Part shown: one piece after another, positions 1 to 64,000 of the stretch | Layout: every line of letters begins with the position of its first letter | Numbering within the stretch: the stretch's first letter is position 1 | DNA from: Shigella virus Moo19 | Strand: one strand, 5' to 3' | Sequence record: MZ358387 | DNA length: 64,000 nucleotides | Translations under genes and position numbers: made by a program | The notes under the pieces: generated by a model | Databases searched by the model: none | Seen by the model: only the letters and a program-made list of their open reading frames with translations | What the model was told of the DNA's origin: nothing

Positions 1-215
1 TGATGGTGACGATGTGATTCTTGCTGTACCCCGCCCAGTGGCTAGTGGCGGGACCGATTAACTAAAGGGCTTTCCACCTCCTTACCCGTTTAGCTAAAGG
101 CTAATAACTACCACAGTCAGGGTTCCTCGGCTCCTTTGACTTAAGACTGCAATCTTAAGTTTAACGGTACATAAGTACCTAGAGGGATGAACTGACCCGA
201 TACTGAAGTCGGTCA

Positions 216-252
216 GGGGCATAGTCGAGAGGCTATGCCCCATTTCTTTTTA
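216..252 (+). terminator. Stem-loop (9-bp stem ggggcatag/ctatgcccc, 8-nt loop) followed by T-rich tract, just upstream of first ORF
   Basis: Inverted repeat read directly; atttcttttta follows. Confidence 0.4.
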
Positions 253-263
253 TAGGAGCTATC

Positions 264-674
264 ATGGACATCTACGGTCTTGATATAGAAACACAGACAC
301 AAAAGAAAGAAGCTGACCCATACGTGATAGGTTCAGCTCAGTTCTTCGCCACCATCTTTGGTAACAAACACGCTATCCTTCTCCCAGATTGTGAAGAATC
401 CCACGAACTAGTAGGTTGCTGGCTGTTAGACAACATCCCACTAACCACTCGTATCATGAAGCAAGGTGAGACTATCATCTACAATCTGGAAGACTATGGA
501 ATACAAGAGGATGGTCAGTACACATGGATGCCACCTACTTACTTTATTCCACTGCCTGACTGGGAACTCATAGCTTCTCACGACGTATTCAAAAGGCAGA
601 TTGCTATCTACTTCCGTCCACGCCCTACCTGGAGAAAGAATCCATATGCAAGTCCAATTAATCTGTCGCAGTGA
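264..674 (+). CDS. Hypothetical early protein, member A of tandem small-ORF paralog family (SHELVGCWLL motif)
   Basis: ORF track; aggag RBS at 255-259; shares H-E-(V/L/F)-x-G-x-L-L motif with downstream ORFs. Confidence 0.4.
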   Translation: MDIYGLDIETQTQKKEADPYVIGSAQFFATIFGNKHAILLPDCEESHELVGCWLLDNIPLTTRIMKQGETIIYNLEDYGIQEDGQYTWMPPTYFIPLPDWELIASHDVFKRQIAIYFRPRPTWRKNPYASPINLSQ

Positions 675-1011
675 TAAAGATTCTGATGTAGTAAACGCAT
701 TAGAAATTCCATTCGACTTCTTTAGTCATGAGCTACACCTGAGCCAAGTAATCCTGGTTCCCTCCCTTGAGCATTATCATGAAGTTCAGGGGCAACTGTT
801 AATCAATGGTGTGACTGCTAAAGTAATCTGCATTCTTCCACCATCCCAATATCAGCCACCAGTTGGAAGTGTTCCTTATGCACTAGTCACTGATGACTAC
901 GTTGCTAAGTGTGACCCACTGCCTAATGTTGGTAAGTACAACGATACTTTAAATCTTACTTATTATTTCGAGAAGAAAGATGCAGCTACAACTAACGAGG
1001 TTCATGAGTAA
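646..1011 (+). CDS. Hypothetical early protein, paralog family member B (YHEVQGQLLINGVTAKV)
   Basis: ORF track 601-1011; first in-frame ATG beyond most of the overlap with upstream ORF is 646. Confidence 0.4.
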   Translation: MQVQLICRSDKDSDVVNALEIPFDFFSHELHLSQVILVPSLEHYHEVQGQLLINGVTAKVICILPPSQYQPPVGSVPYALVTDDYVAKCDPLPNVGKYNDTLNLTYYFEKKDAATTNEVHE

Positions 1012-1288
1012 CCCTCATAACTTATCTCTAGTGCACCCGGACGCAGAACCTTATCTATTAAGTGACGTTGGTTATGTACTCAGCGGTGAGTCCAAAGTCG
1101 TTATGCTTACCAGTGAGTCAGCTAACCTATTCCTCGTTGAGTGCATGATGCGGGGTGTCAATGCTGATATCACCCTCAAGGAACCAGGTGAGAAAGTATA
1201 TGGTGGCCTGCTCTGCTACTTAATACATAGTCCGCATGAGTATCCTGACTACGATAATGATGGTTATGTCTGGATAAGGAGGCCGTAA
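1004..1288 (+). CDS. Hypothetical early protein, paralog family member C (ends WIRRP)
   Basis: ORF track 980-1288; ATG 1004 overlaps upstream stop (ATGAGTAA). Confidence 0.45.
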   Translation: MSNPHNLSLVHPDAEPYLLSDVGYVLSGESKVVMLTSESANLFLVECMMRGVNADITLKEPGEKVYGGLLCYLIHSPHEYPDYDNDGYVWIRRP

Positions 1289-1563
1289 TGTTTGCCTATT
1301 TTGTACGCTCTACTTACGATGCCTACCACGGTATGCTATCCATCAAGTTAGAAGTAGGGCAACACTGGCCTACTTTTGAACCAGGAACAGCAGCTATTTG
1401 GGTTCATCCTGACATAGACTTTCATGAAGTACAGGGTGACCTGTTACTTCGGGGTAAGACAGCTAAGCTGATGGAATGTCCTCCGAACTATCGAATAAAA
1501 GAGAGTGGCATATTCATCCTGGCTCATAGTTACAGTAATGCACTGGAGTTACTGCGTCCATGA
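1288..1563 (+). CDS. Hypothetical early protein, paralog family member D (FHEVQGDLLLRGKTAKL, ends LLRP)
   Basis: ORF track; start overlaps upstream stop (TAATG). Confidence 0.5.
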   Translation: MFAYFVRSTYDAYHGMLSIKLEVGQHWPTFEPGTAAIWVHPDIDFHEVQGDLLLRGKTAKLMECPPNYRIKESGIFILAHSYSNALELLRP

Positions 1564-1922
1564 ATCTCTTCCTAATACCCCCTATGTCCTGTAATCCGCT
1601 TAAGCTGGTGGGCGAACAACCTACCTGGGATAGACTTGGCGTAACTAAAGAGACTGTCCTGTATGAACCAAGTGAAGAAGCACACGAGTTCATTGGTCAC
1701 TGTCTCATGATAAGTAGTGAAATACAGTTCAAGTCTCTTGCTGAACCAGTAGAAGTAAGGGAACAGGATAAGGTTTATGTAATAGGGCATCACTATCCTG
1801 ATGTATGCACCACCTTACAGGGCAGGCTTATCAGGCTTACTGATGAGAGTACCTGCATCCAGTGTACCTGCTATCACCCCTGCCCTTCTTCAAAGAAGGT
1901 TATCTACCCACTGGATATCTAA
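1560..1922 (+). CDS. Hypothetical early protein, paralog family member E (AHEFIGHCLM), Cys-rich C-terminus
   Basis: ORF track; ATGA overlap with upstream gene. Confidence 0.45.
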   Translation: MNLFLIPPMSCNPLKLVGEQPTWDRLGVTKETVLYEPSEEAHEFIGHCLMISSEIQFKSLAEPVEVREQDKVYVIGHHYPDVCTTLQGRLIRLTDESTCIQCTCYHPCPSSKKVIYPLDI

Positions 1923-2210
1923 ATGAATCTTACTAAGATACACGTTACTCCTACTAAGATGGTTAACTGTCCTATAACTAAAAAGTTATTTACTGTATCC
2001 AGTGACATACTCATTCTTGTACCAGACCTGGATAGCTTTCATGAAGTGAAAGGACAGGAGATGTTACTCAATAAGAAATGGGAAGTTCATCTACTTGAAC
2101 CAGGAAAGGAACTTAGGTGGCTGGGTATGTACAGTCCCTGGCATCTTAATACGGATAGCTACCGTCTTACCTTTACTGACCATATTGCTGTATATACTCC
2201 ACGCCCCTAG
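1923..2210 (+). CDS. Hypothetical early protein, paralog family member F (FHEVKGQEMLL, ends YTPRP)
   Basis: ORF track; tttcatgaagt nucleotide motif shared with members B and D. Confidence 0.5.
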   Translation: MNLTKIHVTPTKMVNCPITKKLFTVSSDILILVPDLDSFHEVKGQEMLLNKKWEVHLLEPGKELRWLGMYSPWHLNTDSYRLTFTDHIAVYTPRP

Positions 2211-2245
2211 CTCCTCAAACATAACTGCTTATAAAGAGTAACCTC

Positions 2246-2434
2246 ATGGATAATATTGCATTAAAAAACTACCGTACTGCTATTCAAGCCATAGAGCTTA
2301 TTAAAGCAGAGGTAGAAGTAACCTTTGGGTTACACGTAGGAACAGACCCAGAACCAGAAATAATGGTGGAAGCTTATAACATTGTTCTGGCTATACGTGC
2401 AGGTTATAACAGGCTATGCGAAGCATCTAAATAG
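2246..2434 (+). CDS. Hypothetical small protein (62 aa)
   Basis: ORF track only. Confidence 0.3.
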   Translation: MDNIALKNYRTAIQAIELIKAEVEVTFGLHVGTDPEPEIMVEAYNIVLAIRAGYNRLCEASK

Positions 2435-2480
2435 GAGGTATATAATTACCCTCTATCTAATATTTTTGCATGTCAAAATG

Positions 2481-2593
2481 GTGATAGCTACTTGTGATAG
2501 CTGTGGTGTGGCAGGGGCTACACCCTTACACGTTAACTACCCCCCCGGTATGTTGACTCATGGGTGTACTACCCTACCCCACCTTACACGTTA
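2481..2593. repeat. Intergenic direct repeats: gtgatagct x2 (2481, 2494) and ccttacacgtta x2 (2524, 2582), plus repeated ctaccc runs
   Basis: Read directly from sequence. Confidence 0.6.
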
Positions 2594-2595
2594 CA

Positions 2596-2608
2596 CATGC
2601 TCCGCATG
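2596..2608 (+). promoter_or_regulatory. Tri-loop hairpin catgc-TCC-gcatg (bottom strand GC-GGA-GC); candidate N4-type vRNAP early promoter hairpin
   Basis: Perfect 5-bp stem, 3-nt loop; same core as hairpins at 3584 and 7442; upstream of ORF 2652. Confidence 0.35.
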
Positions 2609-2651
2609 GTATGGACATGTCGTCCTTATCATTAACTATTGGAGCTATACA

Positions 2652-2972
2652 ATGACTACTACTGCTAACGTACGTATGACTGCTGGAACTTTACTGGGTA
2701 CTGTAAATGAAGCAGCTACTACTATTGCTGATACCTTTGGTACTGCAACTAAAGCTGTTGGTATGCTGAACTCATATGTCACTACTATGAGTGAGAAACA
2801 ACGTATTCGTACTAAATTGGAAATGCATACATTTACCAATAAATTAGCTGAAGAAACAGCTATGCAAGATACTATCCGTAAGAAAGCTATCGTAGAATTC
2901 TGCAAAGATGAAAAGAATGCTGAACTCTATAAAGCATCTTACGATGATGTAATGGCACTGTTATCTAAATAG
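2652..2972 (+). CDS. Hypothetical protein (106 aa)
   Basis: ORF track frame 2382-2972; ATG 2652 has ggag RBS 8 nt upstream; upstream part of track ORF is repeat-rich intergenic DNA. Confidence 0.4.
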   Translation: MTTTANVRMTAGTLLGTVNEAATTIADTFGTATKAVGMLNSYVTTMSEKQRIRTKLEMHTFTNKLAEETAMQDTIRKKAIVEFCKDEKNAELYKASYDDVMALLSK

Positions 2973-2981
2973 TAAAATAAC

Positions 2982-3010
2982 GGAAGACTCCTTGGAGTCT
3001 TCCTGTTTTA
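2982..3010 (+). terminator. Rho-independent terminator (9-bp stem ggaagactc/gagtcttcc, loop cttg, then tgtttta)
   Basis: Read directly. Confidence 0.6.
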
Positions 3011-3013
3011 AAG

Positions 3014-3032
3014 ATTAGATAGTCAATCTAAT
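3014..3032. promoter_or_regulatory. Palindrome attagat-agtca-atctaat containing 14-mer ttagatagtcaatc (second copy at 3529-3542)
   Basis: 7-bp inverted repeat read directly; lies just after a terminator and upstream of ORF 3063. Confidence 0.4.
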
Positions 3033-3062
3033 TTGAATAAATAGTTAAAAGAGAATCCTACT

Positions 3063-3209
3063 ATGAGCAAACTAAAAAACGCATTTATCCTGATTGTCAG
3101 TATCCTTGCACTTGTTACTTTGGTTTCCGTTCACATTGGAAAACCTCTGGTAAACACTGACTATGGTAATGGTCAAAAAGTAAAATCCATCCTGTTAGCG
3201 GATAAGTAA
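3063..3209 (+). CDS. Small putative membrane protein (48 aa, MSKLKNAFILIVSILALVTLVSV...)
   Basis: Hand-translated; hydrophobic N-terminal segment; below the 60-aa cutoff of the ORF track. Confidence 0.3.
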   Translation: MSKLKNAFILIVSILALVTLVSVHIGKPLVNTDYGNGQKVKSILLADK

Positions 3210-3276
3210 AAACCGCATCTAGAAACTGGGCTGTTCCACAGCTTACGGATACATTTCAACCAATTAGGAGGCATCC

Positions 3277-3492
3277 ATGAACGTAGAAAATATCCGTATA
3301 ATTGAGAATTGCTTTGGTGATAAACCAGTAGACCTCAGCAACGCAAGAAGGTCTACAGATGAAGAATACAGAGAGTTTTTATCCTTACTCGATGAATATC
3401 ATATGCAAGGGCATGTTGAATTACATGCCCATCTGCATAACTCAGGCTACTTCATGGATAAACTGGAAGCTGAGACAGGCTGTCCATTCTAA
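3277..3492 (+). CDS. Hypothetical protein (71 aa)
   Basis: ORF track; strong RBS aggagg upstream. Confidence 0.45.
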   Translation: MNVENIRIIENCFGDKPVDLSNARRSTDEEYREFLSLLDEYHMQGHVELHAHLHNSGYFMDKLEAETGCPF

Positions 3493-3499
3493 GTAAAGC

Positions 3500-3526
3500 A
3501 TTCCCTCTTAGGAGGGAATTAGCCAT
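3500..3526 (+). terminator. Terminator-like hairpin (attccctc-ttag-gagggaat)
   Basis: 8-bp inverted repeat read directly; weak T tract. Confidence 0.4.
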
Positions 3527-3528
3527 CT

Positions 3529-3547
3529 TTAGATAGTCAATCAAAAG
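3529..3547. promoter_or_regulatory. Second copy of 14-mer ttagatagtcaatc in an imperfect palindrome
   Basis: Identical 14-mer to 3015-3028. Confidence 0.4.
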
Positions 3548-3583
3548 TAGATTGTGATTCTACTTTAGTTCAACTTCAAAACC

Positions 3584-3600
3584 AAGACGCTCCGCGTCTT
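3584..3600 (+). promoter_or_regulatory. Tri-loop hairpin aagacgc-TCC-gcgtctt (7-bp stem); candidate vRNAP early promoter hairpin
   Basis: Perfect inverted repeat; GC-TCC-GC core shared with 2596 and 7442. Confidence 0.35.
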
Positions 3601-3705
3601 AAGGATGTATGAGTGCATCCAATCCTGTATGAAATCTTAGTCCTTTGTTTGGGTATGTTCACCGACGAGCGTACCCATAAATCACATTTATCTGGAGAGT
3701 ATAAA

Positions 3706-4089
3706 ATGTCTATTAAAACTTTTGGTCAAACTTTCGGTTCTGCTGTTGCTAACAAACCTGCTGCAACTGAACGTCCTAAAGCTAAATTCTGGCTGAACGT
3801 TGGCTATACAGCTAACGAAGGCACAGAAGAAGCTAAGTTCATCTCACTGCCTACTGGTATTCCACTGGATACTCAGGAGCATGTAAGCACTAAGTCCAGC
3901 AATGCTGACTTCCGTGCTATGCGTTGTGCTCAGAACGACCTGCTTGACCAGCTTCTGGCATTTGCAGAAGGTCTGGAACCAGGTGAAGAAGGTGTCATTC
4001 AACTTCAGGTTCAACTTCGTCGAGTCAAAGAAGAAGAAGCTGACATCCCAGCAGACGAGAATAAATATGCTCGTAAGCTGACTTTCTAA
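3706..4089 (+). CDS. Hypothetical early protein (127 aa)
   Basis: ORF track frame 3613-4089; ATG 3706 with ggagag RBS; followed by strong terminator. Confidence 0.5.
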
Positions 4090-4098
4090 TCACTAACT

Positions 4099-4127
4099 GG
4101 ACTCCCTTCGGGGAGTCCTTTTATTTT
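4099..4127 (+). terminator. Rho-independent terminator (ggactccc-ttcg-gggagtcc + T tract)
   Basis: Read directly. Confidence 0.7.
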
Positions 4128-4232
4128 AACTCAGCGATAAACTAAGTTTAACTTTTAGGAGCTTTTCGACGAAGAGTCACTAAAACTTAAACGTAAACAC
4201 AAGCAGATAACTTAGAGTAAGGAGTAATCAAG

Positions 4233-4418
4233 ATGCGTGTACTATGTAACCGTTATAATCCGACTAGGTTAATTAACATAATGGCTATGTATGGTAGCAA
4301 GATGGCTTATGATGCTCGTTGGCAGGTATCTGTAGAAGATAGAGATGGTCAGCATTATGACCACTACTTCACAGCTAAGCCAACTCGTAAACAAATCCGC
4401 AAACTTCACAAAGGATAA
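4233..4418 (+). CDS. Hypothetical protein (61 aa)
   Basis: ORF track; RBS taaggag upstream. Confidence 0.4.
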   Translation: MRVLCNRYNPTRLINIMAMYGSKMAYDARWQVSVEDRDGQHYDHYFTAKPTRKQIRKLHKG

Positions 4419-4422
4419 TGCT

Positions 4423-4575
4423 ATGAAGCTACTGGCAGAGATTCTATGTATTTTATTAATGATACTGCTGGTAGCTGCATTTCCGTGGCTATTAGCCGTA
4501 GGCGTAATTATTGGCATGTTCGCAGCCGGAGTGAATGATGCTCGTGGCAGAGATGAACCAGGTGGAGACGTATAA
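4423..4575 (+). CDS. Small membrane protein (50 aa, MKLLAEILCILLMILLVAAFPWLLAVGVIIGMF...)
   Basis: ORF track frame 4345-4575; ATG 4423 with aagga RBS; hydrophobic. Confidence 0.4.
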   Translation: MKLLAEILCILLMILLVAAFPWLLAVGVIIGMFAAGVNDARGRDEPGGDV

Positions 4576-4576
4576 C

Positions 4577-4657
4577 ATGGCCTATGTAATCATAGTTGTT
4601 GCGTGGTTAGCTGTTGGTGTATTCGTAGGTATGGCATTCGGGAGAATGGCTAAATGA
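4577..4657 (+). CDS. Possible tiny hydrophobic peptide (26 aa, MAYVIIVVAWLAVGVFVGMAFGRMAK)
   Basis: Hand-translated; tightly packed between neighbours; speculative. Confidence 0.2.
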   Translation: MAYVIIVVAWLAVGVFVGMAFGRMAK

Positions 4658-4845
4658 TTGAATTTAAGGTAGGCGATATAATTGAACCAATAGAGGGATT
4701 CCCACAGTGGAAAGGTATAACAATACTTGAGTGGAATCCTATTACTCGTGATGCCTCAGTTAAGCTTAAATCCGGTACTGTTATACATGGTTTTAATCTA
4801 GACCCTGACTATGGAGTTGAATTCAAATGCGTAAGTCCATCTTAA
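4654..4845 (+). CDS. Hypothetical protein (63 aa)
   Basis: ORF track; ggag RBS. Confidence 0.4.
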   Translation: MIEFKVGDIIEPIEGFPQWKGITILEWNPITRDASVKLKSGTVIHGFNLDPDYGVEFKCVSPS

Positions 4846-4989
4846 TGGGAACCAGAGAAGATGTTATTAAGCGTCGTGCTAAACAAGTTACTGCTCAATC
4901 AGTGCCTGTTACTGGTTATAGTAGAACATATAACAGTAAGCCTAAGCAGTATATCGTAACTTTCAATCATCCTTGTATTCAATAATAGT

Positions 4990-5017
4990 GGCTCCCATTA
5001 GGGAGCTTCTATTTTTT
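4990..5017 (+). terminator. Terminator (gctccc-atta-gggagc + T tract)
   Basis: Read directly. Confidence 0.5.
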
Positions 5018-5031
5018 ATTTAGAATAGTTA

Positions 5032-5062
5032 GTCCCGAAGGGACAATCTTACGAAGTAAGAT
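5032..5062 (+). promoter_or_regulatory. Two adjacent GAA tri-loop hairpins (gtccc-GAA-gggac; atcttac-GAA-gtaagat)
   Basis: Perfect inverted repeats read directly; function unknown. Confidence 0.3.
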
Positions 5063-5095
5063 TAGACATAGATAGATATAGGAGAAACTATTAAA

Positions 5096-5404
5096 TTGTT
5101 AAATGAAATCATCTGTATTCCACAGAATAAGGCTCGCATTGCAGATAGGAATATTCGTATTCATCTGCCAATGCCATTAGCTAACCCATTCAGTAAGTCT
5201 GAAAGACTGAACCAGGATGATGTAGATGTGGCTTATGAGGCATATCTGCGTAATCGTCTTATCTCAGGCGATAAGCTAATCACTGCTGAAATGGAAAAGA
5301 TTGCAGGCTTTGTCATGGACAAAACAGGCAAACCTGTAGGACTGATAGGCAATGAGCCAGAGGTAAATGTAATACGTAAACTTATTATGGAGGCTATTGG
5401 ATAA
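5096..5404 (+). CDS. Hypothetical protein; N-terminal half resembles DUF4326-type motif (LANPF...AYEAYL) seen in ORF 6220
   Basis: ORF track (non-ATG start at 5096 implied); start uncertain. Confidence 0.35.
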   Translation: MLNEIICIPQNKARIADRNIRIHLPMPLANPFSKSERLNQDDVDVAYEAYLRNRLISGDKLITAEMEKIAGFVMDKTGKPVGLIGNEPEVNVIRKLIMEAIG

Positions 5405-5625
5405 TGATTCTTAATCCTAATTACCGTACATGTGAAATATGTGGTAAACACAGGGCTAAGGGAAATCATAATAAGTGTTCACGTATACTACAGAAGCAAC
5501 GTAATAATGCTGAACAAGCATTAATATTAGAGAACCAGAGGAAACACGAAGAGTACATCTCTGTTCGTAAGGCTTCTCTAAACAAATTTAGAAGGAAACC
5601 ATTTATACGTATAAGTAAAGGTTAA
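5404..5625 (+). CDS. Hypothetical basic protein with CxxC...H...C (possible zinc-binding)
   Basis: ORF track; composition. Confidence 0.35.
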   Translation: MILNPNYRTCEICGKHRAKGNHNKCSRILQKQRNNAEQALILENQRKHEEYISVRKASLNKFRRKPFIRISKG

Positions 5626-5627
5626 CT

Positions 5628-5912
5628 ATGAAAGTAATCACCTATCCTACTCATAAAATAGCACTCTACATGGGACAAAAAGTAGAAGTTCCATTATGGG
5701 TTAAATATTTAGCAGTACTTCCAATGATGTATGGTCATTCAAGTTCTGCACTAATTGGCTTCAGCCATAAACCCAAATTCACTAAGACTGGTATTTGGAA
5801 AATATCATCTCAGTATAAGAACACTAAGCAGGAACAAATAGGCATAGTCCGTAACTTTGCTCCTGCTAAAAATGAAATTGAAGCTACTCTAAGTGAGGTT
5901 CTATTACCATGA
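5628..5912 (+). CDS. Hypothetical protein (94 aa)
   Basis: ORF track. Confidence 0.4.
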   Translation: MKVITYPTHKIALYMGQKVEVPLWVKYLAVLPMMYGHSSSALIGFSHKPKFTKTGIWKISSQYKNTKQEQIGIVRNFAPAKNEIEATLSEVLLP

Positions 5913-6223
5913 CTACCATCGTAGTATTGCATGACACCACATTCAAAGATGTGGATAAGATGATGAACAATATAGACTATGTTGCTCAGCATTCTAAAGC
6001 ATTCAATGGGGAGTTCACTATTTATTGTGAACCAGAATCTCCATTGGCTCCTGTATTAAAAGAAGCAGGGCTTCCGTTCAGTACTACTGACTTCCCAGAA
6101 GAACCTGACTTCGTTATCTCATTCATCTACGATTTACACGACGGTTCTAAAGCCAGTGAACTGGCAATGAACCAGTGGAAGTCTCGCCGTCCTGTATGGC
6201 CTTTCCAGGTACTGAAACCATGA
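5909..6223 (+). CDS. Hypothetical protein (104 aa)
   Basis: ORF track; ATGA overlaps with neighbours. Confidence 0.4.
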   Translation: MTTIVVLHDTTFKDVDKMMNNIDYVAQHSKAFNGEFTIYCEPESPLAPVLKEAGLPFSTTDFPEEPDFVISFIYDLHDGSKASELAMNQWKSRRPVWPFQVLKP

Positions 6224-6600
6224 AGACTATCTCATTAGGTGACGATACCAATGCTTTGCTGGGTGTAGCTGCACGTCCAATCATCATTGTTAATAAACAT
6301 CATGGTAAACCGGGTGAGTATATTGGACGTGGTTCACCATTGGGTAATCCATACCCAATTGGTGATAAATACAACCGTCAACAAGCTATTGCTATGTATC
6401 GTGTCTGGCTGCAAGAACAGATTGATAAAGGTAATCCAGTTGTACTGGATGAACTTAATCGTCTGGGTAATAAAGCCATTGACGAAAAAGGACTGGCCTT
6501 ACAGTGCTTCTGTTATCCGAAACCATGTCATGGTGAGGTTATTAAAGAGAAGCTCGTAGAGGCTATGTACAACTACTTTGTGGAGAATCCAAATGAGTAA
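6220..6600 (+). CDS. DUF4326-like protein (GRGSPLGNPY ... CFCYPKPCHGEV)
   Basis: Motifs GNP and C-x-C-x-P-x-P-CHG recalled as DUF4326 signature; ATG 6220 overlaps upstream stop. Confidence 0.5.
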   Translation: MKTISLGDDTNALLGVAARPIIIVNKHHGKPGEYIGRGSPLGNPYPIGDKYNRQQAIAMYRVWLQEQIDKGNPVVLDELNRLGNKAIDEKGLALQCFCYPKPCHGEVIKEKLVEAMYNYFVENPNE

Positions 6601-6787
6601 GCAATGTAAATGTGGTAAAGGCTATGTATCCCAATGGGATGATAAGTGTGGTAAATGCCGAACCAAGAAGGAACAGCGTGACCATCAAATAGCTTTAAGG
6701 GACTTAGACCTGTATATCGCAGGTCGTCCAGAATTTAATATGACTCCACAAGAAGCCTATAAAGGCTTAAGGAAACTGTACAAATGA
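6593..6787 (+). CDS. Small zinc-ribbon-like protein (CKCGKG...CGKC)
   Basis: ORF track frame; ATG 6593 with ggag RBS; two Cys pairs. Confidence 0.4.
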   Translation: MSKQCKCGKGYVSQWDDKCGKCRTKKEQRDHQIALRDLDLYIAGRPEFNMTPQEAYKGLRKLYK

Positions 6788-7167
6788 AAGAAATATTCGT
6801 ATTCGGTTCTAATCTGGCTGGTGTACACGGTGCTGGTGCAGCTAAGACTGCATATAAGAAGCACGGTGCTCGTTGGGGTATGGGCGTAGGCCATTATGGT
6901 TGCAGCTATGCAATTCCAACTAAAGACCAGAACATCAAAACAATGGAGTTGGTTGATATCGCTGTATTTGTATCTGCCTTCATCCTGTATGCAGCAGCAC
7001 ACCCAGAGTGGGACTTCAAAGTAACACGAGTAGGTTGTGGGCTGGCTGGCCTGTCTGATAAAGACATGGCATTCATGTTCTTACCTGCAACAGGTAATGT
7101 CATGTTTGATGAAGCATGGAAACCTTATTTAGGTGATACCTATAACTACTGGGGTACATTCGAATGA
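6784..7167 (+). CDS. Gly-rich Rossmann-like motif protein (FVFGSNLAGVHGAGAAKTA...GCGLAGL); possible nucleotide-binding (SLOG/macro-like?)
   Basis: Motif only; family assignment uncertain. Confidence 0.35.
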   Translation: MKEIFVFGSNLAGVHGAGAAKTAYKKHGARWGMGVGHYGCSYAIPTKDQNIKTMELVDIAVFVSAFILYAAAHPEWDFKVTRVGCGLAGLSDKDMAFMFLPATGNVMFDEAWKPYLGDTYNYWGTFE

Positions 7168-7436
7168 CCTATGAAGAATTATGGGCTGCTCAAGTAAGAA
7201 GTAAGGCGAGAGCCTTTGCTCATGTCTACAGCACATTGCAGCATCTTATTAAAAGCAGAACCAAAGCTGGACATATACATGGTTACTACAAAGAAGATTG
7301 TATTCCCGATGGTGACTACCTATGGGATAAAAGAATCCGTCACGAGAGTGACATTATAAAAGTGAATATTGCTATTCATTCATACCCACCAAGGGGTAAT
7401 CGCTACCTATCTATTCACTTTTATACAAAGCGTTAG
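7164..7436 (+). CDS. Hypothetical protein (90 aa)
   Basis: ORF track. Confidence 0.4.
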   Translation: MTYEELWAAQVRSKARAFAHVYSTLQHLIKSRTKAGHIHGYYKEDCIPDGDYLWDKRIRHESDIIKVNIAIHSYPPRGNRYLSIHFYTKR

Positions 7437-7441
7437 GTAAT

Positions 7442-7460
7442 AGCTGCTCCGCAGCTTTTG
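7442..7460 (+). promoter_or_regulatory. Tri-loop hairpin agctgc-TCC-gcagct followed by TTTT; candidate vRNAP promoter hairpin or short terminator, 30 nt upstream of RNAP II genes
   Basis: Perfect 6-bp stem, TCC loop; same GC-TCC-GC core as 2596 and 3584. Confidence 0.35.
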
Positions 7461-7488
7461 GTCATTAATCATATTTAGGAGATATGCG

Positions 7489-8307
7489 ATGTACTCATCT
7501 ATTGAACATCAGAAGCAACTGGAAACTCTGTTTAACAAGAATCAACTAATTCCTCGTATGAGGAAAGAGTTCGAGGACTCCGAAGAAATCCAATTCACTA
7601 AGTATTTTGAGCATATTGGCATCGACCCCAAACTGGGTATTGATGCAATGGTGCAAATTGCTCTGCATAAACGTGCTGACATTCCTACTATGGTTGGCTC
7701 ACTCATGAGTCACAGTCAGGATGCTCAGTACATAGCAGACACTCTGCTTAAGATGGCAGAGCACGACTGCTTTGACTTCGACCCAAGTATCGATAAGTTC
7801 ATCGTCATCTATGAAATCAGTGATGATGTACAACTGGAACTGGAAGCATTCCAGTATCCACTGCCTATCGTCAGTGAACCGAGAGAGGTTAAAGATAACC
7901 GTGGCTCAGGTTACTGGAATACCAAAGGCAGTATCATCCTCAAGAAGAACCACCATGAAATGGATGTGTGTCTCGACCACATTAACCGTATGAACAATCA
8001 ACGACTCAGCATCAACTGGGACGTTGCCAAGTTCGTCAAAAACTCATGGGCTAACCTGGATAAACCTAAAGAAGGGGAATCCCGTCAGGACTTTCAGAAG
8101 CGTGTACGTGCATTCGAGAAATACGACCGTACAGCAAAAGACGTTATGGAACTGGTGACTAAAGAAGGTAACAACTTCTCACTTGACCATAAGTATGACA
8201 AGCGTGGACGCACCTACTCACAGGGCTACCACATTAACTATCAAGGTACTAGCTGGAATAAAGCTGTTATCGAGTTCGCTGATAAGGAGTTGGTAAACGA
8301 TGAGTAG
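7489..8307 (+). CDS. Phage RNA polymerase II small subunit (N4 gp15-like)
   Basis: 272 aa; lies upstream of a T7-like RNAP C-terminal-half homolog; N4-like organisation; strong RBS aggag. Confidence 0.55.
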   Translation: MYSSIEHQKQLETLFNKNQLIPRMRKEFEDSEEIQFTKYFEHIGIDPKLGIDAMVQIALHKRADIPTMVGSLMSHSQDAQYIADTLLKMAEHDCFDFDPSIDKFIVIYEISDDVQLELEAFQYPLPIVSEPREVKDNRGSGYWNTKGSIILKKNHHEMDVCLDHINRMNNQRLSINWDVAKFVKNSWANLDKPKEGESRQDFQKRVRAFEKYDRTAKDVMELVTKEGNNFSLDHKYDKRGRTYSQGYHINYQGTSWNKAVIEFADKELVNDE

Positions 8308-8587
8308 GAAAGAATTTAAAGCTATTGCTCAAACCAGTGGTGGTATGGGCACATTAGCACTAGGAGAAGACGGTACAGTACTGTACACGGCTTACGACGT
8401 ATTATCTGGCAAAACAGTAACAGTATGTCTGTTCTTTGATGTAAATACTTACATGTCACTGGAGAATGCTTTCTCAGATTTCAGCAATGTTATGCGTAAT
8501 CGTGACCAGAAAGCTGACTTAACTCCGGCTGACAAAGACTTCCAGGCAATCCTCAATGACCTGAAGAAACCAGGCAAACTTCATTAA
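8300..8587 (+). CDS. Hypothetical protein between the two RNAP II subunit genes
   Basis: ORF track. Confidence 0.4.
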   Translation: MSRKEFKAIAQTSGGMGTLALGEDGTVLYTAYDVLSGKTVTVCLFFDVNTYMSLENAFSDFSNVMRNRDQKADLTPADKDFQAILNDLKKPGKLH

Positions 8588-8636
8588 TTAACCCATATGC
8601 GTGTTCCATACAGGAACCAGATGCAGGAGTAATAAA

Positions 8637-9854
8637 ATGCAAACTTTTACCGCTAAACAGTACCTGGCTATCGATATCGCTAACAACTTTGGTCTGGATA
8701 AGAAGACCTGGGATGAGCGTTTGGCCTGGTTCGATGAGAACAAAGACAACCTCATGAACCAGTTAGAAGCAGCAGAGGAACCTGCTCTGTATTATGCAGG
8801 CGTTAAAGCCTATGAAGACATGCTGGCTGGTAAGCCTATTGGTTATACCATTGCACTGGATGCTACTGCATCTGGTCTGCAATTACTGGCATGTCTGACT
8901 GGTGACCGTAAGGCTGCTCAGTTGTGTAACGTAGTGAACTACTATGGTAGCGAAGGCAAGGCTCGTCGTAGCGATGCCTACACCGTTATCTACCGTACCA
9001 TGCTGGAAGCCGTAGGTCAGTCTTCTCGTGTTAAACGTGATGACTGTAAGCAGGCTGTAATGACTGCATTCTATGGCTCAGAAGCTAAGCCTAAAGAAGT
9101 GTTCGGTGAAGGTATTCTGTTGAAGACCTTTGAACACGTAATGGGTATCGAAGCACCTGGCCCGTGGGAACTGAACAAGTTCTATCTGCAATGTGGTAAC
9201 CCGGATGCAACCTCATATTTATGGGTTCTGCCGGATAACTTCCATTGTCAGATTAAGGTAATGGTTGACGAAGTACAGACCATTAACTTTATGAACAAGC
9301 CATATGACATCATTCGCAAAGTACAGGGTACTGAAGAGAAGACTCGTATGCTCTCTGCTAATACCACTCACTCAATTGATGGAATGGTAGTGCGTGAGAT
9401 GCTGCGTCGTTGTAACTATGATGCTGACCTGATTACCTATGTAAAACAGCTTTGCTATGGCGTACAGGAATCAAATGTATTCCTGCCAGAAAACGCTGAA
9501 ATGGTGCATGAGTTATGGAACCACTATGAACGTAGTGGTTTCCTGTCCATGCGTATCTGCGATTATCTGGATGCAGGCTCCATCGCTCTGGTTGACCGTC
9601 AGGTCATCCTTGAGATGCTGGAGACTCTGCCTAAGAAGCCATTCAAAGTACTGACTGTACATGACTGCTTCCGTTGCCATCCTAATTATGGCAATGACCT
9701 GCGTCGTCAATACAATCAGATTCTGTCTGACATTGCTAAATCCAACCTGCTGTCATTCATTCTGTCTCAGGTACTGGGACAAGAGTTCACTGCTGGTAAG
9801 CTGGACAATGACATGTGGAAAGATGTCTTAGACGCTGAGTACGCATTAAGCTAA
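8637..9854 (+). CDS. Phage RNA polymerase II large subunit, T7-like single-subunit RNAP catalytic half (N4 gp16-like)
   Basis: Motifs DATASGLQ (motif A-like), KQAVMTAFYGS (motif B-like), TVHDCF (motif C-like); ATG 8637 with aggag RBS (track ORF starts 8601). Confidence 0.75.
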   Translation: MQTFTAKQYLAIDIANNFGLDKKTWDERLAWFDENKDNLMNQLEAAEEPALYYAGVKAYEDMLAGKPIGYTIALDATASGLQLLACLTGDRKAAQLCNVVNYYGSEGKARRSDAYTVIYRTMLEAVGQSSRVKRDDCKQAVMTAFYGSEAKPKEVFGEGILLKTFEHVMGIEAPGPWELNKFYLQCGNPDATSYLWVLPDNFHCQIKVMVDEVQTINFMNKPYDIIRKVQGTEEKTRMLSANTTHSIDGMVVREMLRRCNYDADLITYVKQLCYGVQESNVFLPENAEMVHELWNHYERSGFLSMRICDYLDAGSIALVDRQVILEMLETLPKKPFKVLTVHDCFRCHPNYGNDLRRQYNQILSDIAKSNLLSFILSQVLGQEFTAGKLDNDMWKDVLDAEYALS

Positions 9855-9857
9855 TAT

Positions 9858-9895
9858 GAGCCTCATACCTTCGGGTATGGGGCTTATTTTTTTCG
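9858..9895 (+). terminator. Rho-independent terminator (catacc-ttcg-ggtatg extended, then ttattttttt)
   Basis: Read directly. Confidence 0.6.
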
Positions 9896-9911
9896 AATTG
9901 AGGACACAACT

Positions 9912-10733
9912 ATGCCTGAGTTAAAAGTTGCTTTTAACAAAGACACCTATGTAGCTACCGTACTGGATGCCAGTGGTAGCGTTCCGAGTGGTTCTGTGAA
10001 CGTAGGTACTTTCTTCCATCCTGATGAGACTTACCCTGATAGTTATGTTATCTATCATGGTGTTCGTGAACTCCTGTATAAGCGTTCTGAAGTTGACCCG
10101 GCACAACCAGGCTTCTGGCCTGAGAACATTACCAACATGCAAGCTGTTACCATCGATAACAAGGCTACTGCACGTCTGGTACTGAATACCTCCCTACCTC
10201 GTGTAGTATCTACCATCGAAGGTGGTAAGGTTACTCTGTCTGTTGTTGCTCTGGGTGGTAAGGCTCCTCTTAAATACAAGTGGGAGTTCCGTGCACCTAA
10301 TGCTTCAACCTGGACTGCTGTATCTGGGCAGACTACTGCTAATCTGGTTCTGGATAATATCGATGCTGATAAAGCAGGTGAGTATAAAGTCACCGTTACC
10401 GATGCTGCCGGAACCAGTGTAGATAGTACTGCTCTGGTAGCTGTGGGTGCTTATCCACCACCAGCACTGACGGGCATTAAGGCTACGCCTACTTCCCTGT
10501 CTCTGTCTGTAGCTACTGACGCTGCTGGTAAAACTGTAGCTCTGTCTGCTATCCCGACTGATGCTGAACTGGGTACATTGTCTATTAAGACTGCTCCAGA
10601 TTCTGCTCGTGCTACTGCTACTATTTCTGGTTCTACTCTGACTGTTAAACCAGTGGCTGCTGGTGCTGCAACTTCTGTTGTAGTAACCAACGGTAAAGTT
10701 GATGTGACTATCACTATCAACGTTGCAGCATAA
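9912..10733 (+). CDS. Ig-like domain protein; probable capsid decoration protein (N4 gp17-like)
   Basis: Ig-like sequence features (GEYKVTVTDAAG; Big_2-like C-terminal repeats); position after RNAP II genes. Confidence 0.5.
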   Translation: MPELKVAFNKDTYVATVLDASGSVPSGSVNVGTFFHPDETYPDSYVIYHGVRELLYKRSEVDPAQPGFWPENITNMQAVTIDNKATARLVLNTSLPRVVSTIEGGKVTLSVVALGGKAPLKYKWEFRAPNASTWTAVSGQTTANLVLDNIDADKAGEYKVTVTDAAGTSVDSTALVAVGAYPPPALTGIKATPTSLSLSVATDAAGKTVALSAIPTDAELGTLSIKTAPDSARATATISGSTLTVKPVAAGAATSVVVTNGKVDVTITINVAA

Positions 10734-10754
10734 GCTGATAGTTTTGTTTGGCTA

Positions 10755-10784
10755 AAGCCCTCCTTGTGAGGGCTTTCTTGTATC
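10755..10784 (+). terminator. Terminator-like hairpin (aaagccctc-cttgt-gagggcttt)
   Basis: Read directly; T tract weak. Confidence 0.5.
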
Positions 10785-10799
10785 TATAGGAGAGTAAAA

Positions 10800-11114
10800 G
10801 TGACTAACAAATTACGTGTATGGCATATCCCGCAAGTGCCAATGAAAGCATTCTTTGTAGAATGCGATAGCATTCAGGAAGCTGTTAAAATTCGTAGTGC
10901 ACTGGCAGATTACGACTTGTTCCAGTATGAGAACAATGTCAAAGGTGATTACTGTAACGCCAGCGGTATTCATATCTGGGATGAAACTCTGTCTGACCAA
11001 GACCTCATCGATATGGAACTAGACGACCGTTGGGTTGACTGGTTCTATGAAGATGAAAATGAATACTTCGATGACCCAGAAGAATATCTGGAATGGCTTG
11101 CTACGCAATCCTGA
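10800..11114 (+). CDS. Small acidic protein (C-terminal half D/E/W/Y-rich); candidate DNA-mimic-type host-interference protein
   Basis: ORF track (GTG start with aggag RBS); composition; bracketed by terminators. Confidence 0.45.
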   Translation: MTNKLRVWHIPQVPMKAFFVECDSIQEAVKIRSALADYDLFQYENNVKGDYCNASGIHIWDETLSDQDLIDMELDDRWVDWFYEDENEYFDDPEEYLEWLATQS

Positions 11115-11161
11115 TTGCTTTTTTGGGTTGAGCAAACCCGTAACATTCCTTTGATATCCTT

Positions 11162-11190
11162 GACCTCCCTAAATGGGAGGTCTTTTTTTG
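11162..11190 (+). terminator. Rho-independent terminator (gacctccc-taaat-gggaggtc + T7)
   Basis: Read directly. Confidence 0.75.
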
Positions 11191-11216
11191 GTTGTTATCT
11201 ACTTTGGAAAATAAAT

Positions 11217-11417
11217 ATGAAATTTTCTGATTTACTCTGGGCAATTCTATTCCTGTTACTTACTGCCTTTATTTATGGGGTAGTACTGCCTAATGCAGTA
11301 TCTGCTTCAGATAGTATAAGTGTAGTAATTGGATTGATTGTTTCTATTATGTGGCCTGTTATAGCAGGTCGTGTTGTTTACCTTATCGTTAAGAAACGGA
11401 AGAAGAAACATGCGTAA
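11217..11417 (+). CDS. Small membrane protein (66 aa, two hydrophobic segments, basic C-terminus)
   Basis: ORF track frame 11115-11417; ATG 11217. Confidence 0.4.
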   Translation: MKFSDLLWAILFLLLTAFIYGVVLPNAVSASDSISVVIGLIVSIMWPVIAGRVVYLIVKKRKKKHA

Positions 11418-12246
11418 ATTTATTATAGGTTGTTTACTGGCAATAGTTGCAATGGCTAGTCTTACTGGTTGTTATCAACGAGTAGAGCCAGGTAATGTAG
11501 GTATTATCGTTAACCGTTTGGGTGACGATAAGGGCGTTGACCAACAAGTAAAAGGCGTAGGCCGTTACTGGATTGGTTGGAATGAAGACCTGTATACGTT
11601 CCCGACATTCAAACAGATGAAAACCTACGACGATAAGTTTTACTTCCAACTGTCGGACGGTACTCAAATTGGCCATCAACTGGCTATCAGCTATAAGGTC
11701 AACCCGACCAAAGTAGCGACCATCTTCCAGACCTACCGTAAAGGTGTCGATGAAATCACTGACCAGGATTTACGTCAGCGTATTGCCGATATCCTGAACC
11801 GTCAGGGTAACCTGATTAACACTGACAAGTTCATTGACGGTGGTAAGTCACGTTTGCTGGATAGTGTAGCTGATGCAGTTAAAAAAGAGATGGAGCCAGT
11901 CGGTATCGACATTATGGCTATCTCCTGGGTAGGTGCACCGGAATACCCGGACAACGTGAAGCGTGCAATTAACGCGAAAGTTGAAGCTACCCAGAAAACC
12001 CTGCAACGTGAGCAAGAAGTGCAACAGCGTATCGCTGAAGCAAATATGGCTCGTGAGCAAGCCAAAGGTGAAGCTGATGCCGTAGTACTGAAAGCAAAAG
12101 CAGAAGCTGATGCTATTAAGCTGCGTGGTGATGCACTTCGTGAAAACCCTGGTGTAATGGAACTGGAAGCAATCAACAAGTGGAATGGTGTATTACCAAC
12201 CACAATGATTCCAGGTGCAGCCACACCATTTGTGCCTGTTAAATAA
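11410..12246 (+). CDS. SPFH/band-7 (prohibitin/HflC-like) lipoprotein
   Basis: Lipobox LTGC after signal peptide; SPFH-like core and C-terminal coiled-coil; ATG 11410 with ggaag RBS. Confidence 0.65.
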   Translation: MRKFIIGCLLAIVAMASLTGCYQRVEPGNVGIIVNRLGDDKGVDQQVKGVGRYWIGWNEDLYTFPTFKQMKTYDDKFYFQLSDGTQIGHQLAISYKVNPTKVATIFQTYRKGVDEITDQDLRQRIADILNRQGNLINTDKFIDGGKSRLLDSVADAVKKEMEPVGIDIMAISWVGAPEYPDNVKRAINAKVEATQKTLQREQEVQQRIAEANMAREQAKGEADAVVLKAKAEADAIKLRGDALRENPGVMELEAINKWNGVLPTTMIPGAATPFVPVK

Positions 12247-12252
12247 CAATAA

Positions 12253-12282
12253 AACCCCCAGACATTGCTGGGGGTTTTTACG
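12253..12282 (+). terminator. Rho-independent terminator (aaccccca-loop-tgggggtt + T tract)
   Basis: Read directly. Confidence 0.7.
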
Positions 12283-12295
12283 TCTGGAAAGTGTA

Positions 12296-12646
12296 ATGGA
12301 AAAGAACCGCAGGAAGACACTCATTGAGCGTCTGCTTGCCCGTATCAAGATAATGGATATGGGCTATACCGTTAATGGTCAGCCAAGCCTATGCCACATC
12401 TGGACTGGTTCCCACTCTGGGAATGGTCGAGGTGGTCAATATGGCAGGATTTCCGTGAATGGAGTTACCTCTGCTACACATATTGTGGCCTATACCCACT
12501 ATCACGGTTACATCCCTTGCAAAATGCAGGTAGACCATCTCTGTAATAACCGTCTGTGCTGTAACCCGGAACATCTCGAACTGGTGACTCACCAAGAGAA
12601 CCAGAGAAGAAGAGCTGCACGCCAAACTAAAGGTAAAAAGAAATGA
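12296..12646 (+). CDS. HNH homing endonuclease (HNH_3 type)
   Basis: Motifs CHIWTGS...GYI...VDHLCNNRLCCNPEHL...HQEN; ATG 12296 downstream of terminator. Confidence 0.7.
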   Translation: MEKNRRKTLIERLLARIKIMDMGYTVNGQPSLCHIWTGSHSGNGRGGQYGRISVNGVTSATHIVAYTHYHGYIPCKMQVDHLCNNRLCCNPEHLELVTHQENQRRRAARQTKGKKK

Positions 12647-12813
12647 TGAACTATTTAGGTGGTATTACTCTTGGTTGGCTTATTACCGCATTAGTTTTTG
12701 TATATCTGCCAGATGAGCATATTGCTAAAGCAAAAGCCATGAAAGAAACTTGCGAACAAAAACTTTCTCGTGAGCAGCAATGTGTAATGCAATTCGTACC
12801 GGAGAAAAAATGA
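12643..12813 (+). CDS. Small membrane protein (56 aa)
   Basis: Hand-translated; hydrophobic N-terminus; overlapping start/stop with neighbours. Confidence 0.3.
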   Translation: MMNYLGGITLGWLITALVFVYLPDEHIAKAKAMKETCEQKLSREQQCVMQFVPEKK

Positions 12814-13007
12814 CCTTAACTCGTACTCAACAGTCTACCCTGCGAATGATTGCAGGTGGTTTAACTCGTGTTGCACCGAATAACAAAACAGCCCTTGCTT
12901 TGAAAAAAGCAGGGCTGATTACATTCAATCCACCTTTCGGGTGGGTATGTACTAAAGCTGGTCTTGAAAAGAACCAGGAACTGATAGGTATGCGTAAGCC
13001 TACCTGA
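12810..13007 (+). CDS. Hypothetical protein (65 aa)
   Basis: ORF track frame 12780-13007; ATG 12810 overlaps upstream stop. Confidence 0.35.
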   Translation: MTLTRTQQSTLRMIAGGLTRVAPNNKTALALKKAGLITFNPPFGWVCTKAGLEKNQELIGMRKPT

Positions 13008-13035
13008 TAATTAATTCCCTAACAGGAGATGCAAA

Positions 13036-13380
13036 ATGAGTGACCGTACTCCCTCAACTGATGCCCTGGAAACTCTCGGCATGATTCACTTCAAACCGGA
13101 ACATCGTGACGCTATTCACTTAGCTGTTGAACCAGTTAAAGCAGGATTGCCACTGTCACCCGGTGAACGCATTGGTATCGTGGATGGCTTTGCTTATCCG
13201 GCTGGTTATAAACTGGTACTGGAAAACAAAGCATTGGTAGTCCCTTACCACGGAATTGTTGACCCATTCCTGCCTAAAGGTGTTATTACACCAGGCAAAT
13301 CCTTCTGGTTCGTAATGGCTCCACGTATGGTTACATCTCTACGTCATGTCTGGTCACACCCGGAGTTCCCTGATGAGTGA
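13036..13380 (+). CDS. Hypothetical protein (114 aa)
   Basis: ORF track; RBS aggag. Confidence 0.45.
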   Translation: MSDRTPSTDALETLGMIHFKPEHRDAIHLAVEPVKAGLPLSPGERIGIVDGFAYPAGYKLVLENKALVVPYHGIVDPFLPKGVITPGKSFWFVMAPRMVTSLRHVWSHPEFPDE

Positions 13381-13732
13381 ACCATTAGATATTAATGATA
13401 CCGGGCTGTGTGAAGCACTGCTCATCATGGGCGACGAAAAAGCCGTAGCCTGGGCATGGATTCGAGGTTATACCAAGAATCTGCTACAACAAATCGAAGA
13501 GTATCTCGGTGACACAGACTATAAATATCAGTCCAATGTCATTGAAGATGAATACGACTTAATGGAACTCGCTGACGGTCACCAAAATGGTAACTGGGGC
13601 GATTACATGATTGTCGGTGGACTCTTTGAAGGTGAAAGAATTGACCCAACTTTTTGGAACAAATATGCCCTCGTCCGTGGTATTCCTCGTGAAGAAATTT
13701 CAGAAAGTAATCTCTTCTCTTGCTCCTGTTAA
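13373..13732 (+). CDS. Hypothetical protein (119 aa)
   Basis: ORF track frame 13346-13732; ATG 13373 overlaps upstream stop. Confidence 0.4.
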   Translation: MSEPLDINDTGLCEALLIMGDEKAVAWAWIRGYTKNLLQQIEEYLGDTDYKYQSNVIEDEYDLMELADGHQNGNWGDYMIVGGLFEGERIDPTFWNKYALVRGIPREEISESNLFSCSC

Positions 13733-13743
13733 GGAATGAAATA

Positions 13744-14799
13744 ATGTCAAACATCGATTCACTTGTCGTGTGTAACTCAAGACAAGCTCGTAAATTTATC
13801 ATCCGTGCATTGCAGGCAGGTAACGTACCGTTCCTGACCTCCTCACCCGGTATGGGTAAATCTGCAATGATTCATAGCATTGCAGAAGAATTTGGCATGA
13901 AGCTGATTGACCATCGTCTGTCTACTTCTGCCCCAGAAGACCTGTCTGGTCTGCCACGTTTCCGTCCAGATGGACGTGCAGAGTTTGCACCGTTTGCAGA
14001 CCTGTTCCCACTGGAGGGTGACGAAGTACCCGAAGGTTATAACGGCTGGCTCCTATTCCTTGATGAGTTCAACTCAGCCAAGAAAGAAGTTGTTGCTGCT
14101 GCATACAAACTGATTCTCGACCGTATGACTGGTCAGAAGAAGCTGCATCCTCAAGTGATGATTGTATGTGCTGGTAACAAACAAACTGACCGTGCAATCG
14201 TTAACCCAATGGGTACTGCAATGCAGTCTCGTGTTGTGCATCTGGAAATGGAAATCAACTTCGACATCTTTGTCGAAGACGTAATGATTCCTCAGAAATG
14301 GGATGAGCGTTTAGTTGCATTCCTCCATGCTAATACGTCGTATCTGCATGACTTCGACCCGGCACACAAGAACAAAACGTTCTGCTGTCCTCGTACCTGG
14401 GACTTCGTTAACGAAGACCTAAAGAACCAGCCTCCTGGTGCTCTGCCTGATGAAGATTCTATCTTCTATGCTGGTCACGTCACTGCTGGTAAGGCAACTG
14501 AGTTCGTTCAGTTTACTCAGGTATATAACCAACTGGTCACTATTGAGCAAGTGGTTAAAGACCCTAAAGAGGCACGTTTACCGAAAGATAACAACCTCTG
14601 CTGGGCAACTGTTACCTATCTGGCTAATAAGACCACGGTAGATAACTTCCCGGATGTAGTTGAGTATATCCAGCGTCTGGATAAGATGACTCACCGCATC
14701 CTGTACTTCCGTACTGTGCATAAAATCGTACCAGATGTTACTGGCCTCCCTGAATGGCGTAAAGCTGGTGCAGAACTGTCTCGCTACCTACACGGATAA
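13744..14799 (+). CDS. MoxR-like AAA+ ATPase
   Basis: Walker A SSPGMGKS, Walker B LLFLDEF; ATG 13744 with aagga RBS. Confidence 0.75.
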   Translation: MSNIDSLVVCNSRQARKFIIRALQAGNVPFLTSSPGMGKSAMIHSIAEEFGMKLIDHRLSTSAPEDLSGLPRFRPDGRAEFAPFADLFPLEGDEVPEGYNGWLLFLDEFNSAKKEVVAAAYKLILDRMTGQKKLHPQVMIVCAGNKQTDRAIVNPMGTAMQSRVVHLEMEINFDIFVEDVMIPQKWDERLVAFLHANTSYLHDFDPAHKNKTFCCPRTWDFVNEDLKNQPPGALPDEDSIFYAGHVTAGKATEFVQFTQVYNQLVTIEQVVKDPKEARLPKDNNLCWATVTYLANKTTVDNFPDVVEYIQRLDKMTHRILYFRTVHKIVPDVTGLPEWRKAGAELSRYLHG

Positions 14800-14802
14800 A
14801 AC

Positions 14803-15975
14803 ATGAACCAGATACCTCAGCACACTTTGACCGACGAGCAACTCATGCGAGAGTATGACCGTACTCAGGCTCAGGCTTTTCTGGGCAAGAGTGCTGCGTT
14901 CTTTGGCTCACTACTGTGTAGTCTTAAATTCTCCTGGCAACGGGAGAATTGCGATACCGCTCAGACCGATGGTACTGAGCTTCAGTTTAACCCTGACTTC
15001 TTTGTCTGGTTAAAGCCTGAAACAAGAAAGACCGTGCTTATGCACGAGCTTTGGCATGTAGGTTATCTGCATGGTGTCCGTCAGGGTTCTCGTGACCCAG
15101 AGTTCTGGAACTATGCCTGTGACATCTACATTAACAACCAGTTAGAAGACGACGGCTACTCCTTCGAGGGAGTAGAGAACTGCTGGAAAGACCCAAAATA
15201 TAAAGGTTGGGTCGAAGAGGATATTTACGATGACCTTATGAAGAATCCCCACAAGAAGCCGAAGGCATTGGGGGCATTTGGAACAGGGTCTGGTGGAGAT
15301 ATGGTTAGCCCCACTTCGGGTTCATCTCCTGCAACTATCGTCAACAACGTAGTACGTGCACTGCAACAACAAAAACTGGCTGGTGGCACACTAGCTGGTA
15401 CTGGTGCAGGCCGTATGCAAGAGGTGATTACCCAATTCCTCAAGCCAGTAGTTCCGTGGCAGCAAGTCCTGTTCGACTTCTTCACTGACATTGATGACAC
15501 CAAGTACACCTGGGCAAGACCTAATCGTCGTTACCCGGATATGTACCTGCCATCTCTGGAAGATGATGAAGGTCGCTTACGACATCTGGCCTATTTCGAG
15601 GATGTCTCTGGTTCCATTAGCAATGCTGACTCTCTGCGTTTTAACTCAGAAGTGGCCTATGTTAAGAGCCAGTTTAATCCGAAGAAAATGACCCTACTCA
15701 CTTTCGATACTGTTATTCAGGACGAAATCGATATCACCGAAGAGGATACCTTTGAGGAGATTAAGATTACAGGCCGTGGAGGTACTTGCCTCAAGCCTGT
15801 TCGTGAGTGGATTATCAAGAACAAGCCAACTGCTGCTATCATCTTCTCTGATATGCACGTTGCACCTATGGAAGAACTCCCGTTTGATATACCTATCATC
15901 TGGGTTTGTTTGGGAAACCGACATGCCACCGTGCCTTTCGGTGAAATCTTACATATTGACCCAGGAATGAAATAA
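14803..15975 (+). CDS. VWA domain protein with N-terminal metallopeptidase-like HExxH (DUF2201-like)
   Basis: MIDAS-like DVSGSIS; HELWHVGYLH; typical partner of MoxR ATPases. Confidence 0.7.
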   Translation: MNQIPQHTLTDEQLMREYDRTQAQAFLGKSAAFFGSLLCSLKFSWQRENCDTAQTDGTELQFNPDFFVWLKPETRKTVLMHELWHVGYLHGVRQGSRDPEFWNYACDIYINNQLEDDGYSFEGVENCWKDPKYKGWVEEDIYDDLMKNPHKKPKALGAFGTGSGGDMVSPTSGSSPATIVNNVVRALQQQKLAGGTLAGTGAGRMQEVITQFLKPVVPWQQVLFDFFTDIDDTKYTWARPNRRYPDMYLPSLEDDEGRLRHLAYFEDVSGSISNADSLRFNSEVAYVKSQFNPKKMTLLTFDTVIQDEIDITEEDTFEEIKITGRGGTCLKPVREWIIKNKPTAAIIFSDMHVAPMEELPFDIPIIWVCLGNRHATVPFGEILHIDPGMK

Positions 15976-16481
15976 TGGTTTTAAACGGAAATGCTCTGTA
16001 TCGTTCGTCTCAACTGCTGGATGTCCCAGACCGTAAGGTATCCGAGCATGGTGTAAGCTATGGATTGGGTGAAGCTGGTTATGATATTCGTATCAAACAA
16101 GACATCACCTTCTATCGCTTATTTGGGTTGATTCCAATGGTGAAAACTGTCGATGGTGAGACGGTAACTCGTCGCTTCGGTAAGTTCGCATTGGCTTCAG
16201 CAATTGAGAAGTTCAATATGTCTCCGTCCTGTGTAGCTATCGTTCACGATAAGTCTACCTGGGCAAGACGTGCATTATCAGTGTTCAATACCGTGATTGA
16301 ACCAGGATGGAAAGGGTATCTTACTCTCGAACTGGTCTATCATGGTCGTAAGAAACTGCATATCCCGGCTGGTGCTGGGATTGCACAAGTGCTGTTCCAT
16401 CTGGTTCAAGAACCTGCCCATTACAATGGGAAGTATCAGAACCAGGAAAACCAACCTGTCGCTGCAAGAAGCAGCAAATAA
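15975..16481 (+). CDS. dCTP deaminase/dUTPase-fold protein
   Basis: Sequence resemblance to dCTP deaminase family (GYDIR...; beta-barrel motifs). Confidence 0.55.
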   Translation: MVLNGNALYRSSQLLDVPDRKVSEHGVSYGLGEAGYDIRIKQDITFYRLFGLIPMVKTVDGETVTRRFGKFALASAIEKFNMSPSCVAIVHDKSTWARRALSVFNTVIEPGWKGYLTLELVYHGRKKLHIPAGAGIAQVLFHLVQEPAHYNGKYQNQENQPVAARSSK

Positions 16482-16490
16482 GGAATTACC

Positions 16491-16688
16491 ATGTCTGTAT
16501 TTACTACTAAAGTTGGCGGTGTAAAAGTTACTGTTGTTGCTGCAAATGTTGCATTTGTACGCGATATCGAAGGTAAAGGTGAACTGAACTTCGTATCCGG
16601 TCTGCAACTGCAAACTGAAGTCGGTTATGACTCTGTACGTCGTAACGTAGCTAAAGCACTGTCAGGGGCTGAAGCAGAAGCTGAATAA
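16491..16688 (+). CDS. Hypothetical protein (65 aa)
   Basis: ORF track; RBS aagga. Confidence 0.4.
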   Translation: MSVFTTKVGGVKVTVVAANVAFVRDIEGKGELNFVSGLQLQTEVGYDSVRRNVAKALSGAEAEAE

Positions 16689-16708
16689 GTAGCAAGTGCT
16701 TACCTTAA

Positions 16709-16736
16709 TAGCCCTGCAATGCAGGGCTATTTGTGG
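16709..16736 (+). terminator. Rho-independent terminator (tagccctgc-aat-gcagggcta + ttt)
   Basis: Read directly. Confidence 0.6.
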
Positions 16737-16746
16737 AAGTTCCTTC
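16731..16746 (+). repeat. 16-mer ttgtggaagttccttc (copy 1), near-palindromic core ggaagttcc
   Basis: Identical 16-mer at 17055-17070. Confidence 0.6.
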
Positions 16747-16764
16747 AATAACTCAGGAGTCTTA

Positions 16765-17025
16765 ATGGAAGTTTTATCTGCATTACTGGTTCTGGTAATT
16801 GCTCTTACAGCTTATCTGTTACCAACTATCATCGCATTCGTTCGTGGTCATGCTTCTAAGTGGGGCATTTTTATCACTAATTTACTGTTGGGCTGGTCAC
16901 TGATTTTCTGGATTGTTGCACTGATTTGGTCACTGTCCAATAAAGGACAATCTCAGACTACAATCGTTAACGTTGGAAGTGGTAACAGCTACAACGTGTC
17001 TCAAACGAGTCAGTCTGATAAGTAA
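16765..17025 (+). CDS. Superinfection-immunity (T4 Imm-like) membrane protein
   Basis: Motif LPTIIAFVRGH...NLLLGWSLIFWIVALIW; ATG 16765 with aggag RBS. Confidence 0.6.
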   Translation: MEVLSALLVLVIALTAYLLPTIIAFVRGHASKWGIFITNLLLGWSLIFWIVALIWSLSNKGQSQTTIVNVGSGNSYNVSQTSQSDK

Positions 17026-17054
17026 CTAACCTAAGCATCATTTAAAAGTGGTGC

Positions 17055-17070
17055 TTGTGGAAGTTCCTTC
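17055..17070 (+). repeat. 16-mer ttgtggaagttccttc (copy 2)
   Basis: Identical to 16731-16746. Confidence 0.6.
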
Positions 17071-17098
17071 CAGCTCATTGCTTATCCATGCGTAACCC

Positions 17099-17127
17099 AA
17101 AGCCCACTTAATCGTGGGCTTTTTTAA
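17099..17127 (+). terminator. Rho-independent terminator (aaagcccac-loop-gtgggcttt + T6)
   Basis: Read directly. Confidence 0.75.
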
Positions 17128-17140
17128 TTTAGGTACTCTT

Positions 17141-17602
17141 ATGTCAGTCGTTAAAGGTTCATGGTCTGCCCGATACCCTAACTTAATGAATATACCCCGT
17201 GGCTCAGGTAAGTCAGTACTAGTAGGAATGGACTTTTCTAGTTTGGAAGACCGTGCAGCAATAGCTATACGTGATGGTAAATCTGCAAGAGTTATATCAG
17301 TATCGCCTACAGGTCGTATAAAAGATGACGCTATAGATGCGATGCTTATGCAAGCTCTACAACATAACCTGTCTGGAACAAAAGCTGACTGGTACACAGT
17401 AGATGACTTGTATACACCCCCTAAACCACACTGCATGTCCCAAGTGCATGACATTATTGATAGCTTCTGGTCTGCCCCGGCACTGGGATTATATGGGCAA
17501 TATATTGCTCAGTTAGACAAGAAGCCAAAAACCAAAGATGTTTTTAAAGGAAAAAGCACTACTCACCATTACCCCTGGTATAGAAGAGGAAGCAAATACT
17601 AA
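17141..17602 (+). CDS. Hypothetical protein (153 aa)
   Basis: ORF track frame; ATG 17141. Confidence 0.4.
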   Translation: MSVVKGSWSARYPNLMNIPRGSGKSVLVGMDFSSLEDRAAIAIRDGKSARVISVSPTGRIKDDAIDAMLMQALQHNLSGTKADWYTVDDLYTPPKPHCMSQVHDIIDSFWSAPALGLYGQYIAQLDKKPKTKDVFKGKSTTHHYPWYRRGSKY

Positions 17603-17604
17603 TA

Positions 17605-18051
17605 ATGCGTATCCCATTCTTAAACAAAAGGAAAAGGGTTCCAACCCTGTTTCAAAAGGGAATTGAAGACGAGTTCGCTCTTAACCGTAAAGCACAGCAA
17701 TACATCGTAACTTTGTTCACTGGTGCAAAGGTAGATGCAGAAATGCAGCTTACTTTCATATTTGAACAGCTATTCATCGTGTACAATCTCGCCTTGTTTA
17801 CTGGCTCTCACGAAGTGAGTGATTGTGCACGAGAAGCCCTCCGTAAGCTCCGTGGTGAGTTTGAAAGACTACATGCCAGCTTTCCCTTCACTATGGATGC
17901 AGTCGCCTCTGTGAACTGCTCAAAGGCTCTGGCAATGGGTATACCCATTTTGCAAGAACTACCTCGTAGTGAATTTAAGTTGGCTTATGTGCAAGCCCGT
18001 AAGCTAACGGAGTCCAAACAAACCCTAATCTATTTAGAGAACCTACGATGA
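17605..18051 (+). CDS. Hypothetical protein (148 aa)
   Basis: ORF track. Confidence 0.4.
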   Translation: MRIPFLNKRKRVPTLFQKGIEDEFALNRKAQQYIVTLFTGAKVDAEMQLTFIFEQLFIVYNLALFTGSHEVSDCAREALRKLRGEFERLHASFPFTMDAVASVNCSKALAMGIPILQELPRSEFKLAYVQARKLTESKQTLIYLENLR

Positions 18052-18992
18052 TTAAAGCAGAAGTAATTGCTGATAGTCTTCATGAGAAGACAGGCACTCG
18101 CATTACCACGTTTGAACTGGTTTACCCACGTTTCATTCACAGTGAGTTTATGACTCACCGCATCTTCAACCGTAATGCTTCAAGCAGTCGTGCAATTCCT
18201 ACCGACCGTTTTATTGAACAGGTGCGTACTGACCCTGTATTCCCAAGCTATTGGGGTAAGAACCAGAAAGGGATGCAGGCATTTGAAGAACTGTCTGAAG
18301 ACCAACGTAGTGATGCAATGTTTATCTGGGACCAGGCTGCGTCCAGTGCTGCTACCTATGCAGAAATGCTGCGTCGTGGACAAGTCCATAAGCAGATTGT
18401 TAACCGCATTCTGGAACCGTTCACCCATATCCGTGTGGTAGTTACATCCACTAGCTGGACAAACTTCTATGGTTTACGTGACCATGAGGATGCCCAACCG
18501 GAAATCCGTTTACTGGCTCAGGCCATGAAGAAGGCTCATGAAGAATCTGTTCCGCAAAAACTCAAGAAAGGTGACTGGCATCTGCCTTATATTCGTGGTG
18601 CTGATTGTGCTAACGCTTACAATCATTGCAAATATCAACGAATTACAAGGGATGAACCAGGTAATGAGGAAATTTTAGGCTTACTGCTTAAAGTTTCTGC
18701 TGCTCGTTGTGCTCGTGCCTCCTATAACAACTTCGAAGGCAAGCCATCTACTATCAGTGATGACCTTGACCTCTTCGCTAAGTTGGTAGAGAAACAGCCA
18801 ATTCATGCCTCACCTACTGAGCATCAGGCTACACCGATGGACTTCAGTACCAAGTACGTTAATAACTCAAACCCAGCAACCTGGGAACAGGGTGTTACCT
18901 CTATGGATAGGGAGGGTAATCTCTACTCCGGTAACCTGCTGCACTTCGTCCAATTCCGTAAACTCATCCCCGGCGAAACAATCACTGCGTGA
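18048..18992 (+). CDS. Putative FAD-dependent thymidylate synthase (ThyX-like)
   Basis: ThyX-like signature region (FMTHRIFNRNASSSRAIP); assignment by recall, not searched. Confidence 0.45.
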   Translation: MIKAEVIADSLHEKTGTRITTFELVYPRFIHSEFMTHRIFNRNASSSRAIPTDRFIEQVRTDPVFPSYWGKNQKGMQAFEELSEDQRSDAMFIWDQAASSAATYAEMLRRGQVHKQIVNRILEPFTHIRVVVTSTSWTNFYGLRDHEDAQPEIRLLAQAMKKAHEESVPQKLKKGDWHLPYIRGADCANAYNHCKYQRITRDEPGNEEILGLLLKVSAARCARASYNNFEGKPSTISDDLDLFAKLVEKQPIHASPTEHQATPMDFSTKYVNNSNPATWEQGVTSMDREGNLYSGNLLHFVQFRKLIPGETITA

Positions 18993-19028
18993 TTGTGTTG
19001 TTTGGTTTGAACAACTCTTAAGGCAAAT

Positions 19029-19301
19029 ATGAAAAAGCTCGCTTTGTACGCAATGATTGCTAGTTGCATCATTACACTGGTTTATGTAATTAAGCTCCAA
19101 TGGTTCGTTGAAACAGACTATGCGTTCTGGCGAATCACAGCCATTACTGCACTAAGTGAAATTGGTCTGTGGTGCTTCTATTACTACGCTCGTGACTACG
19201 AAGGCATCAAAGCACACGAAGAAAATGCCAAGCGTATTGCACGGCACTTTACTATGATGGTTCAGCCATCAGATGAAGACGACTCAGGACAAAAGCAGTA
19301 A
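19029..19301 (+). CDS. Membrane protein (90 aa, two TM-like segments)
   Basis: ORF track; hydrophobicity. Confidence 0.45.
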   Translation: MKKLALYAMIASCIITLVYVIKLQWFVETDYAFWRITAITALSEIGLWCFYYYARDYEGIKAHEENAKRIARHFTMMVQPSDEDDSGQKQ

Positions 19302-19307
19302 ACTTAA

Positions 19308-19334
19308 AGACCTCCTACGGGAGGTCTTTTTTTG
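19308..19334 (+). terminator. Rho-independent terminator (agacctcc-tacg-ggaggtct + T7)
   Basis: Read directly. Confidence 0.75.
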
Positions 19335-19359
19335 AGTCTACTACTGTCCGGGAGGACTT

Positions 19360-19578
19360 ATGCCACATAAATACCGTATTAAAAGCTCTGGTGATTTCGT
19401 CTATGCGTTAGTTTACTCGGACTACGGAGCAGCTAAGTTAGACACCAATGCTACTGGCATTGAGCACAAATCCGTAACCCTGGAAGAGAATGGAGGGTAT
19501 CCATTCTTCACTGTACCAGTTAATCAGTTGGAAGAAATTTATGATGAATCCAAAGGTAATACACAGCAAAACGGGTGA
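19360..19578 (+). CDS. Hypothetical protein (72 aa)
   Basis: ORF track; RBS ggagg. Confidence 0.35.
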   Translation: MPHKYRIKSSGDFVYALVYSDYGAAKLDTNATGIEHKSVTLEENGGYPFFTVPVNQLEEIYDESKGNTQQNG

Positions 19579-19888
19579 AGCTGTAGAGCTTGATACCATT
19601 GCTAAAGTGGAAGATATTCTGGCTTGCCCTGCAAATATTGCATCACTTTGCCAGTGTATTGTTGCACTGTCAGAGGAGCGTAAGCTATGGCTTGAACCAA
19701 ACAAAGAGATGGTTCAGGCTGGGATTGCTGAAGTACATAGTACTTTAGAAAATATTTCTCAGGAAAACTACGAAGCTGGGGAATGTAGTCATGTTGGTCA
19801 TATTGACCTTGATACAATGACTGATGACCAGGCTTCTGATTTAGCTGTATTCGTCCTGCAAGCTATGGCAGGTAAGCGTAGTGGTTGA
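19541..19888 (+). CDS. Hypothetical protein (115 aa)
   Basis: ORF track frame 19490-19888; ATG 19541. Confidence 0.4.
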   Translation: MMNPKVIHSKTGEAVELDTIAKVEDILACPANIASLCQCIVALSEERKLWLEPNKEMVQAGIAEVHSTLENISQENYEAGECSHVGHIDLDTMTDDQASDLAVFVLQAMAGKRSG

Positions 19889-20022
19889 GCTGTTCAACCT
19901 AATATCCCCACTGATGTATACCTTCAATGATTTTCTTGGAACATACGGCACTGCTTTAGGTAGTGCCGTAGTTCTATTCGCTCTTTTCTATTAAAAGCTG
20001 CATTCTATCTGGAGAGTTAAAA

Positions 20023-22647
20023 ATGCAAGTCGCAGACAATCAAGAATTAACTACCTCTGCTACCCTCGGTGGCAAACAAGCTATCTCATTCGGTATCTCG
20101 GATGACCCGGCATTCTTTCACGTACTGAGTTCATCTCTGTATAACAATCCAAATCTGGCTGTTGTACGTGAAACCATCTGTAATCAGTGGGATGCTCACA
20201 TTGAAGCAGGTAAGACACACCTGCCCGTGCTAATCGTCATTGATAAAGACAACTTTATTACCTTTCGTGACTACGGTAAAGGTATCCCATCCGATAAGAT
20301 TGGTGCTGTATATGCCACTTATGGGGCATCCACCAAGAAAGCTAATTCCAGTGTAACTGGTGGCTTTGGTCTGGGATGTAAATCACCATTCGCTTATACA
20401 GACAGCTTCCAGGTTACTTCATGGAACCAGGGTAAGATGTCTATCTATAACGTTACTAAGTCCTCGGTAGAGACTGACGGTAAGCCGGGTGTAATCCCAA
20501 TTATTACGGACGTTGCCTCTGACGATACTGGTCTGGAAGTTAAATTCCAGCTTCGTCCTGAAGATGTGAACGAGTTCATTCGTTACATCGAATCCATTGT
20601 TTATAACGGTGAGATTAAAGCAATCCTGCGTAGCCCTAAGATGGTACTCAATCCTGATGGTAACCGTACCATCGAGCTGCAAGACCGTAGTCTGCCTGTA
20701 CTAGGTATGTCCTTTGAACCTGGTTCATATGACATTAACGGTACATGGCATCGTAGCTATATGGGCAGCAGTGCTGTTTATGTACGTTATGGTAACGTAA
20801 TGTATCCGGCTGTTGAAAGTCCGGCTACAGAGGAAGCACTGGGAGTTATTCATAACTTCATGAACATCATTGGTGCTAACCGTATTGTTGTTCAAGCTGC
20901 TCCATCTACTCTGGCTATTGCCCCAAGCCGTGAAACACTGTCGAACCAGAAAATGACTGACGATGGTATCGTAGACATCTGTGTTGACCTCGTTGACCGT
21001 CTGGAAAAGGAAATCAAAGCAGGTATCCCAATAGCTTTGAAAGAAATTGAAGAAGGTATTGCTAAGTCTAATCACTTTAGCATGTATGACTGGGAAAATT
21101 TCTTTGATTACGTATCTAACACTCGTGTTAGAGGCTACATGAAGTCAAGCCTGTGGCGTAAAGCATCTCGCCACTATCGTAAACACTGGAAAAAACTGTC
21201 TAATAAACGATTCTTTGAACAAGAAGAGTTTAAAGGTATTCACTTTAGTCGTAGTCGTGCAATGACTGCACTAAAGCAATCCCGTTCAAGCCAAAGACAG
21301 GATTATTTTCTGAGCTTCCTGCAACGCTATGTTGTACTGCCTAAGCTGTATGAATGGAAGTTGTGTAAGCTGAAATGGTCTGGTCACGTTGTTGGTCGTT
21401 ATCACAACTGCATGTTAGTAAAGCATGGGTTACGTACCTATATGCGTACCTATTCTGACCTGGCTGTGCTTCAGACACTGGTAACCAAAAACGTAATCAT
21501 TACCCGTCGTATGTCAGATTGTCATGAATCGTTTTATTACCATCCTGATTATCATGGTTCAGCATGGGAAGCTAAATGTGGTGGCAATAGTGGTGTATAC
21601 ACTACTAAAACTGCTCATGTTATTCACATTGGAGCCAAGAAAGGCGAAGCTGAGGAGGTAGCTGCTAAGTATACTGCTCTGGGCTATCAAATCATTGACC
21701 TTACCAAGCAAAATGATTGGGATAAACCAGCAGAAATGCGACGTATTGCTACTGCATCGGCTAATGCTAAACGTGCCAAGAACAAAGCTGATTTATTAGC
21801 TGCTGGCATGAAAGGCTCTGAACCAAACCGTTTAATTTCAATTAACTGTGTGCTTAATAAGCGTAGTGGTATTGACCGTGATACCAAAAAAATCTATGAG
21901 TTCGATTATATCGACCCTGATTTTGCTGCACCAGAAAAGTGGAAACAATATGGTCACGTTGACGTAGAGAATCCACTCTATTACGTAGAACTTAAAGAGA
22001 TTCGTTCTGGGCGTCCTGAACAGAATCCTGACATTGGTTCTATGCACCAATGGACTGATTTAACTGATGAAGTTAAAGCAGTAACCGTTGTCTGCCGTAA
22101 TAAAATTGAGGTTAACAAAGCCATTAAACGTGGTGCTGTGCATCTCGATGACAAACGCTACAAGGAAGTGCTGGACATTGTTAAATCCAAAGAGTTCAAG
22201 AAATACGTTACTTATGAACGTATTGGTATTCTTGAATATCTGAACATGGAGGATGGTCAGTACCAAGAGTTGCTTAAGCTGCTCGGCATTAAAGCTAAGG
22301 TATTCGATAATCTGGTTCTAAGACCAGAGTTCGAGTGGGCATATAAATTCCTCAATTACATGGACTCCAGTAAGAAACGCAAATTGGTTTCTCTGGGTTG
22401 CATGGAAAAAGAGGAAGATATTGACCAGTACCTACCATTAACTCACTTGAAGACGTTCAAAAACCTTCAATCGTTACTGGATATCAAGGGTATCTTCCAA
22501 GTAAGGGAAGTAAGTGGTCCTGCTATGTATTACTCATCTGTGCAGGATTTAATCAACTGGCTTACTGAACACCCAGAGGATATTCCTGGGTATAAGATAC
22601 TCATCCGTAACTGTTTAACTAAACGTAAAGGTATATACACAAGATGA
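20023..22647 (+). CDS. rIIA-like protein with N-terminal GHKL-type ATPase domain
   Basis: Bergerat-fold motifs (RETICNQWDAH; RDYGKGI; TGGFGLGCKSPF); size and pairing with downstream gene. Confidence 0.55.
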   Translation: MQVADNQELTTSATLGGKQAISFGISDDPAFFHVLSSSLYNNPNLAVVRETICNQWDAHIEAGKTHLPVLIVIDKDNFITFRDYGKGIPSDKIGAVYATYGASTKKANSSVTGGFGLGCKSPFAYTDSFQVTSWNQGKMSIYNVTKSSVETDGKPGVIPIITDVASDDTGLEVKFQLRPEDVNEFIRYIESIVYNGEIKAILRSPKMVLNPDGNRTIELQDRSLPVLGMSFEPGSYDINGTWHRSYMGSSAVYVRYGNVMYPAVESPATEEALGVIHNFMNIIGANRIVVQAAPSTLAIAPSRETLSNQKMTDDGIVDICVDLVDRLEKEIKAGIPIALKEIEEGIAKSNHFSMYDWENFFDYVSNTRVRGYMKSSLWRKASRHYRKHWKKLSNKRFFEQEEFKGIHFSRSRAMTALKQSRSSQRQDYFLSFLQRYVVLPKLYEWKLCKLKWSGHVVGRYHNCMLVKHGLRTYMRTYSDLAVLQTLVTKNVIITRRMSDCHESFYYHPDYHGSAWEAKCGGNSGVYTTKTAHVIHIGAKKGEAEEVAAKYTALGYQIIDLTKQNDWDKPAEMRRIATASANAKRAKNKADLLAAGMKGSEPNRLISINCVLNKRSGIDRDTKKIYEFDYIDPDFAAPEKWKQYGHVDVENPLYYVELKEIRSGRPEQNPDIGSMHQWTDLTDEVKAVTVVCRNKIEVNKAIKRGAVHLDDKRYKEVLDIVKSKEFKKYVTYERIGILEYLNMEDGQYQELLKLLGIKAKVFDNLVLRPEFEWAYKFLNYMDSSKKRKLVSLGCMEKEEDIDQYLPLTHLKTFKNLQSLLDIKGIFQVREVSGPAMYYSSVQDLINWLTEHPEDIPGYKILIRNCLTKRKGIYTR

Positions 22648-24734
22648 AAATCGAGCTGATTTCAATAATCGCACTCGCCGTAGACAGCCGTAACATCACG
22701 CTGTGGAAACCTGATGGTTCCACGGTAGTCTTCCCACAAGGCGACCTTCGTGTCGCCCGTATCGTTGCCGAAGCTAAAGCCAAAGGTCTTGAACCAGGCA
22801 AGGTAATTGAAGTGAATATCGCACCAGAAATCGCAGGTAAAACTGAGTTCACTGATGCAGAGAAACACACTAACGGCCTCGTTAAATTCTTCAAAGTGGC
22901 TAAAGCCAAACTCAAAGAGTTCTTTGAAGACGAAACCGAAGTCCGTCCTGCACCACAAGTACCTGATATCAAAATGGGTAGCCCATGTCAGGTAATGGTT
23001 GATAAAGCAATGGATACCTTCCTGGCTATCCAGGCTAATCAACCAGAGGTAACTGTAGAGTATGGGGATTACGACCGCTGTAATCACCTGCTGTGGATTA
23101 CCGGGTATGACAAAGAGCATGACCGTGTTGGCTTAATTCGTTTCATTAGTGAGACTCTGAATTACAGCCCGGAACGTGCAACTACTCATGCCAATCTGGA
23201 ATGGCCTATTGCCCTGAAAGCTGTGTCTGATGATGCACTGGTAGAATTTACCAATCGTCTACAACAACTTAAGGGTGTGCACTGGGCAGTTACTAATCGC
23301 AGTGTAACGCCGGATGCTTATGAAGAACCTAAAGTTACTCAGGACAAACCTGCTGAACCAACTAAGCAAGAAAAACTGACTGCTGCGTCTGAGAAGCTGA
23401 AAGCACTGGGTGCTGTAAGTACCGATGATGCTTCCTTCCACGAAGATGTAAAAGAAGACGAAGCAATCGTAGCTGTTACGAGTGCTGGTGTAGTCCCTGG
23501 TGTTGAAGGGCTGCAACGTCATCTGCGTCAGGCAAGTAAGCTGAAAGACTACAAGGGCTTTAACCGTTTCCTTGAGCGTCTGGCTCCGGTAGTTAAAGAC
23601 CGTCGTCACTCAGTTGAAGACCTGATGAAATTCATGGAAAAAGCAGAACTTCCTATCGCTGATGATGGTTGTATTCTGTTCCTGAAACGCCTGAACTTCA
23701 AAGAGACTGGCGTAGATGGTCGTCGTGTATTCGTGGATTGTCACTCCGGTAAAATTAAACAATGGGTTGGCATGAAGGTACAGGTTCGTGAAGACCTGGT
23801 AGACCCTGACCGTCGTAAAGACTGTTCTAACGGTCTGCACGTTGCTGCTATGAGCTATATTACTGGCTTCAGCGGTAATGTAACCATCCTGGGTAAAGTA
23901 GCACCTGAAGACGTATTTGCTGTTCCTGAGTACAGCACCAACAAGATGCGAGTAGCTGCATATCACATCATTGCTGAGTTGCCTGAAAAAGAACGTAGTA
24001 ACGTCTGTAATGGCGTTTACCTGTCCAAAACGGACGTAGGTAAAAAACTACTTAACGATGCAATTGTGGGCAACCACACTGCACCAACAGACCTGGTAAT
24101 GGTTGGTGGTCATATGGGCAGCAACCTGAAATACACCCAGTTAACTGGCGGTACTGTAGAGCAAATCCGTACCACTGCATCGAAAGAAGCATTGGATATG
24201 GAAGAGTCTCTGTCACCAGAAGCTCTGAGTGCTGAACCAGTGAAAGCACTTGATGTCAAACCCGTAAACAAACCAGCGGTTGAAATTAAACCTGCTAAGG
24301 CTCCTACTGTGAAAGAACAAATCCTGGAACTGGTAAAAGAGTTCCAAAATGCAACTTCCCCGGAAGATAAGCTGGCTGCTGCTGACCTGCTGGTCGAACT
24401 ACGTGGTAAGGCTAAGAAGCCGTGGGGTGCATTCGGCGTCGATAGCTCTATCGTCGATGAGATTGCCAAAGTACGTTCCACTCAGGAACGTCTGGAAGAA
24501 GCTAAAGCCGAACCAGTGAAAGTAAGCAAGCCCGTTAAGGCTGCTGCTAAACCTGGTAAGGGCAAACATGCTGATACCATCCGTAGCTGGCTCAATGATA
24601 GTGGTATGTCTGACTATCAGAAAGCCCACTCTATTCATGACCTGAAACGTGCTGCTAAGAAATCTTATGCTGCACTGGGTCTTACTGAAGAAGAGTGCAA
24701 AGCTATTGACAAGCTTAAGCATCATCTGAAGTAA
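22644..24734 (+). CDS. rIIB-like protein (by adjacency to rIIA-like gene)
   Basis: ORF track; translational coupling (ATGA overlap) with rIIA-like gene; no independent motif. Confidence 0.35.
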   Translation: MKIELISIIALAVDSRNITLWKPDGSTVVFPQGDLRVARIVAEAKAKGLEPGKVIEVNIAPEIAGKTEFTDAEKHTNGLVKFFKVAKAKLKEFFEDETEVRPAPQVPDIKMGSPCQVMVDKAMDTFLAIQANQPEVTVEYGDYDRCNHLLWITGYDKEHDRVGLIRFISETLNYSPERATTHANLEWPIALKAVSDDALVEFTNRLQQLKGVHWAVTNRSVTPDAYEEPKVTQDKPAEPTKQEKLTAASEKLKALGAVSTDDASFHEDVKEDEAIVAVTSAGVVPGVEGLQRHLRQASKLKDYKGFNRFLERLAPVVKDRRHSVEDLMKFMEKAELPIADDGCILFLKRLNFKETGVDGRRVFVDCHSGKIKQWVGMKVQVREDLVDPDRRKDCSNGLHVAAMSYITGFSGNVTILGKVAPEDVFAVPEYSTNKMRVAAYHIIAELPEKERSNVCNGVYLSKTDVGKKLLNDAIVGNHTAPTDLVMVGGHMGSNLKYTQLTGGTVEQIRTTASKEALDMEESLSPEALSAEPVKALDVKPVNKPAVEIKPAKAPTVKEQILELVKEFQNATSPEDKLAAADLLVELRGKAKKPWGAFGVDSSIVDEIAKVRSTQERLEEAKAEPVKVSKPVKAAAKPGKGKHADTIRSWLNDSGMSDYQKAHSIHDLKRAAKKSYAALGLTEEECKAIDKLKHHLK

Positions 24735-24793
24735 CCTGTTCAAGAACCCTCAGTTGAAATATACTGAGGGTATCTTTGAAGAGGAAATGTACT

Positions 24794-25189
24794 ATGTCTA
24801 AAGTTTATCGTGTTAATCGCAAAGCAACTGATGAAGACATCATTAAGATGAATGCAGTTGGTTTATCCCTGGCAACTATTGCAAAGACGTTGGGGATTCA
24901 TCCCACAACAGTTACTTTGCGATTGCGTTCTCTAAATATTGAACCTGCCGACACCCGTCGGACGTTCATGGAGAATGTACTAACACCACTGCCCACCCAT
25001 GTGGTCGATTGGTTAGCCGAGCAAGTGGGTCCACAATATGAGATTCGCTCATATGTTCGTGACCTGCTTATGGAGGCTTACAACAATCGCCACCAATATC
25101 AAGAGAGTGCTCATGAGCGATTCCTCAAACGATACGCTGGTACAAACTCAGAACTGGTTTCTGAAAGCAGTACCAAACCCAACGAGTAA
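24794..25189 (+). CDS. Helix-turn-helix DNA-binding protein
   Basis: HTH-like segment GLSLATIAKTLGIHPTTVTLRL; ATG 24794 with gagga RBS. Confidence 0.45.
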   Translation: MSKVYRVNRKATDEDIIKMNAVGLSLATIAKTLGIHPTTVTLRLRSLNIEPADTRRTFMENVLTPLPTHVVDWLAEQVGPQYEIRSYVRDLLMEAYNNRHQYQESAHERFLKRYAGTNSELVSESSTKPNE

Positions 25190-25574
25190 AAATATCAGTA
25201 CCCAAATTGGTTGCCATTTAGAAGAAGTTCTAGAAATGGTAGATGTATTAATGGGGGAAGATTCATTTTCCCAGATGGCTCTTACCGATTTACGCCATGC
25301 ACTACGAACTGTGTCAGAGCGTATGAAAAACAATTCAGATGCCATTTATATTAATCAGGAAGACAGGGAAGAACTTCTGGACAGTCTTGCTGACCAGATT
25401 GTTACAGCGACTGGTGTCGGTGTTTTCCTGGGTATGAATGTACCCGGTGCTCTCGATGAAGTTAACCGTTCGAACTACTCTAAGTTCGAGAATGGGGAAC
25501 CAGTATTCAACGAGAACAAAAAGGTCATGAAAGGCAAAGACTATACGCCACCTGACCTGAGCAAATTTATCTAA
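25113..25574 (+). CDS. Putative MazG-like nucleotide pyrophosphohydrolase (all-alpha NTP-PPase)
   Basis: EExxE-type motif HLEEVLEMVD and downstream acidic residues; overlaps upstream gene by 77 nt. Confidence 0.4.
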   Translation: MSDSSNDTLVQTQNWFLKAVPNPTSKNISTQIGCHLEEVLEMVDVLMGEDSFSQMALTDLRHALRTVSERMKNNSDAIYINQEDREELLDSLADQIVTATGVGVFLGMNVPGALDEVNRSNYSKFENGEPVFNENKKVMKGKDYTPPDLSKFI

Positions 25575-25595
25575 CCCTCTACGGAGGGTTTTTTA
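25573..25595 (+). terminator. Rho-independent terminator (aaccctc-tacg-gagggtt + tttt)
   Basis: Read directly. Confidence 0.65.
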
Positions 25596-25604
25596 CTGGA
25601 GAAA

Positions 25605-26918
25605 TTGATGTTTTCTAAACCTACCAAGTCCCCGTTGAACCAGGGGCAGAATGCTGTCGCAGACGCTTTCTTTGACTTCCTGCTTGACCCTAATCAGTCA
25701 GAGTTCAATATCAGTGGACCTGGGGGTACTGGTAAGACTTACCTCATGTCTCACCTGATTGATGACACGATGCCACGTTACATGGAAACATGTGAACTGA
25801 TGGGTACTAAACCCATGTATCAGGAAGTTGTCATGACAGCGACGACTAACAAGGCTGCTGAAGTACTGGCTCGTGCTACTGGGCGTCCTACGTCTACGTA
25901 TCACTCATTCCAGGGACTGACTGTTAAGAACGACTTTAAGACTGGTGACAGTAATGTAATTCCGTCCAAGTCATTCAGTGTTAAACGAAACAAAATCATC
26001 TTTATTGATGAAGCGTCAATGATTGACCGTCAGTTACTGAAGTATGCCCGTGAGGGAACTCATAACAGTAAGCTGGTATTCGTAGGTGATGCAAGTCAGC
26101 TACTGCCAGTAAAAGAAAACAAGTCACCAGTATATGCTGGTAACATCCCGACTCACTATCTGACCCAGCAGATGCGTACCGACCAGCCAGAACTGAAAGC
26201 ATTGCACCAGCAACTGCGAGATACAGTTAACGGCGTAACGGGATTCCTGCCAATCAAATGTGTACCGGGAGTTATCGACTGGGTACAAGGCGAGGAGATG
26301 GAGAAGCTGGTACTTGACCACTTCACCCAACCTACTGATAGCCGTATTGTGGCCTACACGAATGACCAGGTTATTAATTACAATAACTACATTCGTGGTG
26401 CTAATGGTCACACTGGCGAATACAAAGTAGGTGAGAAACTCGTTTCTAACTCTGCTGTAGCAGTTACTGCCGAAGACCGTCTGTCTATTGAACAGGAAGT
26501 CGAAATCATCGACCAAGACAGTGCAACTCGTATGATTCGTGTCGTTAACGACATTGAATTAGAAGTACGGGATAGCACTCTTGACCTGGGTTACGGTGGT
26601 ATCGTCAGCAGTGTACCTGTTCCGACTGACCCAGATTATTTCAACCGTTTGGTTAAATGGCTGGGTAAGGATAAGAACTGGGAACCCTATTTCCGTATGA
26701 AGGAAACTATCCCAGACCTCCGTGCTCTACATGCCTGTACTGTTCACAAGTCACAAGGCTCGACTTACGACACTATCTTCATTGATGCTTCCGACCTCTC
26801 AAGCTGTCGCCAACCTGACATGGTTGCCCGTCTGCTTTATGTCGCAGTATCCCGTGCTCGTAAACGAGTTGTGTTCTATGGTGACCTGGCTCAGAAATAC
26901 GGTGGCCTTACCTACTAG
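25605..26918 (+). CDS. Dda-like SF1 DNA helicase
   Basis: Walker A GPGGTGKT, Walker B IIFIDEASM, motif TVHKSQGSTYD, VAVSRARKRV. Confidence 0.75.
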   Translation: MMFSKPTKSPLNQGQNAVADAFFDFLLDPNQSEFNISGPGGTGKTYLMSHLIDDTMPRYMETCELMGTKPMYQEVVMTATTNKAAEVLARATGRPTSTYHSFQGLTVKNDFKTGDSNVIPSKSFSVKRNKIIFIDEASMIDRQLLKYAREGTHNSKLVFVGDASQLLPVKENKSPVYAGNIPTHYLTQQMRTDQPELKALHQQLRDTVNGVTGFLPIKCVPGVIDWVQGEEMEKLVLDHFTQPTDSRIVAYTNDQVINYNNYIRGANGHTGEYKVGEKLVSNSAVAVTAEDRLSIEQEVEIIDQDSATRMIRVVNDIELEVRDSTLDLGYGGIVSSVPVPTDPDYFNRLVKWLGKDKNWEPYFRMKETIPDLRALHACTVHKSQGSTYDTIFIDASDLSSCRQPDMVARLLYVAVSRARKRVVFYGDLAQKYGGLTY

Positions 26919-26926
26919 GAGGAACT

Positions 26927-27457
26927 ATGGCACAGATAGGAACCAGAACGATTAACGACATTTCCAACAGTAGTGAAATCGTTAAACATTTGTTCTTCGC
27001 TGAATTAACCCGTCTGGATGATGTGCTTAACAAGCTCATTGACCAGAATGACCGTATTCACGGTATAGATATATCAGCAGGATTCATGTATCAGGGGGAG
27101 TATTACCTACGTTCCAACGCAAGCCGTGCACCAACCTACGGTGAGAGACTCATGCTTAACCCAGAACTCTGGGAAAAGATGAATAATTATCTCAAAGCTG
27201 CTAGTCGTCTGGTCATGGAAGTGCATCTGGTAAACCAGACCGTATTCCGTCTGGTTCGTGGTTGTATGACCTATCAGGATGTACGTGATGCTCTACCTGA
27301 ATGTCTGGTAGCGCAAGACCAGTCAGGACGTTATAAAGGGCTGGAGCGTACTCGTGAGGCTGCTTGGACACTGGCTGGTGACAAACGTGCACTAGAACAG
27401 TACGAAAAGATTTTGCCTTCGATTGAATATTACGCTGCTGCCCACTTAATCTTCTAA
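26927..27457 (+). CDS. Hypothetical protein (176 aa)
   Basis: ORF track; RBS aggagg. Confidence 0.45.
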   Translation: MAQIGTRTINDISNSSEIVKHLFFAELTRLDDVLNKLIDQNDRIHGIDISAGFMYQGEYYLRSNASRAPTYGERLMLNPELWEKMNNYLKAASRLVMEVHLVNQTVFRLVRGCMTYQDVRDALPECLVAQDQSGRYKGLERTREAAWTLAGDKRALEQYEKILPSIEYYAAAHLIF

Positions 27458-27467
27458 GAGGGAAGCT

Positions 27468-30047
27468 ATGCGTCATATCGTATCCCATGATTCCGGCAAG
27501 TATCCTATTGCCATTCTGTCTACCCGACTCAACAGGGAAGACATGATAAAAACCTATCTGCACCCCGACCAGTTATCTATGGAAGATTTTATCTTCCTGG
27601 AACTGCATTCTGCACCGGGTAAAAAGAAAACTCCTGCCAAGGAAATGAAGGAGTTTATTCAGTCAGAGTTGCAGCAAGTGCTCGACACTGCTGAGACTAA
27701 GTACGTTATCTGTACTGACTCTGACTACTTTAAGGTGCTGACTAAGGAAACTAAAGCTGAAGCCAACTTAGGCTACATCGTTGATTCCATCTGGGGTGAC
27801 CAGAAAGTTATCTATGTGCCTAACTACAGACAGGTCTTTTATGACCCACCTGTGGTTAAGGCCAAGATTAAACAAGGGATGGATGCTTTACTCAACCATA
27901 TCCGGGGGCAGTATGCTGAACCAGGACAAGGAATAATTGAGTTTGAAGCCTATCCCCGTACTAACCAGGAAATCAAAGCATGGCTTGACCAGTTGCTTGA
28001 GATGAATAAGCCATTGGCAATAGACATCGAAGCATTCGGTTTAAAGCACTATAACGCAGGCATAGGAACGATTACGTTCTGCTGGAGTAAGACACAGGGC
28101 ATTGCCTTCAACGTCGATTACGAGCCGATTGTAGGGGCTACACAGCCACCTTACGGACGAGTTAACCGTAACGACATTGTTCGTAACCTGTTACGTGACT
28201 TCTTCATGAAGTACATGCAACGGCAGATATATCACAATATCAGCTATGACGTGTATGTCCTCATCTATCAGTTGTTCATGGACAACCTGATTGATACAGG
28301 AGGACTGCTTGACGGCATGGACGTAATGCTTCGTAACTGGGACTGTACAAAACTGATTACCTATCTGGCTACAAATAGCTGTGCTGGTAATCACCTTAGC
28401 TTGAAGGAACAAGCTCAAGAATACGCTGGTAACTATGCTCAGGATGACATTAAAGACATCTGTCAGATTCCTAATGACCAACTGCTGCGTTACAACCTCA
28501 TAGATGGTCTATGTACCTGGTACACCTATGAGAAGCACTGGGATACTCTGGTAGCTGATGACCAACTGGATGTTTACAACAACATCTTTAAGCCAGCATG
28601 TGAGGATATTATTCAGATGCAGCTTACGGGTATGCCCATGAACATGGACACCGTAAATGAAGTTGCAACTGAGATGGAACAAGACCGGAACCGGGCAATG
28701 AAGACTATCCAGAGTAGCACTCTGGTTAAGAACTTCACCCTGCATCTTCGTCAGAAGTGGGTAGACGAAAAGAATCAGAAGCTGAAAAAGAAACGAGTAA
28801 CACTGGCTGATTGTAACCTTGAGTTTAATCCAAACTCTGGGCCACAACTGCAAGATTTGTTATTCGAATTCATAGGCTTACCTGTATTAGGTCTGACTAA
28901 GAGCAAGCAACCTGCTACCGATGGTGACACCATTAAAGCTCTACGAAGTCACACCAAAAATGACGACGTTAAGGAACTGCTCAATGCACTTATCGACTAT
29001 AAGCTTGTGGATAAGATTATCACTAGCTTCATCCCAGCCTTCCGTAATGCTCAGCCAGGGCCAGATGGATGGCACTACTTATTCGGCAACCTCAACCTTG
29101 GGGGAACTGTATCTGGACGGCTGTCGGCAAGCGAGCCTAACCTTCAGACAATACCATCTGGTTCGAAATATGCTAAGGCAATAAAACGTTGCTTCCAAGC
29201 ACCACCGGGATGGATATTCTGTGGATTAGACTTTGCCTCACTGGAGGACAGAATCTCTGCACTGACTACGAAAGACCCTCAGAAACTTAAGGTATATACC
29301 GATGGTTACGATGGTCATAGTCTTCGTGCATATGCTTACTTCGGTGAGCAAATGCCCGACATCGTAGACACAGTTGAGTCAATTAATTCCATTCAAGAGA
29401 AGTACAAACACTTGCGTGGTGACTCTAAAGCCCCAACATTCTTGCTTACTTATGGTGGCACGTATATGGGCTTGATGAAAAACTGTGGATTCTCGGAAGA
29501 GAAAGCTAAGACAACAGAGAAACGTTATCACGACCTCTATACGGTCAGTGATGCGTGGGTACAGGCTAAGCTGGACGAAGCTGCCAAAACTGGTTATGTT
29601 ACTGCCGCATTCGGTTTGAGAGTGCGTACTCCTTTACTGGCTCAGGTATTACGTGGGACATGTAAGACTCCGTATGAGGCAGAAGCTGAAGGCCGAACTG
29701 CTGGTAATGCTTTAGGGCAAAGCTGGTGTCTGCTTAATAACCGTGCTGGTTCAGAGTTCATGCGTAAAGTCAGAACCAGTGAGTTCAGGCTGGATATCCG
29801 ACCGAGTATTCATATTCATGATGCTCAGTACTTCATGATTCGTGACAACATGGACACGTTGCAGTTTACCAACAAGCACCTCGTTGATGCAGTTAACTGG
29901 CAGAATCACCCGGATATTGCCCATCCAGATGTTGGTCTGGGTGGAGAGCTATCTTTATTCTACCCAACGTGGGCTAACGAGATTGTCATTCCAAATCACG
30001 CTACCCCGGAAGAAGTTCATTCAACAATTCAAAAGGCATTTTCATGA
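27468..30047 (+). CDS. Family A DNA polymerase with 3'-5' exonuclease domain
   Basis: Exo I LAIDIEAFG; pol motif A GLDFASLEDR, motif B KAPTFLLTYGG, motif C IHIHDAQY. Confidence 0.85.
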   Translation: MRHIVSHDSGKYPIAILSTRLNREDMIKTYLHPDQLSMEDFIFLELHSAPGKKKTPAKEMKEFIQSELQQVLDTAETKYVICTDSDYFKVLTKETKAEANLGYIVDSIWGDQKVIYVPNYRQVFYDPPVVKAKIKQGMDALLNHIRGQYAEPGQGIIEFEAYPRTNQEIKAWLDQLLEMNKPLAIDIEAFGLKHYNAGIGTITFCWSKTQGIAFNVDYEPIVGATQPPYGRVNRNDIVRNLLRDFFMKYMQRQIYHNISYDVYVLIYQLFMDNLIDTGGLLDGMDVMLRNWDCTKLITYLATNSCAGNHLSLKEQAQEYAGNYAQDDIKDICQIPNDQLLRYNLIDGLCTWYTYEKHWDTLVADDQLDVYNNIFKPACEDIIQMQLTGMPMNMDTVNEVATEMEQDRNRAMKTIQSSTLVKNFTLHLRQKWVDEKNQKLKKKRVTLADCNLEFNPNSGPQLQDLLFEFIGLPVLGLTKSKQPATDGDTIKALRSHTKNDDVKELLNALIDYKLVDKIITSFIPAFRNAQPGPDGWHYLFGNLNLGGTVSGRLSASEPNLQTIPSGSKYAKAIKRCFQAPPGWIFCGLDFASLEDRISALTTKDPQKLKVYTDGYDGHSLRAYAYFGEQMPDIVDTVESINSIQEKYKHLRGDSKAPTFLLTYGGTYMGLMKNCGFSEEKAKTTEKRYHDLYTVSDAWVQAKLDEAAKTGYVTAAFGLRVRTPLLAQVLRGTCKTPYEAEAEGRTAGNALGQSWCLLNNRAGSEFMRKVRTSEFRLDIRPSIHIHDAQYFMIRDNMDTLQFTNKHLVDAVNWQNHPDIAHPDVGLGGELSLFYPTWANEIVIPNHATPEEVHSTIQKAFS

Positions 30048-30355
30048 CCAAAGAAACCCAAAAAGAAGATAAAGCCATGCACCACTGGATGGTATCTGCA
30101 CAGGTTGTATTTACCAACAAAGATGCCAGTGATGGTGGCGTACTTCCAATGAATGCCATTCTGCTGACCGAGCAACAGTATGTTAACGCTGCTTCTCTGG
30201 CACAGGCTCAACGTACTCTGACAGCAAATACGATGGAACGTATGCAAGCCCCAGATATGGGTATTGTTGATATCGTATTTATGGGTATCAGCTATCTGGG
30301 TCACATGACTCAGGCAGGCTTCAACCCGGATAACTCAGTTAAGCCGGGGGTCTGA
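30044..30355 (+). CDS. Hypothetical protein (103 aa)
   Basis: ORF track. Confidence 0.4.
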   Translation: MTKETQKEDKAMHHWMVSAQVVFTNKDASDGGVLPMNAILLTEQQYVNAASLAQAQRTLTANTMERMQAPDMGIVDIVFMGISYLGHMTQAGFNPDNSVKPGV

Positions 30356-30356
30356 T

Positions 30357-30635
30357 ATGACTAAGCTCTCCGGTGGTCTTAATAACTGGTATGTAGTACC
30401 AGTAAAAAATCCCCAACGGAAAGAGCAAGAGCCATATCAGGCAGAGTGTGAGGATATTATCCAGGCACTGGGCATGACCTTCGATGAAGGTTGTGCCTTT
30501 AAAGCCTTATGGCGAAATGCTGCTGCTCGTATGGGTAATGGTAAACCAGGCAACACTGCTGTTTACGATGCTCAAAAAATGGTGCATTACACCACTCGTG
30601 TATTGAATAAGGAGTTAGCTGATGAAGATAACTAA
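30357..30635 (+). CDS. Hypothetical protein (92 aa)
   Basis: ORF track. Confidence 0.4.
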   Translation: MTKLSGGLNNWYVVPVKNPQRKEQEPYQAECEDIIQALGMTFDEGCAFKALWRNAAARMGNGKPGNTAVYDAQKMVHYTTRVLNKELADEDN

Positions 30636-31602
30636 TGAACATGACGTAAGTCTGGCCTTAGCTGTCTGGCTCCTGTACGACGAATATGACTATGTGGATA
30701 ATCCGAAGTATCTTTCGGCTACCACACTGCTTAAACCACTTAAGCAGATTGTCATGAAGCACCGTGTTGACTTCAGCAATGAGTCAATCGATGTGATGGA
30801 CTTTGCTCAGGCTTCGATGGGTACTGGTTTACACGACTCTATCGAGAAAGCATGGAAGTTAGGCCATAAGTCTGCACTCAAGAAACTGGGATACCCAGAC
30901 CGTGTTGTTAATGCTGTAGTCATTAACCCTACCAAAGAAGATTTCGATAAGAACCCGAATTTAATTCCGGTGTATATCGAACGTCGTGGAACCAAGAACC
31001 TCAGAGGCTGGCTCATTGGGGGTAAGTTCGACATTGTAACAGAAGGTCTGTTGCAGGACTTTAAGTCCACCTCAACCTATTCCTGGGTTGCAGGTTCCCG
31101 TGACGACGAACATAAAATGCAAGGTAGCATCTACCGTTGGATTCACGATGATGTAATCACAGAGGATGTGATTCGCATTAACTACATTTTTACCGACTTC
31201 GTTAAGTACATGGCAGCAAATAATCCGAAGTATCCTGCCCGTCGCATTATGCACAAAGATATTCCGTTGCTGTCTTACGAACGTACTGAAGCCTGGCTAA
31301 ATGAAAAGCTACAGCTTATTGAGAAGTACTGGGATGCTCCTGAAAGTGAAATCCCTGAGTGTACTGACGAAGAGCTGTGGCGAACTGAGCCACAGTTTAA
31401 GTATTTTTCTGACCCAACAAAGGTAGATGTACCCGGAGCGAGAAGTACTAAGAACTTTGATGACATGATTTCTGCTCGCAAATTCATGGCTGAAAAAGGT
31501 GGTAAGGGTGCAATCAAAGTAGTCGAGGGACAAGTTAAACGCTGCGAGTATTGTGCCGTAGCACCTATTTGTAAACAAAGAGAGAGATATTTCCCATCAT
31601 GA
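30622..31602 (+). CDS. Putative PD-(D/E)XK exonuclease with Cas4-like C-terminal Cys cluster
   Basis: GGKFDIV...DFKST core-like motif; C-terminal CEYCAVAPIC (C-x2-C-x5-C). Confidence 0.5.
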   Translation: MKITNEHDVSLALAVWLLYDEYDYVDNPKYLSATTLLKPLKQIVMKHRVDFSNESIDVMDFAQASMGTGLHDSIEKAWKLGHKSALKKLGYPDRVVNAVVINPTKEDFDKNPNLIPVYIERRGTKNLRGWLIGGKFDIVTEGLLQDFKSTSTYSWVAGSRDDEHKMQGSIYRWIHDDVITEDVIRINYIFTDFVKYMAANNPKYPARRIMHKDIPLLSYERTEAWLNEKLQLIEKYWDAPESEIPECTDEELWRTEPQFKYFSDPTKVDVPGARSTKNFDDMISARKFMAEKGGKGAIKVVEGQVKRCEYCAVAPICKQRERYFPS

Positions 31603-32114
31603 GTAAGCTGACTCAGCAACGGCTGAAAGAGTTGCTGCATTATGACCCATTAACTGGGATATTCACTCGCCGCATTTCTTTAAGCAACCGCACACCAGTA
31701 GGTAGCGTTGCTGGGTCACTTAATAAAAGTGACGGCTACGTCTACATAACTGTTGATTCAATACGTGAATCTGCACATAGATTGGCTTGGTTGTATGAAA
31801 AAGGTGTTTGGCCTAAAGGTCTTATAGACCATAGGGATACAATACGTCATCACAACTGGATAGCAAATTTAAGGGAAGCAGATAAAAGTACTAATGGTGC
31901 TAACCGTGGACTGAATATAAACAACACCACTGGTTTTATGGGTGTTGCAAAATTCAGAAAGGGATACCGAGCAGCAATAAAGGTAAACCATAAATCATAT
32001 TTTTTAGGCGTGTTTCCAAAGGCAAACGATGCAGCAAAAGTCTATGACCAAGCAGCTATTGAACACTTTGGTGAATTTGCTGTCACTAACATGAGTTTAG
32101 GATTAATTACATGA
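31599..32114 (+). CDS. HNH homing endonuclease with AP2-like DNA-binding domain
   Basis: HNH_3-like region (SAHRLAWL...IDHRD...NLR) and AP2-like region (GFMGVAKFRKGYRAAIKV...YDQAA). Confidence 0.7.
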   Translation: MSKLTQQRLKELLHYDPLTGIFTRRISLSNRTPVGSVAGSLNKSDGYVYITVDSIRESAHRLAWLYEKGVWPKGLIDHRDTIRHHNWIANLREADKSTNGANRGLNINNTTGFMGVAKFRKGYRAAIKVNHKSYFLGVFPKANDAAKVYDQAAIEHFGEFAVTNMSLGLIT

Positions 32115-34267
32115 GTATCGACCTTACTGGTATAAGCCACCATCCTGCAATTGAAGAAATTGTGGATGTGTTGTGTAACAAGACACAAAATAACGACCGG
32201 GGGTTCTTCCGTGTCGAAGTAGCTTACTTCCTGGCTAAAATGGCATCCTGTATGGGTGCAACCATCGTCACTAAAGACCGTGGTGACCTGCCAGTAAACA
32301 TCTATGCTATGGCGTTAGCTACGTCTGGCTTCGGTAAAGGTCACTCGGTAAATATCATTGAAGATGGGTTCATGTCTGGATTCCGTAAACGTTTTATGGA
32401 AGACACCATGCCCGTCATCTCTAACGACCGTCTATGGCGTATTGCCAATGACCGTTCTGCAAGGAATGGTACTGACCAACAGGAAGAGTTTGATAAAGTT
32501 GAAGCTGAGTATAAACGTGCTGGTGCATATCCATTTACGTTTGACTCAGGTACTCCACCAGCAGTTAAGCAATTACGCCATAAACTGTTAATGGCTGGCT
32601 GTGGTTCTATCAACCTACAGATTGACGAAATTGGTTCCAACTTGTTAGCCAACGTCGATGTGCTGAATCTGTTCCTGGAGTTATATGACCAGGGTAAGGT
32701 TAAGCAGAAGCTGACCAAGAACACTGCCGAGAGCCAGCGAGGTGAGGAACTGGACGGTAAGACTCCAACTAATCTGCTGCTTTTTGGTACGCCAAGTAAA
32801 CTGCTGGATGGTGGTCAGACCGAAGACCAGTACTATGACTTCCTGGACACTGGTTACGCACGTCGTTGTATCTTTGCTATCGGTCAAGTTGACCGTAAAG
32901 CCTATAACACAATGACTCCTGAAGAAATCTACCATAACCTGACTAAGCAGGATAATACGGCATCGTTAAGTAAGTGGGCTAATAAGTTTCACGACTTAGC
33001 TGACCCAAATTTATTCGGCTTTAAGATGGTAGTAGAAGACGATGTAGGTATTGCCCTGATTGCTTATAAAATTGACTGTGAAAGACAAGCTGAAGCTATG
33101 GCTGACCACGAAGAAATTCGTAAAGCTGAAATCTCTCACCGTTACTTTAAAGCACTCAAACTGGCTGGTGCATTGGCCTTTGTTGACCAAAGTTCATTTA
33201 TTGAAATGGGTCACTTACAGCAAGCCATTCTGTTAGTAGAAGAGTCTGGTGCAGCATTCCAAACAATTCTGAATCGTGAGAAAGCTTACGTTAAGCTGGC
33301 TCGTTACATTGCCTCTGTAGGCAAGGAAGTAACTCACGCAGATTTGCTGGAGTCATTGCCATTCTATAAGAGTGGTAATGCAGCTCGTAATGAGATGATG
33401 ACCCTTGCTACTGCATGGGGCTACAAACAGCACATTATTATTAAGAAGACCTTCAACGAAGGAATTGAGTTCTTCCGTGGGGAAACTCTGAAAGAAACCA
33501 ATACTGATGAAATGGTAATCGCCTACAGTGATAACTTTGCTTATAACTACATTGGCGAAAAAGTACCATTCGACCAGCTTCATGTGCTGACCCAGCATGA
33601 GGGTATGCACTGGATTAACCACCACGTTAAGAACGGTCATCGTTCTGAAGAAAACGTTATCGCTGGCTTTAACATGATTGTTATTGACTGTGATGGTGGC
33701 ATTCCACTGAATACGTGCCATGAACTGATGAAAGATTATAAGTTCATGACGTATACCACCAAACGTCACACAGATGACGAAAACCGTTTCCGTCTCATTC
33801 TGCCAATGAACTACCAACTCGAACTGGACACAGAAGAGTACAAGGAGTTCATGAATAACGTTATGGCCTGGCTCCCGTTTGATACGGATGAATCAGCCAA
33901 CCAACGTGCTAAGAAATGGATGTCTTGTGAGACAGGAACGTATCACTACAACCTTGAAGCTCCACTTCTGGATGTACGTGATTTCATTCCTCGAACCAGT
34001 AAGAACGAGCAATTCCGTCAGCATATGCAACAGGTTCAATCATTGGATAACCTGGAACGTTGGTTTGCTGGGCGTATTGCCTCTGGCAACCGTAACAACC
34101 AGATGATTAAGTATGCCCTGGCTCTCGTAGACAGTGGCTGGGACTTTAATCAGGTTCATAAGTCAGTGATGGAATTTAACAAGAAATTGTCTAATCCATT
34201 GCCAGACGATGAACTTAACTCAACTGTTATGGTCACTGTAGCGAAGAAATTCGCAGGCAGTAAGTAA
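32111..34267 (+). CDS. Putative DNA primase / replication protein
   Basis: Size and position in replication module; possible primase-like acidic motif IVIDCDGG; weak. Confidence 0.4.
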   Translation: MSIDLTGISHHPAIEEIVDVLCNKTQNNDRGFFRVEVAYFLAKMASCMGATIVTKDRGDLPVNIYAMALATSGFGKGHSVNIIEDGFMSGFRKRFMEDTMPVISNDRLWRIANDRSARNGTDQQEEFDKVEAEYKRAGAYPFTFDSGTPPAVKQLRHKLLMAGCGSINLQIDEIGSNLLANVDVLNLFLELYDQGKVKQKLTKNTAESQRGEELDGKTPTNLLLFGTPSKLLDGGQTEDQYYDFLDTGYARRCIFAIGQVDRKAYNTMTPEEIYHNLTKQDNTASLSKWANKFHDLADPNLFGFKMVVEDDVGIALIAYKIDCERQAEAMADHEEIRKAEISHRYFKALKLAGALAFVDQSSFIEMGHLQQAILLVEESGAAFQTILNREKAYVKLARYIASVGKEVTHADLLESLPFYKSGNAARNEMMTLATAWGYKQHIIIKKTFNEGIEFFRGETLKETNTDEMVIAYSDNFAYNYIGEKVPFDQLHVLTQHEGMHWINHHVKNGHRSEENVIAGFNMIVIDCDGGIPLNTCHELMKDYKFMTYTTKRHTDDENRFRLILPMNYQLELDTEEYKEFMNNVMAWLPFDTDESANQRAKKWMSCETGTYHYNLEAPLLDVRDFIPRTSKNEQFRQHMQQVQSLDNLERWFAGRIASGNRNNQMIKYALALVDSGWDFNQVHKSVMEFNKKLSNPLPDDELNSTVMVTVAKKFAGSK

Positions 34268-34273
34268 GAAACC

Positions 34274-34303
34274 GGGAGTCTTTCTTTGGTTTGAAGGACT
34301 CCC
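34274..34303. promoter_or_regulatory. Inverted repeat gggagtc ... gactccc with 16-nt loop, intergenic
   Basis: Read directly; no T tract. Confidence 0.3.
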
Positions 34304-34322
34304 AATTAACCGAGGAAAAGTA

Positions 34323-35078
34323 ATGTCCGAAGAATTAGTCGCCAATGACATGAACACACAATTGATTCTGATTGCTGGGTTCTCTGCGAGTGGTAAATCA
34401 GCGTCACTCCGTAACTTACGGAACCAAGAACGCTGGTTGTATCTGAATACCGAAGCAGGTAAACGTCTGCCATTCCGTAACAAGTTTCAGTCCTACAACA
34501 TCGAAGACCCGTATCAAATCTGGGAAGCGTTCGATGCTGCATCACCTGGTGGTGATATGGCTAATGACATTGATGGCATCATCATTGACTCAGCCACATT
34601 TATGATGGATATGCTGGAATCCCAGTATGTACTTCCATCAGCAAACACCCAGAAAGCCTGGGGGGACTTTGCTCAGTTCTTCAAAATTCTGCTTCAGCAG
34701 AAGGTTGTTAAGTTTGGTAAGCCAGTGATTATCACGGCTCATGCCAAAGACGAACTGGACGAAGCAGCAGGTATCATGAAGACGTTCATTCCAGTGAAAG
34801 GTTCGCTGAAGAATAACGGCCTGGAAGCATACTTCTCAACTGTCGTTTACGCAGAGCGTGTAGACATTAAGGAACTAGAGAAGTATGGCAATAAGATGCT
34901 GGAGATTACGGAAGAAGAACGTGACTTAGGTTATAAACACGTATTCCAGACTCGCCCGACTAAGAAATCTGTCGGTAAGCGTCTTCGTTCACCAATGGGT
35001 ATGTTCGAGAAGTCAGAGACTTATATCGATAACGATGCCCAGAAACTGCTCGACCACCTGGCTGAATACTACGCTTAA
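34323..35078 (+). CDS. RecA-fold P-loop ATPase (Sak4/AAA_24-like)
   Basis: Walker A GFSASGKS; acidic DSAT motif; position next to SSB. Confidence 0.45.
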   Translation: MSEELVANDMNTQLILIAGFSASGKSASLRNLRNQERWLYLNTEAGKRLPFRNKFQSYNIEDPYQIWEAFDAASPGGDMANDIDGIIIDSATFMMDMLESQYVLPSANTQKAWGDFAQFFKILLQQKVVKFGKPVIITAHAKDELDEAAGIMKTFIPVKGSLKNNGLEAYFSTVVYAERVDIKELEKYGNKMLEITEEERDLGYKHVFQTRPTKKSVGKRLRSPMGMFEKSETYIDNDAQKLLDHLAEYYA

Positions 35079-35117
35079 GCGTTTGCCTGGTTGTTAATAA
35101 CTTATTAGGAAAATCAC

Positions 35118-35909
35118 ATGTCAAATCTGTTTGGTAATCTGAAAGACAAAACCAAAAACGCTGAAGCTACTAAAGACTCCCTGGGTGGTGGCTTCGGTGC
35201 TAAAGAAACTGACATCTACACTGGTGTTGTGAAAGTTGCCTACGTAGGCAAAGCTGACTCCGGTGCTGACTGGATGCAGCTTATCATCGAAGAACTGAAG
35301 AACTCTGACGGTGCACCTGCTGGTGAATACCGTGAGCAAGTCTACTTCACTTCCGGTAAAGAAAAAGGCAACAAGCCTACTTACGAGAAGAACGGTAAGG
35401 AATACTTCCTGCCTGGTTACACCACCATCAACGATATGATGTTGATGACTACTGGCAAAGAACTGTTCGAAGCTGACTTCGAAGAGAAGATTGTCAAAGT
35501 GTATGACTTCGACCAGCAAGCCGAAGTTAACAAGTCTGTCATGGTTCCAGTCGAAATGATTGGTCAGCCAATCACCATTGCGATTGAAAAAGTTCTGGAG
35601 AACAAACAGTCCAAAGGTGACGACGGTAAGTACTACGACAACGGTGAAACCCGTGAAGTAAACAACATCCAGAAAGTGTTCCACCCGGAACTGTTGGTTA
35701 CTGTTGTTGAAGCTCGTGAAGCCGAAAAAGCAGAGAAAGACCTGACGCCTGAACTGGCTCAGTTCCATGCTGCATGGCTGGATAAGAACAAAGGTAAAAC
35801 CCGTGATAAAACCAGCAAGACTGGTGGCAAAGCGGGTACTCCACCTAAACCAGGTTCTACTGGTGGTTCTGCTCCGGCTGGTGGTAAGTCTCTGTTCGGT
35901 AAGAAATAA
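35118..35909 (+). CDS. Putative single-stranded DNA-binding protein (N4 SSB-like)
   Basis: 263 aa; Gly/Lys-rich flexible C-terminus; synteny with replication and recombination genes. Confidence 0.5.
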   Translation: MSNLFGNLKDKTKNAEATKDSLGGGFGAKETDIYTGVVKVAYVGKADSGADWMQLIIEELKNSDGAPAGEYREQVYFTSGKEKGNKPTYEKNGKEYFLPGYTTINDMMLMTTGKELFEADFEEKIVKVYDFDQQAEVNKSVMVPVEMIGQPITIAIEKVLENKQSKGDDGKYYDNGETREVNNIQKVFHPELLVTVVEAREAEKAEKDLTPELAQFHAAWLDKNKGKTRDKTSKTGGKAGTPPKPGSTGGSAPAGGKSLFGKK

Positions 35910-36469
35910 TGCAAATCCCAATTCTCGGAGCAGACATCTCTCTTCGGAATTGGGGATTAGCAAGGGGTATGCTGGACATTGAGTCCGGCGTGTTTGAGAA
36001 GGTAGAACTCAAACTGGTTCAGACTGAAGTTGACCACAACAAGCAAGTCCGAACCAACTCCAAAGACATTCAAGCTGCCCATGATATCTTCATTGGCGTT
36101 AAGGACTGGTTCATTGAAGACAAGCCCAAAGCTGTATTCATTGAAGTGCCTGTAGGCTCTCAGTCTGCTAATGGCATGAAGTCATATGGCTTGTGTGTCG
36201 GACTCGTTGGGGCATTCCGTGCATTGGGATGCCCCGTCTTCGAGGTATCCCCTACCGAAAACAAAATTGCACTGGCTGGTAATAAAACAGCCTCCAAAGA
36301 CGTAATGATACGTACTGCCTACGAAATCTATCCTGAAGCTAACTGGCTCAAGGATAGTAAGGGTAAGTTGCTCAATAAGAATGAGCACTTAGCTGATGCA
36401 ATCGGTGCAATCCATGCTGGTGTAAATCTGCCAGCGTTTCAAAACTTACTGAAAATGTTAAAGGCTTAA
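35909..36469 (+). CDS. RuvC-like Holliday junction resolvase
   Basis: N-terminal ILGADIS...GLA and C-terminal EHLADAIGAIHAG resemble RuvC catalytic motifs. Confidence 0.55.
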   Translation: MQIPILGADISLRNWGLARGMLDIESGVFEKVELKLVQTEVDHNKQVRTNSKDIQAAHDIFIGVKDWFIEDKPKAVFIEVPVGSQSANGMKSYGLCVGLVGAFRALGCPVFEVSPTENKIALAGNKTASKDVMIRTAYEIYPEANWLKDSKGKLLNKNEHLADAIGAIHAGVNLPAFQNLLKMLKA

Positions 36470-36470
36470 C

Positions 36471-36968
36471 ATGCAAATCACACTGAACCAAGAAGAAGTA
36501 CAGGCTGCGTTGCAGGCTCACGTTGACACACTTGTTAACGTAGCAGGTGATGCTCATATCACCGTCAACGAAGATGGTACTGCCCTGGTTATTATCGGGG
36601 AGGAACATCATGAAGATACTCCACCCGTGGTAGATAAGCCAAAACGTACCCGTGGTCCGAACAAACGCAACCCTGCTGAAGCTAAGCATGTTCCTGTAGA
36701 AGCAAAAAAGGAACTGGAACAGCCTGCCGAAACCCAGACCTCGACTGGTGGTCAGAACGAGAGTTCTACGCAGGAAGCTAAAGAATCCGAGCAGGAAAAG
36801 GATACTGAATCAACCGAGCAACTGAAAGAAGAAGCTACCGAGCAAGCTGAAGAAGCAGCATCGAAAGGGGCTTCTCAGGAAGCTGAAGTAAAACAGGAAG
36901 TTCAGGAAGAGAAGGCTGCTGAAGCTCCGGCTGCAAAACCTTCCCTGTTTGCTAACCTGAAACGTTAA
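36471..36968 (+). CDS. Acidic low-complexity protein (E/Q/T/S-rich)
   Basis: ORF track; composition. Confidence 0.45.
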   Translation: MQITLNQEEVQAALQAHVDTLVNVAGDAHITVNEDGTALVIIGEEHHEDTPPVVDKPKRTRGPNKRNPAEAKHVPVEAKKELEQPAETQTSTGGQNESSTQEAKESEQEKDTESTEQLKEEATEQAEEAASKGASQEAEVKQEVQEEKAAEAPAAKPSLFANLKR

Positions 36969-36976
36969 TCTGGTAG

Positions 36977-37138
36977 GTGGCTCAGAAGCTGCTGCTATTT
37001 GTGGTAGTGTTCATAATTCTGATGCTATTGCTTATCAGGATTCTGGACGTGTCGGCTCCATACATAGCCTTTATCATCACTGTGATTATCCTCTGGAAAT
37101 GCAGTGAAAAGTCCGGTGGTGACAAGCCGCCAGATTAA
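36977..37138 (+). CDS. Possible small hydrophobic protein (53 aa, GTG start)
   Basis: Hand-translated; two hydrophobic segments; weak RBS; overlaps next ORF; speculative. Confidence 0.2.
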   Translation: MAQKLLLFVVVFIILMLLLIRILDVSAPYIAFIITVIILWKCSEKSGGDKPPD

Positions 37139-37445
37139 TAACAACCGAACCAGTGTGCAGGAATACTCTCCCCTGTGCATTGGTTCAACTCGGATAAGTA
37201 ATATGACTGTTCATCCTATGGAAGAGTACATTGATGCTCTTGTTACCTGTGAAATTGCCATGTTGATGGCCATCAAACACAAGGAGAATCCGAATGTTTC
37301 TGTAGCTTTGTGTGCTGCAAGGCAGTCACTTAAGTGCACTAACAGAATGAACAGGGATTTGTTTCGTGAAGTCAGTAAATCTGAATTACCTGCTGTAATG
37401 GTCTATAGTTTCAGGACTATGCTGGATGAAGCAATTAGTAAATAG
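37104..37445 (+). CDS. Hypothetical protein (start uncertain)
   Basis: ORF track. Confidence 0.3.
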   Translation: MKSPVVTSRQINNNRTSVQEYSPLCIGSTRISNMTVHPMEEYIDALVTCEIAMLMAIKHKENPNVSVALCAARQSLKCTNRMNRDLFREVSKSELPAVMVYSFRTMLDEAISK

Positions 37446-37484
37446 TTGCACAAGCAGATAAGTTTGTAGTATAAAGATTTCCAC

Positions 37485-37566
37485 GGGGGAGTAGTCAAGC
37501 GGTCGAAGACGGCAGACTGTAAATCTGTTATCCCACACGGTAGTTCGAATCTACCCTCCCCCACCA
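37485..37566 (+). tRNA. tRNA-Tyr (anticodon GTA), 10-nt variable region, CCA encoded
   Basis: Hand-folded cloverleaf: acceptor GGGGGAG/CTCCCCC, T-loop TTCGAAT, anticodon loop CTGTAAA. Confidence 0.65.
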
Positions 37567-37567
37567 C

Positions 37568-37642
37568 GGTAAGTTAGCTAATTGGTGAAGCGGCTGACTG
37601 TTAATCAGTGATAGAGTGGTTCGAGTCCACTACTTACCGCCA
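37568..37642 (+). tRNA. tRNA-Asn (anticodon GTT), CCA encoded
   Basis: Hand-folded: acceptor GGTAAGT/ACTTACC, T-loop TTCGAGT, anticodon loop CTGTTAA. Confidence 0.7.
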
Positions 37643-37647
37643 CATTA

Positions 37648-37724
37648 CGGAGTTTAGCTCAGTCTGGTAGAGCATCTGCTTTGGGAGCAGAGGGTCGTAG
37701 GTTCGAGTCCTGCAATTCCGACCA
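37648..37724 (+). tRNA. tRNA-Pro (anticodon TGG), CCA encoded
   Basis: Hand-folded: acceptor CGGAGTT/AATTCCG, D-arm GCTCAGTCTGGTAGAGC, anticodon TGG. Confidence 0.7.
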
Positions 37725-37730
37725 AACAAT

Positions 37731-37806
37731 TAGGGGTTAGTTCAGTTGGTAGAACATCGGACTTTGATTCCGAATGTCACAGGTTCGAATCCTGTACCCC
37801 TTGCCA
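37731..37806 (+). tRNA. tRNA-Gln (anticodon TTG), CCA encoded; position 1-72 is T-T (unpaired)
   Basis: Hand-folded: D-arm GTTCAGTTGGTAGAAC, anticodon loop CTTTGAT, T-loop TTCGAAT. Confidence 0.6.
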
Positions 37807-37808
37807 AA

Positions 37809-37884
37809 TGCTTCATAGCTTAGTAGGTAGAGCACACCCCTGATAAGGGTGAGGTCATTGGTTCAAATCCAATAACGGACGCCC
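37809..37884 (+). pseudogene. tRNA-Ile(GAT)-like element with non-complementary acceptor stem (possible pseudo-tRNA)
   Basis: D-arm, anticodon arm (CACCC-CTGATAA-GGGTG) and T-arm are canonical, but 5' TGCTTCA cannot pair with 3' AACGGAC. Confidence 0.4.
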
Positions 37885-38112
37885 AATTTGGCAGTAACAT
37901 AGTCCTGATTGTATAGCACTCTAAAGACAACACTGGTAAGACAGTCCAGTGGCTGCTAATATATTGTTATTCCCCTCGACGGGAATTTCGCTGGAGAATA
38001 GGAACTCCTTAAATCCTAGCCCTGATGAAGTAGTGGACTATCAATCCATCCTCGCTCTAGTGATGAGTACTACTGAATCTGCAAGCCTCCCAGCTATGGG
38101 TAAATAGTACTA

Positions 38113-38148
38113 AGCCCCTCAGAGCCGTCACTCTGGGGGGCTTTTTTA
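38113..38148 (+). terminator. Rho-independent terminator (11-bp stem gcccctcagag/ctctggggggc + T6)
   Basis: Read directly; ends tRNA-region transcript. Confidence 0.7.
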
Positions 38149-38176
38149 TTCGAACAATACAAACACTGAGGAACCT

Positions 38177-38599
38177 ATGGAACTCGAACAAAAGATTAAA
38201 GAAGCTGGTGCTGATAAAGCTCCACGTATTACCCCTGACCATATCCAGAGCAAAGTAATTGCTAAGCACTTCTTCACAGCATTAGATGGTGCATCCACTC
38301 AGATGCGTAGCGAAGATAAGTTCTCGAACCAGGAAGTACAGTCACTGTCTCTACTGACTTTCTGTGTACTGGTTCTGGAGAATGGCTTTACTGTTACTGG
38401 TGAGTCTGCCTGTGCATCCCCGGAAAATTTCAATGAGGAAATTGGACGTAAGATTGCCTATGACAATGCAATCGATAAAGTCTGGTTGCTGGAAGGTTAC
38501 CTGCTTAAGCAGAATCTCCATGAGCAAGCTCAGAGCCAGGAAATGCTGAAGGGTTTTCTGGAAAACAATGAATGTGAGGGTGGGGGCTGTAAAATATAA
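38177..38599 (+). CDS. Conserved phage protein (N4 gp49 / Phage_gp49_66-like)
   Basis: Motif NGFTVTGESACASPENFNEEIGRKIAYDNA recalled as characteristic of this family; immediately precedes vRNAP gene as in N4. Confidence 0.45.
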   Translation: MELEQKIKEAGADKAPRITPDHIQSKVIAKHFFTALDGASTQMRSEDKFSNQEVQSLSLLTFCVLVLENGFTVTGESACASPENFNEEIGRKIAYDNAIDKVWLLEGYLLKQNLHEQAQSQEMLKGFLENNECEGGGCKI

Positions 38600-38835
38600 T
38601 GTCGTTAACTGAAATCATCCGAAATTCTATTATCGAAACGGATACCCGTGGCAAAGCCTTTGACTTTATTCAACGCGAAGCAGGTGTACCCCGTATCGTA
38701 GCTAAGAGACTACTGTTCTCTTTCCTCTGGTTCCCTACTGAGGAAACACTCCAGAAGATTAAAGATAGTGGTGGTGATGATTTACCTGCCGATATCAAAA
38801 GCAACCTGGAAAGTGCAGTAGCAGCAAAGCTGTAA
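38599..38835 (+). CDS. Hypothetical protein (78 aa)
   Basis: ORF track. Confidence 0.4.
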   Translation: MSLTEIIRNSIIETDTRGKAFDFIQREAGVPRIVAKRLLFSFLWFPTEETLQKIKDSGGDDLPADIKSNLESAVAAKL

Positions 38836-38840
38836 AAATT

Positions 38841-38872
38841 AAAGCCCCTCTAATGAGGGGCTTTTTTATTTT
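38841..38872. terminator. Bidirectional terminator (aaagcccctc-taat-gaggggctt flanked by A-run and T-run) between convergent + and - transcription units
   Basis: Read directly; T/A tracts on both sides. Confidence 0.7.
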
Positions 38873-41800
38873 AGTTTACCAGATTCATCCAAGGGTTGAG
38901 GTTATGAGCACGTAAGCCCTGACCCAATCCGATAGAGTAATCCAGTCTACCATCAGCAGCAGCCGAGAACAGGTTATCCTGTAATGGCAGACCAACGTTA
39001 CCAAACATGGTAGGAGTTGGAGCCAGCATAGCCATAGCTGCATGAACAGGGTTATTACGAATCATGGACACTGCAACTTTAGTAGAACGAATCTTAAAGT
39101 TATAGAACCACATCAGACCCATGCTTTCCATGTAACCACGGAAACGACCCGGCAGACGGTCATAGTTAATGAACTCTTCGGTAACACGACCCAGAGCTTC
39201 TTCCTTACTCTTACCTTTACGCTTAGTCAGTTCATCATAGATGATTGCTTTAGCAATAAAGTCAGAGTACTCAACCGTCTTCTGGATACCCTGGAACAGA
39301 GCAGTATCCTTAGTGATAAGTGCATAACGACCAGCAGTTTGCAGCTTCTTAGGCAGCTTATCTGCTAAACGCTGCATGTACTCCTGTACCTTACCATCCG
39401 GGATTAACAGGTCATCACGAGAGATACCAGCATCAGCAATAGAAGAGAACTCACCAGCTTCCAGCAAAGGCCAGATACTCATACGCTTATAGCTATCATT
39501 GATGGACTGAATCTCAGCTTTCAGTTTACGAGCCTGGTTCGGATTAGTAGTTGCACGAAGTTCTGCTTCAGCATCAACCTGGCGAAGACGAGACTTCATA
39601 TACTGGTTAATCTCAGCAGTCTTCTGAGGGATACCTTTAGCAATATCCTTAACTGGAACACCACGGGCAACCATCTGATAGAGGTTAGCCAGGAAGTTCA
39701 CAGCAGGAACCACGAGAGACTTGACCACGATTAAGGTCTTAGCCTCACGTACAACCGTCTGAGTGATATTCTCACCCTGCATAAAGTATTTGTATGCACG
39801 GTTGCCAAATACGCCCAGCATTGCTTTCTTGAAGGTATCCAAAGTCTCAGGTGACCAACGAGAGTTACCAGTCCATACATCACCAACAGAAGCAGCACGA
39901 TAACCAAGTGCATCATTCAACATGTCACGACGTACCCACAGTTCACCATTACCAAACAGTGACTCAGCTTTCTGACGAGTTTCTGCATTCATCAGACGCA
40001 TAGCATCAGCAGTAACTGGGTCAAGTTTAGAACCAAGAAGGTTAATGTACTGGCTCTTATTGCTGGTAGAATCTGCCATGTCCTTCTCGTACATAGCGTG
40101 AAGATTTTCAATCAGAGCATCGTTAAACTTCTGGGCTTTAGCTTCTTCTACCTGACGACCTCGCCATACACCAATTGCTTTAGCAAGGTTATCCTCACCA
40201 GCAATGTGAGTCAGCATGTTAGGGTCAATAGAGTGCTCATAAGCAACCACACGACCATTGCCATCATAGATAGGCATCAGTGGTTCATTACCACGTTCAC
40301 CCTTCGCCAGAGCTTTGGTGATACGGTCAACGGAAGGCTTGTCAGTAATACGACCAGCAACCATTGTTCCCATTGTGAAGCCAGTACCAACATCCACACC
40401 ACCAGCAGTATTACGAACGTTCTGGAGAATACCCTGTGAGTATGGAGCACGAGCAGCAACCGGGCTGAAGTAGTAACCACGACTACGAGTACGTTCACCA
40501 GAGCTACCCTGATAACCAGCAATACGAGTGAATGACTTCTCACTCAGTTCGTTAAACTGGCTGTCTTCTGCAACAATCAGGTTAACACCCTGCTTAGTCT
40601 CAGAAGGAATGTAGCCTTTGTAGTGGTTCAAACGAGCACGGTCATCATTCTGTGCTTTACGTTTCTCTTCCACACGCTGGCCTACCAGATAGGAAGTGAC
40701 AAAGTCCATACCTTCGGTTTCAGTCTGAGCCAGGGAAGCTAATGCCTCACGGTCAGCCTGACTCATTGCTTCGATGGCATACAGAGTAATCAGCTTGTCT
40801 AAGGTGTCCACATCAACGGTAGATTTAACGCTGGTACGCTCACCTAACAGACGGGAGATTGCCTCAGCATTACGCAGCAGGTTGTTACCGACAGTACCAT
40901 TAATCATGTACTGAGCCAGTTGCTTAGACTTACGGTTAATCAAAGGCCAGTTACGTCCTGCCTGATTCTGGAGGTCAGCTTCCAGCTTATTAACCAGCTT
41001 ATCCATTTCTTTCTGTGAAGACAGCAGGTCACGAATTTCACCCAGACTCATGGTGTCACGCAGTACAGCAAGGTCAGTTTTACCCATACCAGTGTGCATA
41101 GCTTTCCACTCTGCATCAGTCAGCTTACGGCTGAACTTAGAAGCAATAGTGGTAGGCAGATGCTCACGGAATTGCTGACGGTCAGCCTGTACCTGAGAGC
41201 GAACAGCTTTAATCATGTCATAGACAGAAGCATTCGACTTAGTACGACCTACGATGTCATTAACCAGGTCATAGAAAGGTTGCCATGCTTTTCCCTGGTT
41301 CATTGCAGCCATAACACCCTGTGCAACTTTCTCACCGTTCTTCTCAGTAGCAATAGCAGCTACCAATTGAGCAGCATGAGCAGTTGCCTTAACCAGTGGG
41401 TTCTTAGCATTAGCAGCAACATCACGAGCAGTATCCAGTGTGGCATCAGCCAGACGTTCTACACCATCAACAATATATTGGTTAGCACGGTCAATCATAT
41501 TCCCAGTTGGGGTAGCAACAGAGTCATAGAAGGACTGAGCATTCAGGCTGGATTCCATAATAGTTTCTGCCAGAGCATCAATACCTTCCTGAACGTTAGT
41601 TGCTTTGGTATCACCAGCAACACGCTTGTTCAGGCTATCCATTGCAGCTACGCCAATGTTAGTCAGCATTGCATCAATAGTATTACCGGATGCTTTATCT
41701 GCTTTCATAACAGGCATGTCAGTCAGTACGTTACGTACCTCTTCGCTTACCATTGCCAGACCAACAAAGGTAGGCAGTAAGGAAGAACGACCCTGAGCAT

Positions 41801-44800
41801 CAAACTCAATATTGTTAGCACCCATCAACGTATCGAACTTCTGTTGAGCATAGTAACGGTCAGCAGGGTTAGTGCTGTTCGGGTCTGCCATGAAGTCTTC
41901 TACTTTCAGGTTCTTGGTAACGTGAGTGTAATACTCCTGAGCACGAGCCAGAGCAGCAGGATGAATTGCAGCCTCAGTTGCTAGTGCAGCAACAATGTTG
42001 GTGAACAGACGACGTTCTTGCATGTTCATAGTAAAACCATGCCCCTGAACATCACGAGTTACCTTAACTGCATTCACTACTGCGTCAGAGAATTTACCCT
42101 TACGCATATGTTGCTGTACCGGGTCATTACCCAGGTAGTTCGTAATGAGACGGTCAAAGGTTTGACCCAGTGAAGTAAGACGGTCATTGTTGCCATAAGC
42201 AGTGCTATGGAACAGGGTAGCCTCAGCAGTAACCGGAGCAACCGGAGGCTGTGAACGCATCACTACAGCAGAGTTAAACAGCAGACCGGAGAACATATCT
42301 TCACCGTAAGCAGGGGCTTTCTTACGACCAAAAATGAGGCGTTTAATTGCTTCATAAACATCTTTAACCATCCTGGTAAGAGCAGTGGTTTTCTTCTGCT
42401 TCTTAATCAGTTCATGGTTGGTTAAGCCCCATGCCATGTACTCATTCAGTGCAGCAGCTTTAGCCATTGCTGGGTCAATGAAACCGTTGGACAGATGACC
42501 ATTGATAGTATCCAGTGCATCAGCGTAAGCCTCACGCATAGCCGGAGTATCTTTGGATACATCCAGACTACGGAACTGTTCCATCAGATTCTCGATGTTC
42601 TGTACAGCTTCATTGGTCTGGCCTTGATAGTGGTCAAGTACAGTCTCAAAAGTAGAAGCATGAACCAGTTCATGAATCAAGGTTTCCATTGATGGGCTAA
42701 CCAGGTAGACAGTCTTATCTGCAAAGTTAGTCCAACCATAGATATTACCTGCATTTGCAGCTTCAATATCTTCTGGAGCAGGACGCTCTACGTTACGTTC
42801 CATTGCATACTGGTCAATCTGGTTCACGTTACCGTAAACAACCTTGTAGCCTTTAGCAGCCAGTGACTTCTGAATCTCATTCAGTACAGCAGCCTGTTCA
42901 ACAGGAAGGTTGGACTCTTTAGCCAGTTTGTTAATAGCAGTCTGAGACAGCACACGAACACCAGACTTCAGAGCACGGCCTACAGTATCAAACTTATTAG
43001 TATCGGCTACTGGAGTCTTCTCAGCTTTACGAGCCTCTTTACGAGCCTGCAATTCAGCATCGAATAGCTCATTCAGTTTTGCTACTTGCTGGTCAACAGT
43101 CAGACCATCCAGAGAGATATTACCGTTGTTCACATAAGGGGAACCAACAGCAGCCATCTGGTCAACAGTAGTCTGTACCTGGTTCATTACCTTGTGACGG
43201 ATATCGACACCCAGAGCAATGTTACGCAGGTTACGCTCAATAAGATTAACACCTGCTTTCTCAATCATATCAATCTTATACTGCCTGTCACCATCAACAC
43301 GACTGATATGAGAAAGTTGTTCAAAATCCAAAGCAGAACGGGCAATACTATCAATTGCTTCATCTGATAACTTATTGAAATCTACATTTTTTACAAACTT
43401 AGAGAAGGAGTCATACACATTCTTGATAGGGTTACCCTGCCATGAAGTGTATACAGCTTCGTTAGCCTTACGGCTTGCATCAGTGATGTCATTGATACCG
43501 ATGTTCATACCATCAAAGATTTTGAGAGTATTTTTCGGTGCACCTTTCATAATAGAAAGGGTCTGCATCATCATGCCGTCACCAGTACCAATCGTCATGA
43601 AAGGAATACCAGCAACACCAGCTTGTGACGGTGCATAGATGCTCATTGGCACACGCATACGGTCATCAAAGTTGGTAGCCAGAACCTGGTTAGCAACATC
43701 AGTATTCTCAGAACCAGCAATGTAGAAAGTCTGGGAACCAGTCTCAATCATTGGAGCTAAGTCAGACAGTGAAGCCTGAATATCGTTAAGCTCTTTCTGA
43801 GTTAAGAAGTCACCCTTCTTCCAGTTAGGGTCTTTTTCTTTTTCTGCCAGCTTCTCCTGGACACGTTGCTGGAACATGTCTTGCAGAACCAGAGACTGAA
43901 TCTGGGTAGCTTTCTGAAGCTGTTCAGTGGAGTGCATCAGCCCTTCACCAACAGTATTCTGAATACCCTGTCTCATTGGTTCAACGAAAAAGTGCAGCAT
44001 GTTCTCTTGCAGAGACTTCAGTTGCTCACCTTTGACAGTGAACTTCTGAGGGTCAATCTTGCCAGACATAGCAGTACCAGTGTCTTCAAGAGACAGTTTA
44101 CCTTTACGCATAACTGGAACAGTACCAGTCAATGCTTTCATGTCTTCAATGAAACGACCGAGCATAGCCTCAGCATCGGCCTCAGATGCTGCCTGCTTGC
44201 CGAACATTGCCATAGCCGGGGAAATGTCCGGGTTCTGTGCACGGGCTTGCAGAACGTCGCTGAAGCGTTCGTAGATGGCATCAGTAATTGCACTCACCAT
44301 CTTGCCTGCAATACCACGAGCACCGGAACCATAAATGGTAATGGTCAGTGGGTTCTTGGCAATGCCACGTTTCAGTTCGAGGTTGCCTTCTTCATTGATG
44401 TTATAGTCAGGAATGAACAAGTCCATCAGAGAGGACAGATGATTCATCTGAGTATTAACAGCCGGGTTATTGGCATAGGTATTTCGCAGGTTAGTCAGTG
44501 CAGCTTTCAGACCGTTAGTGGATGCTTCGTACAGGTCAACGCTATCGTCAATAGAACGATGTTCGTTCATCGTCTTACCAGCACGACCAAAGAATAGACC
44601 ACCCTTAGCAGTATTCTGTACCCATTCTTTGGTGAACTTACCACCAGTCATCAGCATCATTGCGTTAATCGGACCGTTGGTTACACCATCAGCCTCAACG
44701 TACAGTGGAGTGTTGAACTTAGACTTGTCTTCAGCATTCAGGTAACGGGCATACTCCATCAGAGCCATGAGAGCTACGAAGGATTTATCACCACCCAATG

Positions 44801-47800
44801 CAGTATTCAGAATCTCAACAGAGTTATCTGGCAGGTTCCCAGTTTTATCGAAATCAACCATCATATCGACAGCAGGTTTCAAATTGCCTTCCAGTGCAGC
44901 AGTCAGTTTTGCTGACATTGCCTCACGAGACATGTTGTGAACCTTGATGCCCAATGCCTGAGCCAAGCCAACCTGGAAATCAGAGAAGGTCTGTGAGTTT
45001 TCATTGGACAGGTCAATAGTAGAAAACGTAGGCAGAATAGCTTCACGAACCAGCTTACTGGACTGAGGATTATTCTTACCAAGCATCTGCATACGACCAA
45101 CACGAGTCATGTTGTAGGCATAGTGGATTGGAGTTTCCAGTCCGTTTTCCTGTGCACGAGTTTGCTCTACCACACTAAACAAGGAATCATAAGCCATAGC
45201 TACTGACAGGTTTTTACCTTCCAGTGACTTAGCAGTATTCACATTCAGCAGTTCAGGATTAAGCGTACCAGCACCCATCAATTCCAGAATCTTGTCACGA
45301 CCCATAGCCTCATAGAAGTTAACCATAGGTTCATGAATACGGAACTCAGTAGCCTGTTCTGCTTTCAGAGCAGCTTTCTGTTCCGGGGTATTCTTAACAG
45401 CAGGGTTGCGTAACTGAGTCTGAGCCACAGAAGGTACGTCGTCACCGAAGTACATTTTCTCTTCTGGTTCTACCAACACAGCTTCTTCAATTGCTGTAGG
45501 GAATTTATTGATAGGGTCATTGTCTGCCAGCTTATCAATGGTATACAGACCAACAGTCTTAGTGGAGTCTGGGTCAATTTCAGAGACATCTAGCATAGTC
45601 TCAGTAACTTCACCTGCTTCAATAAGAGCAGACAGAATCTCAGTTGCCATAGCAACAGGGATACCTTTGGTATAACCCAGTGGTGCATTAGGGTTACGGT
45701 CAAAGCCCCAGTAAGATTCAATTTTCTGAGCCAGTGAGTTAGTAGCTTCAACGAGAGTCTGAGCATTCTCAAACATCTCAACTACACCTTCCGGTAACAG
45801 AGCCTGTTCAATACCAGTAATAGCAGCCACGTCTTTAGCATCTTTAACGGCAGCATTCTGAGTAGCAGTCAGTCGCCATTGCAGACCAGCAAGTACGGCA
45901 GTTTCAAGCAGAGAATCGTTGAACTTAAAGCTATTGCCATCTGGTTCAACAATATTCAGCAGCTTACCACCAACCCAACGGTTAGCTTCAGTGCCCTCAG
46001 CAAAACGCTTACCTACGTTCTTGTTAGACAGGAACTTAGCCAGTCGGTCATTCAGAATGGATTTAATGTTTTCACCCGTGTTCATCAGGTCTTTATAACG
46101 ACCAGATACATCAGGGGTAAGAGCAGTATTCTCACTCTGAGTAAACGTTTCGAAACGTGCATTAGAAGACAGAGCCTGACCAATATCTTTCATTGGAGAC
46201 TCGGAACCAGTGGTACGAGACTTAGGTTCAGCAGGTAATGAGTAAGCAATCTTGAGGTAATTTTTTACCCCAGGCTGGCTGACATCAGTACTCCCAACCA
46301 AATCAGGATAAGCAGCGTCAATACCACTACGAGTGGATTCCACTTCATTAGTAGTTTCCTCAGTATTTTCAGTAACATCCTCGATGCTACCCTCATTGAT
46401 GAGGGTAGCATCCTTTGCCTTTTCGGATTGAGGCTTAGTTACTTTCTCTGGTTCTGCCTTAGACTCAGTAAAAGGAGCACTATTTTCTACCGTCGATTCC
46501 CTATTAGGAGTTACAGTAGGTGCAGCCTCCTGAGTTTGTGCAGGAGTTTCGTCAACTTGATTCACTGGTTCATTAGTCTGTTGGGATTGAGCAGCGTCAA
46601 GATTGCCCTGACGGAACTCTTTAACCACCTGGGCAGCAGGCTTGTCCAGACGTGAATCCAATGAGGTAACATTGATATGAGAAACGTTAAGCTCCGGGTA
46701 AGCCGTAGCAAGTGCATTAGCAATATCAGCTACGGTTTTGGCTTCCAGTCCTACTTGCTGGGCAAACTTAACCGACTTGGTATCGTAAGGATTAACACCG
46801 AGTCCAGTACGACTTCTTACCCATTCACGGGAAGGGGTGAGGGCTTGGTAATGGACAGACTTATTCTTATCCGCATTCCCAGAAATCAGATGTTCATTCA
46901 ACGCTCCGACCTTGTTCTGCATGTGCTGGGCGAACTGCATAAAGTCGCTCAAATAAGCGGAAGCCAAATCGAAGTTACCAGAGTTATACGCAGACCGAAT
47001 GCGTTTAGCATGTTGCAACGCAGAGTACTGGCCTTCATTAGAACGAGACTCGTCGGTTTTAATCTGTTTACCCACAATGTCTTGAGGCCGTAAACCAAGC
47101 TGTTCAGCTTTGGTATCAAACTCACGTGCTCCCTGTAATAGAGCAGCAGCGGATTGCAGGGCAGCACGTTGACGATTGTTCAACGTAATCTTGCCTTCAC
47201 TCGCATGTTTCAGAACCATGTTCACTGAATCAGCGTCCAGTACTTCCGGGCTTACGTCAGCAGCCATTGCTACGTTGTTAGCCTGATTCTGGTCTGCTAC
47301 ATCTTCGGTCACATTCAGATTACCTTGTTCAGCTTGTTCCTGAATCATGGAATGAATGGCACGGAATGCACGAAGTACCTTTGGAGTATTCTGGATGTTA
47401 GCCATCAGACCCGAATACTGGTCGAGCACAGCATTAGCAGGACTATCTTTAGGCAGATTGTTCAGTGCAGCAGGGTCACGGTTAACGAAGTCTTCCATCT
47501 GCATAACCATGTCGTACATATTGGCAGCAGCTTCCATCATCTGGTTCGGGTCTTCAGTAGTGTTAACTACATCAGCCAGTTTCTGGATTACCTGAACTCG
47601 GTCAGTGGAACCGTTAACAGCTTCCTGAACCACAGGAGAAGCATCAGCAAATTCTTCCGGGTTAATACGGGTAGCATTAACCAAATCACTTGCATACTGG
47701 TGTGCAGCAGCCTTCTCTTCAGGAGAGATGTCCATTGCTTCAACAGCATCAGCCATAGTTGCCTGAGCAGTATCTGCTTGTGCAGCAGCTTCCTGAGCAG

Positions 47801-49310
47801 CCTCAGCTACTTTAGCGTCAGCAACAGGAGAAGCCTCTTCATTGCGTCGTGCAACTTCTTCACCACGTTGAACCAGGATATTGGTAATAGGTGAAGCAGC
47901 TTTAGCTACGACATTACCAGCAGCGTTAAGACCAGCCAGGGTAGTACGCAGAGCAGGACCAGCAGCAGCACTTGCAGCTTTAACAGCAGAGCCAGGAGCT
48001 TGAGCAACTCCAGCAGAGCCGAAGCCATAGAGTGCACCCAGACCAGCTTGCTCACCCACACCTTTGAGTGTGTCACGGGTAGCATCAACGTTACTCCGAA
48101 TTGCACGGTTCTGTGCATACTGACCAGTACCAGACTGAATACCTTCTTCCACAGTCTCACGAAGCATGTTGGAACCAGCACCAGCAAGTGAACCTACTTT
48201 CAGTGGATTCAGTTCAAACTTGGATACCAGTGGACCCGTTGCAGCAGCAACCGGAGCAGTGATAGCAGCAGCATCAATACCTGTTTCAGAAGCAGTCTGA
48301 CGACGAGCTTCATCTGGAGAAAGACCATCTTTGATATGTTGCTGATAAACAGGAGACTTAGCAGCCAGTTCTTCATGAGACATTTTCATAATCTCAGAAG
48401 CAGTTTGCTGATAAGCACCACCAGCTTCCATTGTGCCAATAGCAATGGCAGCAGGAGCAACCTTAGAGGCAGCATTAACCAACTGTGCAGGACGATGGCC
48501 TAATTCAGCAGCAAGTGCAATTGCACGAGCAGCTTTTTCACCACCCATTACAGCACGACCTAATGCAGCAACCCCTTTAATAAGAGGACCACCCGTAAAC
48601 AGTGAGCCTACTCCTTCGCTCAATCCATCTGTTGCAGCCATACCAGTGTCAAGAGTGTTGGCAACAGAATCATAAGCGTCACGGCCAATACGAGAAAGAG
48701 AAGCGACCAAATCACTCTCGCCATCTTTAATATCCTGTTCGTATAAACGCTGGTTTTTCTGAGCAGATAGCTGGTTCTGGTTCTGAACTACTTTACGGGA
48801 AAGATTTAAAGCATCAGACTGAAGACCATGAACACCTTCATTCAACCAGTCCATGCCACTAGCTATGGTAGCACCAGCATTATCGTTGATAAGACCTGTT
48901 CCAAGAGAAGCAATGCCCCCAAGGGTATTAGCAACACCAAGACCAACACCAGAAAGAGAATCACCAATTGCTTCTGCATTCGTTCTCTCTCTGGATAAGT
49001 CCTGACGAACAGAATCGGCTGCATTAGCACGGCTATTAAGAATACGAAGACCTTCTTCGGTTCCATACTTAGCAATAAGTTCCATTGGGGAGGCTTGAGT
49101 AAAATCAGCCTGAAGTGAACCTGGTTCGAATGCACCAATGCCGAGATTACCTACCCGACCTGTTTGAAGGTTATAGGCAGTATCTGGGGTGAGTTGGAAA
49201 GGGTTATACCCTTCAGCAGCTTGCTTCTGGGAGGTTGCAGTAGAGACATCGACTTGCTTAGCATTAGTGATGCTGTCTGCGAAACCTGCCAGTCTGTCAA
49301 ATGTTGACAT
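38871..49310 (-). CDS. Virion-encapsidated giant RNA polymerase (N4 vRNAP gp50-like), ~3479 aa
   Basis: Size; T7-like motifs in central part (YVEADGVTNG; RGIAKNPLTITIYGSG; KIFDGMNIG), the two Asp 392 residues apart; ATG 49310 has aggaaa RBS (track start 49352 is GTG). Confidence 0.85.
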   Translation of the reverse strand: MSTFDRLAGFADSITNAKQVDVSTATSQKQAAEGYNPFQLTPDTAYNLQTGRVGNLGIGAFEPGSLQADFTQASPMELIAKYGTEEGLRILNSRANAADSVRQDLSRERTNAEAIGDSLSGVGLGVANTLGGIASLGTGLINDNAGATIASGMDWLNEGVHGLQSDALNLSRKVVQNQNQLSAQKNQRLYEQDIKDGESDLVASLSRIGRDAYDSVANTLDTGMAATDGLSEGVGSLFTGGPLIKGVAALGRAVMGGEKAARAIALAAELGHRPAQLVNAASKVAPAAIAIGTMEAGGAYQQTASEIMKMSHEELAAKSPVYQQHIKDGLSPDEARRQTASETGIDAAAITAPVAAATGPLVSKFELNPLKVGSLAGAGSNMLRETVEEGIQSGTGQYAQNRAIRSNVDATRDTLKGVGEQAGLGALYGFGSAGVAQAPGSAVKAASAAAGPALRTTLAGLNAAGNVVAKAASPITNILVQRGEEVARRNEEASPVADAKVAEAAQEAAAQADTAQATMADAVEAMDISPEEKAAAHQYASDLVNATRINPEEFADASPVVQEAVNGSTDRVQVIQKLADVVNTTEDPNQMMEAAANMYDMVMQMEDFVNRDPAALNNLPKDSPANAVLDQYSGLMANIQNTPKVLRAFRAIHSMIQEQAEQGNLNVTEDVADQNQANNVAMAADVSPEVLDADSVNMVLKHASEGKITLNNRQRAALQSAAALLQGAREFDTKAEQLGLRPQDIVGKQIKTDESRSNEGQYSALQHAKRIRSAYNSGNFDLASAYLSDFMQFAQHMQNKVGALNEHLISGNADKNKSVHYQALTPSREWVRSRTGLGVNPYDTKSVKFAQQVGLEAKTVADIANALATAYPELNVSHINVTSLDSRLDKPAAQVVKEFRQGNLDAAQSQQTNEPVNQVDETPAQTQEAAPTVTPNRESTVENSAPFTESKAEPEKVTKPQSEKAKDATLINEGSIEDVTENTEETTNEVESTRSGIDAAYPDLVGSTDVSQPGVKNYLKIAYSLPAEPKSRTTGSESPMKDIGQALSSNARFETFTQSENTALTPDVSGRYKDLMNTGENIKSILNDRLAKFLSNKNVGKRFAEGTEANRWVGGKLLNIVEPDGNSFKFNDSLLETAVLAGLQWRLTATQNAAVKDAKDVAAITGIEQALLPEGVVEMFENAQTLVEATNSLAQKIESYWGFDRNPNAPLGYTKGIPVAMATEILSALIEAGEVTETMLDVSEIDPDSTKTVGLYTIDKLADNDPINKFPTAIEEAVLVEPEEKMYFGDDVPSVAQTQLRNPAVKNTPEQKAALKAEQATEFRIHEPMVNFYEAMGRDKILELMGAGTLNPELLNVNTAKSLEGKNLSVAMAYDSLFSVVEQTRAQENGLETPIHYAYNMTRVGRMQMLGKNNPQSSKLVREAILPTFSTIDLSNENSQTFSDFQVGLAQALGIKVHNMSREAMSAKLTAALEGNLKPAVDMMVDFDKTGNLPDNSVEILNTALGGDKSFVALMALMEYARYLNAEDKSKFNTPLYVEADGVTNGPINAMMLMTGGKFTKEWVQNTAKGGLFFGRAGKTMNEHRSIDDSVDLYEASTNGLKAALTNLRNTYANNPAVNTQMNHLSSLMDLFIPDYNINEEGNLELKRGIAKNPLTITIYGSGARGIAGKMVSAITDAIYERFSDVLQARAQNPDISPAMAMFGKQAASEADAEAMLGRFIEDMKALTGTVPVMRKGKLSLEDTGTAMSGKIDPQKFTVKGEQLKSLQENMLHFFVEPMRQGIQNTVGEGLMHSTEQLQKATQIQSLVLQDMFQQRVQEKLAEKEKDPNWKKGDFLTQKELNDIQASLSDLAPMIETGSQTFYIAGSENTDVANQVLATNFDDRMRVPMSIYAPSQAGVAGIPFMTIGTGDGMMMQTLSIMKGAPKNTLKIFDGMNIGINDITDASRKANEAVYTSWQGNPIKNVYDSFSKFVKNVDFNKLSDEAIDSIARSALDFEQLSHISRVDGDRQYKIDMIEKAGVNLIERNLRNIALGVDIRHKVMNQVQTTVDQMAAVGSPYVNNGNISLDGLTVDQQVAKLNELFDAELQARKEARKAEKTPVADTNKFDTVGRALKSGVRVLSQTAINKLAKESNLPVEQAAVLNEIQKSLAAKGYKVVYGNVNQIDQYAMERNVERPAPEDIEAANAGNIYGWTNFADKTVYLVSPSMETLIHELVHASTFETVLDHYQGQTNEAVQNIENLMEQFRSLDVSKDTPAMREAYADALDTINGHLSNGFIDPAMAKAAALNEYMAWGLTNHELIKKQKKTTALTRMVKDVYEAIKRLIFGRKKAPAYGEDMFSGLLFNSAVVMRSQPPVAPVTAEATLFHSTAYGNNDRLTSLGQTFDRLITNYLGNDPVQQHMRKGKFSDAVVNAVKVTRDVQGHGFTMNMQERRLFTNIVAALATEAAIHPAALARAQEYYTHVTKNLKVEDFMADPNSTNPADRYYAQQKFDTLMGANNIEFDAQGRSSLLPTFVGLAMVSEEVRNVLTDMPVMKADKASGNTIDAMLTNIGVAAMDSLNKRVAGDTKATNVQEGIDALAETIMESSLNAQSFYDSVATPTGNMIDRANQYIVDGVERLADATLDTARDVAANAKNPLVKATAHAAQLVAAIATEKNGEKVAQGVMAAMNQGKAWQPFYDLVNDIVGRTKSNASVYDMIKAVRSQVQADRQQFREHLPTTIASKFSRKLTDAEWKAMHTGMGKTDLAVLRDTMSLGEIRDLLSSQKEMDKLVNKLEADLQNQAGRNWPLINRKSKQLAQYMINGTVGNNLLRNAEAISRLLGERTSVKSTVDVDTLDKLITLYAIEAMSQADREALASLAQTETEGMDFVTSYLVGQRVEEKRKAQNDDRARLNHYKGYIPSETKQGVNLIVAEDSQFNELSEKSFTRIAGYQGSSGERTRSRGYYFSPVAARAPYSQGILQNVRNTAGGVDVGTGFTMGTMVAGRITDKPSVDRITKALAKGERGNEPLMPIYDGNGRVVAYEHSIDPNMLTHIAGEDNLAKAIGVWRGRQVEEAKAQKFNDALIENLHAMYEKDMADSTSNKSQYINLLGSKLDPVTADAMRLMNAETRQKAESLFGNGELWVRRDMLNDALGYRAASVGDVWTGNSRWSPETLDTFKKAMLGVFGNRAYKYFMQGENITQTVVREAKTLIVVKSLVVPAVNFLANLYQMVARGVPVKDIAKGIPQKTAEINQYMKSRLRQVDAEAELRATTNPNQARKLKAEIQSINDSYKRMSIWPLLEAGEFSSIADAGISRDDLLIPDGKVQEYMQRLADKLPKKLQTAGRYALITKDTALFQGIQKTVEYSDFIAKAIIYDELTKRKGKSKEEALGRVTEEFINYDRLPGRFRGYMESMGLMWFYNFKIRSTKVAVSMIRNNPVHAAMAMLAPTPTMFGNVGLPLQDNLFSAAADGRLDYSIGLGQGLRAHNLNPWMNLVN

Positions 49311-49372
49311 AGCTTGTTTCCTGTTCAAACTTATATCTATAAGAGAACTCACTGTACATTAAGTGAGGGTAA

Positions 49373-49398
49373 GAAAAAAGCCCCGAAGGGCTTTTATA
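49373..49398 (-). terminator. Terminator between upstream virion gene and vRNAP gene (hairpin aagccc-cgaa-gggctt; U-run on - strand)
   Basis: Read directly. Confidence 0.55.
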
Positions 49399-49401
49399 GT
49401 A

Positions 49402-51366
49402 TTACTGATTTTGTCTTGGTTGCATATACTCTGGCAACCCTTGTGCTTGTCTCATATATCGAGCAGCACGCTCTCTGTTTTCTTTCTCAACTGCCCGGTC
49501 TACGGAAGCCTGAGATTGAAAGTTTCTCGGAGCCAGATTCTGTGGGTCAGCTTGAACCTGTCCTTGTGCAGCTTGCAACATTGCAGCAGCTTTCTGTACT
49601 GCTTCCTGACGTGATGGAAGCAACGCAGTGAGTGCAGTCTGACCTGTAGCAATCTTATTCTGAGTGTTATTGAGTTGAGCAACAGCAGCGTCATAAGCTG
49701 TCTGTGCAGCCTGGATATTTTGAATAGCCTGAGCATTACCCAGATTACGAACACTTGCTTCCAGTGGTTCACCACGCTTCAATCCCTCAACCATCTGGTC
49801 TACAGCACGGTCATTAAGACGCAAGCCATTACCAGCTTCATTACTAATGAATGGGTTTAGTGCATCAATACCACGACTAATATAGCCTTCCGGTACGTTG
49901 GTCATTGCACGTTGAATAACGTTAGCAGCCATCGCCGGGGACACATTAGCACGTTGACTAATATCATTGATACGAGCCACAACCCAATTCTTATCAGCAC
50001 CCTTAAAGTCACCTTCCAGAAGTTTGGAAGCAACTTCACCTACAGTAGAGGTGTCATTCAGAGAACGTAAATAATCAGGGGTAATACCACCTGCATTATT
50101 CTCCATCAGACGAGTACCAATCATACCAGAAGCAAGAGTAGATACAGCCTGATTACCCTGAGCATCCTGAACCAGAGCAAGAGGATTAGCTCCTACTTCA
50201 GCCTGAGCAATCACAGGTTTAATCTGTTCCCAGGTCATATCTTTGTAAGCACCTGGAGAAGAGTTAGGCAGAGCAGCCCAGGTATCTTTCAAGTTGCCAT
50301 TCTTACGAGCTTCAAAGATAGCCTTACCAATCTTCTCCTGATTCTCAGCAGACATTGGCTGACTAGCCCAGTTATCTCCCAGTACTTTAGGTGCAAAGTC
50401 CTGAAGAGTAGCCTGATTAATCTGGAATGCACCAACAGGGGAAGCACCCAGATTAGTCTTCATACCATCCTGATGTTTGACCACATCACCAATGCTCATC
50501 TGAGTAATTGGAGTAGAGGTTGGGGTAAAACCATACGTTGTATCATATGGAGAACCAGCACGAGTACCAGCAGTTCCTGGGGCAGAAGGAGCACCAACCC
50601 CATTGCCATAGACACCTGGGTAAGCCTGAGCAAGTAAACCTTGCAGACGAGCCTGAGCTACTGGGGACAGTTGCTTACTATATGCCTCAGCCAGGATACG
50701 AGCATCGTTGGGGTTCTCAGCACCACGAGTAATCTGAGACATAACACCCATAGCAGCCTGAGCATCAGCATCATTACGCATCTGAGTACCCAAGTTGAAA
50801 CGAGATTGGTTGTTACCAATACCACCCCGTTCCTGACCTTGCAGACGACCCATAATATCAAGAGCCTGGTCAGCAGGAAGAGTAGACAGAGCATCCCCTA
50901 CCTGACTTTGTGCAGCCTGAATCTGTTTAGGGTCACCAGACTGGTAAGCCATAGCCAGTTGACGAACAGCAGGGGAAGCAGCATCCATTGCAGCGTCAGT
51001 AGTCTTAAGACGACCAAAACGGTAATCATTATAGGCATTAGTCCCAGCCTGACCTTCCTGGTTCAACAGAGTGCCAGCACGGTTATCCAGATTTTCCAGA
51101 GTACGGGTACTAATCAGATTGGGGTCAACACCCTCAAACAGAGCACCAGATGCCAGAGCATTACGGTACGCTGTAGGGTCTTGATAACGCATAGCGTTCA
51201 TCATGACAGCACTGCCAGCATCCTGACGAGCAGCGTTCTGGAAGTTACCCAGTGCATCACTCAAGCCAGTAGTGGCATTACCAATCATGTTGCCAAATGT
51301 GCGAATGCTATCACCAACTCCAGAGAAGTTAGGTGTATCAACATTACGCCAAGTAATTTGAGCCAT
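49402..51366 (-). CDS. Virion structural protein (N4 gp51 position), Gly/Ala/Gln-rich
   Basis: ORF track; aggaaa RBS; late-operon position. Confidence 0.5.
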   Translation of the reverse strand: MAQITWRNVDTPNFSGVGDSIRTFGNMIGNATTGLSDALGNFQNAARQDAGSAVMMNAMRYQDPTAYRNALASGALFEGVDPNLISTRTLENLDNRAGTLLNQEGQAGTNAYNDYRFGRLKTTDAAMDAASPAVRQLAMAYQSGDPKQIQAAQSQVGDALSTLPADQALDIMGRLQGQERGGIGNNQSRFNLGTQMRNDADAQAAMGVMSQITRGAENPNDARILAEAYSKQLSPVAQARLQGLLAQAYPGVYGNGVGAPSAPGTAGTRAGSPYDTTYGFTPTSTPITQMSIGDVVKHQDGMKTNLGASPVGAFQINQATLQDFAPKVLGDNWASQPMSAENQEKIGKAIFEARKNGNLKDTWAALPNSSPGAYKDMTWEQIKPVIAQAEVGANPLALVQDAQGNQAVSTLASGMIGTRLMENNAGGITPDYLRSLNDTSTVGEVASKLLEGDFKGADKNWVVARINDISQRANVSPAMAANVIQRAMTNVPEGYISRGIDALNPFISNEAGNGLRLNDRAVDQMVEGLKRGEPLEASVRNLGNAQAIQNIQAAQTAYDAAVAQLNNTQNKIATGQTALTALLPSRQEAVQKAAAMLQAAQGQVQADPQNLAPRNFQSQASVDRAVEKENRERAARYMRQAQGLPEYMQPRQNQ

Positions 51367-51378
51367 GATGGTTTCCTA

Positions 51379-51834
51379 TTAGCGAGAAAGTTTATTCTTC
51401 TCAATGTACTCGTCAGCAGTAGATTGGTCACGGTTTTCTGCAACAGCACGACTACGTGCACGGTCTTCTAACGCAGTGTTATAAGACTTAATCGAGTTAT
51501 TAAGGTTCGTGTTAGTAATGTCCTTAGTAAAGGACAACTGGTCTTTGGCTAACTTGTTAGCCTGGAAACCACCATAGATATTAGCCAATGAACCAAGAGC
51601 ACCAAGTCCCAATTGGAAGGTTGGAATATTCAAGCCTAAGCCCTGAGATGCCCCACCAAACAGAGAGGTATTACCAGCAGAGGAAGTACCTGGGGAAGTG
51701 TAATCTCCCAAAGTCATGCCCGGCTGATAATTCATTGCTGGAGTATTAAAGTTTTGGTTCTGGTTGTTACCAGATAACCAGGACATCCCACCAGCATTTT
51801 GAGAGGGATTCCCTGTAAGGAAGTTCAAATCCAT
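51379..51834 (-). CDS. Virion protein (N4 gp52 position), Gly/Asn-rich
   Basis: ORF track; aggag RBS. Confidence 0.45.
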   Translation of the reverse strand: MDLNFLTGNPSQNAGGMSWLSGNNQNQNFNTPAMNYQPGMTLGDYTSPGTSSAGNTSLFGGASQGLGLNIPTFQLGLGALGSLANIYGGFQANKLAKDQLSFTKDITNTNLNNSIKSYNTALEDRARSRAVAENRDQSTADEYIEKNKLSR

Positions 51835-51847
51835 AAGGATTCTCCTG

Positions 51848-54490
51848 TTAATCTTTCAGTGTTAAGTCTAAGGTCATGTCAGAGAAATTGGTAATCATAT
51901 CCAGAGACATACCAGCAATATCGGAACCAGTTAAGGTAGTACGAGAGAGGAAGGTATCCAGCGACTCGATAGAGACAAACTGCATTGGGTCAATTACACC
52001 CATACCATCTGTACCGAACATCTCTTCATACTTCTTATTAACAGCCATCATATCAGTATTGTACTGCTGCATGGTTTGCTCTGCCTGACGAATGATATCA
52101 GCAGTAGAGGCATTAATGTACTGAGTAATCCCATTACCTACAGCAGAGGTAAGCTGCATGATATTCTGAGCATTCATCATGTTAGCTGCCATAGTAGACA
52201 TAGTAGTACCTGTAGCCATTGCAGTACCCACGTTCATTGCAACTACAGAGGCAATAGCAGCTACGATGAAACCAATCTTATCACCGAACAGTTGAGTAGA
52301 AGCCAACTGAAGAATAGAGATAAGAACCATTGCAGCAATGGCATTTGCCACAGCACCTACAATTACAGCAGCTAAGCCAGCAAAGCCTAATGCAGCCCCT
52401 ACAGCACCGTAAGCACCCAGGATACCAGCACCACCTGCACCAGCAGTAAATACTGATACAACCACAGCAACCACAACTACTACGATTTTAAATGTCCCAG
52501 TTTGATACCACTTCTGCTTAACCTTCTTGTATGAGTTCATTACAAGATAGGAGCAAGCAGTAGCTAACTGAGTACTATGAGTCAGTGACATAGCACGATA
52601 AATATTGGTATGCAGTGGGATAAGGAATCCTGACTCCTCAGCATCACCCATAGCCTCTGCTACATCAATGCCAACAGACTTGTTCTTATACACCCGGTTA
52701 TTATGATACAGACCCAGAACACGAAGACGGCGATAGGTGTTCTTACCATCCTGCCATAACATTTCATACTCCTGCATGTTATAGACAGTATTGGTTTTTA
52801 CTAAGTCACCCGTTTGATTATCTTTACGGAAATTGCTACGAGTAAGCTGAACATCACCAGCATAGCGAGTTCTTAGCTGGCTCTGCTTTGCACCTTCCCA
52901 TGCTTGACCTGTATGAATAGTTTCAAATACGAAGTTCCACTCAATGGTCATATCATACTTGTAACCCTTATCACTGCTAACCCTAAAGCTACGCTTAGGA
53001 ATTACAGGATACTGTGGGGGTTCTGGTGGATTACCAGCAGAATGGTCACCCTCTTTCCACCACTTATAATATGCCTCAGCAGCGGCATTAGCATCAGCAA
53101 ACCCCTGGATAACAGCTTCCAATGTCGGATATTCTGGGTCAGGTGGGAATGACTCAGTAGCCATCTGGAAGAATCGATAAATATACTCTTTAGCCGTATC
53201 TTCCGGTGTATTGAGTGCACAACCGAATGTACCGTAGATGTATTGAATATCCCCAATTTTGTCGTTCTTTTTTAATTCAGTAACGACATCATCAAGCTTC
53301 CCTCCGGTTGCCTTCTTCATTGCTTTTTTGCAATCAGGGTAGATAGGGTCATTCTCTACCCAACGTTTATCATTACGAATAGGAATGAATGGATAGAAGC
53401 GGTTATCAGACGCTGGGGTATCAAATAAAGCGTCCAGCACAGGATTACCATCCCCCTGCTTATAGATAAACAAATGAGGTTCATCAGTAGCAGTCATGGT
53501 TGTGTTGTTACTGGTGGACTGAGATACATAGAAGTTAACCAAAGATTCTTTGGTCACTTCAGTAATTGTAGTAATGGTTACCCCACCAACAGTTTCAGTC
53601 TTAGTATCGGTAGTGGTTTGCTTATCCACTCTCCCACGTTTAGATTGAGTCATCACACGGTTATCAATGATGATAGTAGTGCCATCAGTGTTAAGAGTGA
53701 AGCCTCGTTTATAAACATTGACCCAGGAAGTCCAGTTCTGGGTAGTAGTAACAGGAGTAGTTGTTACTTCATCGGGACGACCATCACTGTACTTCTTAGT
53801 TACCTTGGTGGTGGTAGTCAGGGAAGTACTTTCTGCCTTATCTGTTTCAGACACAGTAGACCATAGAAAGGTAGACGGTAAATCACCCTCAGTAGGATAA
53901 ATATCTTCTGGTCTTACTACAGGTGGTTCAACAGTAGGTTGCCTGTAATAGCTGTAATCCACATAGAGGTAAAGAGCACCCGGAACAAAGTTCTCAGGGA
54001 AGAAGGAGATATCCGTTCCCCCATCCTGAGAAATCATGGTGATTTCGTTGGTATCCTCATCAATATCAATTTCGAATTGTTCCATAATTCGTTCCGGATA
54101 ATTTTCGTAAAGATACTGGTCACACCAATACTCAAAGTCAGCAAACCCAATCTCAGCAGATTGCACGAAAGTAGTGCTGTCTGCCTGAGTAGGTAACTGG
54201 CTGGCAACCACATCTGGGTCAACCTTAGCCAGTACACCTAATGAACTTGCTGCCATGCCTACCTTGTCATCGTAATGGTCTTTGCTCCATGAAGAGAACA
54301 AACGCATACGTACACCCGGACCATTCAGATAACTGCTTTGAATAGTGTCTGCCATAGTAAATCCTGTGTTGGAAACAATGTTCCCAATCACCACGGTCTT
54401 CATATAGTTAGGACGTTGGGCAATATCCCCAGCCAGGTTATACACTGAGGATGCTACGTAAATTTTTGTTTTCCTACTGAACAATCCCAT
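51848..54490 (-). CDS. Large virion protein (880 aa) with long C-terminal hydrophobic Gly/Ala/Val-rich region; candidate ejection/internal protein
   Basis: ORF track; ~100-aa hydrophobic stretch (VVVVVAVVVSVFTAGAGGAGILGAYGAVGAALGFAGLAAVIVGAV...). Confidence 0.5.
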   Translation of the reverse strand: MGLFSRKTKIYVASSVYNLAGDIAQRPNYMKTVVIGNIVSNTGFTMADTIQSSYLNGPGVRMRLFSSWSKDHYDDKVGMAASSLGVLAKVDPDVVASQLPTQADSTTFVQSAEIGFADFEYWCDQYLYENYPERIMEQFEIDIDEDTNEITMISQDGGTDISFFPENFVPGALYLYVDYSYYRQPTVEPPVVRPEDIYPTEGDLPSTFLWSTVSETDKAESTSLTTTTKVTKKYSDGRPDEVTTTPVTTTQNWTSWVNVYKRGFTLNTDGTTIIIDNRVMTQSKRGRVDKQTTTDTKTETVGGVTITTITEVTKESLVNFYVSQSTSNNTTMTATDEPHLFIYKQGDGNPVLDALFDTPASDNRFYPFIPIRNDKRWVENDPIYPDCKKAMKKATGGKLDDVVTELKKNDKIGDIQYIYGTFGCALNTPEDTAKEYIYRFFQMATESFPPDPEYPTLEAVIQGFADANAAAEAYYKWWKEGDHSAGNPPEPPQYPVIPKRSFRVSSDKGYKYDMTIEWNFVFETIHTGQAWEGAKQSQLRTRYAGDVQLTRSNFRKDNQTGDLVKTNTVYNMQEYEMLWQDGKNTYRRLRVLGLYHNNRVYKNKSVGIDVAEAMGDAEESGFLIPLHTNIYRAMSLTHSTQLATACSYLVMNSYKKVKQKWYQTGTFKIVVVVVAVVVSVFTAGAGGAGILGAYGAVGAALGFAGLAAVIVGAVANAIAAMVLISILQLASTQLFGDKIGFIVAAIASVVAMNVGTAMATGTTMSTMAANMMNAQNIMQLTSAVGNGITQYINASTADIIRQAEQTMQQYNTDMMAVNKKYEEMFGTDGMGVIDPMQFVSIESLDTFLSRTTLTGSDIAGMSLDMITNFSDMTLDLTLKD

Positions 54491-54495
54491 GTTAC

Positions 54496-55335
54496 TTACC
54501 CGTTAAGATTATTGTTACGTTTCAGGGTAGTCAGAACATCATCGATGCTGGAGTTAGTGAATCCATTAGGTGGAGTCAGACCTTCATCAATGGTTTTCTG
54601 AGTAATCCATGCGTCAGTAAACAGCTTGGATGCTTTAACTTCTGCATCACGCTGGTAGCTAGTAATCTGCTGAGTATACAGTTCTTTCTGTTTACCAATA
54701 GAACCAGAAACAGTAGCACCGTCAGACCGTTTATCCAGAGTCTGTGCACGTTGTGCTTCAGTCTGCTCGATAAGCAGTTTGAGTTGCTGAGGCAGAGTCT
54801 GTTCTACATTGAACAATGCAGCACAGTAAGTCTCAGATTCAGTAGAGAGTTTGAGCTTGGTAAGAGCATATTCACTCTTAGCATTCAGTGCCTGGAACTT
54901 AGCCAGCACGTACTGAGCTTTAGAAGTAGCCAATGCAACACGAGCACTAACAGCCTGAATCTGTGCCATAGCAGCAGCCCAGTAAGCCTGGTCACGACCT
55001 AACAGATACTGAGTGGCATTGCCCATACAGGTCTCTACAATAGCAATATATGCTTTGGTGTATTCACCACCAGTAATACGACCTTCCTTGAACTCCTGCT
55101 TAAGGTGAGCAGCAGCAGAAGCCATCAGTGCATCGAATGTACCGGAACCACCAACAACACGGGTAGTCAGGTCTTCATTAGTAAGTCGGGTTACTTCTGC
55201 AAAGATAGGGGAACCGTCCCCACCTGGGATATCCCATTCAGGACCGGACATATCAATATCGGGTAGGGCAAAGTCCTCGCCCTCAGTTAATGCTAACAAC
55301 AGTCGGTTAGCTTCTACCTCTGCACCACATGACAT
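54496..55335 (-). CDS. Virion protein (N4 gp54 position)
   Basis: ORF track; ATG 55335 has gagga RBS (track start 55350 lacks one). Confidence 0.45.
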
Positions 55336-55351
55336 GATGTATTTCCTCATG

Positions 55352-55391
55352 GTTCAAAAAGAAACGGCTCACGGAATTAACCAGTGAGCCG
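55352..55391 (-). terminator. Putative terminator hairpin (cggctcac ... gtgagccg; U-run on - strand)
   Basis: 8-bp inverted repeat read directly, long loop. Confidence 0.35.
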
Positions 55392-55412
55392 TGTTATCGG
55401 TCAGCTTACAAC

Positions 55413-56051
55413 TTAATCGTTGTTTGTGCTACCAGCAGCAGTCTGGGCAGCAGCTAACTTATCCAGGTCTTCCTGGGTCAGTGGTGGGAGTTCTTCAATT
55501 GCAAACTCACGCACCCATGCCTGTTCAATCTTTTTACCCTTATTCGATACACGAATGTTCAGGAATTTACGATTCTTCAGGAACTCATAAATACAGTAAG
55601 GGATATGGTATCCATTATCAGTTGCTTCACCGAATGGAACGAACTTACGAATCGTACCCATGTATTCGTTAGCAACAGTGATAATCTCACCCGGTAGGTC
55701 TTTCTTCTTAGGGTCGAGATTCTGGATACGAACACGAATCAGACGGGTTTGTTCCAGACGAATGCGTTGACGCATTTGTGCTTCAGTCTCTTTGACTGGA
55801 GCTTTTTTAGTATCTTCGAGTGGATTCACTTCCGGTTCTTCCTGTTCTGGTTCAGATGCTTTACCTTCCTGTGCATCTGCAATTTTCTGACGCAACTTCT
55901 CAAGACTAATGTTGTTTGAGAATGAAATGTTCATCAGCTTGGCACGTTGCTTCAGTACTGTCAGTTCATCTGGCATTGGTACATCATCAACAGTGTCGTT
56001 GCTCTGAATGACTTCTTCTTGTTCAGGAGTCGGCTTGTCGTTAATGCTCAT
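55413..56051 (-). CDS. Hypothetical late protein (212 aa)
   Basis: ORF track; aggaa RBS. Confidence 0.45.
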   Translation of the reverse strand: MSINDKPTPEQEEVIQSNDTVDDVPMPDELTVLKQRAKLMNISFSNNISLEKLRQKIADAQEGKASEPEQEEPEVNPLEDTKKAPVKETEAQMRQRIRLEQTRLIRVRIQNLDPKKKDLPGEIITVANEYMGTIRKFVPFGEATDNGYHIPYCIYEFLKNRKFLNIRVSNKGKKIEQAWVREFAIEELPPLTQEDLDKLAAAQTAAGSTNND

Positions 56052-56067
56052 GTTAATAATTCCTGTG

Positions 56068-56098
56068 GTTCATAAATAAGGGGGAGGTTCCCCTCCCC
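56068..56098 (-). terminator. Terminator downstream of major capsid gene (ggggagg-ttcc-cctcccc; U-rich on - strand)
   Basis: Read directly. Confidence 0.5.
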
Positions 56099-56111
56099 GT
56101 TAGGTTAGCTA

Positions 56112-57317
56112 TTACAGAGGTGCAACAGCTTTCATTACGGCAATACGTTCTGGACGTTTAACCAGGATACCGTAGTACCACTTGATGCTGGAGAAGCCAG
56201 TCTCACCGTAAGGGTCATTACGGTCAGCAGTTTCTTTACCAGGCATCTTGGTCATAACATTGAACTTAACAGACTTACCGTCAGTCTGGAAGCCAATAGT
56301 GGTGAAGGAATCATCACCAACAACCAGTACTGGGTAGACATCGTAGTGCTCAGTACCGTTAACGGTAGAAGTACGATAACCAGGGTTAGCATCAGTAGCT
56401 GCTGCACCTGCACCTGCCCAGTGGAGCATCTCTGGAACCTGGATGATACGGAACTTATCGATAGTACCGATTTCACCGTTCATCAGAGTACCAGCATCAC
56501 CGTAGTGCTGAATCTCGATGAATGCTTTGTTACCGAACAGGTCTTTCATTGCCTTCAGGTCAGGAACCAGTTCAGAACCAACGTACATTACACGAGTACC
56601 ACCAATCACTTTGGTATCAACCAGACGGGAACCAGTGATGATAGTAGTTTGAGTAGGAGTACGGTTATCGGTCAGGATGGCATCCAGACGCATCAGGTTT
56701 TTATAGGTGATAACAGAAGGGGTAGAACCTTCACCAGTGATGGTTGCATCAGAGGTAGCAGCGCCTGCATACAGTACTGTACCAGCAGCAGCCAGAAGGT
56801 CTTTCTGGAGAACAGCTTCGGTAATCTGTACTGCACCGTTCATCAGTTCACGGGACAGGTGTTCTTTCAGTTGGTCATCAGAGTCGAAGTCCAGAGATTC
56901 CTGGGTGAACTCGTAGAAGAAACCGAACTTATGGATGGAACCTTCACGAGACAGACGGGTGAAGCCAACACGGTTAACACGACCACCGTTCTCGGTCAGC
57001 AGAGGCAGCTTGGAGGTAATAGTACCGATGTCTTTACTTGAACCATACAGGTTACCGTTTACGATGTGTGCACCGTTAGCATCGATACCCTGGTCGTTAA
57101 TGTTACGGTCATCCAGCAGAGGAACATATTCGTAAACCTTAATGGTTTTACCCATGTTCTTCGGCATGTTAGTAACGGAAGCCAGGGGCATAAAGTATTG
57201 GTCTTTACGAGCCTGGATAATAGCTTTCTTGAGCCAGTAGAAGGTATTCATCTGGTCAGAGCCAGCACCATCGATACTGGATTTCTGACCGTCAATTGGA
57301 GCGTTATAGTTCAACAT
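56112..57317 (-). CDS. Major capsid protein (N4 gp56 position, 401 aa)
   Basis: Size and synteny (scaffold-like acidic protein upstream, portal further upstream); terminator immediately downstream; no motif verification. Confidence 0.5.
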
Positions 57318-57329
57318 AATAATTTCCTG

Positions 57330-58565
57330 TTAAAGTCCACCGGGATTCGGCAGTTTAGCGAACTCTTCATCACTCATAGCGAGTGGATTAATGAAACGTT
57401 CTACTTTTTTAGGTGCAGCTCGACTTGGCGAAGCAGCACTTGCTTGTTCAGAGTGGGTCACCGTAGGTTTCGGTTTAACCACTCGTGTTGCTACTGCTGC
57501 ACGTTGAGCAGTAACTTCCGGCTTAGGTTCAACAGGTTTACCAGCCAGATGGTTAAATGCACCTTGTTTAGCAAGAGCATCACCAACATAGTTATAAGCC
57601 TGAATAAACGGTGTTCCGGCTGGAATCTGACCTAACATCTGAAGACGGTTAATCTCATTCGAGATAATGTCATAAATGCCATTTTCACGTTGAGACTGAA
57701 TCGTCTGGATTAAGCCACGATTCTCAAACAGTGCATTCTTACTGGCTTCATCCCATGTCTGAGAAATTACACCTAAAGTAGCTTGTCCTTCTGGGGTAGA
57801 CTTTAAATCGTCCAGTTCGGTTGCAAATGCTGCTTCAGTGTCAGATACACGGTGATTGCCTTTCTGGTAATTGATTTCCTCATCCATATTAATATCGAGA
57901 GGGTCAGTACCAGAATCTTTAAGCAACTTACGAATGGCTTCTGGGTTCTTCTTATCTAAGTCAATTAGATAAGACAGCTTGTCCTCATCCATCAGTCCGT
58001 TGTTTTCTAACATCAGCATCACCTTACGGTAAGGCTGTAATGCTTGCATCTTACGAGTGTAGTTAGCACCCATCTGCATCAGGCTAATGGCCTCCTCCGG
58101 TGATTGGGGAGTAATCATTTTACCGTTAGCTTTAAATGGAGCCATCAAACGTTCGTAACCAGCTTTATAGTCGAAGTCGGTTGGCAGACCTTCAGACTGT
58201 TTATCCTCTTCTGTCTTACTCTGGCCGGAGTCTTCAGTAGCAGGAGCAGCTTTAGTAATCGGCTTACCGTTACTATCAACTTCATTGGCGTCAACTTTAT
58301 CATCAACTTTATCAGAAGTTAAATTTTTTGCTGCATCTTCATCTACTTCAGACTGCTCAGAGTTATCTTCTTCTGGTTCGTCCGTTGTGGTTGTTTCTTC
58401 AGATTGGGTAGTAACTACTTCTTCTTGTTCAGTAGTAACGTCTTCTTCTGGGTTGTTCTGAGTGTCTTGCTCAACTTCCTCTGAAGGAGGAACAGACATA
58501 TTCAGAATCTCATCATCCGACATTGCGAGAATGTCGGAAGCCTGTTTAGTGGCTTCCGTAGTCAT
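57330..58565 (-). CDS. Acidic protein, possible scaffolding protein
   Basis: Very acidic N-terminal 140 aa; located between portal-side genes and capsid gene. Confidence 0.4.
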   Translation of the reverse strand: MTTEATKQASDILAMSDDEILNMSVPPSEEVEQDTQNNPEEDVTTEQEEVVTTQSEETTTTDEPEEDNSEQSEVDEDAAKNLTSDKVDDKVDANEVDSNGKPITKAAPATEDSGQSKTEEDKQSEGLPTDFDYKAGYERLMAPFKANGKMITPQSPEEAISLMQMGANYTRKMQALQPYRKVMLMLENNGLMDEDKLSYLIDLDKKNPEAIRKLLKDSGTDPLDINMDEEINYQKGNHRVSDTEAAFATELDDLKSTPEGQATLGVISQTWDEASKNALFENRGLIQTIQSQRENGIYDIISNEINRLQMLGQIPAGTPFIQAYNYVGDALAKQGAFNHLAGKPVEPKPEVTAQRAAVATRVVKPKPTVTHSEQASAASPSRAAPKKVERFINPLAMSDEEFAKLPNPGGL

Positions 58566-58583
58566 GGGGAGTATCTCCGGTTA

Positions 58584-58946
58584 TTAGTCTTGAATTACTT
58601 CTTCGTCTTCATCCGGTTCTGCACGAACCGTATCCAGCATTTCCTGAACACGTTCGATAGTACCGATAGCCTGGTCACCCAGACGCAAGGAGATATCCAG
58701 CCAACGACGGATATGACCAGCAGCTTGTGCCATTGCCAGAGCATCAGCACGTTGTTCTGCTGTCAGCAGAGGGTCGCCTGATTCCTGAACGTAGCGAGCA
58801 CATTCTTTCTCACAGAACTGTTCCAGAATTACTTTACGGAACAGACGGTTTTCACACAGTTTGCGAACGTCTTCTGCACGGGCAACAATTTCTTTGTTGC
58901 CAGCCAGTTGATATTCCAGTCCTGCGATTTCTTGTTCTTTACTCAT
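58584..58946 (-). CDS. Hypothetical late protein (120 aa)
   Basis: ORF track. Confidence 0.4.
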   Translation of the reverse strand: MSKEQEIAGLEYQLAGNKEIVARAEDVRKLCENRLFRKVILEQFCEKECARYVQESGDPLLTAEQRADALAMAQAAGHIRRWLDISLRLGDQAIGTIERVQEMLDTVRAEPDEDEEVIQD

Positions 58947-58960
58947 GAAGGTCTGCCTTA

Positions 58961-61243
58961 TTAAAGGTTCATGCCGGGACTCAATGCTGGGTCACGACTT
59001 GGGTCAAAATACTGGGAACCAATGGAAAGAGATGGGTCTTGGGGTGCAAGAGCATCACGTTCTAATTCATTGTTCACCTGGTTGTTACCATCGGTAATTG
59101 CATTATATCCGATAGCAGCAGATATGTTAGGGGAAGTTTCGCCTTCTTTTACTGGTTGTGTCAATGCTTTAGTTACTTGAAGGTTCTGGTTACCCTGAGA
59201 TTGTGCTTTTTGTTTTTCCATTTCACGAGCATGTTTAGTGCCGGATTCCTGTTCCAGATAATCCAGATTAGTCATATCTTTCTTAGCATCTTCTGCACGA
59301 ACCTTAGCTTCGTTCAATGCAATCTCAGATTGCAGCTTTTGGTTTTCCAGTTGAGCTTTCTGAATAGCCAGTTGCTTAAGTTGTTCTTCCATTGGGTCTG
59401 GTTCTGGTTTCCAGGTACGTAACTCGTGTGCCAGTTCAGGCATACGTTTAAGTTCTGCAATACGTGCAACCAGTTTAAGAGTAACTTGCTGGTCAACCGT
59501 GTTACCAATAGTCTGAACCATGAAGCCCAGGTCTTGGGATTTCTGGTTATCGACTTCAGCAGTGTTGATATCTACTTCAATATCAAAGTTGCCTTTCAGG
59601 TCTTCACGGTTAATAGTCACGTATTCCTCATTGGTAATACGAACGACTTCTGTCTCAGAAAGGAATACGGCATTCATTGCACAAATCTTTGTACCAATGT
59701 CAGCCATACCTTTTGCCAGACGACGAAGGATTGCCATCTCACGTTTAGAAGCTGCATCCAGTGCACCACGAATACCAGCAGCAACATCACCATAAGCTGA
59801 ACCAGTAACACCACCTGCAAATGCCTTTACCCCGGTAAGTGCTTCTGCTTCTTGGTTCTGCATCTGAGACATTACAATTGCAGACTGAGGTAACTCAGGG
59901 AATTTATGTTCGATAATTGCCTGAGAAGGATTACCCGTCTGGGGATTGTATTCATAGTCCAGACCATCTTCGAAACGACGACGGTTAAGAGTATCCAGCA
60001 TACCTTTAGGGTAAGCACGTTGACCATTGGCACTACGACCAAGTAAGTCAATCATGCCACGCATGGTAGCACCCAGGATTTTCTGGTTATCACCTAACAG
60101 TTCTGCATCTGCTTCGCCATACAATTCACGTTTACGTGGCATATATGGAACCAGTACGAATGGTAGCTTACCATCTGGGTATGGATTCTCTTCCATACGG
60201 ATAAGAGTTGTACCAATCCAGGTAGCTACAATTGGCTTAAGTTCACCGTCACCGTTAGTATCCCAGAATCCCCAGTATTCATATGCAATGACACGTTTAC
60301 GCATAGCATCACGGAACTGGAAGTCACCAGGAGTTTTACTCTCATGGTCTGGGTCAGTAAGTGGGGAAGAACTTTCCCAATCAATTTTATCCAGATTGTG
60401 ATAACGGTCTGGGGTCTTTAACAAATCTGCTTTACAGGTTTCGAATGAGACAACTGCAAACAGTGCTCGGTCGAGGTCACCATTACAGGACGGGTCGATA
60501 ACAACGTTGTTTGGGTCGAGCATTTCAACCGTTGGCCTGTTAACCACAGCCTTCTCGACTTCAACTTCCGTAGTACCCGTCTGGATAGCATAAGTAGCTT
60601 CACCCGTTTCATTGAAATAGTTAACAGCTTCCTTAACGTCATCTGCTACTTGTTCCTCATATCCACGGGGGTTTTGTGCCTGAAGGTCTAAGGCTTGTTG
60701 CAGAATCTGAACTTGTTCTTCTGTTTCAACAGGGTACATCTGGAAGACAGGGGCGTCCTGTTTAACCTTAACTACCTTGCGTTCCCAACCAACACGAGCA
60801 ATGCCAGTACCGTCATCGCAGACAGAGTGAACGTAATCATCCACCAGCTTCACACGGTTAAGCTGAGTACGGAACTGGTAATTAAGTACAAGTTCGTTCT
60901 GACGTGCAGCTTGTTCATCTTCCCAGGTAACCGGGGTAAGTTTGAATAACTTAGGGGATGACAGAAACGGCTCAGACAATGGGGCATAACGCCACTCTGC
61001 CTGACGTCGAACCAGTTTAGGCTGGACCTGGGAACGGCCTTTTACCTTTGGGGGCTTAGCCGAACCTTCTGCTTTCATGAGGTCATTCCATTTCTGGATT
61101 TCTTTCATGATTGCATCATGGGCTGGTTTACCTGCTTCAAGGTCAGCCTTCAGTGTCTGAATACTTGGCTCTTTCTTCCAGTTAGTCAGCTTATCTGATT
61201 GCCCTGGGTCTGGAAGAGGAGTCATAGAATCTTGATGTTCCAT
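58961..61243 (-). CDS. Portal protein (N4 gp59 position, 760 aa)
   Basis: Size and synteny only. Confidence 0.5.
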
Positions 61244-61251
61244 AGTAATTC

Positions 61252-61752
61252 CTATTGTAAAAGTTTCCGGTCGGCCTTGATTTGGTTCCCCAACTCAATC
61301 AATTGGTTGTCACGGAGTCTAACAGTTGCCCTGAGTTCTTCAACCACTCGTCTGCCTTGTTCAAGACTGGAGTCGAGTTCGGCTGCATGGCTTGCAAGAC
61401 TTCTGCACTCAAAGGTTCCGGCTTCGGCTTGACGTTTATATACGTCGGCTCTTTTGCTTGATTGCTGCATCCGGCTGTCGTAATCACTGCTAAGGCGAGC
61501 AAGCTCGCCTGCGTAATTACTCTCAGCCGTCTGCAATCTGGTAGTGAGCATACCGACTTCATAGCTGTGTTGTCTGTTAAGGACATCGTATTCACCCTTA
61601 AGTTTATTGTAGGCTTTCTGGTCTTCTACTTTCTGAGCATCCCACTTGGCCTGAACTTTATCCTGACCATTACTGGAACCCCAAAAGTAAATGGTGGCTC
61701 CCAAAGCCACCACTACCAGATAAGGCCAACCTTTAGAGATTAGCGTCATCAT
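61252..61752 (-). CDS. i-spanin (Rz-like): N-terminal TM plus periplasmic coiled-coil
   Basis: ATG 61752 with ggagg RBS; TM segment [22 protein letters not shown]; adjacent to endolysin. Confidence 0.5.
61299..61586 (-). CDS. o-spanin (Rz1-like) lipoprotein embedded in the i-spanin gene in another frame
   Basis: Lipobox-like ITTAGC after hydrophobic signal; ATG 61586 with aaggg RBS; embedded architecture. Confidence 0.45.
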   Translation of the reverse strand: MSLTDNTAMKSVCSLPDCRRLRVITQASLLALAVITTAGCSNQAKEPTYINVKPKPEPLSAEVLQAMQPNSTPVLNKADEWLKNSGQLLDSVTTN

Positions 61753-62368
61753 TACATGCCTCCAGAGGCACATTACCAATACGGTTTGATATCCAGCCAT
61801 ACGTATAGTCAGGCATGTTTAACGAGGTGTAGTGATTAAGTTGTTTACCATCCAATAGCTTAATCATAGTCTTACAGGCTTCTACTTTGCCTCGTTTTTT
61901 CTGGAGTGCCCTATACGAGTTAATGGTTGCTGTACCAACTTTACCATCAACTTGTATTTTAGGGTAGTCTTTGCCATTACGACTAACGTCATTCAAAGAC
62001 TCTTGAAGCCAACGTGCTGGACGTGGTGTCCCAGTGTTTACTCCAGCATCCACCAGCTTGTGGGTCACAGCAGGACTAATAGAAGCGAACTCAATAAAGT
62101 TTGGCTTGATAATGTAGTCATCAACATAAACTTCAGCAGCCATCTCTTTAGTAAGTCCTTTCATAGTCCCATCCCATCCGTATTTCTTTGCTAAGACTTC
62201 CTTGTGGGACTGGGCTACTTTCTTAGTTATCCCGTGATTAGTTTCCCCTCCTGGGTCTTTGGGGTCATTTACATAACCACCTTCCAGCATAAAAACGGAA
62301 CCAAGAATGGCAGCAACTACTGCTCCCACTGCACCACCCCTGGTTGCTAGTTTTTTATTTATTGCCAT
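61733..62368 (-). CDS. GH108-family N-acetylmuramidase endolysin with N-terminal SAR-like hydrophobic segment
   Basis: Signature EGGYVNDPKDPGGETNHGIT; N-terminal GGAVGAVVAAILGSVFML; gaggagg RBS. Confidence 0.75.
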   Translation of the reverse strand: MAINKKLATRGGAVGAVVAAILGSVFMLEGGYVNDPKDPGGETNHGITKKVAQSHKEVLAKKYGWDGTMKGLTKEMAAEVYVDDYIIKPNFIEFASISPAVTHKLVDAGVNTGTPRPARWLQESLNDVSRNGKDYPKIQVDGKVGTATINSYRALQKKRGKVEACKTMIKLLDGKQLNHYTSLNMPDYTYGWISNRIGNVPLEACNDDANL

Positions 62369-62621
62369 GATAGTCCTCCTCTTTAGGCTTTAAACGAATA
62401 AGCCTGCCAACGATGTTCAAGGCAAATAAGCCAATGGCAACACCTGAACCATGTGGAATCTGGTCAAGCAGATGTCTTGGCAAACCTGAGAACATTGGCT
62501 GGATTATATCGACGGCAGAGAAGAGAATCAGACCAATAGTACTAATCTGGATAGAAGCCCATTTCCAGGCTCGTTTCCAGTTAGGTACTAGTTCAACCCT
62601 TTTGGTTAACCTGCGAACCAT
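62355..62621 (-). CDS. Two-TM holin (pinholin-like)
   Basis: Two hydrophobic segments; overlaps endolysin start; aaggag RBS. Confidence 0.5.
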   Translation of the reverse strand: MVRRLTKRVELVPNWKRAWKWASIQISTIGLILFSAVDIIQPMFSGLPRHLLDQIPHGSGVAIGLFALNIVGRLIRLKPKEEDYHGNK

Positions 62622-62935
62622 GCGAAAATCTCCTTACGTGCTGCAACCAACAGACTTAAGATTGCACCTGCTGCTGCCCATACCCACTTACCAAAGATTC
62701 CTGCACCAACTACCTTGTGCTTAATGGTAATGAACTCTTCGATGGTAGGCTCATTTTTAGCAAGACTCTCTTCAACATTCTTAAGTCTGTTACTAACTTC
62801 AGCAACTGAGTCCTTAAGATTGGTGATGGAGTTTTCCAGCTTTGCTCGGTCATTCCTTTCACGTTCCTGGTTCTCGAACATGGTTTTAAATCGTTCCTCC
62901 AGTCGAGCCAGTAATACATCAGTGGGTTCAGACAT
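62606..62935 (-). CDS. Coiled-coil protein with C-terminal TM; possible holin/antiholin-type lysis regulator
   Basis: ORF track frame (ATG 62935); C-terminal hydrophobic GAGIFGKWVWAAAGAILSLLVAA. Confidence 0.35.
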   Translation of the reverse strand: MSEPTDVLLARLEERFKTMFENQERERNDRAKLENSITNLKDSVAEVSNRLKNVEESLAKNEPTIEEFITIKHKVVGAGIFGKWVWAAAGAILSLLVAARKEIFAWFAG

Positions 62936-63031
62936 AATAATTTTCCACGTAGTAATAATATGCACCAGGAATAATACTTATAAACGCTAGCCTACGAAAG
63001 GAAAAAGCCCCCATTAAGGAGGCTTACTTTT

Positions 63032-64000
63032 TTAAAGCTGGGAGATGCTCCAGTATGCACTACGTGATTTTGTCAGTGGTGGTCTAGTGGTAAGTGGTTC
63101 GGTTGCCCGAATACGAGTACCTGCCGGAACTGCTGTCTGAATAGGATGAGCAATGTCCATCGTAATCGGAGCAGAGATGTTTGTAGCAGGTGTCTGATAA
63201 GGAGCCTTAGTAATATAAGTCTCAAGGTCAGCACCTCCAGCCCCAGCACCCGGAATTGTAATACGAGTACCTGGTGAGAACTGGCAAACGTACAACCATG
63301 CTGAACCCTTAGACGTACCATCTGGAGTCAGATTCTGGGTAATGGTTTTAGTCCCAACAGCAGCAGCTTTAATATCTGCTTCTTCGGTATCCGGGATAAA
63401 CACACCAGGGGAAGTAACTACGAATGGGCTGTTAACGTAAACGTCAGCAGCAACAAACTTAGTCTTATCCCTCATGTTGTCACGACCAGAGAGTGACGTG
63501 TTAGGAACCATCATGGAACGTTGAAGCTCCATAACAAACACCGTATCCCCATAGTTAAACTGACGACCAGTAGGGAAACGAGTACCATTCTGACCGTGGT
63601 CAGCTTCACCAGGGAAGTAGACACGACCAGCAGAACCAACAGGCACACCGTTAGAACCAATGAAGTTAGCGTATGGTACAGACGTAACGTTAGAACCAGT
63701 GATGCTCACCTCAGAGTAACGGCAACGTAACCAGCCCTGACTAATTGCAATACGGTCACCGTGGGTAGCGTTAACGTTAGTCATGTTCAGGACAGAACGT
63801 TGGAACGTAAACCAACCATCACCAGTAAAGCCATCAGCAGAAGAATACTGACCAACACAGTTAAATACCTGAGTCAGTACGTTGGACATGTTCAACTCAG
63901 ATGCTACACCGAACACAGTGAACTTGTAGGCATCAATGTTATCCAGTGTCACACGGTTATTGTGCTCAACCAGATTGCCGTCCAGACCAGCAGATACACC
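63032..64000 (-). CDS. Virion/tail structural protein, C-terminal part (gene continues beyond window edge)
   Basis: Open reading frame continues without stop to position 64000; Gly/Thr/Ser-rich beta-type composition. Confidence 0.4.
   Translation of the reverse strand, partial: GVSAGLDGNLVEHNNRVTLDNIDAYKFTVFGVASELNMSNVLTQVFNCVGQYSSADGFTGDGWFTFQRSVLNMTNVNATHGDRIAISQGWLRCRYSEVSITGSNVTSVPYANFIGSNGVPVGSAGRVYFPGEADHGQNGTRFPTGRQFNYGDTVFVMELQRSMMVPNTSLSGRDNMRDKTKFVAADVYVNSPFVVTSPGVFIPDTEEADIKAAAVGTKTITQNLTPDGTSKGSAWLYVCQFSPGTRITIPGAGAGGADLETYITKAPYQTPATNISAPITMDIAHPIQTAVPAGTRIRATEPLTTRPPLTKSRSAYWSISQL

Follow-up and report, generated by a model that had tools for sequence, protein, structure and literature searches.

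In Shigella virus Moo19, a Cys-less relative of the DUF4326 family is encoded about 1 kb upstream of an ordinary DUF4326 gene. The window, i.e., the whole 64-kb stretch of DNA analyzed here, derives from an N4-like coliphage of the Schitoviridae, and its early region carries both open reading frames on the plus strand (Table 1). ORF A encodes the homolog of N4 gp9 (75% amino-acid identity) and ORF B that of N4 gp12 (87% amino-acid identity). It is almost certain that ORF A is a DUF4326 homolog and, at the same time, one that has lost the Cys/His motif of the family. The best overall explanation for the pair, which we consider probable, is that of an enzyme-like gp12 accompanied by gp9 as its non-catalytic paralog. 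A tblastn search found no third DUF4326-like copy within the 64-kb window.

Table 1. Features of the DUF4326 locus in window coordinates.
Feature	Position	Strand	Remarks
gp9-like gene (ORF A), Cys-less full-length DUF4326 paralog	5096..5404	+	102 aa, TTG start
gp9 loop RNIRIHLPMPLANPF, aa 18-32	5147..5191	+	family alignment, merged-alignment residue map
gp9 VGLIGNEPE, aa 81-89	5336..5362	+	strand β3 and 2-residue turn
gp12-like gene (ORF B), canonical DUF4326	6220..6600	+	126 aa, ATG start
GRGSPLGNPY motif of gp12-like, aa 36-45	6325..6354	+	
CFCYPKPCHG motif of gp12-like, aa 96-105	6505..6534	+	
gp13-like small Cys4 protein (CxC...CxxC)	6593..6787	+	overlaps gp12 stop codon
gp14-like protein, A1S_2505 family	6784..7167	+	NCBIfam NF049995, E 2.2e-43

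The gp12-like protein is an ordinary member of the family. A preliminary description of this DNA had assigned it to DUF4326 on the basis of its GRGSPLGNPY and Cys/His motifs; both are present, and the protein matches the Pfam DUF4326 profile (PF14216) with 72.3 bits (E 5.3e-20, profile positions 4-82 of 82), the gathering threshold being 25 bits. Across 43 diverse DUF4326 sequences, R37, L41, G42, N43 and P44 (gp12 numbering) are invariant, as are C96, C98, P100, C103 and H104, and ORF B retains all invariant residues of the family, with R37 located within the GRGSxLGNP loop. In the AF2 model of gp12 (pLDDT 92.6), C96 is the last residue of strand β3, and the rest of the motif forms an 8-residue loop ahead of helix α3. 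This arrangement is consistent with a nucleophilic Cys ahead of a phosphate-binding loop, but the Cys/His tetrad may instead bind zinc. The start ATG of ORF B and the TGA of the preceding gene overlap; N4 gp12 itself (YP_950490) is annotated as DUF4326 in RefSeq. Members of the family are found in over 1,000 phage records, and about 4,900 clusters were retrieved in a large protein collection. DUF4326 proteins are often mislabeled as "NrdA-like ribonucleotide reductase" or "DNA repair protein".

ORF A had been described as similar to ORF B yet devoid of the Cys/His motif. Indeed, PLANPF occupies aa 27-32 and AYEAYL aa 46-51, the Cys/His motif is absent, and the invariant Arg is also gone. As a single sequence, it scores 18.8 bits against Pfam DUF4326 (E 0.0026, profile positions 4-62 of 82), under the 25-bit threshold. 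DUF4326 is the best Pfam match for every one of the 36 ORF A family members (best E 8.9e-6), and phrog_464 is matched by both proteins (E 6e-13 for ORF A and 2e-36 for ORF B). Comparison by hhalign of the ORF A family with a diverse DUF4326 alignment gives a probability of 99.45% (E 4.5e-22, 105 columns), and with close gp12 homologs one of 93%. In addition, a gp9-profile hmmsearch of 1.84 billion proteins reaches CxC..CH-bearing proteins (P0162, P0163 and P0165) with E values from 3.6e-8 to 4e-6, and tblastn with gp9 matches the motif-bearing gp15 of Erwinia phage Frozen (37% identity, E 3e-13). Pairwise BLASTP aligns 52 aa of ORF A and ORF B with 21% identity (E 4e-7). On these comparisons, the resemblance between the two proteins is far beyond chance; Pfam, PHROG, hmmsearch and hhalign agree on a common family and do not assign the two proteins to unrelated ones, the outcome that would have spoken against the preliminary description.

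Most of what makes a DUF4326 protein recognizable has nonetheless disappeared from gp9. It retains the hydrophobic core, the L-x-N-P-F turn and D75, and has lost almost all conserved polar residues of the family: according to the residue map, R37, S39, G42, R53 and K101 are gone, with L or Y at the position of R37 (gp12 numbering), while in the Cys/His loop C96 and C98 are deleted, C103 is replaced by P, S or G, and H104 by E or D. The CxCxPKxCHG loop is 4 columns shorter in ORF A in the hhalign comparison, and the AF2 models show a 2-residue turn in gp9 in place of the 8-residue β3-α3 loop of gp12; gp9 has neither the strand-end Cys nor the loop that follows it in gp12. The gp9 loop at aa 18-32 corresponds to the GRGSPLGNP loop of DUF4326, and new invariant residues are found in it (R18, N19, R21 and H23), two of which, R21 and H23, take the places of gp12 Y34 and G36, adjoining the lost R37.

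Structure prediction also places the two proteins together. The gp9 model reaches a pLDDT of 93.5 and has the same order of elements as gp12, β-β-α-α-β-α. With Foldseek, gp9 matches annotated viral DUF4326 proteins at TM 0.71-0.76 and a protein of an Achromobacter N4-like phage at TM 0.91, and RapZ-C is the best structural neighbor of both the gp9 and the gp12 models. As modeled, DUF4326 is a small β-β-α-α-β-α domain, the nearest solved folds being the RapZ C-terminal domain and Cys-dependent phosphatases; structural similarity to these folds is present at a sequence identity of only 7-15%. A search by sequence found no solved DUF4326 structure.

The term "degenerate", applied to ORF A in the preliminary description, is misleading. 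The dN/dS of the gp9 family lies at 0.07-0.18, i.e., around 0.1, the values being approximate because dS is near saturation, and the family alignment contains 31 invariant columns of its own. The invariant polar set comprises R18, N19, R21, H23, E36, R37, N53, R54, D59, E65 and E99 (gp9 numbering); 10 of the 31 invariant columns, all polar or charged, cluster at residues 18-36, and VGLIG is invariant throughout the family. Intact orthologs are found in 86 phage records (about 39 sequence clusters), and AGGAG is located 11 nt upstream of the TTG start. By these measures the gp9-like gene is not decaying, and purifying selection acts on the Cys-less copy. Curated records for this type (N4 gp9 and BASEL bas69_0072) read only "hypothetical protein". 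A role of the hairpin at 5032-5044 as a promoter from which the N4 virion RNAP would transcribe ORF A is not supported, its top-strand loop being GAA; N4-type early promoters, in the window and in N4 itself, have TCC or TTC loops followed by TTxxGGA.

The two genes had also been viewed as a duplicated, diverging pair. The shared family upholds this part of the proposal, but the duplication, as judged from the 21% identity, the tree and the distribution of relatives, is old and not local. In a neighbor-joining tree of 108 columns, the gp12-type clade has a bootstrap of 96 and the Frozen-type clade one of 100; the Cys-less clade, which appears monophyletic, has one of 95, a support that the shared deletion may inflate. 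The Cys-less clade is also represented in Klebsiella and in some Erwinia N4-like phages. Genes of the gp9 type, the gp12 type and the gp14-like type co-occur in all eight genomes inspected. Database-wide counts, obtained with differing thresholds, stand at 86 records for the gp9 type versus 71 for the gp12 type. Klebsiella genomes seemingly without gp12 do carry it on hand inspection, and co-occurrence is therefore based on the eight inspected genomes.

A different arrangement is observed in Frozen and its relatives, which have one DUF4326 copy in the region inspected, while the window lineage has two specialized copies. Provisionally, a single copy was found in three of three Frozen-type genomes (Frozen, Fifi051 and the Paraburkholderia-associated contig L006); for Frozen and Fifi051, whole-record tblastn with a gp9 query returned one place per record, the Cys-bearing copy, and for L006 a 10-kb early-region locus was searched. 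Frozen gp15 bears the motif and holds the gp12 position, adjoining the gp14-like gene, and its similarity to the two window proteins is nearly the same (37% to gp9 and 41% to gp12).

With regard to the neighboring genes, a small Cys-rich ORF comes after each DUF4326-like gene in the window. Duplication of a two-gene cassette (gp9-gp10 and gp12-gp13) was considered and discarded, given that the gp10-like and gp13-like proteins match with a BLASTP E of 0.041 and an hhalign probability of 0.7%. In gp81 of Erwinia phage Fifi450, a gp13-like homolog is fused to the N-terminus of a DUF4326 domain. The gp14-like gene is a conserved downstream neighbor of Cys-bearing DUF4326 in Escherichia, Klebsiella, Erwinia and Paraburkholderia-associated N4-like phages, and depositors have labeled its product as macrodomain, Poa1p-like or ADP-ribosylglycohydrolase. 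For five members of its family, Pfam gave no Macro domain match even at an E cutoff of 10, PDB sequences gave no match with either a single sequence or a profile, and the sole profile match was NCBIfam A1S_2505_Nterm (NF049995). The connection to ADP-ribose at this locus leans on the macro identity of gp14, and it is weakened because the Pfam and PDB sequence searches did not reproduce that identity.

Iyer et al. (2022, PMC9503650) assigned DUF4326 to the rhodanese-phosphatase superfamily and predicted that it processes terminal phosphates attached to the ribose moiety of ADP-ribose. A similar point is made in PMC7824862, and the EVADES preprint describes DUF4326 fused to homologs of an anti-Avs protein. 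The literature searched contains computational predictions only and no demonstrated activity of any DUF4326 protein, so that "active" is a prediction for gp12 itself. The literature searches yielded no experimental data on N4 gp9 or gp12; in the CRISPRi-ART paper, N4 comes up solely in connection with rIIA and rIIB.

We infer that the two proteins probably form the inactive/active pair suggested in the preliminary description. According to this proposal, gp12 would be the catalytic or ligand-processing member, most likely acting on a ribose-attached phosphate, either in ADP-ribose-derived molecules or at nucleic-acid ends, and it would act together with gp14, early in infection, in a counter-defense or host-takeover function. 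On the other hand, gp9 would no longer perform the chemistry of gp12 and would survive as a non-catalytic binding or regulatory module, i.e., a pseudoenzyme. That gp9 is non-catalytic for the ancestral reaction seems reasonably probable to us. The specific role with ADP-ribose or ribose-phosphate is proposed tentatively and is subject to considerable doubt. The most elaborate version, in which gp9 and gp12 would constitute a pseudoenzyme/enzyme pair within an early counter-defense module with gp13 and gp14, handling ADP-ribose-derived or ribose-phosphate immune signals or lesions, and gp9 would serve as a ligand-sequestering "sponge" or as a regulatory or targeting subunit for the catalytic gp12, is speculative and rather improbable as a whole.

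Other readings of the pair have to be weighed. It is conceivable that gp9 is a neofunctionalized enzyme, in which a new active site (R18, N19, R21, H23 and E36) has been built around L-x-N-P-F to carry out a different reaction. The invariant polar set of gp9 could form such a site, in keeping with the polar or charged cluster at residues 18-36, the location of R21 and H23 directly beside the lost R37 and the strong purifying selection. Moreover, work by Burroughs and Aravind from 2023 reportedly describes this superfamily as one that evolves distinct active sites at the same location. However, only two residues remain in gp9 of the β3-α3 loop, from which the cradle for phosphate is formed in all phosphatase-like relatives, and the gp9 family has no invariant Cys or Ser as a nucleophile candidate; we regard this possibility as unlikely.

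It can also be argued that neither gp9 nor gp12 is an enzyme, and that CxCx4CH is a structural zinc knuckle, the two proteins being binders (of sugar-phosphate, RNA or protein) with different specificity. With four invariant residues of the metal-ligand type in compact spacing, the C-x-C-x4-C-H tetrad resembles a zinc site, and if it were structural rather than catalytic, loss of the motif would be no proof of loss of activity. RapZ-C, the best structural neighbor of both models, binds GlcN6P and the sRNA GlmZ and is not known to be catalytic, and the fusion of a gp13-like zinc-ribbon to the DUF4326 domain in Fifi450 also speaks for binding. Nevertheless, C96 closes the central strand, precisely the place of the nucleophile in rhodanese and PTP enzymes; R37, K101 and H104, all conserved, are residues of the kind usually seen in phosphate chemistry, and Aravind-lab analyses predict an enzymatic role (PMC9503650). 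We judge this reading distinctly unlikely. Finally, the notion that ORF A is a decaying remnant, a spurious ORF or a chance similarity to DUF4326, for which its sub-threshold single-sequence Pfam score and TTG start could be invoked, is refuted by the hhalign result and the significant library-wide matches to genuine DUF4326 proteins, the high-confidence predicted fold, the low dN/dS with intact orthologs, and the AGGAG ahead of the start.

Compared with known systems, ORF B is a typical member of PF14216 (72 bits, every invariant residue), whereas ORF A has the whole fold and the L-x-N-P-F turn, but lacks R37, has a shortened Cys/His loop and scores below the threshold. The clade name RapZ-C-DUF488-DUF4326 is said to come from the 2023 work of Burroughs and Aravind. 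RapZ-C occurs in fusion with a kinase-like domain and controls the decay of GlmZ, and nothing here suggests that role for the phage proteins. The HCX5R signature of Cys-dependent phosphatases (PTEN, DUSPs) is absent from the DUF4326 pair, and the DUF4326 domain, of about 100 aa, is much smaller than phosphatases of the PTEN/DUSP type. The proposed status of gp9 as a non-catalytic paralog would be analogous to that of STYX and the inactive myotubularins, which are pseudophosphatase paralogs, and RapZ-C, as a sensor domain, offers a second analogy. There is no sign here, for gp9 or gp12, of protein-phosphate substrates or of heterodimerization.

The gain in knowledge is incremental, inasmuch as inactive paralogs are frequently encountered among phosphatase-like families and both proteins already share a PHROGs cluster. 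Once gp9 of N4 and related proteins are recognized as a conserved Cys-less branch of DUF4326, a "hypothetical" early gene of a model phage receives an annotation. In addition, gp9 and gp12 represent a natural control pair in a phage amenable to genetics, a shared fold that carries the Cys/His/Arg set in one protein and lacks it in the other, which could reveal the function of DUF4326 and whether its motif is catalytic. If the pseudoenzyme/enzyme counter-defense module were true, DUF4326 would gain its first assigned function and Schitoviridae a new type of anti-defense logic.

Two open reading frames of the early region, ORF A and ORF B, share 75% and 87% amino acid identity by tblastn with gp9 and gp12 of phage N4, and had been described preliminarily as two DUF4326-like proteins, one of them degenerate. 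Both frames and their motifs were found as described: ORF B carries GRGSPLGNPY at residues 36-45 and CFCYPKPCHG at residues 96-105, and ORF A contains PLANPF and AYEAYL and lacks the Cys/His motif. ORF B matches Pfam DUF4326 with 72.3 bits (E 5e-20) and is already known, its N4 counterpart being annotated as DUF4326 in RefSeq. ORF A taken alone reaches 18.8 bits (E 0.0026, profile positions 4-62 of 82 only), short of the 25-bit cutoff. Even records curated with care list it as "hypothetical", while PHROGs already groups it with DUF4326.

The kinship of the two proteins is apparent at several levels. BLASTP aligns them directly over 52 residues (21% identity, E 4e-7), and phrog_464 holds both. 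Members of the narrow ORF A family form 39 clusters at 90% identity, nearly all from contigs of ~70 kb, and DUF4326 is the best Pfam match for all 36 aligned members (best E 8.9e-6). When the gp9-family alignment was compared by hhalign with close gp12 homologues, the probability was 93%; against a diverse DUF4326 alignment (43 sequences, identity down to 34%) it was 99.45% (E 4.5e-22, 105 columns), with the alignment reaching the C-terminal strand and helix left out of the Pfam match. When 1.84 billion representative proteins were searched exhaustively with the gp9 profile (hmmsearch), 12 matched, including DUF4326 proteins bearing CxC..CH (library-wide E 3.6e-8, 1.4e-7 and 4e-6). Among isolated phages, tblastn with gp9 led directly to gp15 of Erwinia phage Frozen (37% identity, E 3e-13), which bears the motif and occupies the gp12 position, with a gp11-like gene on one side and a gp14-like gene on the other. 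On these alignments, ORF A and ORF B are homologous along their full length.

The predicted structures extend this relationship. The AlphaFold2 models of gp9 (pLDDT 93.5, pTM 0.84, built solely on the alignment of its family) and gp12 (pLDDT 92.6, pTM 0.86) have the same order of elements, β1-β2-long loop-α1-α2-β3-α3. The gp12 model has an extra N-terminal helix (residues 10-17), and its β3-to-α3 link is the 8-residue Cys/His loop (97-104), versus 2 residues (85-86) in the gp9 model. Foldseek searches of BFVD with the gp9 model returned an Achromobacter N4-like phage protein (TM 0.91) and annotated DUF4326 proteins (TM 0.71-0.76). Structural neighbours of the two models include RapZ or its C-terminal domain (scores 5.8 and 6.1), PTEN (5.9 and 4.3) and NADAR (4.4 and 3.9), as well as many dual-specificity phosphatases and CbiL-type methylases. 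The clade containing DUF4326 is named RapZ-C-DUF488-DUF4326. The RapZ- and phosphatase-type neighbours are in line with the Aravind laboratory's assignment of DUF4326 to the rhodanese-phosphatase superfamily (PMC9503650).

Merging the gp9-family and DUF4326 alignments into one residue map (gp12 numbering) defines what has been lost. The near-invariant polar positions N25, K26, H28, S39, R53 and K101 are replaced in the gp9 family, as is G42; R37 becomes L/Y, C96 and C98 are deleted, C103 becomes P/S/G and H104 becomes E/D. The family keeps L41, N43, P44, F/Y45, L64, D88, L94, I108 and A115, which form the core and the L-x-N-P-F turn, and has invariants of its own (R18, N19, R21, H23, P25, P27, E36, N53, D59, E65, VGLIG81-85 and E99). 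Pairwise dN/dS among the window, Jgk1 and N4 (NG86, approximate as dS is near saturation) is 0.07-0.18 for gp9 and 0.07-0.26 for gp12. ORF A has lost the Cys/His motif, and its gene is not decaying; "degenerate" describes it poorly. In one gp9-family member, P0018 (ENA contig of 1838 bp), the NIRVHLPFPLSNPFIRNE(W/R) loop (columns 20-38 of the family alignment) is repeated internally in tandem as an exact copy of 19 residues; this segment, the most conserved one, is either truly doubled or was misassembled. In P0168, a 99-aa protein from the gp9-profile search, neither the Cys/His loop (LSLLYLNPRGHNHAEII) nor the GNP turn (GNGSPLYSELEG) is present; this degenerate DUF4326 relative is of a second kind and branches basally among the Cys-less proteins.

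By neighbour joining (108 columns, 200 bootstraps), three clades are supported, not their deeper order: motif-bearing "Frozen-type" proteins that are present as single copies (bootstrap 100), the motif-bearing gp12 type with Erwinia phage Fifi450 gp81 among its members (96), and Cys-less proteins comprising gp9, Fifi450 gp80, P0160, P0161 and P0168 (95). Among records of isolated phages, 86 contain a Cys-less homologue (Escherichia 65, Klebsiella 11, Erwinia 4, Gamaleyavirus 3, Shigella 3). In each of the eight genomes inspected that have a gp9-type gene (window, Jgk1, N4, AlfredRasser, Klebsiella JZBo1, K60PH164C1, PW7 and Fifi450), gp12-type and gp14-like genes lie within ~2 kb, and in Fifi450 the two DUF4326-type copies are direct neighbours that overlap (gp81, then gp80). 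The Frozen-type gene appears once, beside a gp14-like gene, in three of three genomes (Frozen, Fifi051 and a Paraburkholderia-associated 76-kb contig), an incomplete check that covers whole records by gp9 tblastn for the two phages (one place per record, the Cys-bearing copy) and a 10-kb early-region locus for the contig, gp12 and Frozen gp15 not being among the queries. The duplicated, diverging pair first proposed is supported, with the duplication read as old. The simplest reading of these sequences would be a single old duplication in the common ancestor of Enquatrovirinae-like and Yonginvirus-like phages, followed by one loss of the Cys/His loop in one copy.

The gene order of the window agrees with the early, left-end region of N4. 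In megablast, N4-like coliphages were the sole matches to 4900-7500, led by Escherichia phage Jgk1 (~82% nucleotide identity) and followed by Bp4, PD38, N4 itself, Gamaleyavirus and Klebsiella N4-like phages.

Coordinates of features in the window and of gp13-like modules elsewhere
Feature	Position	Strand	Basis or detail
Tandem ORF	264-674	+	
Tandem ORF	601-1011	+	
Tandem ORF	980-1288	+	
Tandem ORF	1288-1563	+	
Tandem ORF	1560-1922	+	
Tandem ORF	1923-2210	+	
TCC-loop hairpin	2596-2608	+	
TCC-loop hairpin	3230-3242	+	
TCC-loop hairpin	3586-3598	+	
Terminator-like hairpin, T-run	4990-5007	+	GGCTCCC-ATTA-GGGAGCT, TCTATTTTTT
Second hairpin	5032-5044	+	GTCCC-GAA-GGGAC
gp9-like (ORF A)	5096-5404	+	homology/gene order vs N4
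gp10-like	5404-5625	+	homology/gene order
Extra ORF	5628-5912		between gp10-like and gp11-like
gp11-like	5909-6223		homology/gene order vs N4
gp12-like (ORF B)	6220-6600	+	homology/gene order vs N4
gp13-like	6593-6787	+	homology/gene order vs N4
gp14-like	6784-7167	+	homology/gene order vs N4
Further ORF	7164-7436		between gp14-like and gp15-like
TCC-loop hairpin	7443-7455	+	
RNAPII subunit gene, gp15-like	7489-8307		homology/gene order vs N4
gp13-like module	L005 3589-4023		
gp13-like module	L004 1602-2096		

Since a terminator-like hairpin lies directly upstream of ORF A, the early operon would enter a further segment with this gene; the hairpin that comes after the terminator differs from the promoter-like hairpins with a TCC loop. 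Those are four in number, have 5-bp stems and lead into a T-rich stretch and then GG (TTACGGA, TTAAGGA, GTATGGA, TTTTGGT); they resemble early promoters of the N4 virion RNA polymerase. The N4 early-region locus has like hairpins at positions 76 (TTC loop), 545 and 4534, the last identical in stem and loop to that at 7443 in the window. As the first promoter-like hairpin lies at ~2.6 kb, the window would start ~2.5 kb ahead of an N4-type left end. Upstream of this hairpin, six small tandem ORFs have in common an S/D-x-HE-V/F-x-G motif and weak mutual similarity: by BLASTP, 4 of 15 pairs match (E 2e-5 to 5e-3), joining four ORFs, and those at 980-1288 and 1560-1922 have no pairwise match within the array, which looks like a fast-diverging paralogue family.

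No feature of the neighbourhood is better conserved than the linkage of DUF4326 with the gp14-like gene, gp14-like being the most constant neighbour of the Cys-bearing gene in N4-like phages of four host genera. Its product carries FGSN-x-AG-x-HGAGAA and VGCGLAG motifs; depositors have named it macrodomain, Poa1p-like or ADP-ribosylglycohydrolase, names backed by no Pfam or PDB sequence match, its sole match being NCBIfam A1S_2505_Nterm. The gp13-like product is a Cys4 mini-protein (QCKCGKGY...KCGKCRT), which precedes the DUF4326 domain as an N-terminal fusion in Fifi450 gp81 and is fused to a "GTP-binding domain" protein in Fifi051 gp81. These two different fusions point to a mobile zinc-ribbon module, and the former hints at a functional link with gp12. 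The small basic gp10-like protein has a conserved C-x2-C-x8-H-x2-C motif (CEICGK...HNKCSRILQ) and is conserved in Jgk1 and Erwinia N4-like phages, with no match in the N4 early-region locus at E <= 0.01; a relationship to gp13 was ruled out (hhalign probability 0.7%). DUF4326 genes are widely named "ribonucleotide reductase NrdA-like" or "DNA repair protein" (e.g., NC_031062.2 FROZEN_15, NC_070869.1, NC_015933.1), labels that look unfounded for these single-domain proteins of 110-130 aa and were apparently carried over from PHROG families whose basis is fusion proteins (phrog_24867, phrog_30585). In Klebsiella phage K60PH164C1 (OY978778.1 62787-72086), the annotated structural and lysis genes are on the opposite strand and all pseudo, and tblastn finds intact gp9-, gp11-, gp12-, gp13- and gp14-like genes on the + strand; the annotation coordinates appear shifted or wrong.

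As to function, it has been predicted that, in conflicts between virus and host, DUF4326 proteins take terminal phosphates off the ribose of ADP-ribose or of its degradation products (PMC9503650), with supporting context in domain fusions to SLOG, Macro and NADAR (PMC9503650, PMC7824862) and to homologues of an anti-Avs protein (EVADES preprint). In the gp12 model, C96 ends the central strand and a loop into the helix follows, the same position at which rhodanese and PTP enzymes hold their nucleophile and phosphate-binding loop; this loop holds K101, C103 and H104, and the GRGS loop contributes R37. Lacking the Cys/His loop and the Arg, gp9 should be beyond the ancestral chemistry and is probably non-catalytic for that reaction; its strong conservation, concentrated in loop residues 18-37, suggests that it binds something. 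The proposal of an inactive/active pair is supported by the absence of these same elements from gp9, the activity of each protein being something we only infer. A non-catalytic binding or regulatory paralogue is the favoured account of gp9; that it is a neofunctionalised enzyme is unlikely, and that gp9 and gp12 are both binders is more doubtful still. The C-x-C-x4-C-H of gp12 may alternatively be a structural zinc site. Within the known DUF4326 family, ORF A is best seen as a new variant that is Cys-less; the result is unsurprising, but it helps annotation and gives experiments a handle on DUF4326.

Follow-up and report, generated by a model that had tools for sequence, protein, structure and literature searches.

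An N4 gp14-like protein of Shigella virus Moo19 is an unusually small macrodomain and a candidate ADP-ribose eraser

Among the small genes that precede its RNA polymerase II (RNAP II) genes, Shigella virus Moo19 encodes a short glycine-rich protein, and the question raised by this locus is what that protein is and what it might do for the phage. The window analysed here is the whole 64,000-nt stretch of sequence record MZ358387. The window phage is an N4-like coliphage (Schitoviridae, Enquatrovirinae/Gamaleyavirus-like); its best DNA match is Escherichia phage Jgk1 (82.7%), and a virion RNA polymerase ORF of 3,493 aa lies at 38871-49352. The initial annotation had reported a 127-aa protein with two glycine-rich motifs at 6784-7167, and we confirmed the ORF and both motifs at that position. 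The first motif, FVFGSNLAGVHGAGAAKTAYKKHG, covers residues 5-28 and, together with the second, GCGLAGL, supplies the most conserved columns of the family alignment. The features of the gene, hereafter the macro gene, are as follows.

6784-7167, + strand: macro ORF, N4 gp14-like minimal macrodomain, 127 aa from an ATG start, stop codon included (ORF list)
6769-6774, + strand: Shine-Dalgarno-like AAGGAA, 9 nt 5' of the macro ATG (read from the sequence)
6805-6843, + strand: macro loop 1 region, residues 8-20, GSNLAGVHGAGAA (hhalign to DarG, conservation, PMC13309987)
6913-6927, + strand: IPTKD, residues 44-48, with candidate catalytic Lys47 at codon 6922-6924 (hhalign to DarG)
7033-7053, + strand: macro loop 2 (diphosphate-binding loop), GCGLAGL, residues 84-90 (alignment with BT1257 and DarG)

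The encoded protein is a full-length member of a family variously named NF049995 ('A1S_2505 family phage non-structural protein'), PHROG 2072 and, in older annotations, 'N4 gp14-like protein'. It matches the NCBIfam model NF049995 (A1S_2505_Nterm) over model positions 1-109 with 147 bits against a cut-off of 45 (E 2.2e-43), and phrog_2072 ('unknown function') with an E-value of 7.5e-57. At E<=1e-3 there are 6,475 homologues when sequences are clustered at 90% identity, and clustering at 50% identity gives 5,109 representatives. These scores, the thousands of homologues and the position of both motifs in conserved columns place the ORF beyond chance, and it is certainly a real gene. GenBank labels some homologues 'macro domain protein', 'Macro domain Poa1p family' or 'ADP-ribosylglycohydrolase', the last corresponding to PHROG 6572. 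The gp14-like family is large and already named, its macro nature has been noted earlier, and the window protein is an ordinary member.

Several database labels point elsewhere. In Rhodobacter phages RcPeripeteia (L003:4001-4369) and RcPescado the macro gene is labelled 'ADP-ribosyltransferase'; we considered this as a possible writer and rejected it as a mis-annotation, the label sitting on the macro homologue itself. In two Klebsiella phage records (H17, H18), the features under the match carry the names 'Phage protein Gp49' and 'tail spike protein'.

Assignment to the macro superfamily depends on profile comparison and predicted structure. No Pfam model, Macro families included, matches the protein, and a 5-FTHF_cyc-lig hit (E 0.013, 15.9 bits versus a cut-off of 27) was discarded as a sub-threshold chance match. 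Searching PDB by sequence, whether with the protein itself or with its family profile, produced nothing below E 0.2; the top rows were HEV capsid and AspRS, with TARG1/BT1257 at E of about 0.6-1.3, and we treat them as leads only. The PADLOC DarG model (PDLC02990) did not match the macro protein, whereas it matched T4 AdfM at 1.3e-9. A significant link of the gp14 family to macrodomains was obtained at the profile-profile level, and only once five sequences were combined as reference (Mtb DarG, Taq DarG, BT1257, T4 Tk.4/AdfM and human TARG1); against their alignment hhalign returned 90.4% probability and E 1.4e-6 over 100 columns. The two DarG sequences were verified against their PDB entries, and for the human TARG1 sequence only the numbering was checked. 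Alignment to T4 AdfM alone was not significant and paired only the 'prIGxG' motif.

Structure prediction with Foldseek, considered alongside this profile comparison, recovered a macro fold, a three-layer alpha/beta/alpha arrangement with a mixed central sheet. By alignment the protein also has both glycine-rich loops of the superfamily, loop 1 with its GxG following the second conserved strand and the diphosphate-binding loop 2. The glycine-rich loops had initially been read as macro or SLOG/DprA-like; profile link and fold uphold the first of these, and fold prediction speaks against the second. DarG is the closest structural neighbour, with a fold similarity that is moderate and hardly above that to protein-directed viral macrodomains. 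The same structural class holds Poa1p, an ADPr-1''-phosphatase, and TARG1/OARD1, an O-acyl-ADPr deacylase. Overall, the gp14-like protein is a macrodomain, and an unusually small one. Its N-terminus is the strand aligned with DarG residues 16-22, DarG residues 1-15 have no counterpart, and the canonical beta-strand that precedes the 'N...GxG' strand is absent from the hhalign alignment. An extra helix and strand occupy C-terminal residues 110-124, with the strand at 121-124.

The alignment to DarG also locates a candidate active site. Asn10 (codon 6811-6813) falls opposite DarG Asn22, G16-A17-G18 opposite G28-K29-G30, and P45-T46-K47 opposite P78-T79-K80, while G84-C85-G86 lies opposite the loop-2 glycines, whose counterparts read 'PRIGCGLAGG' in BT1257 and 'LGVGNGG' in DarG. 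The active-site residues of Taq DarG2 are Asn22 and Lys80, with Asn23/Lys78 as their equivalents in PhiKZ AdfM (PMC13309987); by alignment, both members of this DarG2/AdfM-type pair are present in the macro protein as Asn10 and Lys47. The loop 1 region contains invariant Ser9-Asn10, Gly13, His15 and Gly16/Gly18. Across 270 members, Ser9, Asn10, Gly13, His15, Gly18, Pro45 and Gly84 are near-invariant, Asn10 being conserved at about 100%, and G84, C85 and G86 are nearly so. Lys47 is kept in 116 of 120 close and 130 of 150 distant members (87-97%), with Leu in its place in a few close relatives. Invariant Asn10 and His15, both glycine loops and a lysine highly conserved in phages form an enzyme-like pattern, and we are confident that the protein is an ADP-ribose-binding macrodomain and probably an enzyme.

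When such an enzyme would be made is suggested by its surroundings, where three junctions among the small plus-strand ORFs are ATGA overlaps. The macro start shares ATGA at 6784-6787 with the stop of the upstream ORF ending at 6787, and the macro stop shares ATGA at 7164-7167 with the start of the downstream ORF at 7164. The apparent transcription unit comprises the following features.

4990-5007, + strand: terminator-like hairpin, upstream end of the apparent unit (pattern scan)
5909-6223, + strand: ORF of unassigned product (ORF list)
6220-6600, + strand: DUF4326 gene of 126 aa (ATG at 6220) with a C-x-C-x-P-x-P-C-H-G motif (Pfam PF14216, E 7e-20)
6593-6787, + strand: small Cys-rich ORF (CxC...CxxC), ATGA overlap with the macro start (ORF list, phrog_13804)
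7164-7436, + strand: 90-aa ORF, ATGA overlap with the macro stop (ORF list, phrog_24093)
7489-9854, + strand: N4-type RNAP II subunit genes, at 7489-8307 and 8601-9854 (Pfam RNA_pol, relatives' annotations)
9856-9887, + strand: strong terminator-like hairpin, 14 pairs plus T-run, directly 3' of the RNAP II large-subunit gene (pattern scan)

Because the pattern scan found no strong plus-strand terminator between 5007 and 9856, the macro gene is probably co-transcribed with the RNAP II genes. In N4 the injected virion polymerase transcribes the RNAP II genes early in infection, and the macro gene would likewise be an early gene if N4 timing holds here. Gene order around the Cys-rich ORF and the macro gene is identical in phage Mimir124.

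The DUF4326 neighbour may act in the same pathway as the macro protein. [quoted passage not shown] A model built to examine its proposed phosphatase-like fold was poor (pLDDT 54.1, from a too shallow alignment of 84-95% identity) and was not used for fold searching. Two DUF4326 paralogues lie in the same apparent operon, at 5096-5404 and 6220-6600; the first is 21% identical to the second, lacks the motif Cys/His residues and may be inactive. Each is followed by a small, zinc-ribbon-like Cys-rich ORF, at 5404-5625 (CEICGK...NKCSR) and 6593-6787 (CKCGKG...CGKCR), which suggests that DUF4326 and the Cys-rich ORF form a duplicated two-gene module. Mimir124 also has two phrog_464 genes.

Other observations concern the left arm and middle region more broadly. 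Compared with shuffles, window positions 1-11000 contain more terminator-like hairpins (20 against 6.7 +/- 2.3) and fewer sigma-70-like promoters (14 against 25.7 +/- 5.7), and strong plus-strand hairpins at 216-241, 2982-3003, 4099-4118, 4990-5007 and 9856-9887 split the left arm into short transcription units. A 95-aa ORF without a Pfam match (8300-8587) separates the RNAP II subunit genes, a position held by an HNH homing endonuclease in Mimir124 and Moonfish. The products of the middle region (9912-38599) include a dCTP deaminase-like/dUTPase protein, ThyX, an N4 gp17-type superinfection exclusion protein, an Imm-type superinfection immunity protein, a DUF2201 metallopeptidase/VWA pair and two HNH_3 endonucleases; none of the 33 ORFs scanned there has an NAD/ADP-ribose-related domain.

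Outside this window, tblastn detected the macro gene in 449 phage records and the RNAP II large subunit, our proxy for N4-like phages, in 479. The counts were compared per genus and not matched record by record. Given as RNAP II versus macro, they agree closely for Pseudomonas (101 vs 100), Escherichia (69 vs 66), Achromobacter (17 vs 17), Pectobacterium (14 vs 14) and Stenotrophomonas (10 vs 10), and stand at 29 vs 24 for Klebsiella, 21 vs 17 for Erwinia and 107 vs 62 for Vibrio. Some macro matches fall outside the N4-like phages, in jumbo, Casjensviridae, BPP-1-like, crAss-like and 157-kb Vibrio phages, and the strict N4-like hallmark set of seven genes does not include it. From the near-matching genus counts, the matches in other phages and this non-hallmark status, we conclude that the macro gene is near-core in most N4-like lineages yet also mobile across phage groups. 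Separately, Pseudomonas N4-like phages, judging by LUZ7 (C8ZKB8) and 98PfluR60PP (A0A2S1PG17), appear to carry a second, different macro-like protein besides the gp14-like one, with a length of 139-146 aa, a TMq of about 0.59 and 12-13% identity.

Residue 47 divides the family. It is Lys in 74 of 80 viral loci, whereas the 78 loci from bacterial genomes have Lys in 29 and Met in 47, the latter mostly from Bacteroidales and Acinetobacter (Fisher p 5.8e-14 for enrichment of Lys47 in viral loci). The window protein is Lys-type and stands alone. Fusion partners follow the same division: four of five fusions to NADAR, an enzyme class that erases guanine-linked DNA ADP-ribosylation, are Lys-type, as are four of five SLOG/DprA-like and all eight YAcAr-SLOG fusions. 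All five fusions to an ARH-type ADP-ribosylglycohydrolase are Met-type, and several Met-type genes adjoin a Nudix-NrtR regulator. Further partners among relatives are the Acb2/Tad1 hairpin, DUF488-N3 and, in one case, DUF4326. The split between a mostly phage Lys-type and a mostly bacterial Met-type offers a simple, testable marker of functional divergence. The ARH and NrtR contexts at first looked informative about function, but they are confined to Met-type bacterial proteins; they therefore say nothing about the Lys-type window protein and were dropped as functional context.

The Met-type subfamily has features of its own. The Bacteroidales ARH (PF03747)-macro fusions with Met at position 47 occur at L024:3071-4000 and in loci L036, L037, L051 and L060, and a Nudix-NrtR neighbour accompanies several such fusions, as at L051:2063-2884. 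This suggests a housekeeping role in ADP-ribose/NAD recycling. The Acinetobacter A1S_2505-type proteins (262-296 aa) share a conserved 131-aa C-terminal extension without a Pfam match, and in eight genomes (L061, L070, L073, L075, L076, L080-L082) their gene lies divergently beside uvrB. The A1S_2505-type context is chromosomal rather than prophage, despite the NCBIfam name 'phage non-structural protein'. A knockout of A1S_2505 has been found viable.

Neighbours in the bacterial loci as a whole are heterogeneous, with 94 Pfam families among 127 proteins, and among the families listed no ART, DarT, SIR2, TIR or RES partner recurs next to the gene. The gp14-like family is a probable orphan eraser, not an antitoxin.

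Foldseek searches of viral models also recovered the gp14-like module inside giant proteins of crAss-like phages (34-35% identity, TMq 0.81-0.84). In cr112_1 it occupies, in-frame, residues of about 81-202 of a 2,562-aa 'putative RNA polymerase' (L164:2126-2491); in cr50_1 it lies directly N-terminal to an SF1/Pif1-like helicase domain of a protein of >4,700 aa (L165:9001-9372); and the cr116_1 protein that carries it is annotated 'ART-PolyVal-like'. With the RNAP II unit of N4-like phages and the 'putative RNA polymerase' of cr112_1, two unrelated phage groups link the module to a phage-encoded RNA polymerase.

Judged from these sequence features, the gp14-like protein most likely removes ADP-ribose. 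We infer along the following lines that it binds ADP-ribose, is a hydrolase, acts on DNA and serves against host defence. The two glycine-rich loops would form a cleft that binds ADP-ribose, and the Asn10/Lys47 pair would hydrolyse the bond at ribose C1'', as in DarG2, TARG1 and phage AdfM. If transcribed early together with the RNAP II genes, the enzyme would be present within minutes of infection; with no cognate toxin beside its gene, it would be an orphan acting on the products of host ADP-ribosyltransferases. DarT2-type ADP-ribose on thymidines of single-stranded phage DNA would be stripped off; left in place, the ADP-ribosylated DNA would block replication and transcription.

Precedent is strongest for ssDNA thymidines modified by DarT2-type enzymes as the target, and a DNA-eraser, anti-DarT2-type role is the reading that we favour, tentatively. 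It draws on DarG as closest structural neighbour, on the conserved catalytic pair and on the enrichment of Lys in phage copies, as well as on the helicase fusion and on Lys-type NADAR fusions that mirror the separate AdfN and AdfM of T4. Against it stand the failure of DarG models to match, the moderate fold similarity and the relatives with Leu47. Associations with SLOG and DUF4326 would fit small-molecule processing equally well, and it is unusual for an accessory counter-defence gene to be kept by nearly every N4-like phage. An anti-defence function of some kind, as the initial annotation proposed, is plausible on sequence grounds.

The strongest competitor, which we consider possible although rather unlikely, is that the protein hydrolyses or traps small ADP-ribose derivatives: O-acyl-ADP-ribose, ADP-ribose-1''-phosphate from RES-type toxins or RNA repair, or TIR-derived signals. 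It would thereby blunt NAD-based immunity or toxicity, perhaps with its DUF4326 phosphatase-like neighbour. Poa1p and TARG1/OARD1 in the structural class are consistent with this, as is A1S_2505, which has been modelled as an O-acyl-ADPr deacylase. The fusions to YAcAr/SLOG, DUF4326, the Acb2/Tad1 hairpin and DUF488-N3 point the same way, and so do the DUF4326 genes in the same operon, two genes upstream (6220-6600) and about 1.4 kb upstream (5096-5404). [quoted passage not shown] However, it is specifically the phage copies that retain the lysine of the DarG/TARG1 mechanism, the ARH/NrtR contexts are those of Met-type bacterial proteins, and only about 4-7 of the 80 viral loci have a DUF4326 gene no more than three genes away from the macro gene. 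Furthermore, Pseudomonas phage Ab09 carries a gp14-like gene, and deleting gp59-61 makes it sensitive to CBASS and to Thoeris of types I and II. The dependence on gp59-61 implies that the macrodomain is insufficient against Thoeris/CBASS signals, and we down-weighted an anti-Thoeris role for that reason.

Removal of mono-ADP-ribose from proteins or RNA appears improbable. Here the marks would be placed by host defence ARTs, mRNA- or protein-targeting systems among them, or by a phage-delivered ART, and the protein would be the eraser half of a writer/eraser pair controlling takeover or early transcription. No ART, SIR2 or TIR domain was detected in the ORFs scanned, all of at least 90 aa and outside the late/structural region (ten early, seven further and 33 middle-region ORFs), and none recurs among the 127 bacterial neighbours. 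The lack of an ART-like domain in the early and middle-region ORFs scanned makes a self-encoded ART writer unlikely.

A somewhat smaller likelihood attaches to the gp14-like clade being a 'mini-macro' of distinct topology, in which the C-terminal helix and strand may replace the missing first strand. It would then serve as a near-obligatory RNA polymerase accessory rather than a dispensable counter-defence gene, keeping promoter/bubble ssDNA or nascent RNA free of ADP-ribose, or processing an ADPr/NAD-derived adduct of transcription.

Less probable again, the protein would keep the macro fold but lack hydrolase activity, acting as an ADP-ribose reader or sponge or supporting RNAP II and the early transcription machinery structurally. 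The domain is truncated, its first canonical strand is missing and Lys47 is dispensable in some members; the gene occurs in nearly all N4-like phages, in tight proximity to the RNAP II genes; and sponging is a common phage strategy. These points are opposed by the invariance of Asn10, His15 and the Gly loops, by the high conservation of Lys47 in phage copies and by repeated fusion to hydrolases such as NADAR. Finally, an SLOG/DprA-like Rossmannoid nucleotide-binding protein, suggested by a superficial likeness of glycine motifs and by SLOG domains fused to or beside relatives, is refuted at the level of fold prediction, with neither an SLOG fold nor an SLOG sequence-model match, and merits practically no credence.

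The DNA-eraser role that we tentatively favour bears on how phage genomes are read. Orphan phage erasers (AdfN, AdfM) have only recently been recognised as counter-defences against DarTG. If the gp14-like family has AdfM-like activity, it would add about 5,100 clusters (50% identity) that are invisible to Pfam Macro and PADLOC DarG models; if it acts instead on small ADPr derivatives, it would be a candidate inhibitor of NAD-based immunity. The gene is present in most N4-like phages, a group in therapeutic use against Pseudomonas, E. coli and Klebsiella, and a resolved activity would annotate several hundred phage genomes. New here are the significant profile link to the DarG/TARG1/AdfM class, the Asn/Lys mapping with its conservation statistics, and the split between phage Lys and bacterial Met with matching fusion partners. 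New too are the gene's near-core position among N4-like phages, its probable co-transcription with RNAP II there, and the incorporation of the module into crAss-like giant proteins. The result is unsurprising, and it yields a sharply testable hypothesis for a very widespread phage gene.

The protein can be compared with several characterized macrodomain systems. The literature searched contained no experimental work on N4 gp14, on Schitoviridae macrodomains or on DarTG versus N4-like phages, and no report of gp14-like removal of thymidine-linked ADP-ribose or of protection from DarT2. Relative to DarG2, the DarTG2 antitoxin (T. aquaticus 5M3E, M. tuberculosis 5M3I), the macro protein shows only about 19% identity, has some 25 residues fewer (127 aa, where about 150 is usual), lacks the N-terminal strand and has the extra residues 110-124. 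It also lacks the C-terminal DarT-binding domain, and no DarT is adjacent. With TARG1/OARD1 (human C6orf130) and Bacteroides BT1257 (2FG1/2AFC) it has the 'PT-K' lysine in common, Lys84 in TARG1, and a near-identical loop 2, which reads 'RVGCGLAGL' here, 'RIGCGLAGG' in BT1257 and 'RIGCGLD' in TARG1. The fold comparison gives a TMq of 0.60-0.66, with sequence-only E-values that are not significant. In our alignment, the second catalytic residue of TARG1, Asp125, corresponds to Ala88 here, with Ala also in BT1257. Unlike the phage proteins, the Acinetobacter namesake A1S_2505 has a 131-aa C-terminal extension, a uvrB neighbour and Leu/Met in place of Lys47. Orphan phage macrodomains that defeat DarTG2 have been reported for T4 (Tk.4/AdfM) and for chimalliviruses (AdfM), and T4 Tk.4 and PhiKZ gp104 were shown to protect against DarTG2. 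The gp14 family is separate from AdfM: T4 Tk.4 matches DarG, BT1257 and Poa1p directly, whereas the gp14 family does not, and Foldseek gives a TMq of only 0.61 between the gp14-like protein and a T4-like Tk.4. Nonetheless, PhiKZ AdfM has the same Asn/Lys pair as the gp14-like protein, and AdfM (PhiKZ gp104, T4 Tk.4) and the gp14-like proteins are all orphan, toxin-less phage macrodomains of the DarG/TARG1/Poa1p class.

Follow-up and report, generated by a model that had tools for sequence, protein, structure and literature searches.

A conserved 95-aa gene between the two RNA polymerase II subunit genes of Shigella virus Moo19

Gene organisation of the RNAPII locus

The window analysed here comprises 64,000 nucleotides of Shigella virus Moo19 (sequence record MZ358387). 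An earlier note on this DNA had described a split T7-like RNA polymerase (RNAPII), with a 95-aa ORF between a 272-aa ORF and the catalytic half, and a hairpin upstream. All of these features were found again in our analysis, and the locus is composed as follows:

7442–7456, plus strand: predicted P3-type hairpin early promoter of the virion RNA polymerase (vRNAP); the template (minus) strand reads AGCTGC-GGA-GCAGCT
7489–8307, plus strand: RNAPII small subunit, 272 aa, orthologue of N4 gp15/RNAP1, assigned by homology and the DxxGR motif
8283–8288, plus strand: Shine-Dalgarno sequence AAGGAG of the 95-aa gene, read from the sequence, inside the last small-subunit codons
8300–8587, plus strand: ORF-A, 95 aa, based on dN/dS, family distribution and an AF2 model
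8588–8636, plus strand: conserved spacer module of 49 nt with a hairpin and the large-subunit Shine-Dalgarno sequence, recurring across loci
8637–9854, plus strand: RNAPII catalytic (large) subunit, 405 aa, orthologue of N4 gp16/RNAP2, assigned by homology and motifs A, B, and C
9856–9887, plus strand: intrinsic terminator-like hairpin with a trailing T-run, from a terminator scan

The region 7442–9887 is likely to represent an early operon that encodes the RNAPII of a new N4-like coliphage (Schitoviridae, Enquatrovirinae-type). The RNAPII locus is an ordinary two-gene split operon, and the extra 95-aa gene, ORF-A, is real and uncharacterised.

The small subunit matched PDB entry 6dt7_A (E 1.2e-126) and phrog_2166 (8e-117) and is 68% identical to N4 gp15, which agrees with the previous assignment of the 272-aa ORF as a gp15-type subunit. 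Its DxxGR motif, DKRGR at residues 237–241, was invariant in five homologues. The large subunit matched PDB entry 6dt7_B (E 1.9e-190) and Pfam PF00940 (5e-14) and shares 66% identity with N4 gp16, and a profile of its homologues matched residues 457–584 of T7 RNAP (E 3e-6). The catalytic half contains motif A (LDATASGLQ, with D75), motif B (KQAVMTAFYGS, with K138, Y146, and G147), and motif C (VHDCF, with H342 and D343), as had been noted before, and none of these catalytic residues varied across 10 diverse homologues. Thus, the split T7-like RNAPII was confirmed, both subunits being orthologous to N4 gp15/gp16 with intact T7-like motifs.

Compared with N4 RNAPII (gp15 + gp16; PDB 6DT7/6DT8/6DTA), the subunit lengths are equal to within a few residues. 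Both phages share the DxxGR, A, B, and C motifs as well as gp1 and gp2, whose homologues reside at 2652–2966 (71% identity) and 3613–4086 (70% identity) of the window. A hairpin promoter upstream and a spacer hairpin before the large-subunit ATG are likewise common to both. In N4, the subunit genes are adjacent, as stated in the earlier note, with a gap of 47 nt, whereas the 95-aa gene is interposed in Moo19. The Moo19 small subunit is three residues longer than that of N4, which accommodates the overlapping ORF-A start.

A single early mRNA would give rise to the small subunit, the 95-aa protein, and the gp16-type catalytic subunit. By orthology to N4, the two polymerase halves would then form a heterodimeric T7-like RNAPII that transcribes the middle genes. 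The terminator scan revealed a 14-bp stem followed by TTTTTT at 9856–9887, which presumably marks the end of the operon.

The early promoter hairpin and the spacer module

The perfect hairpin AGCTGC-TCC-GCAGCT at 7442–7456 lies 32 nt ahead of the ATG at 7489. Its stem of 6 bp falls within the range of 5–7 bp for N4 vRNAP early promoters, its loop has 3 nt, and the GC-rich heptamer GCTCCGC is centred at −11. The template strand at 7448–7460 carries −12A, −11G, −10G, −9C, −8G, AAAA at −4 to −1, and +1C. These bases match every vRNAP promoter determinant listed in PMC4496689, that is, a template purine at −11, G at −10 and −8, C at +1, and an A-run ruler. Core and spacing are identical to those of the N4 P2 oligo in PMC13492108 and also occur in the hairpin that precedes gp15 in N4 (at 4553). 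The 6-bp stem, the 3-nt loop, the template GGA loop, −9C, −8G, the A4 ruler, and +1C are shared with the N4 vRNAP promoters P1–P3, which are likewise placed upstream of the RNAPII genes. The Moo19 hairpin differs from these promoters only in variable stem bases, with initiation in Moo19 predicted from the sequence.

The motif GCTCCGC-N7-GG occurs three times in the 64 kb, always on the plus strand, versus 0.15 expected occurrences, and the template-strand DNA fold of the hairpin has an energy of −5.7 kcal/mol (z −2.9). Therefore, the hairpin is more than a chance structure. The same hairpin precedes all Enquatrovirinae small-subunit genes that we examined, and its stem covaries across relatives (AGCTGC, AGGTGC, AAGCAGC, GGTGC), and in KP8 the depositors annotated an "early promoter" at the equivalent site. 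The element at 7442–7456 is a predicted P3-type virion-RNAP early promoter; the earlier note had located the hairpin correctly but missed this meaning. After entry, the injected virion RNA polymerase would recognise the extruded template-strand hairpin and, according to the published determinants, transcription should start at about G7460. Further early starts are predicted at about 2612 and 3602, and another candidate promoter lies at 3230–3242.

The spacer module at 8588–8636 contains the hairpin GTTCC-ATACA-GGAAC (8603–8617) and the large-subunit Shine-Dalgarno sequence AGGAG (8625–8629). The module precedes the large-subunit ATG in N4, KP8, Jgk1, G7C-like, and other loci, among which seven different stems with compensating changes occur. 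RNAalifold detected no structure in the MAFFT-aligned spacers, where the hairpins were out of register, and individual folds were used instead; the region 7300–9950 matched no Rfam family. We also considered the hairpin as a coupling device that occludes the Shine-Dalgarno sequence of the large subunit. This idea was not supported, since the pairing probability of the Shine-Dalgarno sequence was no higher than with shuffled upstream sequence. A conserved, covarying hairpin before the start codon of the catalytic subunit has seemingly not been explained so far.

ORF-A and its protein family

The ATG of ORF-A at 8300 falls within the final codons of the 272-aa ORF, which gives an overlap of 8 nt with the small-subunit stop, and the AAGGAG Shine-Dalgarno sequence is located 11 nt ahead of it. 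Relative to Jgk1, the dN/dS of ORF-A is 0.19, versus 1.9 and 2.7 for the off-frame controls. ORF-A is a genuine gene under purifying selection, and the 95-aa ORF previously noticed between the subunit genes thus proved to be real. Because of the overlap of its start with the small-subunit stop, translation of the 95-aa protein is probably coupled.

With an alignment of 20 sequences, AF2 predicted a four-strand sheet plus a helix for ORF-A (pLDDT 81.8), whereas the single-sequence model was unusable (pLDDT 52.6). A conserved C-terminal segment, D-x-x-P-A-D-x-x-F (PAD-x-x-F), had low pLDDT and is probably flexible. Members of the family are 86–104 aa long and acidic to near neutral (pI 4.5–6.7). 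ORF-A had no Pfam or NCBIfam match, and the only PHROG match of the family was phrog_23664 (function unknown), obtained for 4 of 20 members but not for the protein in the window. Foldseek returned nothing significant from the PDB (best match E 0.34), and its sole matches in BFVD were family members from Erwinia phages. The four-strand antiparallel sheet followed by a helix corresponds to a PUR/Whirly-like topology. The resemblance to the PUR-alpha repeat is, however, topological only, with 5–7% identity, no Pfam match, and nothing significant in Foldseek, and the family is acidic to near neutral rather than basic. Single-strand DNA binding of the PUR type was down-weighted: with such pI values across the whole family, ORF-A is by charge not a nucleic-acid binder.

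The slot between the RNAPII subunit genes measured 6–3527 nt across the surveyed loci and readily accepts varied cargo. In relatives, it carries HNH genes (HNH_3+AP2, NUMOD1), ParA-like and HTH genes, and many orphan ORFs. Between RNAP1 and RNAP2, 0–8 spacer genes have been described, the spaced arrangement being "G7C-type" (Amgarten et al., 2017; PMC5418858). Moo19 shows this arrangement, as the unrelated ORF 8300–8587 separates its subunit genes; the ORF-A family was not singled out in that paper. In G7C and related phages, the slot is filled by an HNH endonuclease and/or a 53-aa ORF; Moo19 carries a different, non-endonuclease family. The G7C-like 53-aa ORF was rejected as an ORF-A homologue (HMM E 2.4), and its comparison with ORF-B was not significant (E 0.08). 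We also rejected ORF-A as a homing endonuclease (HNH/GIY-YIG/LAGLIDADG), as it matched no endonuclease in Pfam, NCBIfam, or PHROG and did not cluster with the HNH proteins of the slot. Direct repeats of at least 60 nt were absent from the entire window, hence also from the flanks of ORF-A. The variable slot, the split polymerase, the hairpin promoter, and the spacer genes are established N4 biology, and the overall significance of the locus is modest.

A word-index search yielded 34 clusters of ORF-A family members, and an exhaustive profile search about 25 short representatives (73–104 aa); the contigs, where their length is informative, measure about 70–75 kb. The gene was located between the subunit genes in all 17 independent loci with the family, and at no other position in the retrieved loci. 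The earlier note had named universal presence of the ORF in relatives as a point that would refute its reading. The ORF is not universal: it was present in 10 of 57 surveyed loci and, by single-sequence tblastn, in 15 phage records versus 466 with the small subunit. The occupied slot is shared with Klebsiella KP8-like phages, Erwinia N4-like phages, and several metagenomic lineages. KP8 gp023 and proteins of the Erwinia phages Kuerle and phiEaP8, annotated merely as hypothetical, are homologues with 20–36% identity (in part phrog_23664). They sit in the very same slot and also show the overlap of start and stop, but the phiEaP8 branch, unlike ORF-A, has no C-terminal PAD-x-x-F segment.

ORF-A is restricted to a single clade of the RNAPII tree; the isolates in this clade infect Escherichia, Klebsiella, and Erwinia. 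The gene is absent from N4, the G7C-like group, and loci L006 and L027. ORF-A diverges in parallel with the polymerase (Mantel r 0.93, p 2e-4), at two to three times its rate, with 36% identity to KP8 versus 71% for the polymerase. Position and start/stop overlap persist even where polymerase identity drops to about 52%. The overlap involves the small-subunit stop wherever that gene directly precedes; in locus L060, a 167-aa ORF lies in between, and ORF-A overlaps the stop of the latter. Distribution and co-divergence together show apparent vertical inheritance with losses. The gene would have entered the slot once, at the base of the Escherichia/Klebsiella/Erwinia phage clade, would then have been passed on with the polymerase genes, and would have disappeared on at least four occasions, N4 being one of them; this count is approximate, as the RNAPII tree is a quick neighbour-joining tree with no support values. 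Because ORF-A occupies the same slot across lineages and co-diverges with the polymerase, the subunit adjacency in N4 appears to be a derived state. The model phage N4 would accordingly display a reduced rather than the ancestral state of the RNAPII locus.

Possible roles of the 95-aa protein

We favour a reading in which ORF-A is a dispensable early accessory protein that acts by binding a protein partner and simply benefits from the strong immediate-early expression of the RNAPII operon. That this partner lies outside the polymerase comes close to an even chance, while RNAPII or its cofactors are a clearly less probable target. On this reading, ORF-A would not be a core third subunit, nor would it belong to a mobile element.

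The earlier note had offered two options for the intervening ORF, an RNAP accessory factor and an insertion. A dedicated, lineage-specific RNAPII accessory factor could aid assembly of the two halves or tether the polymerase to gp2, the single-stranded template, or the membrane, and translational coupling would hold it in a fixed ratio to the small subunit. Such a role is consistent with the exclusive location between the subunit genes in 17 loci, the overlap of the start with the preceding stop (of the small subunit or, in L060, of the 167-aa ORF), and the co-divergence with the polymerase. It also accords with the conserved low-pLDDT PAD-x-x-F segment, which is typical of a docking peptide, with the weak PUR-repeat-like fold match, and with the dependence of RNAPII on single-strand DNA-binding helpers (PMC4496689). 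The repeated losses weaken this option, however: N4, all sampled G7C-like phages, L006, and L027 have an intact RNAPII without ORF-A. The family is, moreover, acidic to near neutral and outpaces the polymerase in divergence two- to threefold (36% vs 71% identity to KP8), N4-like genomes are collinear, so that position alone says little, and in L060 the 167-aa ORF separates ORF-A from the small subunit. We therefore regard the dedicated factor as rather unlikely. Slightly more doubtful still is the bolder version, in which ORF-A is a third component of middle transcription in those N4-like phages that infect Escherichia, Klebsiella, and Erwinia. Produced in step with the small subunit, it would dock via PAD-x-x-F on RNAPII or its gp1/gp2 cofactors and influence assembly, the handling of the template, or when the early-to-middle switch takes place.

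The insertion option fared worse. A recent moron or mobile cassette specific to Moo19 would fit the absence of ORF-A from N4 and from 68 of 69 Escherichia N4-like records, and homing endonucleases are known to settle in this slot. The homologues at the same position in KP8-like Klebsiella phages, Erwinia phages, and metagenomic lineages, whose identity tracks that of the polymerase, make this very improbable, as do the lack of endonuclease motifs and Pfam matches and the absence of flanking repeats (at least 60 nt, whole window). Even less credible is a decayed, no longer functional remnant of a homing endonuclease or other slot cargo. HNH endonucleases do occur in the slot of relatives, and such genes often decay, but ORF-A is under purifying selection, has a conserved length (86–104 aa) and a confidently predicted globular fold, and is not similar to the HNH proteins of the slot.

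The ORF-A family is defined, conserved, unannotated, and tied to the inter-subunit slot, which makes it a candidate polymerase cofactor or host-directed early protein. Its strict position and start/stop overlap could, as an alternative to the preferred reading, reflect a functional tie to RNAPII.

The RNAPII operon and its predicted early promoter

Both subunits of an N4-type heterodimeric RNA polymerase (RNAPII) are encoded in the window, with the features listed below. The coordinates that the earlier note had assigned to the three ORFs and the upstream hairpin were borne out by the ORF list and the sequence.

7442-7456, + strand: perfect hairpin AGCTGC-TCC-GCAGCT with a 6-bp stem and a 3-nt loop (sequence)
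7489-8307, + strand: 272-aa ORF, RNAPII small subunit (ORF list, sequence)
8283-8288, + strand: Shine-Dalgarno AAGGAG ahead of ORF-A (sequence)
8300-8587, + strand: ORF-A, 95 aa, with its ATG within the final codons of the 272-aa ORF
8588-8636, + strand: conserved 49-nt module between ORF-A and the large-subunit ATG
8603-8617, + strand: hairpin of this module, stem pairing kept among relatives
8637-9854, + strand: 405-aa ORF, RNAPII large subunit, from the ATG at which the N4 gp16 alignment begins
9856-9887, + strand: strong terminator-like hairpin followed by a T-run, downstream of the 405-aa ORF

The mechanical ORF list extends the 405-aa ORF further upstream, to GTG 8601. The 272-aa and 405-aa proteins matched chains A and B, respectively, of the N4 RNAPII crystal structure 6DT7 (E values of 1.2e-126 and 1.9e-190), and PHROG and Pfam agreed on the RNAPII subunits (phrog_2166, phrog_2051, PF00940). 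A profile built from ten diverse large subunits matched residues 457-584 of T7 RNAP (E 3e-6), which places the gene split at about T7 residue 450. The earlier interpretation as a split T7-like polymerase was right. The DKRGR sequence at small-subunit residues 237-241 and the large-subunit motifs A (D75), B (K138, Y146, G147), and C (H342, D343) are invariant across homologues. Homologues of gp1 and gp2, the RNAPII cofactors, are likewise encoded in the window, as are those of most remaining N4 early genes, and their order is that of N4. Among sequenced phages, Escherichia phage Jgk1 is the closest (~83% nucleotide identity across 78% of a 24-kb segment); the window phage forms a lineage of its own beside the G7C-like Gamaleyavirus group.

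Promoters of the N4 virion RNA polymerase (vRNAP) carry a GC-rich heptamer centred at -11 inside inverted repeats with a 3-nt loop; recognition involves a template purine at -11, -10G, -8G, and +1C, with four template As acting as a ruler (PMC4496689). With the loop centre C7449 set at -11, the template strand at the window hairpin reads -12A, -11G, -10G, -9C, -8G, AAAA from -4 to -1, and +1C at 7460, so that the hairpin at 7442-7456 contains all determinants listed in PMC4496689. A short distance upstream of gp15, at 4553, N4 has a hairpin whose stem, AAGCTGC-TCC-GCAGCTT, includes the window stem, and the N4 P2 oligonucleotide printed in PMC13492108 corresponds to the reverse-complemented N4 hairpin at position 564. 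Three copies of the pattern GCTCCGC-N7-GG are present in the 64 kb (0.15 expected), always on the + strand and upstream of the gp1, gp2, and gp15 homologues. Such a hairpin precedes the small-subunit gene in every Enquatrovirinae-type locus examined, with an invariant heptamer and a compensating outer stem (AGCTGC, AGGTGC, AAGCAGC, GGTGC), and the equivalent site is annotated as an early promoter in the KP8 GenBank record. We conclude that the 7442-7456 hairpin serves the RNAPII operon as its P3-type early promoter, at which transcription would initiate. The earlier note had correctly seen the hairpin and its position, but missed this specific known meaning.

The interval between the subunit genes

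In line with the earlier note, gp15 and gp16 are adjacent in N4, with a gap of 47 nt and no ORF. The two subunit genes were separated by 6 to 3527 nt across 57 N4-like loci (the window, 51 usable IMG/VR contigs, and five GenBank records), and only eight entries, two of which represent the same N4 genome, had a gap of ≤110 nt. The interval, hereafter the slot, harbors HNH endonucleases (HNH_3 with AP2, or with NUMOD1), a ParA-like ATPase accompanied by an HTH protein, and numerous orphan ORFs. Two distant N4-like contigs (L023 and L043) have slots of ~3.2-3.5 kb with a block of three genes, encoding a ParA/MinD-like ATPase, a 117-122-aa ORF, and an HTH_36 protein, that is, partition-like cargo inside the polymerase operon of a lytic podophage. 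Amgarten et al. (2017) defined as "G7C-type" an arrangement in which the number of spacer genes ranges from zero to eight, and proposed that an ancestral single-chain polymerase was split by a homing endonuclease (PMC5418858). Because spacer genes were described there, the intervening ORF as such is not new, and the window arrangement is of an already known kind.

The 49-nt module is common to the N4, KP8, Jgk1, and G7C lineages and directly follows the stop codon of the last slot ORF, whichever ORF that is. Pairing is kept in seven different stems of its hairpin (GTTCC, GAGCC, AGCC, GGTTT, GGGC, AAGCC, GGCTCTCC). Rfam returned no match for the module. Masking of the large-subunit Shine-Dalgarno by the hairpin was tested and found no support, the pairing probability not exceeding that of shuffled controls.

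Origin and possible role of ORF-A

Relative to Jgk1, ORF-A has a dN/dS of 0.19 in frame, against 1.9 and 2.7 when read in the other two frames; values for the polymerase subunits were 0.07 and 0.14. This pattern of substitution shows ORF-A to be a real gene. It received no Pfam, NCBIfam, or functional PHROG assignment; phrog_23664 (unknown function), the sole PHROG match, covers four of 20 family members, the window protein not among them. A word-index search of 5.8 billion proteins yielded 34 clusters, with informative contigs of ~70-75 kb, and an exhaustive HMMER search added ~25 short representatives. Multi-repeat HMMER matches (RCC1, cadherin-like repeats) to the Gly-rich beta-hairpin were discarded as spurious. 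In every readable context (the window, Jgk1, KP8-like phages, Erwinia phages Kuerle and phiEaP8, the surveyed loci L007/L008, and five further distant members read individually), the gene is flanked by a small subunit of 271-279 aa and a PF00940 large subunit of 404-408 aa. As a rule, the start of ORF-A and the stop of the small-subunit gene overlap; in one locus (L060), a 167-aa ORF directly precedes ORF-A instead. The family HMM detected no copy outside the slot across all fetched loci. Single-sequence tblastn found ORF-A in at least 15 isolate records (1 Escherichia, 10 Klebsiella, 4 Erwinia); records with a small-subunit homologue number 466. The family is small, uncharacterised, and of modest interest.

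In a neighbour-joining tree of the concatenated RNAPII subunits, ORF-A is restricted to one clade, comprising the Erwinia-type lineage and the N4, KP8, G7C, and Jgk1 lineages, within which it is absent from N4, the nine G7C-like loci, and two further loci (L006 and L027). Pairwise ORF-A identity follows polymerase identity (Spearman 0.77; Mantel r 0.93, p ~2e-4), while the rate of divergence is two to three times higher for ORF-A (36% versus 71% identity to KP8, for example). The most parsimonious history is a single gain, vertical descent thereafter, and no fewer than four losses; the adjacency of gp15 and gp16 in N4 is then derived. The one-clade distribution and the co-divergence with the polymerase do not favour the insertion suggested in the earlier note.

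An AlphaFold2 model based on a 20-sequence alignment (mean pLDDT 81.8) has a confident core (~90 for residues 10-60) of four antiparallel strands (8-14, 17-22, 27-32, 39-45) and a long helix (48-66), followed by a lower-confidence linker and a short helix (81-88). The best-conserved family segment, D73-x-x-P76-A77-D-x-x-F81, lies in this latter part, as does a basic tail. We favour a small protein-binding early accessory protein, which would profit from the immediate-early expression of the operon. The strict position and the start/stop overlap would also suit an RNAPII cofactor, which we consider rather unlikely; a core role in the polymerase is argued against by the repeated losses, among them that in N4, a well-studied phage with an RNAPII that functions without ORF-A.

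In Jgk1 and KP8, ORF-A is followed by another small slot gene, ORF-B (55 aa, MxxKYELW...RFEQPL), with 45% identity between the two phages.

2670-2837 of the Jgk1 locus (L059): ORF-B
2799-2966 of the KP8 locus (L003): ORF-B

The window lacks exactly the ORF-B block, and the position of the junction, at the two TAA stop codons, suggests a clean deletion.

Further hairpins and small ORFs

Two other hairpins of the window, both with the GCTCCGC heptamer and GG at +11/+12, are predicted to be its P1- and P2-type early promoters.

2596-2608, + strand: P1-type hairpin CATGC-TCC-GCATG, just upstream of the gp1 homologue (2652-2966)
3584-3600, + strand: P2-type hairpin AAGACGC-TCC-GCGTCTT, just upstream of the gp2 homologue (3613-4086)

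A fourth TCC-loop hairpin, GCTGT-TCC-ACAGC (3230-3242), has GG at +11/+12, but its heptamer (GTTCCAC) departs from the consensus. Situated between the gp1 and gp2 homologues and 35 nt ahead of a 71-aa ORF (3277-3492), it is a candidate for an additional early promoter; P1-P4 are mentioned in a 2026 N4 paper. Left of the P1-type promoter, a series of + strand ORFs of 62-136 aa (264-2434) has no counterpart in N4, where gp1 begins at 154. These ORFs yielded no hairpin promoter; either they are additional genes at the left end of this phage, or the window is permuted with respect to the physical end of the genome. A 90-aa ORF (7164-7436) between the gp14 homologue and the P3-type promoter likewise has no N4 counterpart, whereas an ORF occupies this position in G7C-like phages. 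Finally, a 143-aa ORF (12215-12646) with 90% identity to N4 gp22 (annotated "endonuclease") bears the HNH-like segment HLCNNRLCCNPEHLELVTHQEN.

Follow-up and report, generated by a model that had tools for sequence, protein, structure and literature searches.

gp28 of Shigella virus Moo19 is an N4 gp17-type capsid decoration protein with Ig-like domains, encoded directly after the RNAP II genes

The 64,000-nucleotide stretch of Shigella virus Moo19 DNA analysed here (record MZ358387; hereafter the window) carries an ATG-to-TAA open reading frame at 9912..10733 on the plus strand, which encodes 273 amino acids plus the stop codon and is preceded by a ribosome-binding site, GAGGA, read directly from the sequence (9900..9904, plus strand; 7 nt from the ATG). 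A first-pass annotation, made from the sequence alone, had proposed a 273-aa protein here, and it lies exactly where it was placed. The product is identical to chain J of PDB entry 9d7z at 273 of 273 residues and to P0001, 'Hoc-like head decoration [Shigella virus Moo19]' (NCBI/UniRef; 100% identity, 100% coverage), and residues 1–273 match PHROG 2973, 'Hoc-like head decoration' (E = 3e-73). Because this product is the same as a published Moo19 protein, the frame is not a chance one, and we use its published name, gp28 (28 kDa, 273 residues; PMC11654681). Two minus-strand frames inside the gene (10055-10393 and 10451-10720) were rejected as shadows of the verified coding sequence. Within the annotated phage collection, which does not contain the Moo19 record, the best DNA match is to phage Jgk1, only ~82% identical, and the best protein match for gp28 reaches only 65%. 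GenBank applies several wrong labels to members of the gp17/gp28 family: fibritin/wac, neck whiskers, kappa-carrageenase and RNA polymerase.

Directly upstream lie the genes for both subunits of the N4-type RNAP II, which is heterodimeric: the small subunit at 7489-8307 (PHROG 2166, E = 8e-117) and the large subunit at 8601-9854 (PHROG 2051, E = 3e-172; Pfam RNA_pol). The superinfection-exclusion gene downstream of gp28 (P22-gp17-like; PF17420, E = 3e-46) is succeeded by genes for a small membrane protein and for a lipoprotein of SPFH/Band-7 type. This order (RNAP II small subunit, RNAP II large subunit, decoration, exclusion, membrane, SPFH lipoprotein) is that of N4 gp15–gp20, with one difference: the RNAP II genes adjoin in N4 but are separated by an additional 95-aa ORF in Moo19. 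The first-pass annotation had described the protein as encoded far from the structural module, and the map bears this out, with gp28 on the plus strand at 9.9 kb and the genes for the capsid protein, portal and virion RNAP on the minus strand between about 38.9 and 61.2 kb (virion RNAP, 38871-49352; major capsid protein, 56112..57317; portal, 58961-61243, all minus strand). The major capsid gene, which encodes the binding partner of gp28, is thus on the other strand at a distance of 45 kb. Near 38 kb the GC skew changes sign.

By tblastn, gp28 is 58% identical to N4 gp17 (NC_008720, EPNV4_gp17), and a phmmer comparison with 9e99_J spans residues 1–272 (E = 6.6e-90). N4 gp17 is the '32 kDa protein' of PDB entries 9E99, 9LBZ and 9LD7 and is homologous to gp28 over the full length; it has 279 amino acids, with a 6-residue insertion relative to gp28 in the second domain (DII, below), which is also where the two proteins have diverged most. 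The N4 orthologue has reportedly been known since 2008. Its equivalence to gp28, proposed in the first-pass annotation, is upheld by the 58% identity, the matching gene order and the presence of gp28 as a chain in the 9D7Z capsid map.

Subramanian et al. (Sci Adv 2024, PMC11654681) list entry 9D7Z as the Moo19 capsid model in their supplementary Table S3, its title in the Foldseek library being 'Shigella flexneri bacteriophage Moo19 Icosahedral Reconstruction', and it contains three gp28 chains (J–L, titled 'Ig-like domain-containing protein') alongside nine capsid-protein chains. The 401-aa major capsid protein of the window matches 9d7z_A ('Major capsid protein') over residues 1–401 (902 bits) and the portal protein is a full-length match to 9d80_A; for both, these Moo19 chains outrank their N4 counterparts, which makes the window the genome of Moo19 or of an isolate that cannot be told apart from it. 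The absence of the protein from purified virions would have spoken against a decoration role. Mass spectrometry of CsCl-purified Moo19 virions detected gp28, and the atomic model of the T=9 capsid covers residues 1–183 of 273 (PMC11654681). Exact sequence identity to the 9D7Z chains, together with the published virion mass spectrometry, places gp28 on the capsid shell, and it has been shown to be a component of purified virions, bound to major capsid protein chains. The Moo19 authors describe its fold as Ig-like and similar to T4 Hoc, and consider that gp28 may not stabilise the capsid at all (PMC11654681). gp28 is thus a known protein of Moo19 whose structure has been characterised.

An AlphaFold2 model of full-length gp28, built on 23 homologues, has a mean pLDDT of 91 and three domains, with boundaries near residues 85 and 181. 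Searched with Foldseek, it matches 9d7z_J/K with TM scores of 0.74–0.81 and N4 9e99_K with E = 3.5e-39; beyond gp28 itself and N4 gp17, the matches are tandem I-set Ig arrays, titin and the IgLONs among them. The N-terminal domain, DI (residues 1–85; 9912..10166, plus strand), delimited by conservation and by the model, is predicted to comprise three strands, a helix at 44–56 and further strands, and returned no match when searched against Pfam in isolation. DII (residues 86–180; 10167..10451, plus strand) is an Ig_3/I-set-like β sandwich, assigned from Pfam, PDB matches and the model. Pfam Ig_3 aligns to residues 96–163 (E = 3e-6; 28.0 bits on full-length gp28 and 29.4 bits on the isolated domain, just under the gathering threshold of 30 bits), I-set scores 17.8 bits on the whole protein and 20.6 bits on DII alone (E = 5e-4; threshold 23.7 bits), and precomputed annotation gives PF13927 for gp28 and most of its homologues. 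DII further resembles titin and the T5 decoration protein pb10 (5lxk, E = 7e-7), and is covered by 9D7Z, whose modelled residues end at about 181–183. A PPP linker then leads into DIII (residues 181–273; 10452..10730, plus strand), a distal all-β domain identified from the AlphaFold2 model, where it has seven or eight strands (pLDDT 91–96). This domain is flexible and unresolved in the Moo19 map (PMC11654681). The Ig-like character ascribed to the protein at first pass is borne out by the two all-β domains of the AlphaFold2 model, the sub-threshold Ig_3 match and the Foldseek matches to I-set arrays.

The more specific label 'Big_2-like' was not confirmed for gp28. Big_2 (PF02368; gathering threshold 22.8 bits) was not found in whole gp28 at E ≤ 1 or in the three isolated gp28 domains at E ≤ 10, and neither Big_2 nor any other Pfam family matched 13 DIII sequences from the family at E ≤ 10. 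The same search recovers Big_2 in the corresponding proteins of phiAxp-3 (111 bits) and Philippe (68 bits), which served as positive controls. Outside the family, the PDB entry that a DIII profile matches best is 2l04, the C-terminal domain of lambda tail protein V (marginal, E = 0.04), which we take to be of Big_2 type; other gpV-type tail tube proteins match weakly (E = 0.24–0.75), and every one of these alignments, that with 2l04 included, spans the full domain. A profile alignment (hhalign) of DIII with the second Big_2 domain of phiAxp-3 gave E = 0.009 at a probability of only 4.6%, and an AlphaFold2 model of DIII alone (pLDDT 55) was too poor for fold comparison.

A decoration gene follows the RNAP II large-subunit gene in several lineages of the Schitoviridae, with a product of varying length. 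It comes directly after that gene in N4, VLCpiP4a, phiAxp-3 and Philippe, and after three small ORFs in Ea9-2. The shortest product, from Klebsiella phage VLCpiP4a (83 aa), consists of DI only; that of Stenotrophomonas phage Philippe (177 aa) is DI plus one Big_2 domain (E = 6e-19), that of Achromobacter phage phiAxp-3 (257 aa) is DI plus two (E = 2.5e-32), and those of Moo19, Erwinia phage Ea9-2 and N4 (273–279 aa) are DI, DII and DIII. The phiAxp-3, Philippe and VLCpiP4a orthologues share DI and gene position with Moo19 but differ in their distal modules, Moo19 having an Ig_3-like DII followed by a DIII for which Big_2 gives no hit. Klebsiella phage KP8 (171 aa), Pseudomonas phage Zuri and Achromobacter phage JWAlpha join the family through structure-based matches. 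The six-phage alignment has 17 invariant columns, every one of them within residues 1–81. Among 120 homologues, mean identity to gp28 is 0.75 for DI, 0.53 for DII and 0.69 for DIII, making DII the most variable domain; DIII has 35 invariant positions in 11 sequences. On the simplest reading, the family consists of a conserved DI of about 85 residues carrying zero to two swappable Ig-type modules.

Two terminator-like hairpins flank the gene. The first (9856..9893, plus strand; terminator scan) has a 14-pair stem with a TTCG loop followed by a T-run and a predicted folding energy of -22.9 kcal/mol; it begins 2 nt past the stop codon of the gene for the RNAP II large subunit, and 18 nt lie between its end and the gp28 ATG. 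The second (10754..10776, plus strand; terminator scan), with a 9-pair stem, begins 21 nt past the gp28 stop codon. Over positions 7000-13000 the scan returned 15 sites against 3.9 expected. A hairpin and T-run directly follow the RNAP II large-subunit gene in N4, VLCpiP4a, phiAxp-3, Ea9-2 and Philippe as well, the stem sequences differing among the six phages while the position is conserved, and in Ea9-2 a separate hairpin lies immediately upstream of the decoration gene. The hairpin that follows gp17 in N4 is nearly identical to the one after gp28, and VLCpiP4a, phiAxp-3, Ea9-2 and Philippe also have hairpins downstream of the decoration gene. Judged from sequence, the decoration gene is a single-gene unit bracketed by predicted hairpins in all six of the Schitoviridae compared.

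In N4, RNAP II is encoded by early genes, and the middle promoters are minimal, AT-rich elements that cover -7 to +2 (PMC4496689). A sigma-70 scan gave no site upstream of gp28 (5 sites in the region against 11.7 expected by chance), and we therefore propose no host-RNAP promoter for it. A literature search for transcriptomic timing of the decoration gene in N4-like phages found nothing, and the gene goes unmentioned in the LUZ7 Drc paper and in the N4 RNAP review. The first-pass annotation had set gp28 among the middle genes; its position after the RNAP II genes stands, but it is more precisely the first gene after this pair, which belongs to the early class in N4. The arrangement is most likely that of a putative insulated single-gene unit at the early/middle boundary.

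N4 gp17 was solved at 2.45 Å, with three monomers per asymmetric unit lying flat on the shell; DI occupies every quasi-3-fold axis, DII rests on the P-domain of the capsid protein, and DIII is flexible, makes minimal capsid contact and points in differing directions in the three copies, its authors proposing a non-structural role for it (PMC11768535). A review (PMC7602432) describes N4 gp17 as dispensable for infectivity but as giving protection against stress from DNase I and EDTA, although the mutant stability data are unpublished according to the N4 atlas paper. The wording of the Moo19 paper, with a trimer spike at quasi-sixfold positions, does not match this flat, monomeric, quasi-3-fold description (PMC11654681 versus PMC11768535).

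We are highly confident that gp28, the orthologue of N4 gp17, is an accessory protein, of decoration or cement type, on the outer face of the T=9 HK97-fold capsid. With three chains per asymmetric unit, a head would carry about 180 copies, the portal vertex having fewer. To judge by conservation and by the N4 orthologue, DI would dock at the quasi-3-fold junctions between capsomers; its conservation pattern, the existence of an 83-aa version made of DI only and the quasi-3-fold placement of DI in N4 together make it most likely the capsid anchor. By analogy with N4, DII would rest on an adjacent capsid protein, at its P-domain, and DIII, tethered by the proline linker, would wave in the solvent. 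For Moo19 itself we infer the quasi-3-fold binding geometry from the N4 structure. A fixed anchor with exchangeable outward modules would also agree with the N4 contact map (PMC11768535). Most likely the protein strengthens the pressurised capsid where capsomers meet, without being essential, which would leave an exposed DIII free for a second role in surface interaction. Because two terminator-like hairpins bracket the gene directly after the early RNAP II genes, gp28 is probably transcribed alone, as the first middle-class transcript, apart from the late structural genes on the other strand.

How much weight the exposed part deserves is the point at issue in a second reading, touched on in the first-pass annotation, in which gp28 is mainly an adhesin: its head-displayed Ig-like domains, above all DIII, would bind glycans of mucus, host surfaces or other bacteria, after the T4 Hoc model, with any capsid stabilisation incidental. 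In N4, DIII is exposed to solvent and mobile, with scant capsid contact, and the N4 authors suggest that its role is non-structural (PMC11768535); one review counts gp17 with the Ig-like decorations that are believed to act in host adhesion (PMC7602432). Swapping of the distal modules (none, one Big_2, two Big_2, or Ig_3 plus DIII) on a constant DI is as expected of an environment-facing part, and the least conserved domain is DII. DIII, however, retains an identity of 0.69 among close relatives, where a fast-evolving ligand-binding surface would be expected to be less conserved; DI and DII of N4 gp17 lie flat and connect capsomers, in the geometry that a cement protein has (PMC11768535); and Klebsiella phages keep a DI-only version that has nothing to display. 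We consider adhesion unlikely to be the main role, although it retains some plausibility.

More doubtful still is the arrangement explicitly stated in the Moo19 paper (PMC11654681), a Hoc-like spike in which gp28 monomers converge at the quasi-sixfold axes and their C-terminal domains form a projecting trimer. PHROG and many GenBank records say 'Hoc-like head decoration', and gp28 has three Ig-type domains, as does Hoc. Against this, N4 gp17, at 58% identity, binds as flat monomers with DI at the quasi-3-fold axes, and its DIII copies point different ways (PMC11768535). The structure of T4 Hoc (3SHS) was not among the 16 PDB sequence matches to gp28 (E ≤ 1) or the top 50 Foldseek matches; the capsid-binding domain of Hoc is C-terminal (N4 atlas paper), opposite to the presumed N-terminal anchor of gp28; and Hoc is itself a monomer at the quasi-6-fold axis (review PMC7602432). 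The idea that the frame encodes a non-virion middle protein with Ig-like repeats, such as a secreted or cell-surface factor made during infection, draws on a location amid non-structural genes, beside those for superinfection exclusion and membrane or lipoproteins and far from the structural module, but is refuted by identity to a chain of the capsid reconstruction and by detection in purified virions (PMC11654681), and the translation, judged by eye, has no N-terminal hydrophobic stretch typical of a signal peptide.

Throughout the family, a putatively hairpin-insulated, single-gene cassette for a head protein stands next to the early RNAP II genes, 45 kb and one strand removed from every other virion gene. 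That this placement serves a function and is more than a legacy of history is an idea to which we give little credence at present: the protein could, for example, be synthesised earlier than the capsid to perform another, non-structural task while infection proceeds, or the locus could be a dedicated hot-spot at which N4-like phages exchange outward Ig modules on a fixed DI according to environment. The discovery value here is slight, since the protein, its presence in virions and two thirds of its structure were published for Moo19 in 2024; our additions (the family architecture, the conserved hairpin-bracketed cassette and the negative Big_2 test) are modest and incremental. The practical value is sound annotation, given the mislabelling of the family in GenBank. 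A conserved DI that carries variable Ig modules also makes gp17/gp28 a natural display scaffold and a simple system for asking if the exposed Ig domains of phages serve capsid stability or adhesion.

Comparison with other decoration systems sets gp28 in context. T4 Hoc and the gp17-type proteins are both non-essential outer head proteins of tandem Ig-like domains, and 'Hoc-like' in PHROG is a functional label. Hoc is anchored by its C terminus and projects outward (N4 atlas paper) from hexamer centres (review PMC7602432), whereas gp17-type proteins have their conserved presumed anchor at the N terminus and lie flat at quasi-3-fold and quasi-2-fold junctions. The similarity to T5 pb10 (5LXK) and related Ig decoration domains (8ZVI) is limited to DII, which has the motifs 'GG.xP..Y.W' and 'AG.YKVTVTD' in common with the pb10 Ig domain; pb10 binds hexamer centres (review PMC7602432) and does so with a different capsid-binding domain. 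Relative to the published Moo19 map, which lacks residues 184–273, AlphaFold2 here predicts this segment to be all-β (pLDDT 91–96). Both N4 gp17 and gp28 have the domain order DI–DII–DIII and occur three times in each asymmetric unit on a T=9 shell.

Strong terminator-like hairpins lie on both sides of the decoration gene (window 9912–10733, plus strand; Moo19 gp28, 273 aa) in all six of the Schitoviridae compared. Those of Moo19 fall at window 9856–9893 and 10754–10776, those of the N4 locus (L001) at about 4922–4956 and about 5862–5884, and those of VLCpiP4a, phiAxp-3, Ea9-2 and Philippe (L002–L005) are likewise intergenic on either side of the gene. These flanking positions are kept across the six phages, with stem sequences that are not the same. 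The upstream hairpin probably marks where the early (RNAP II) transcription unit ends. At a larger scale, coding strand and GC skew both switch at a cluster of four plus-strand tRNA genes (Tyr-GTA, Asn-GTT, Pro-TGG and Gln-TTG; window 37485–37806), which separates the plus-strand replication genes from the genes for the virion RNAP and structural proteins on the minus strand.

Moo19 gp28 and the N4 decoration protein are homologous (58% identity), each with three chains per asymmetric unit, yet their published binding geometries are at odds. The Moo19 protein is placed at the quasi-sixfold axes, with a Hoc-like trimeric spike expected (PMC11654681), whereas the N4 homologue is described as flat monomers whose N-terminal domain, DI, sits at the quasi-3-fold axes (PMC11768535). 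One of these two descriptions probably needs correction.

GenBank names for orthologues are inconsistent (fibritin (wac), neck whiskers protein, structural protein, hypothetical protein); that of phiAxp-3 is labelled kappa-carrageenase precursor and that of Pseudomonas phage Zuri RNA polymerase. A 277-aa homologue (P0048, 62% identity) is titled 'hypothetical protein EI543_13605 [Enterococcus faecium]' and lies on a contig of 2.76 Mb. Contamination or misassembly is suggested, since this is a head protein of N4-like coliphages in the chromosome assembly of a Gram-positive bacterium.

A plus-strand 95-aa ORF (window 8300–8587) without a PHROG match separates the genes for the two RNAP II subunits. 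VLCpiP4a, phiAxp-3, Ea9-2 and Philippe carry a small ORF at the same site, whereas N4 has none there.

Directly 3′ of the decoration gene, also on the plus strand, follow genes for a P22 gp17-like superinfection-exclusion protein (PF17420; window 10800–11114), a small membrane protein (11115–11417) and an SPFH/Band-7 lipoprotein (11371–12246). The end of the last is overlapped by a plus-strand HNH endonuclease ORF (12215–12646; PHROG 1872, E = 6e-46) with an upstream-extended GTG start; its true start is probably downstream of the GTG at 12215. The three genes spanning window 10800–12246 likely have cell-envelope functions, and form a conserved trio equivalent to N4 gp18–gp20.
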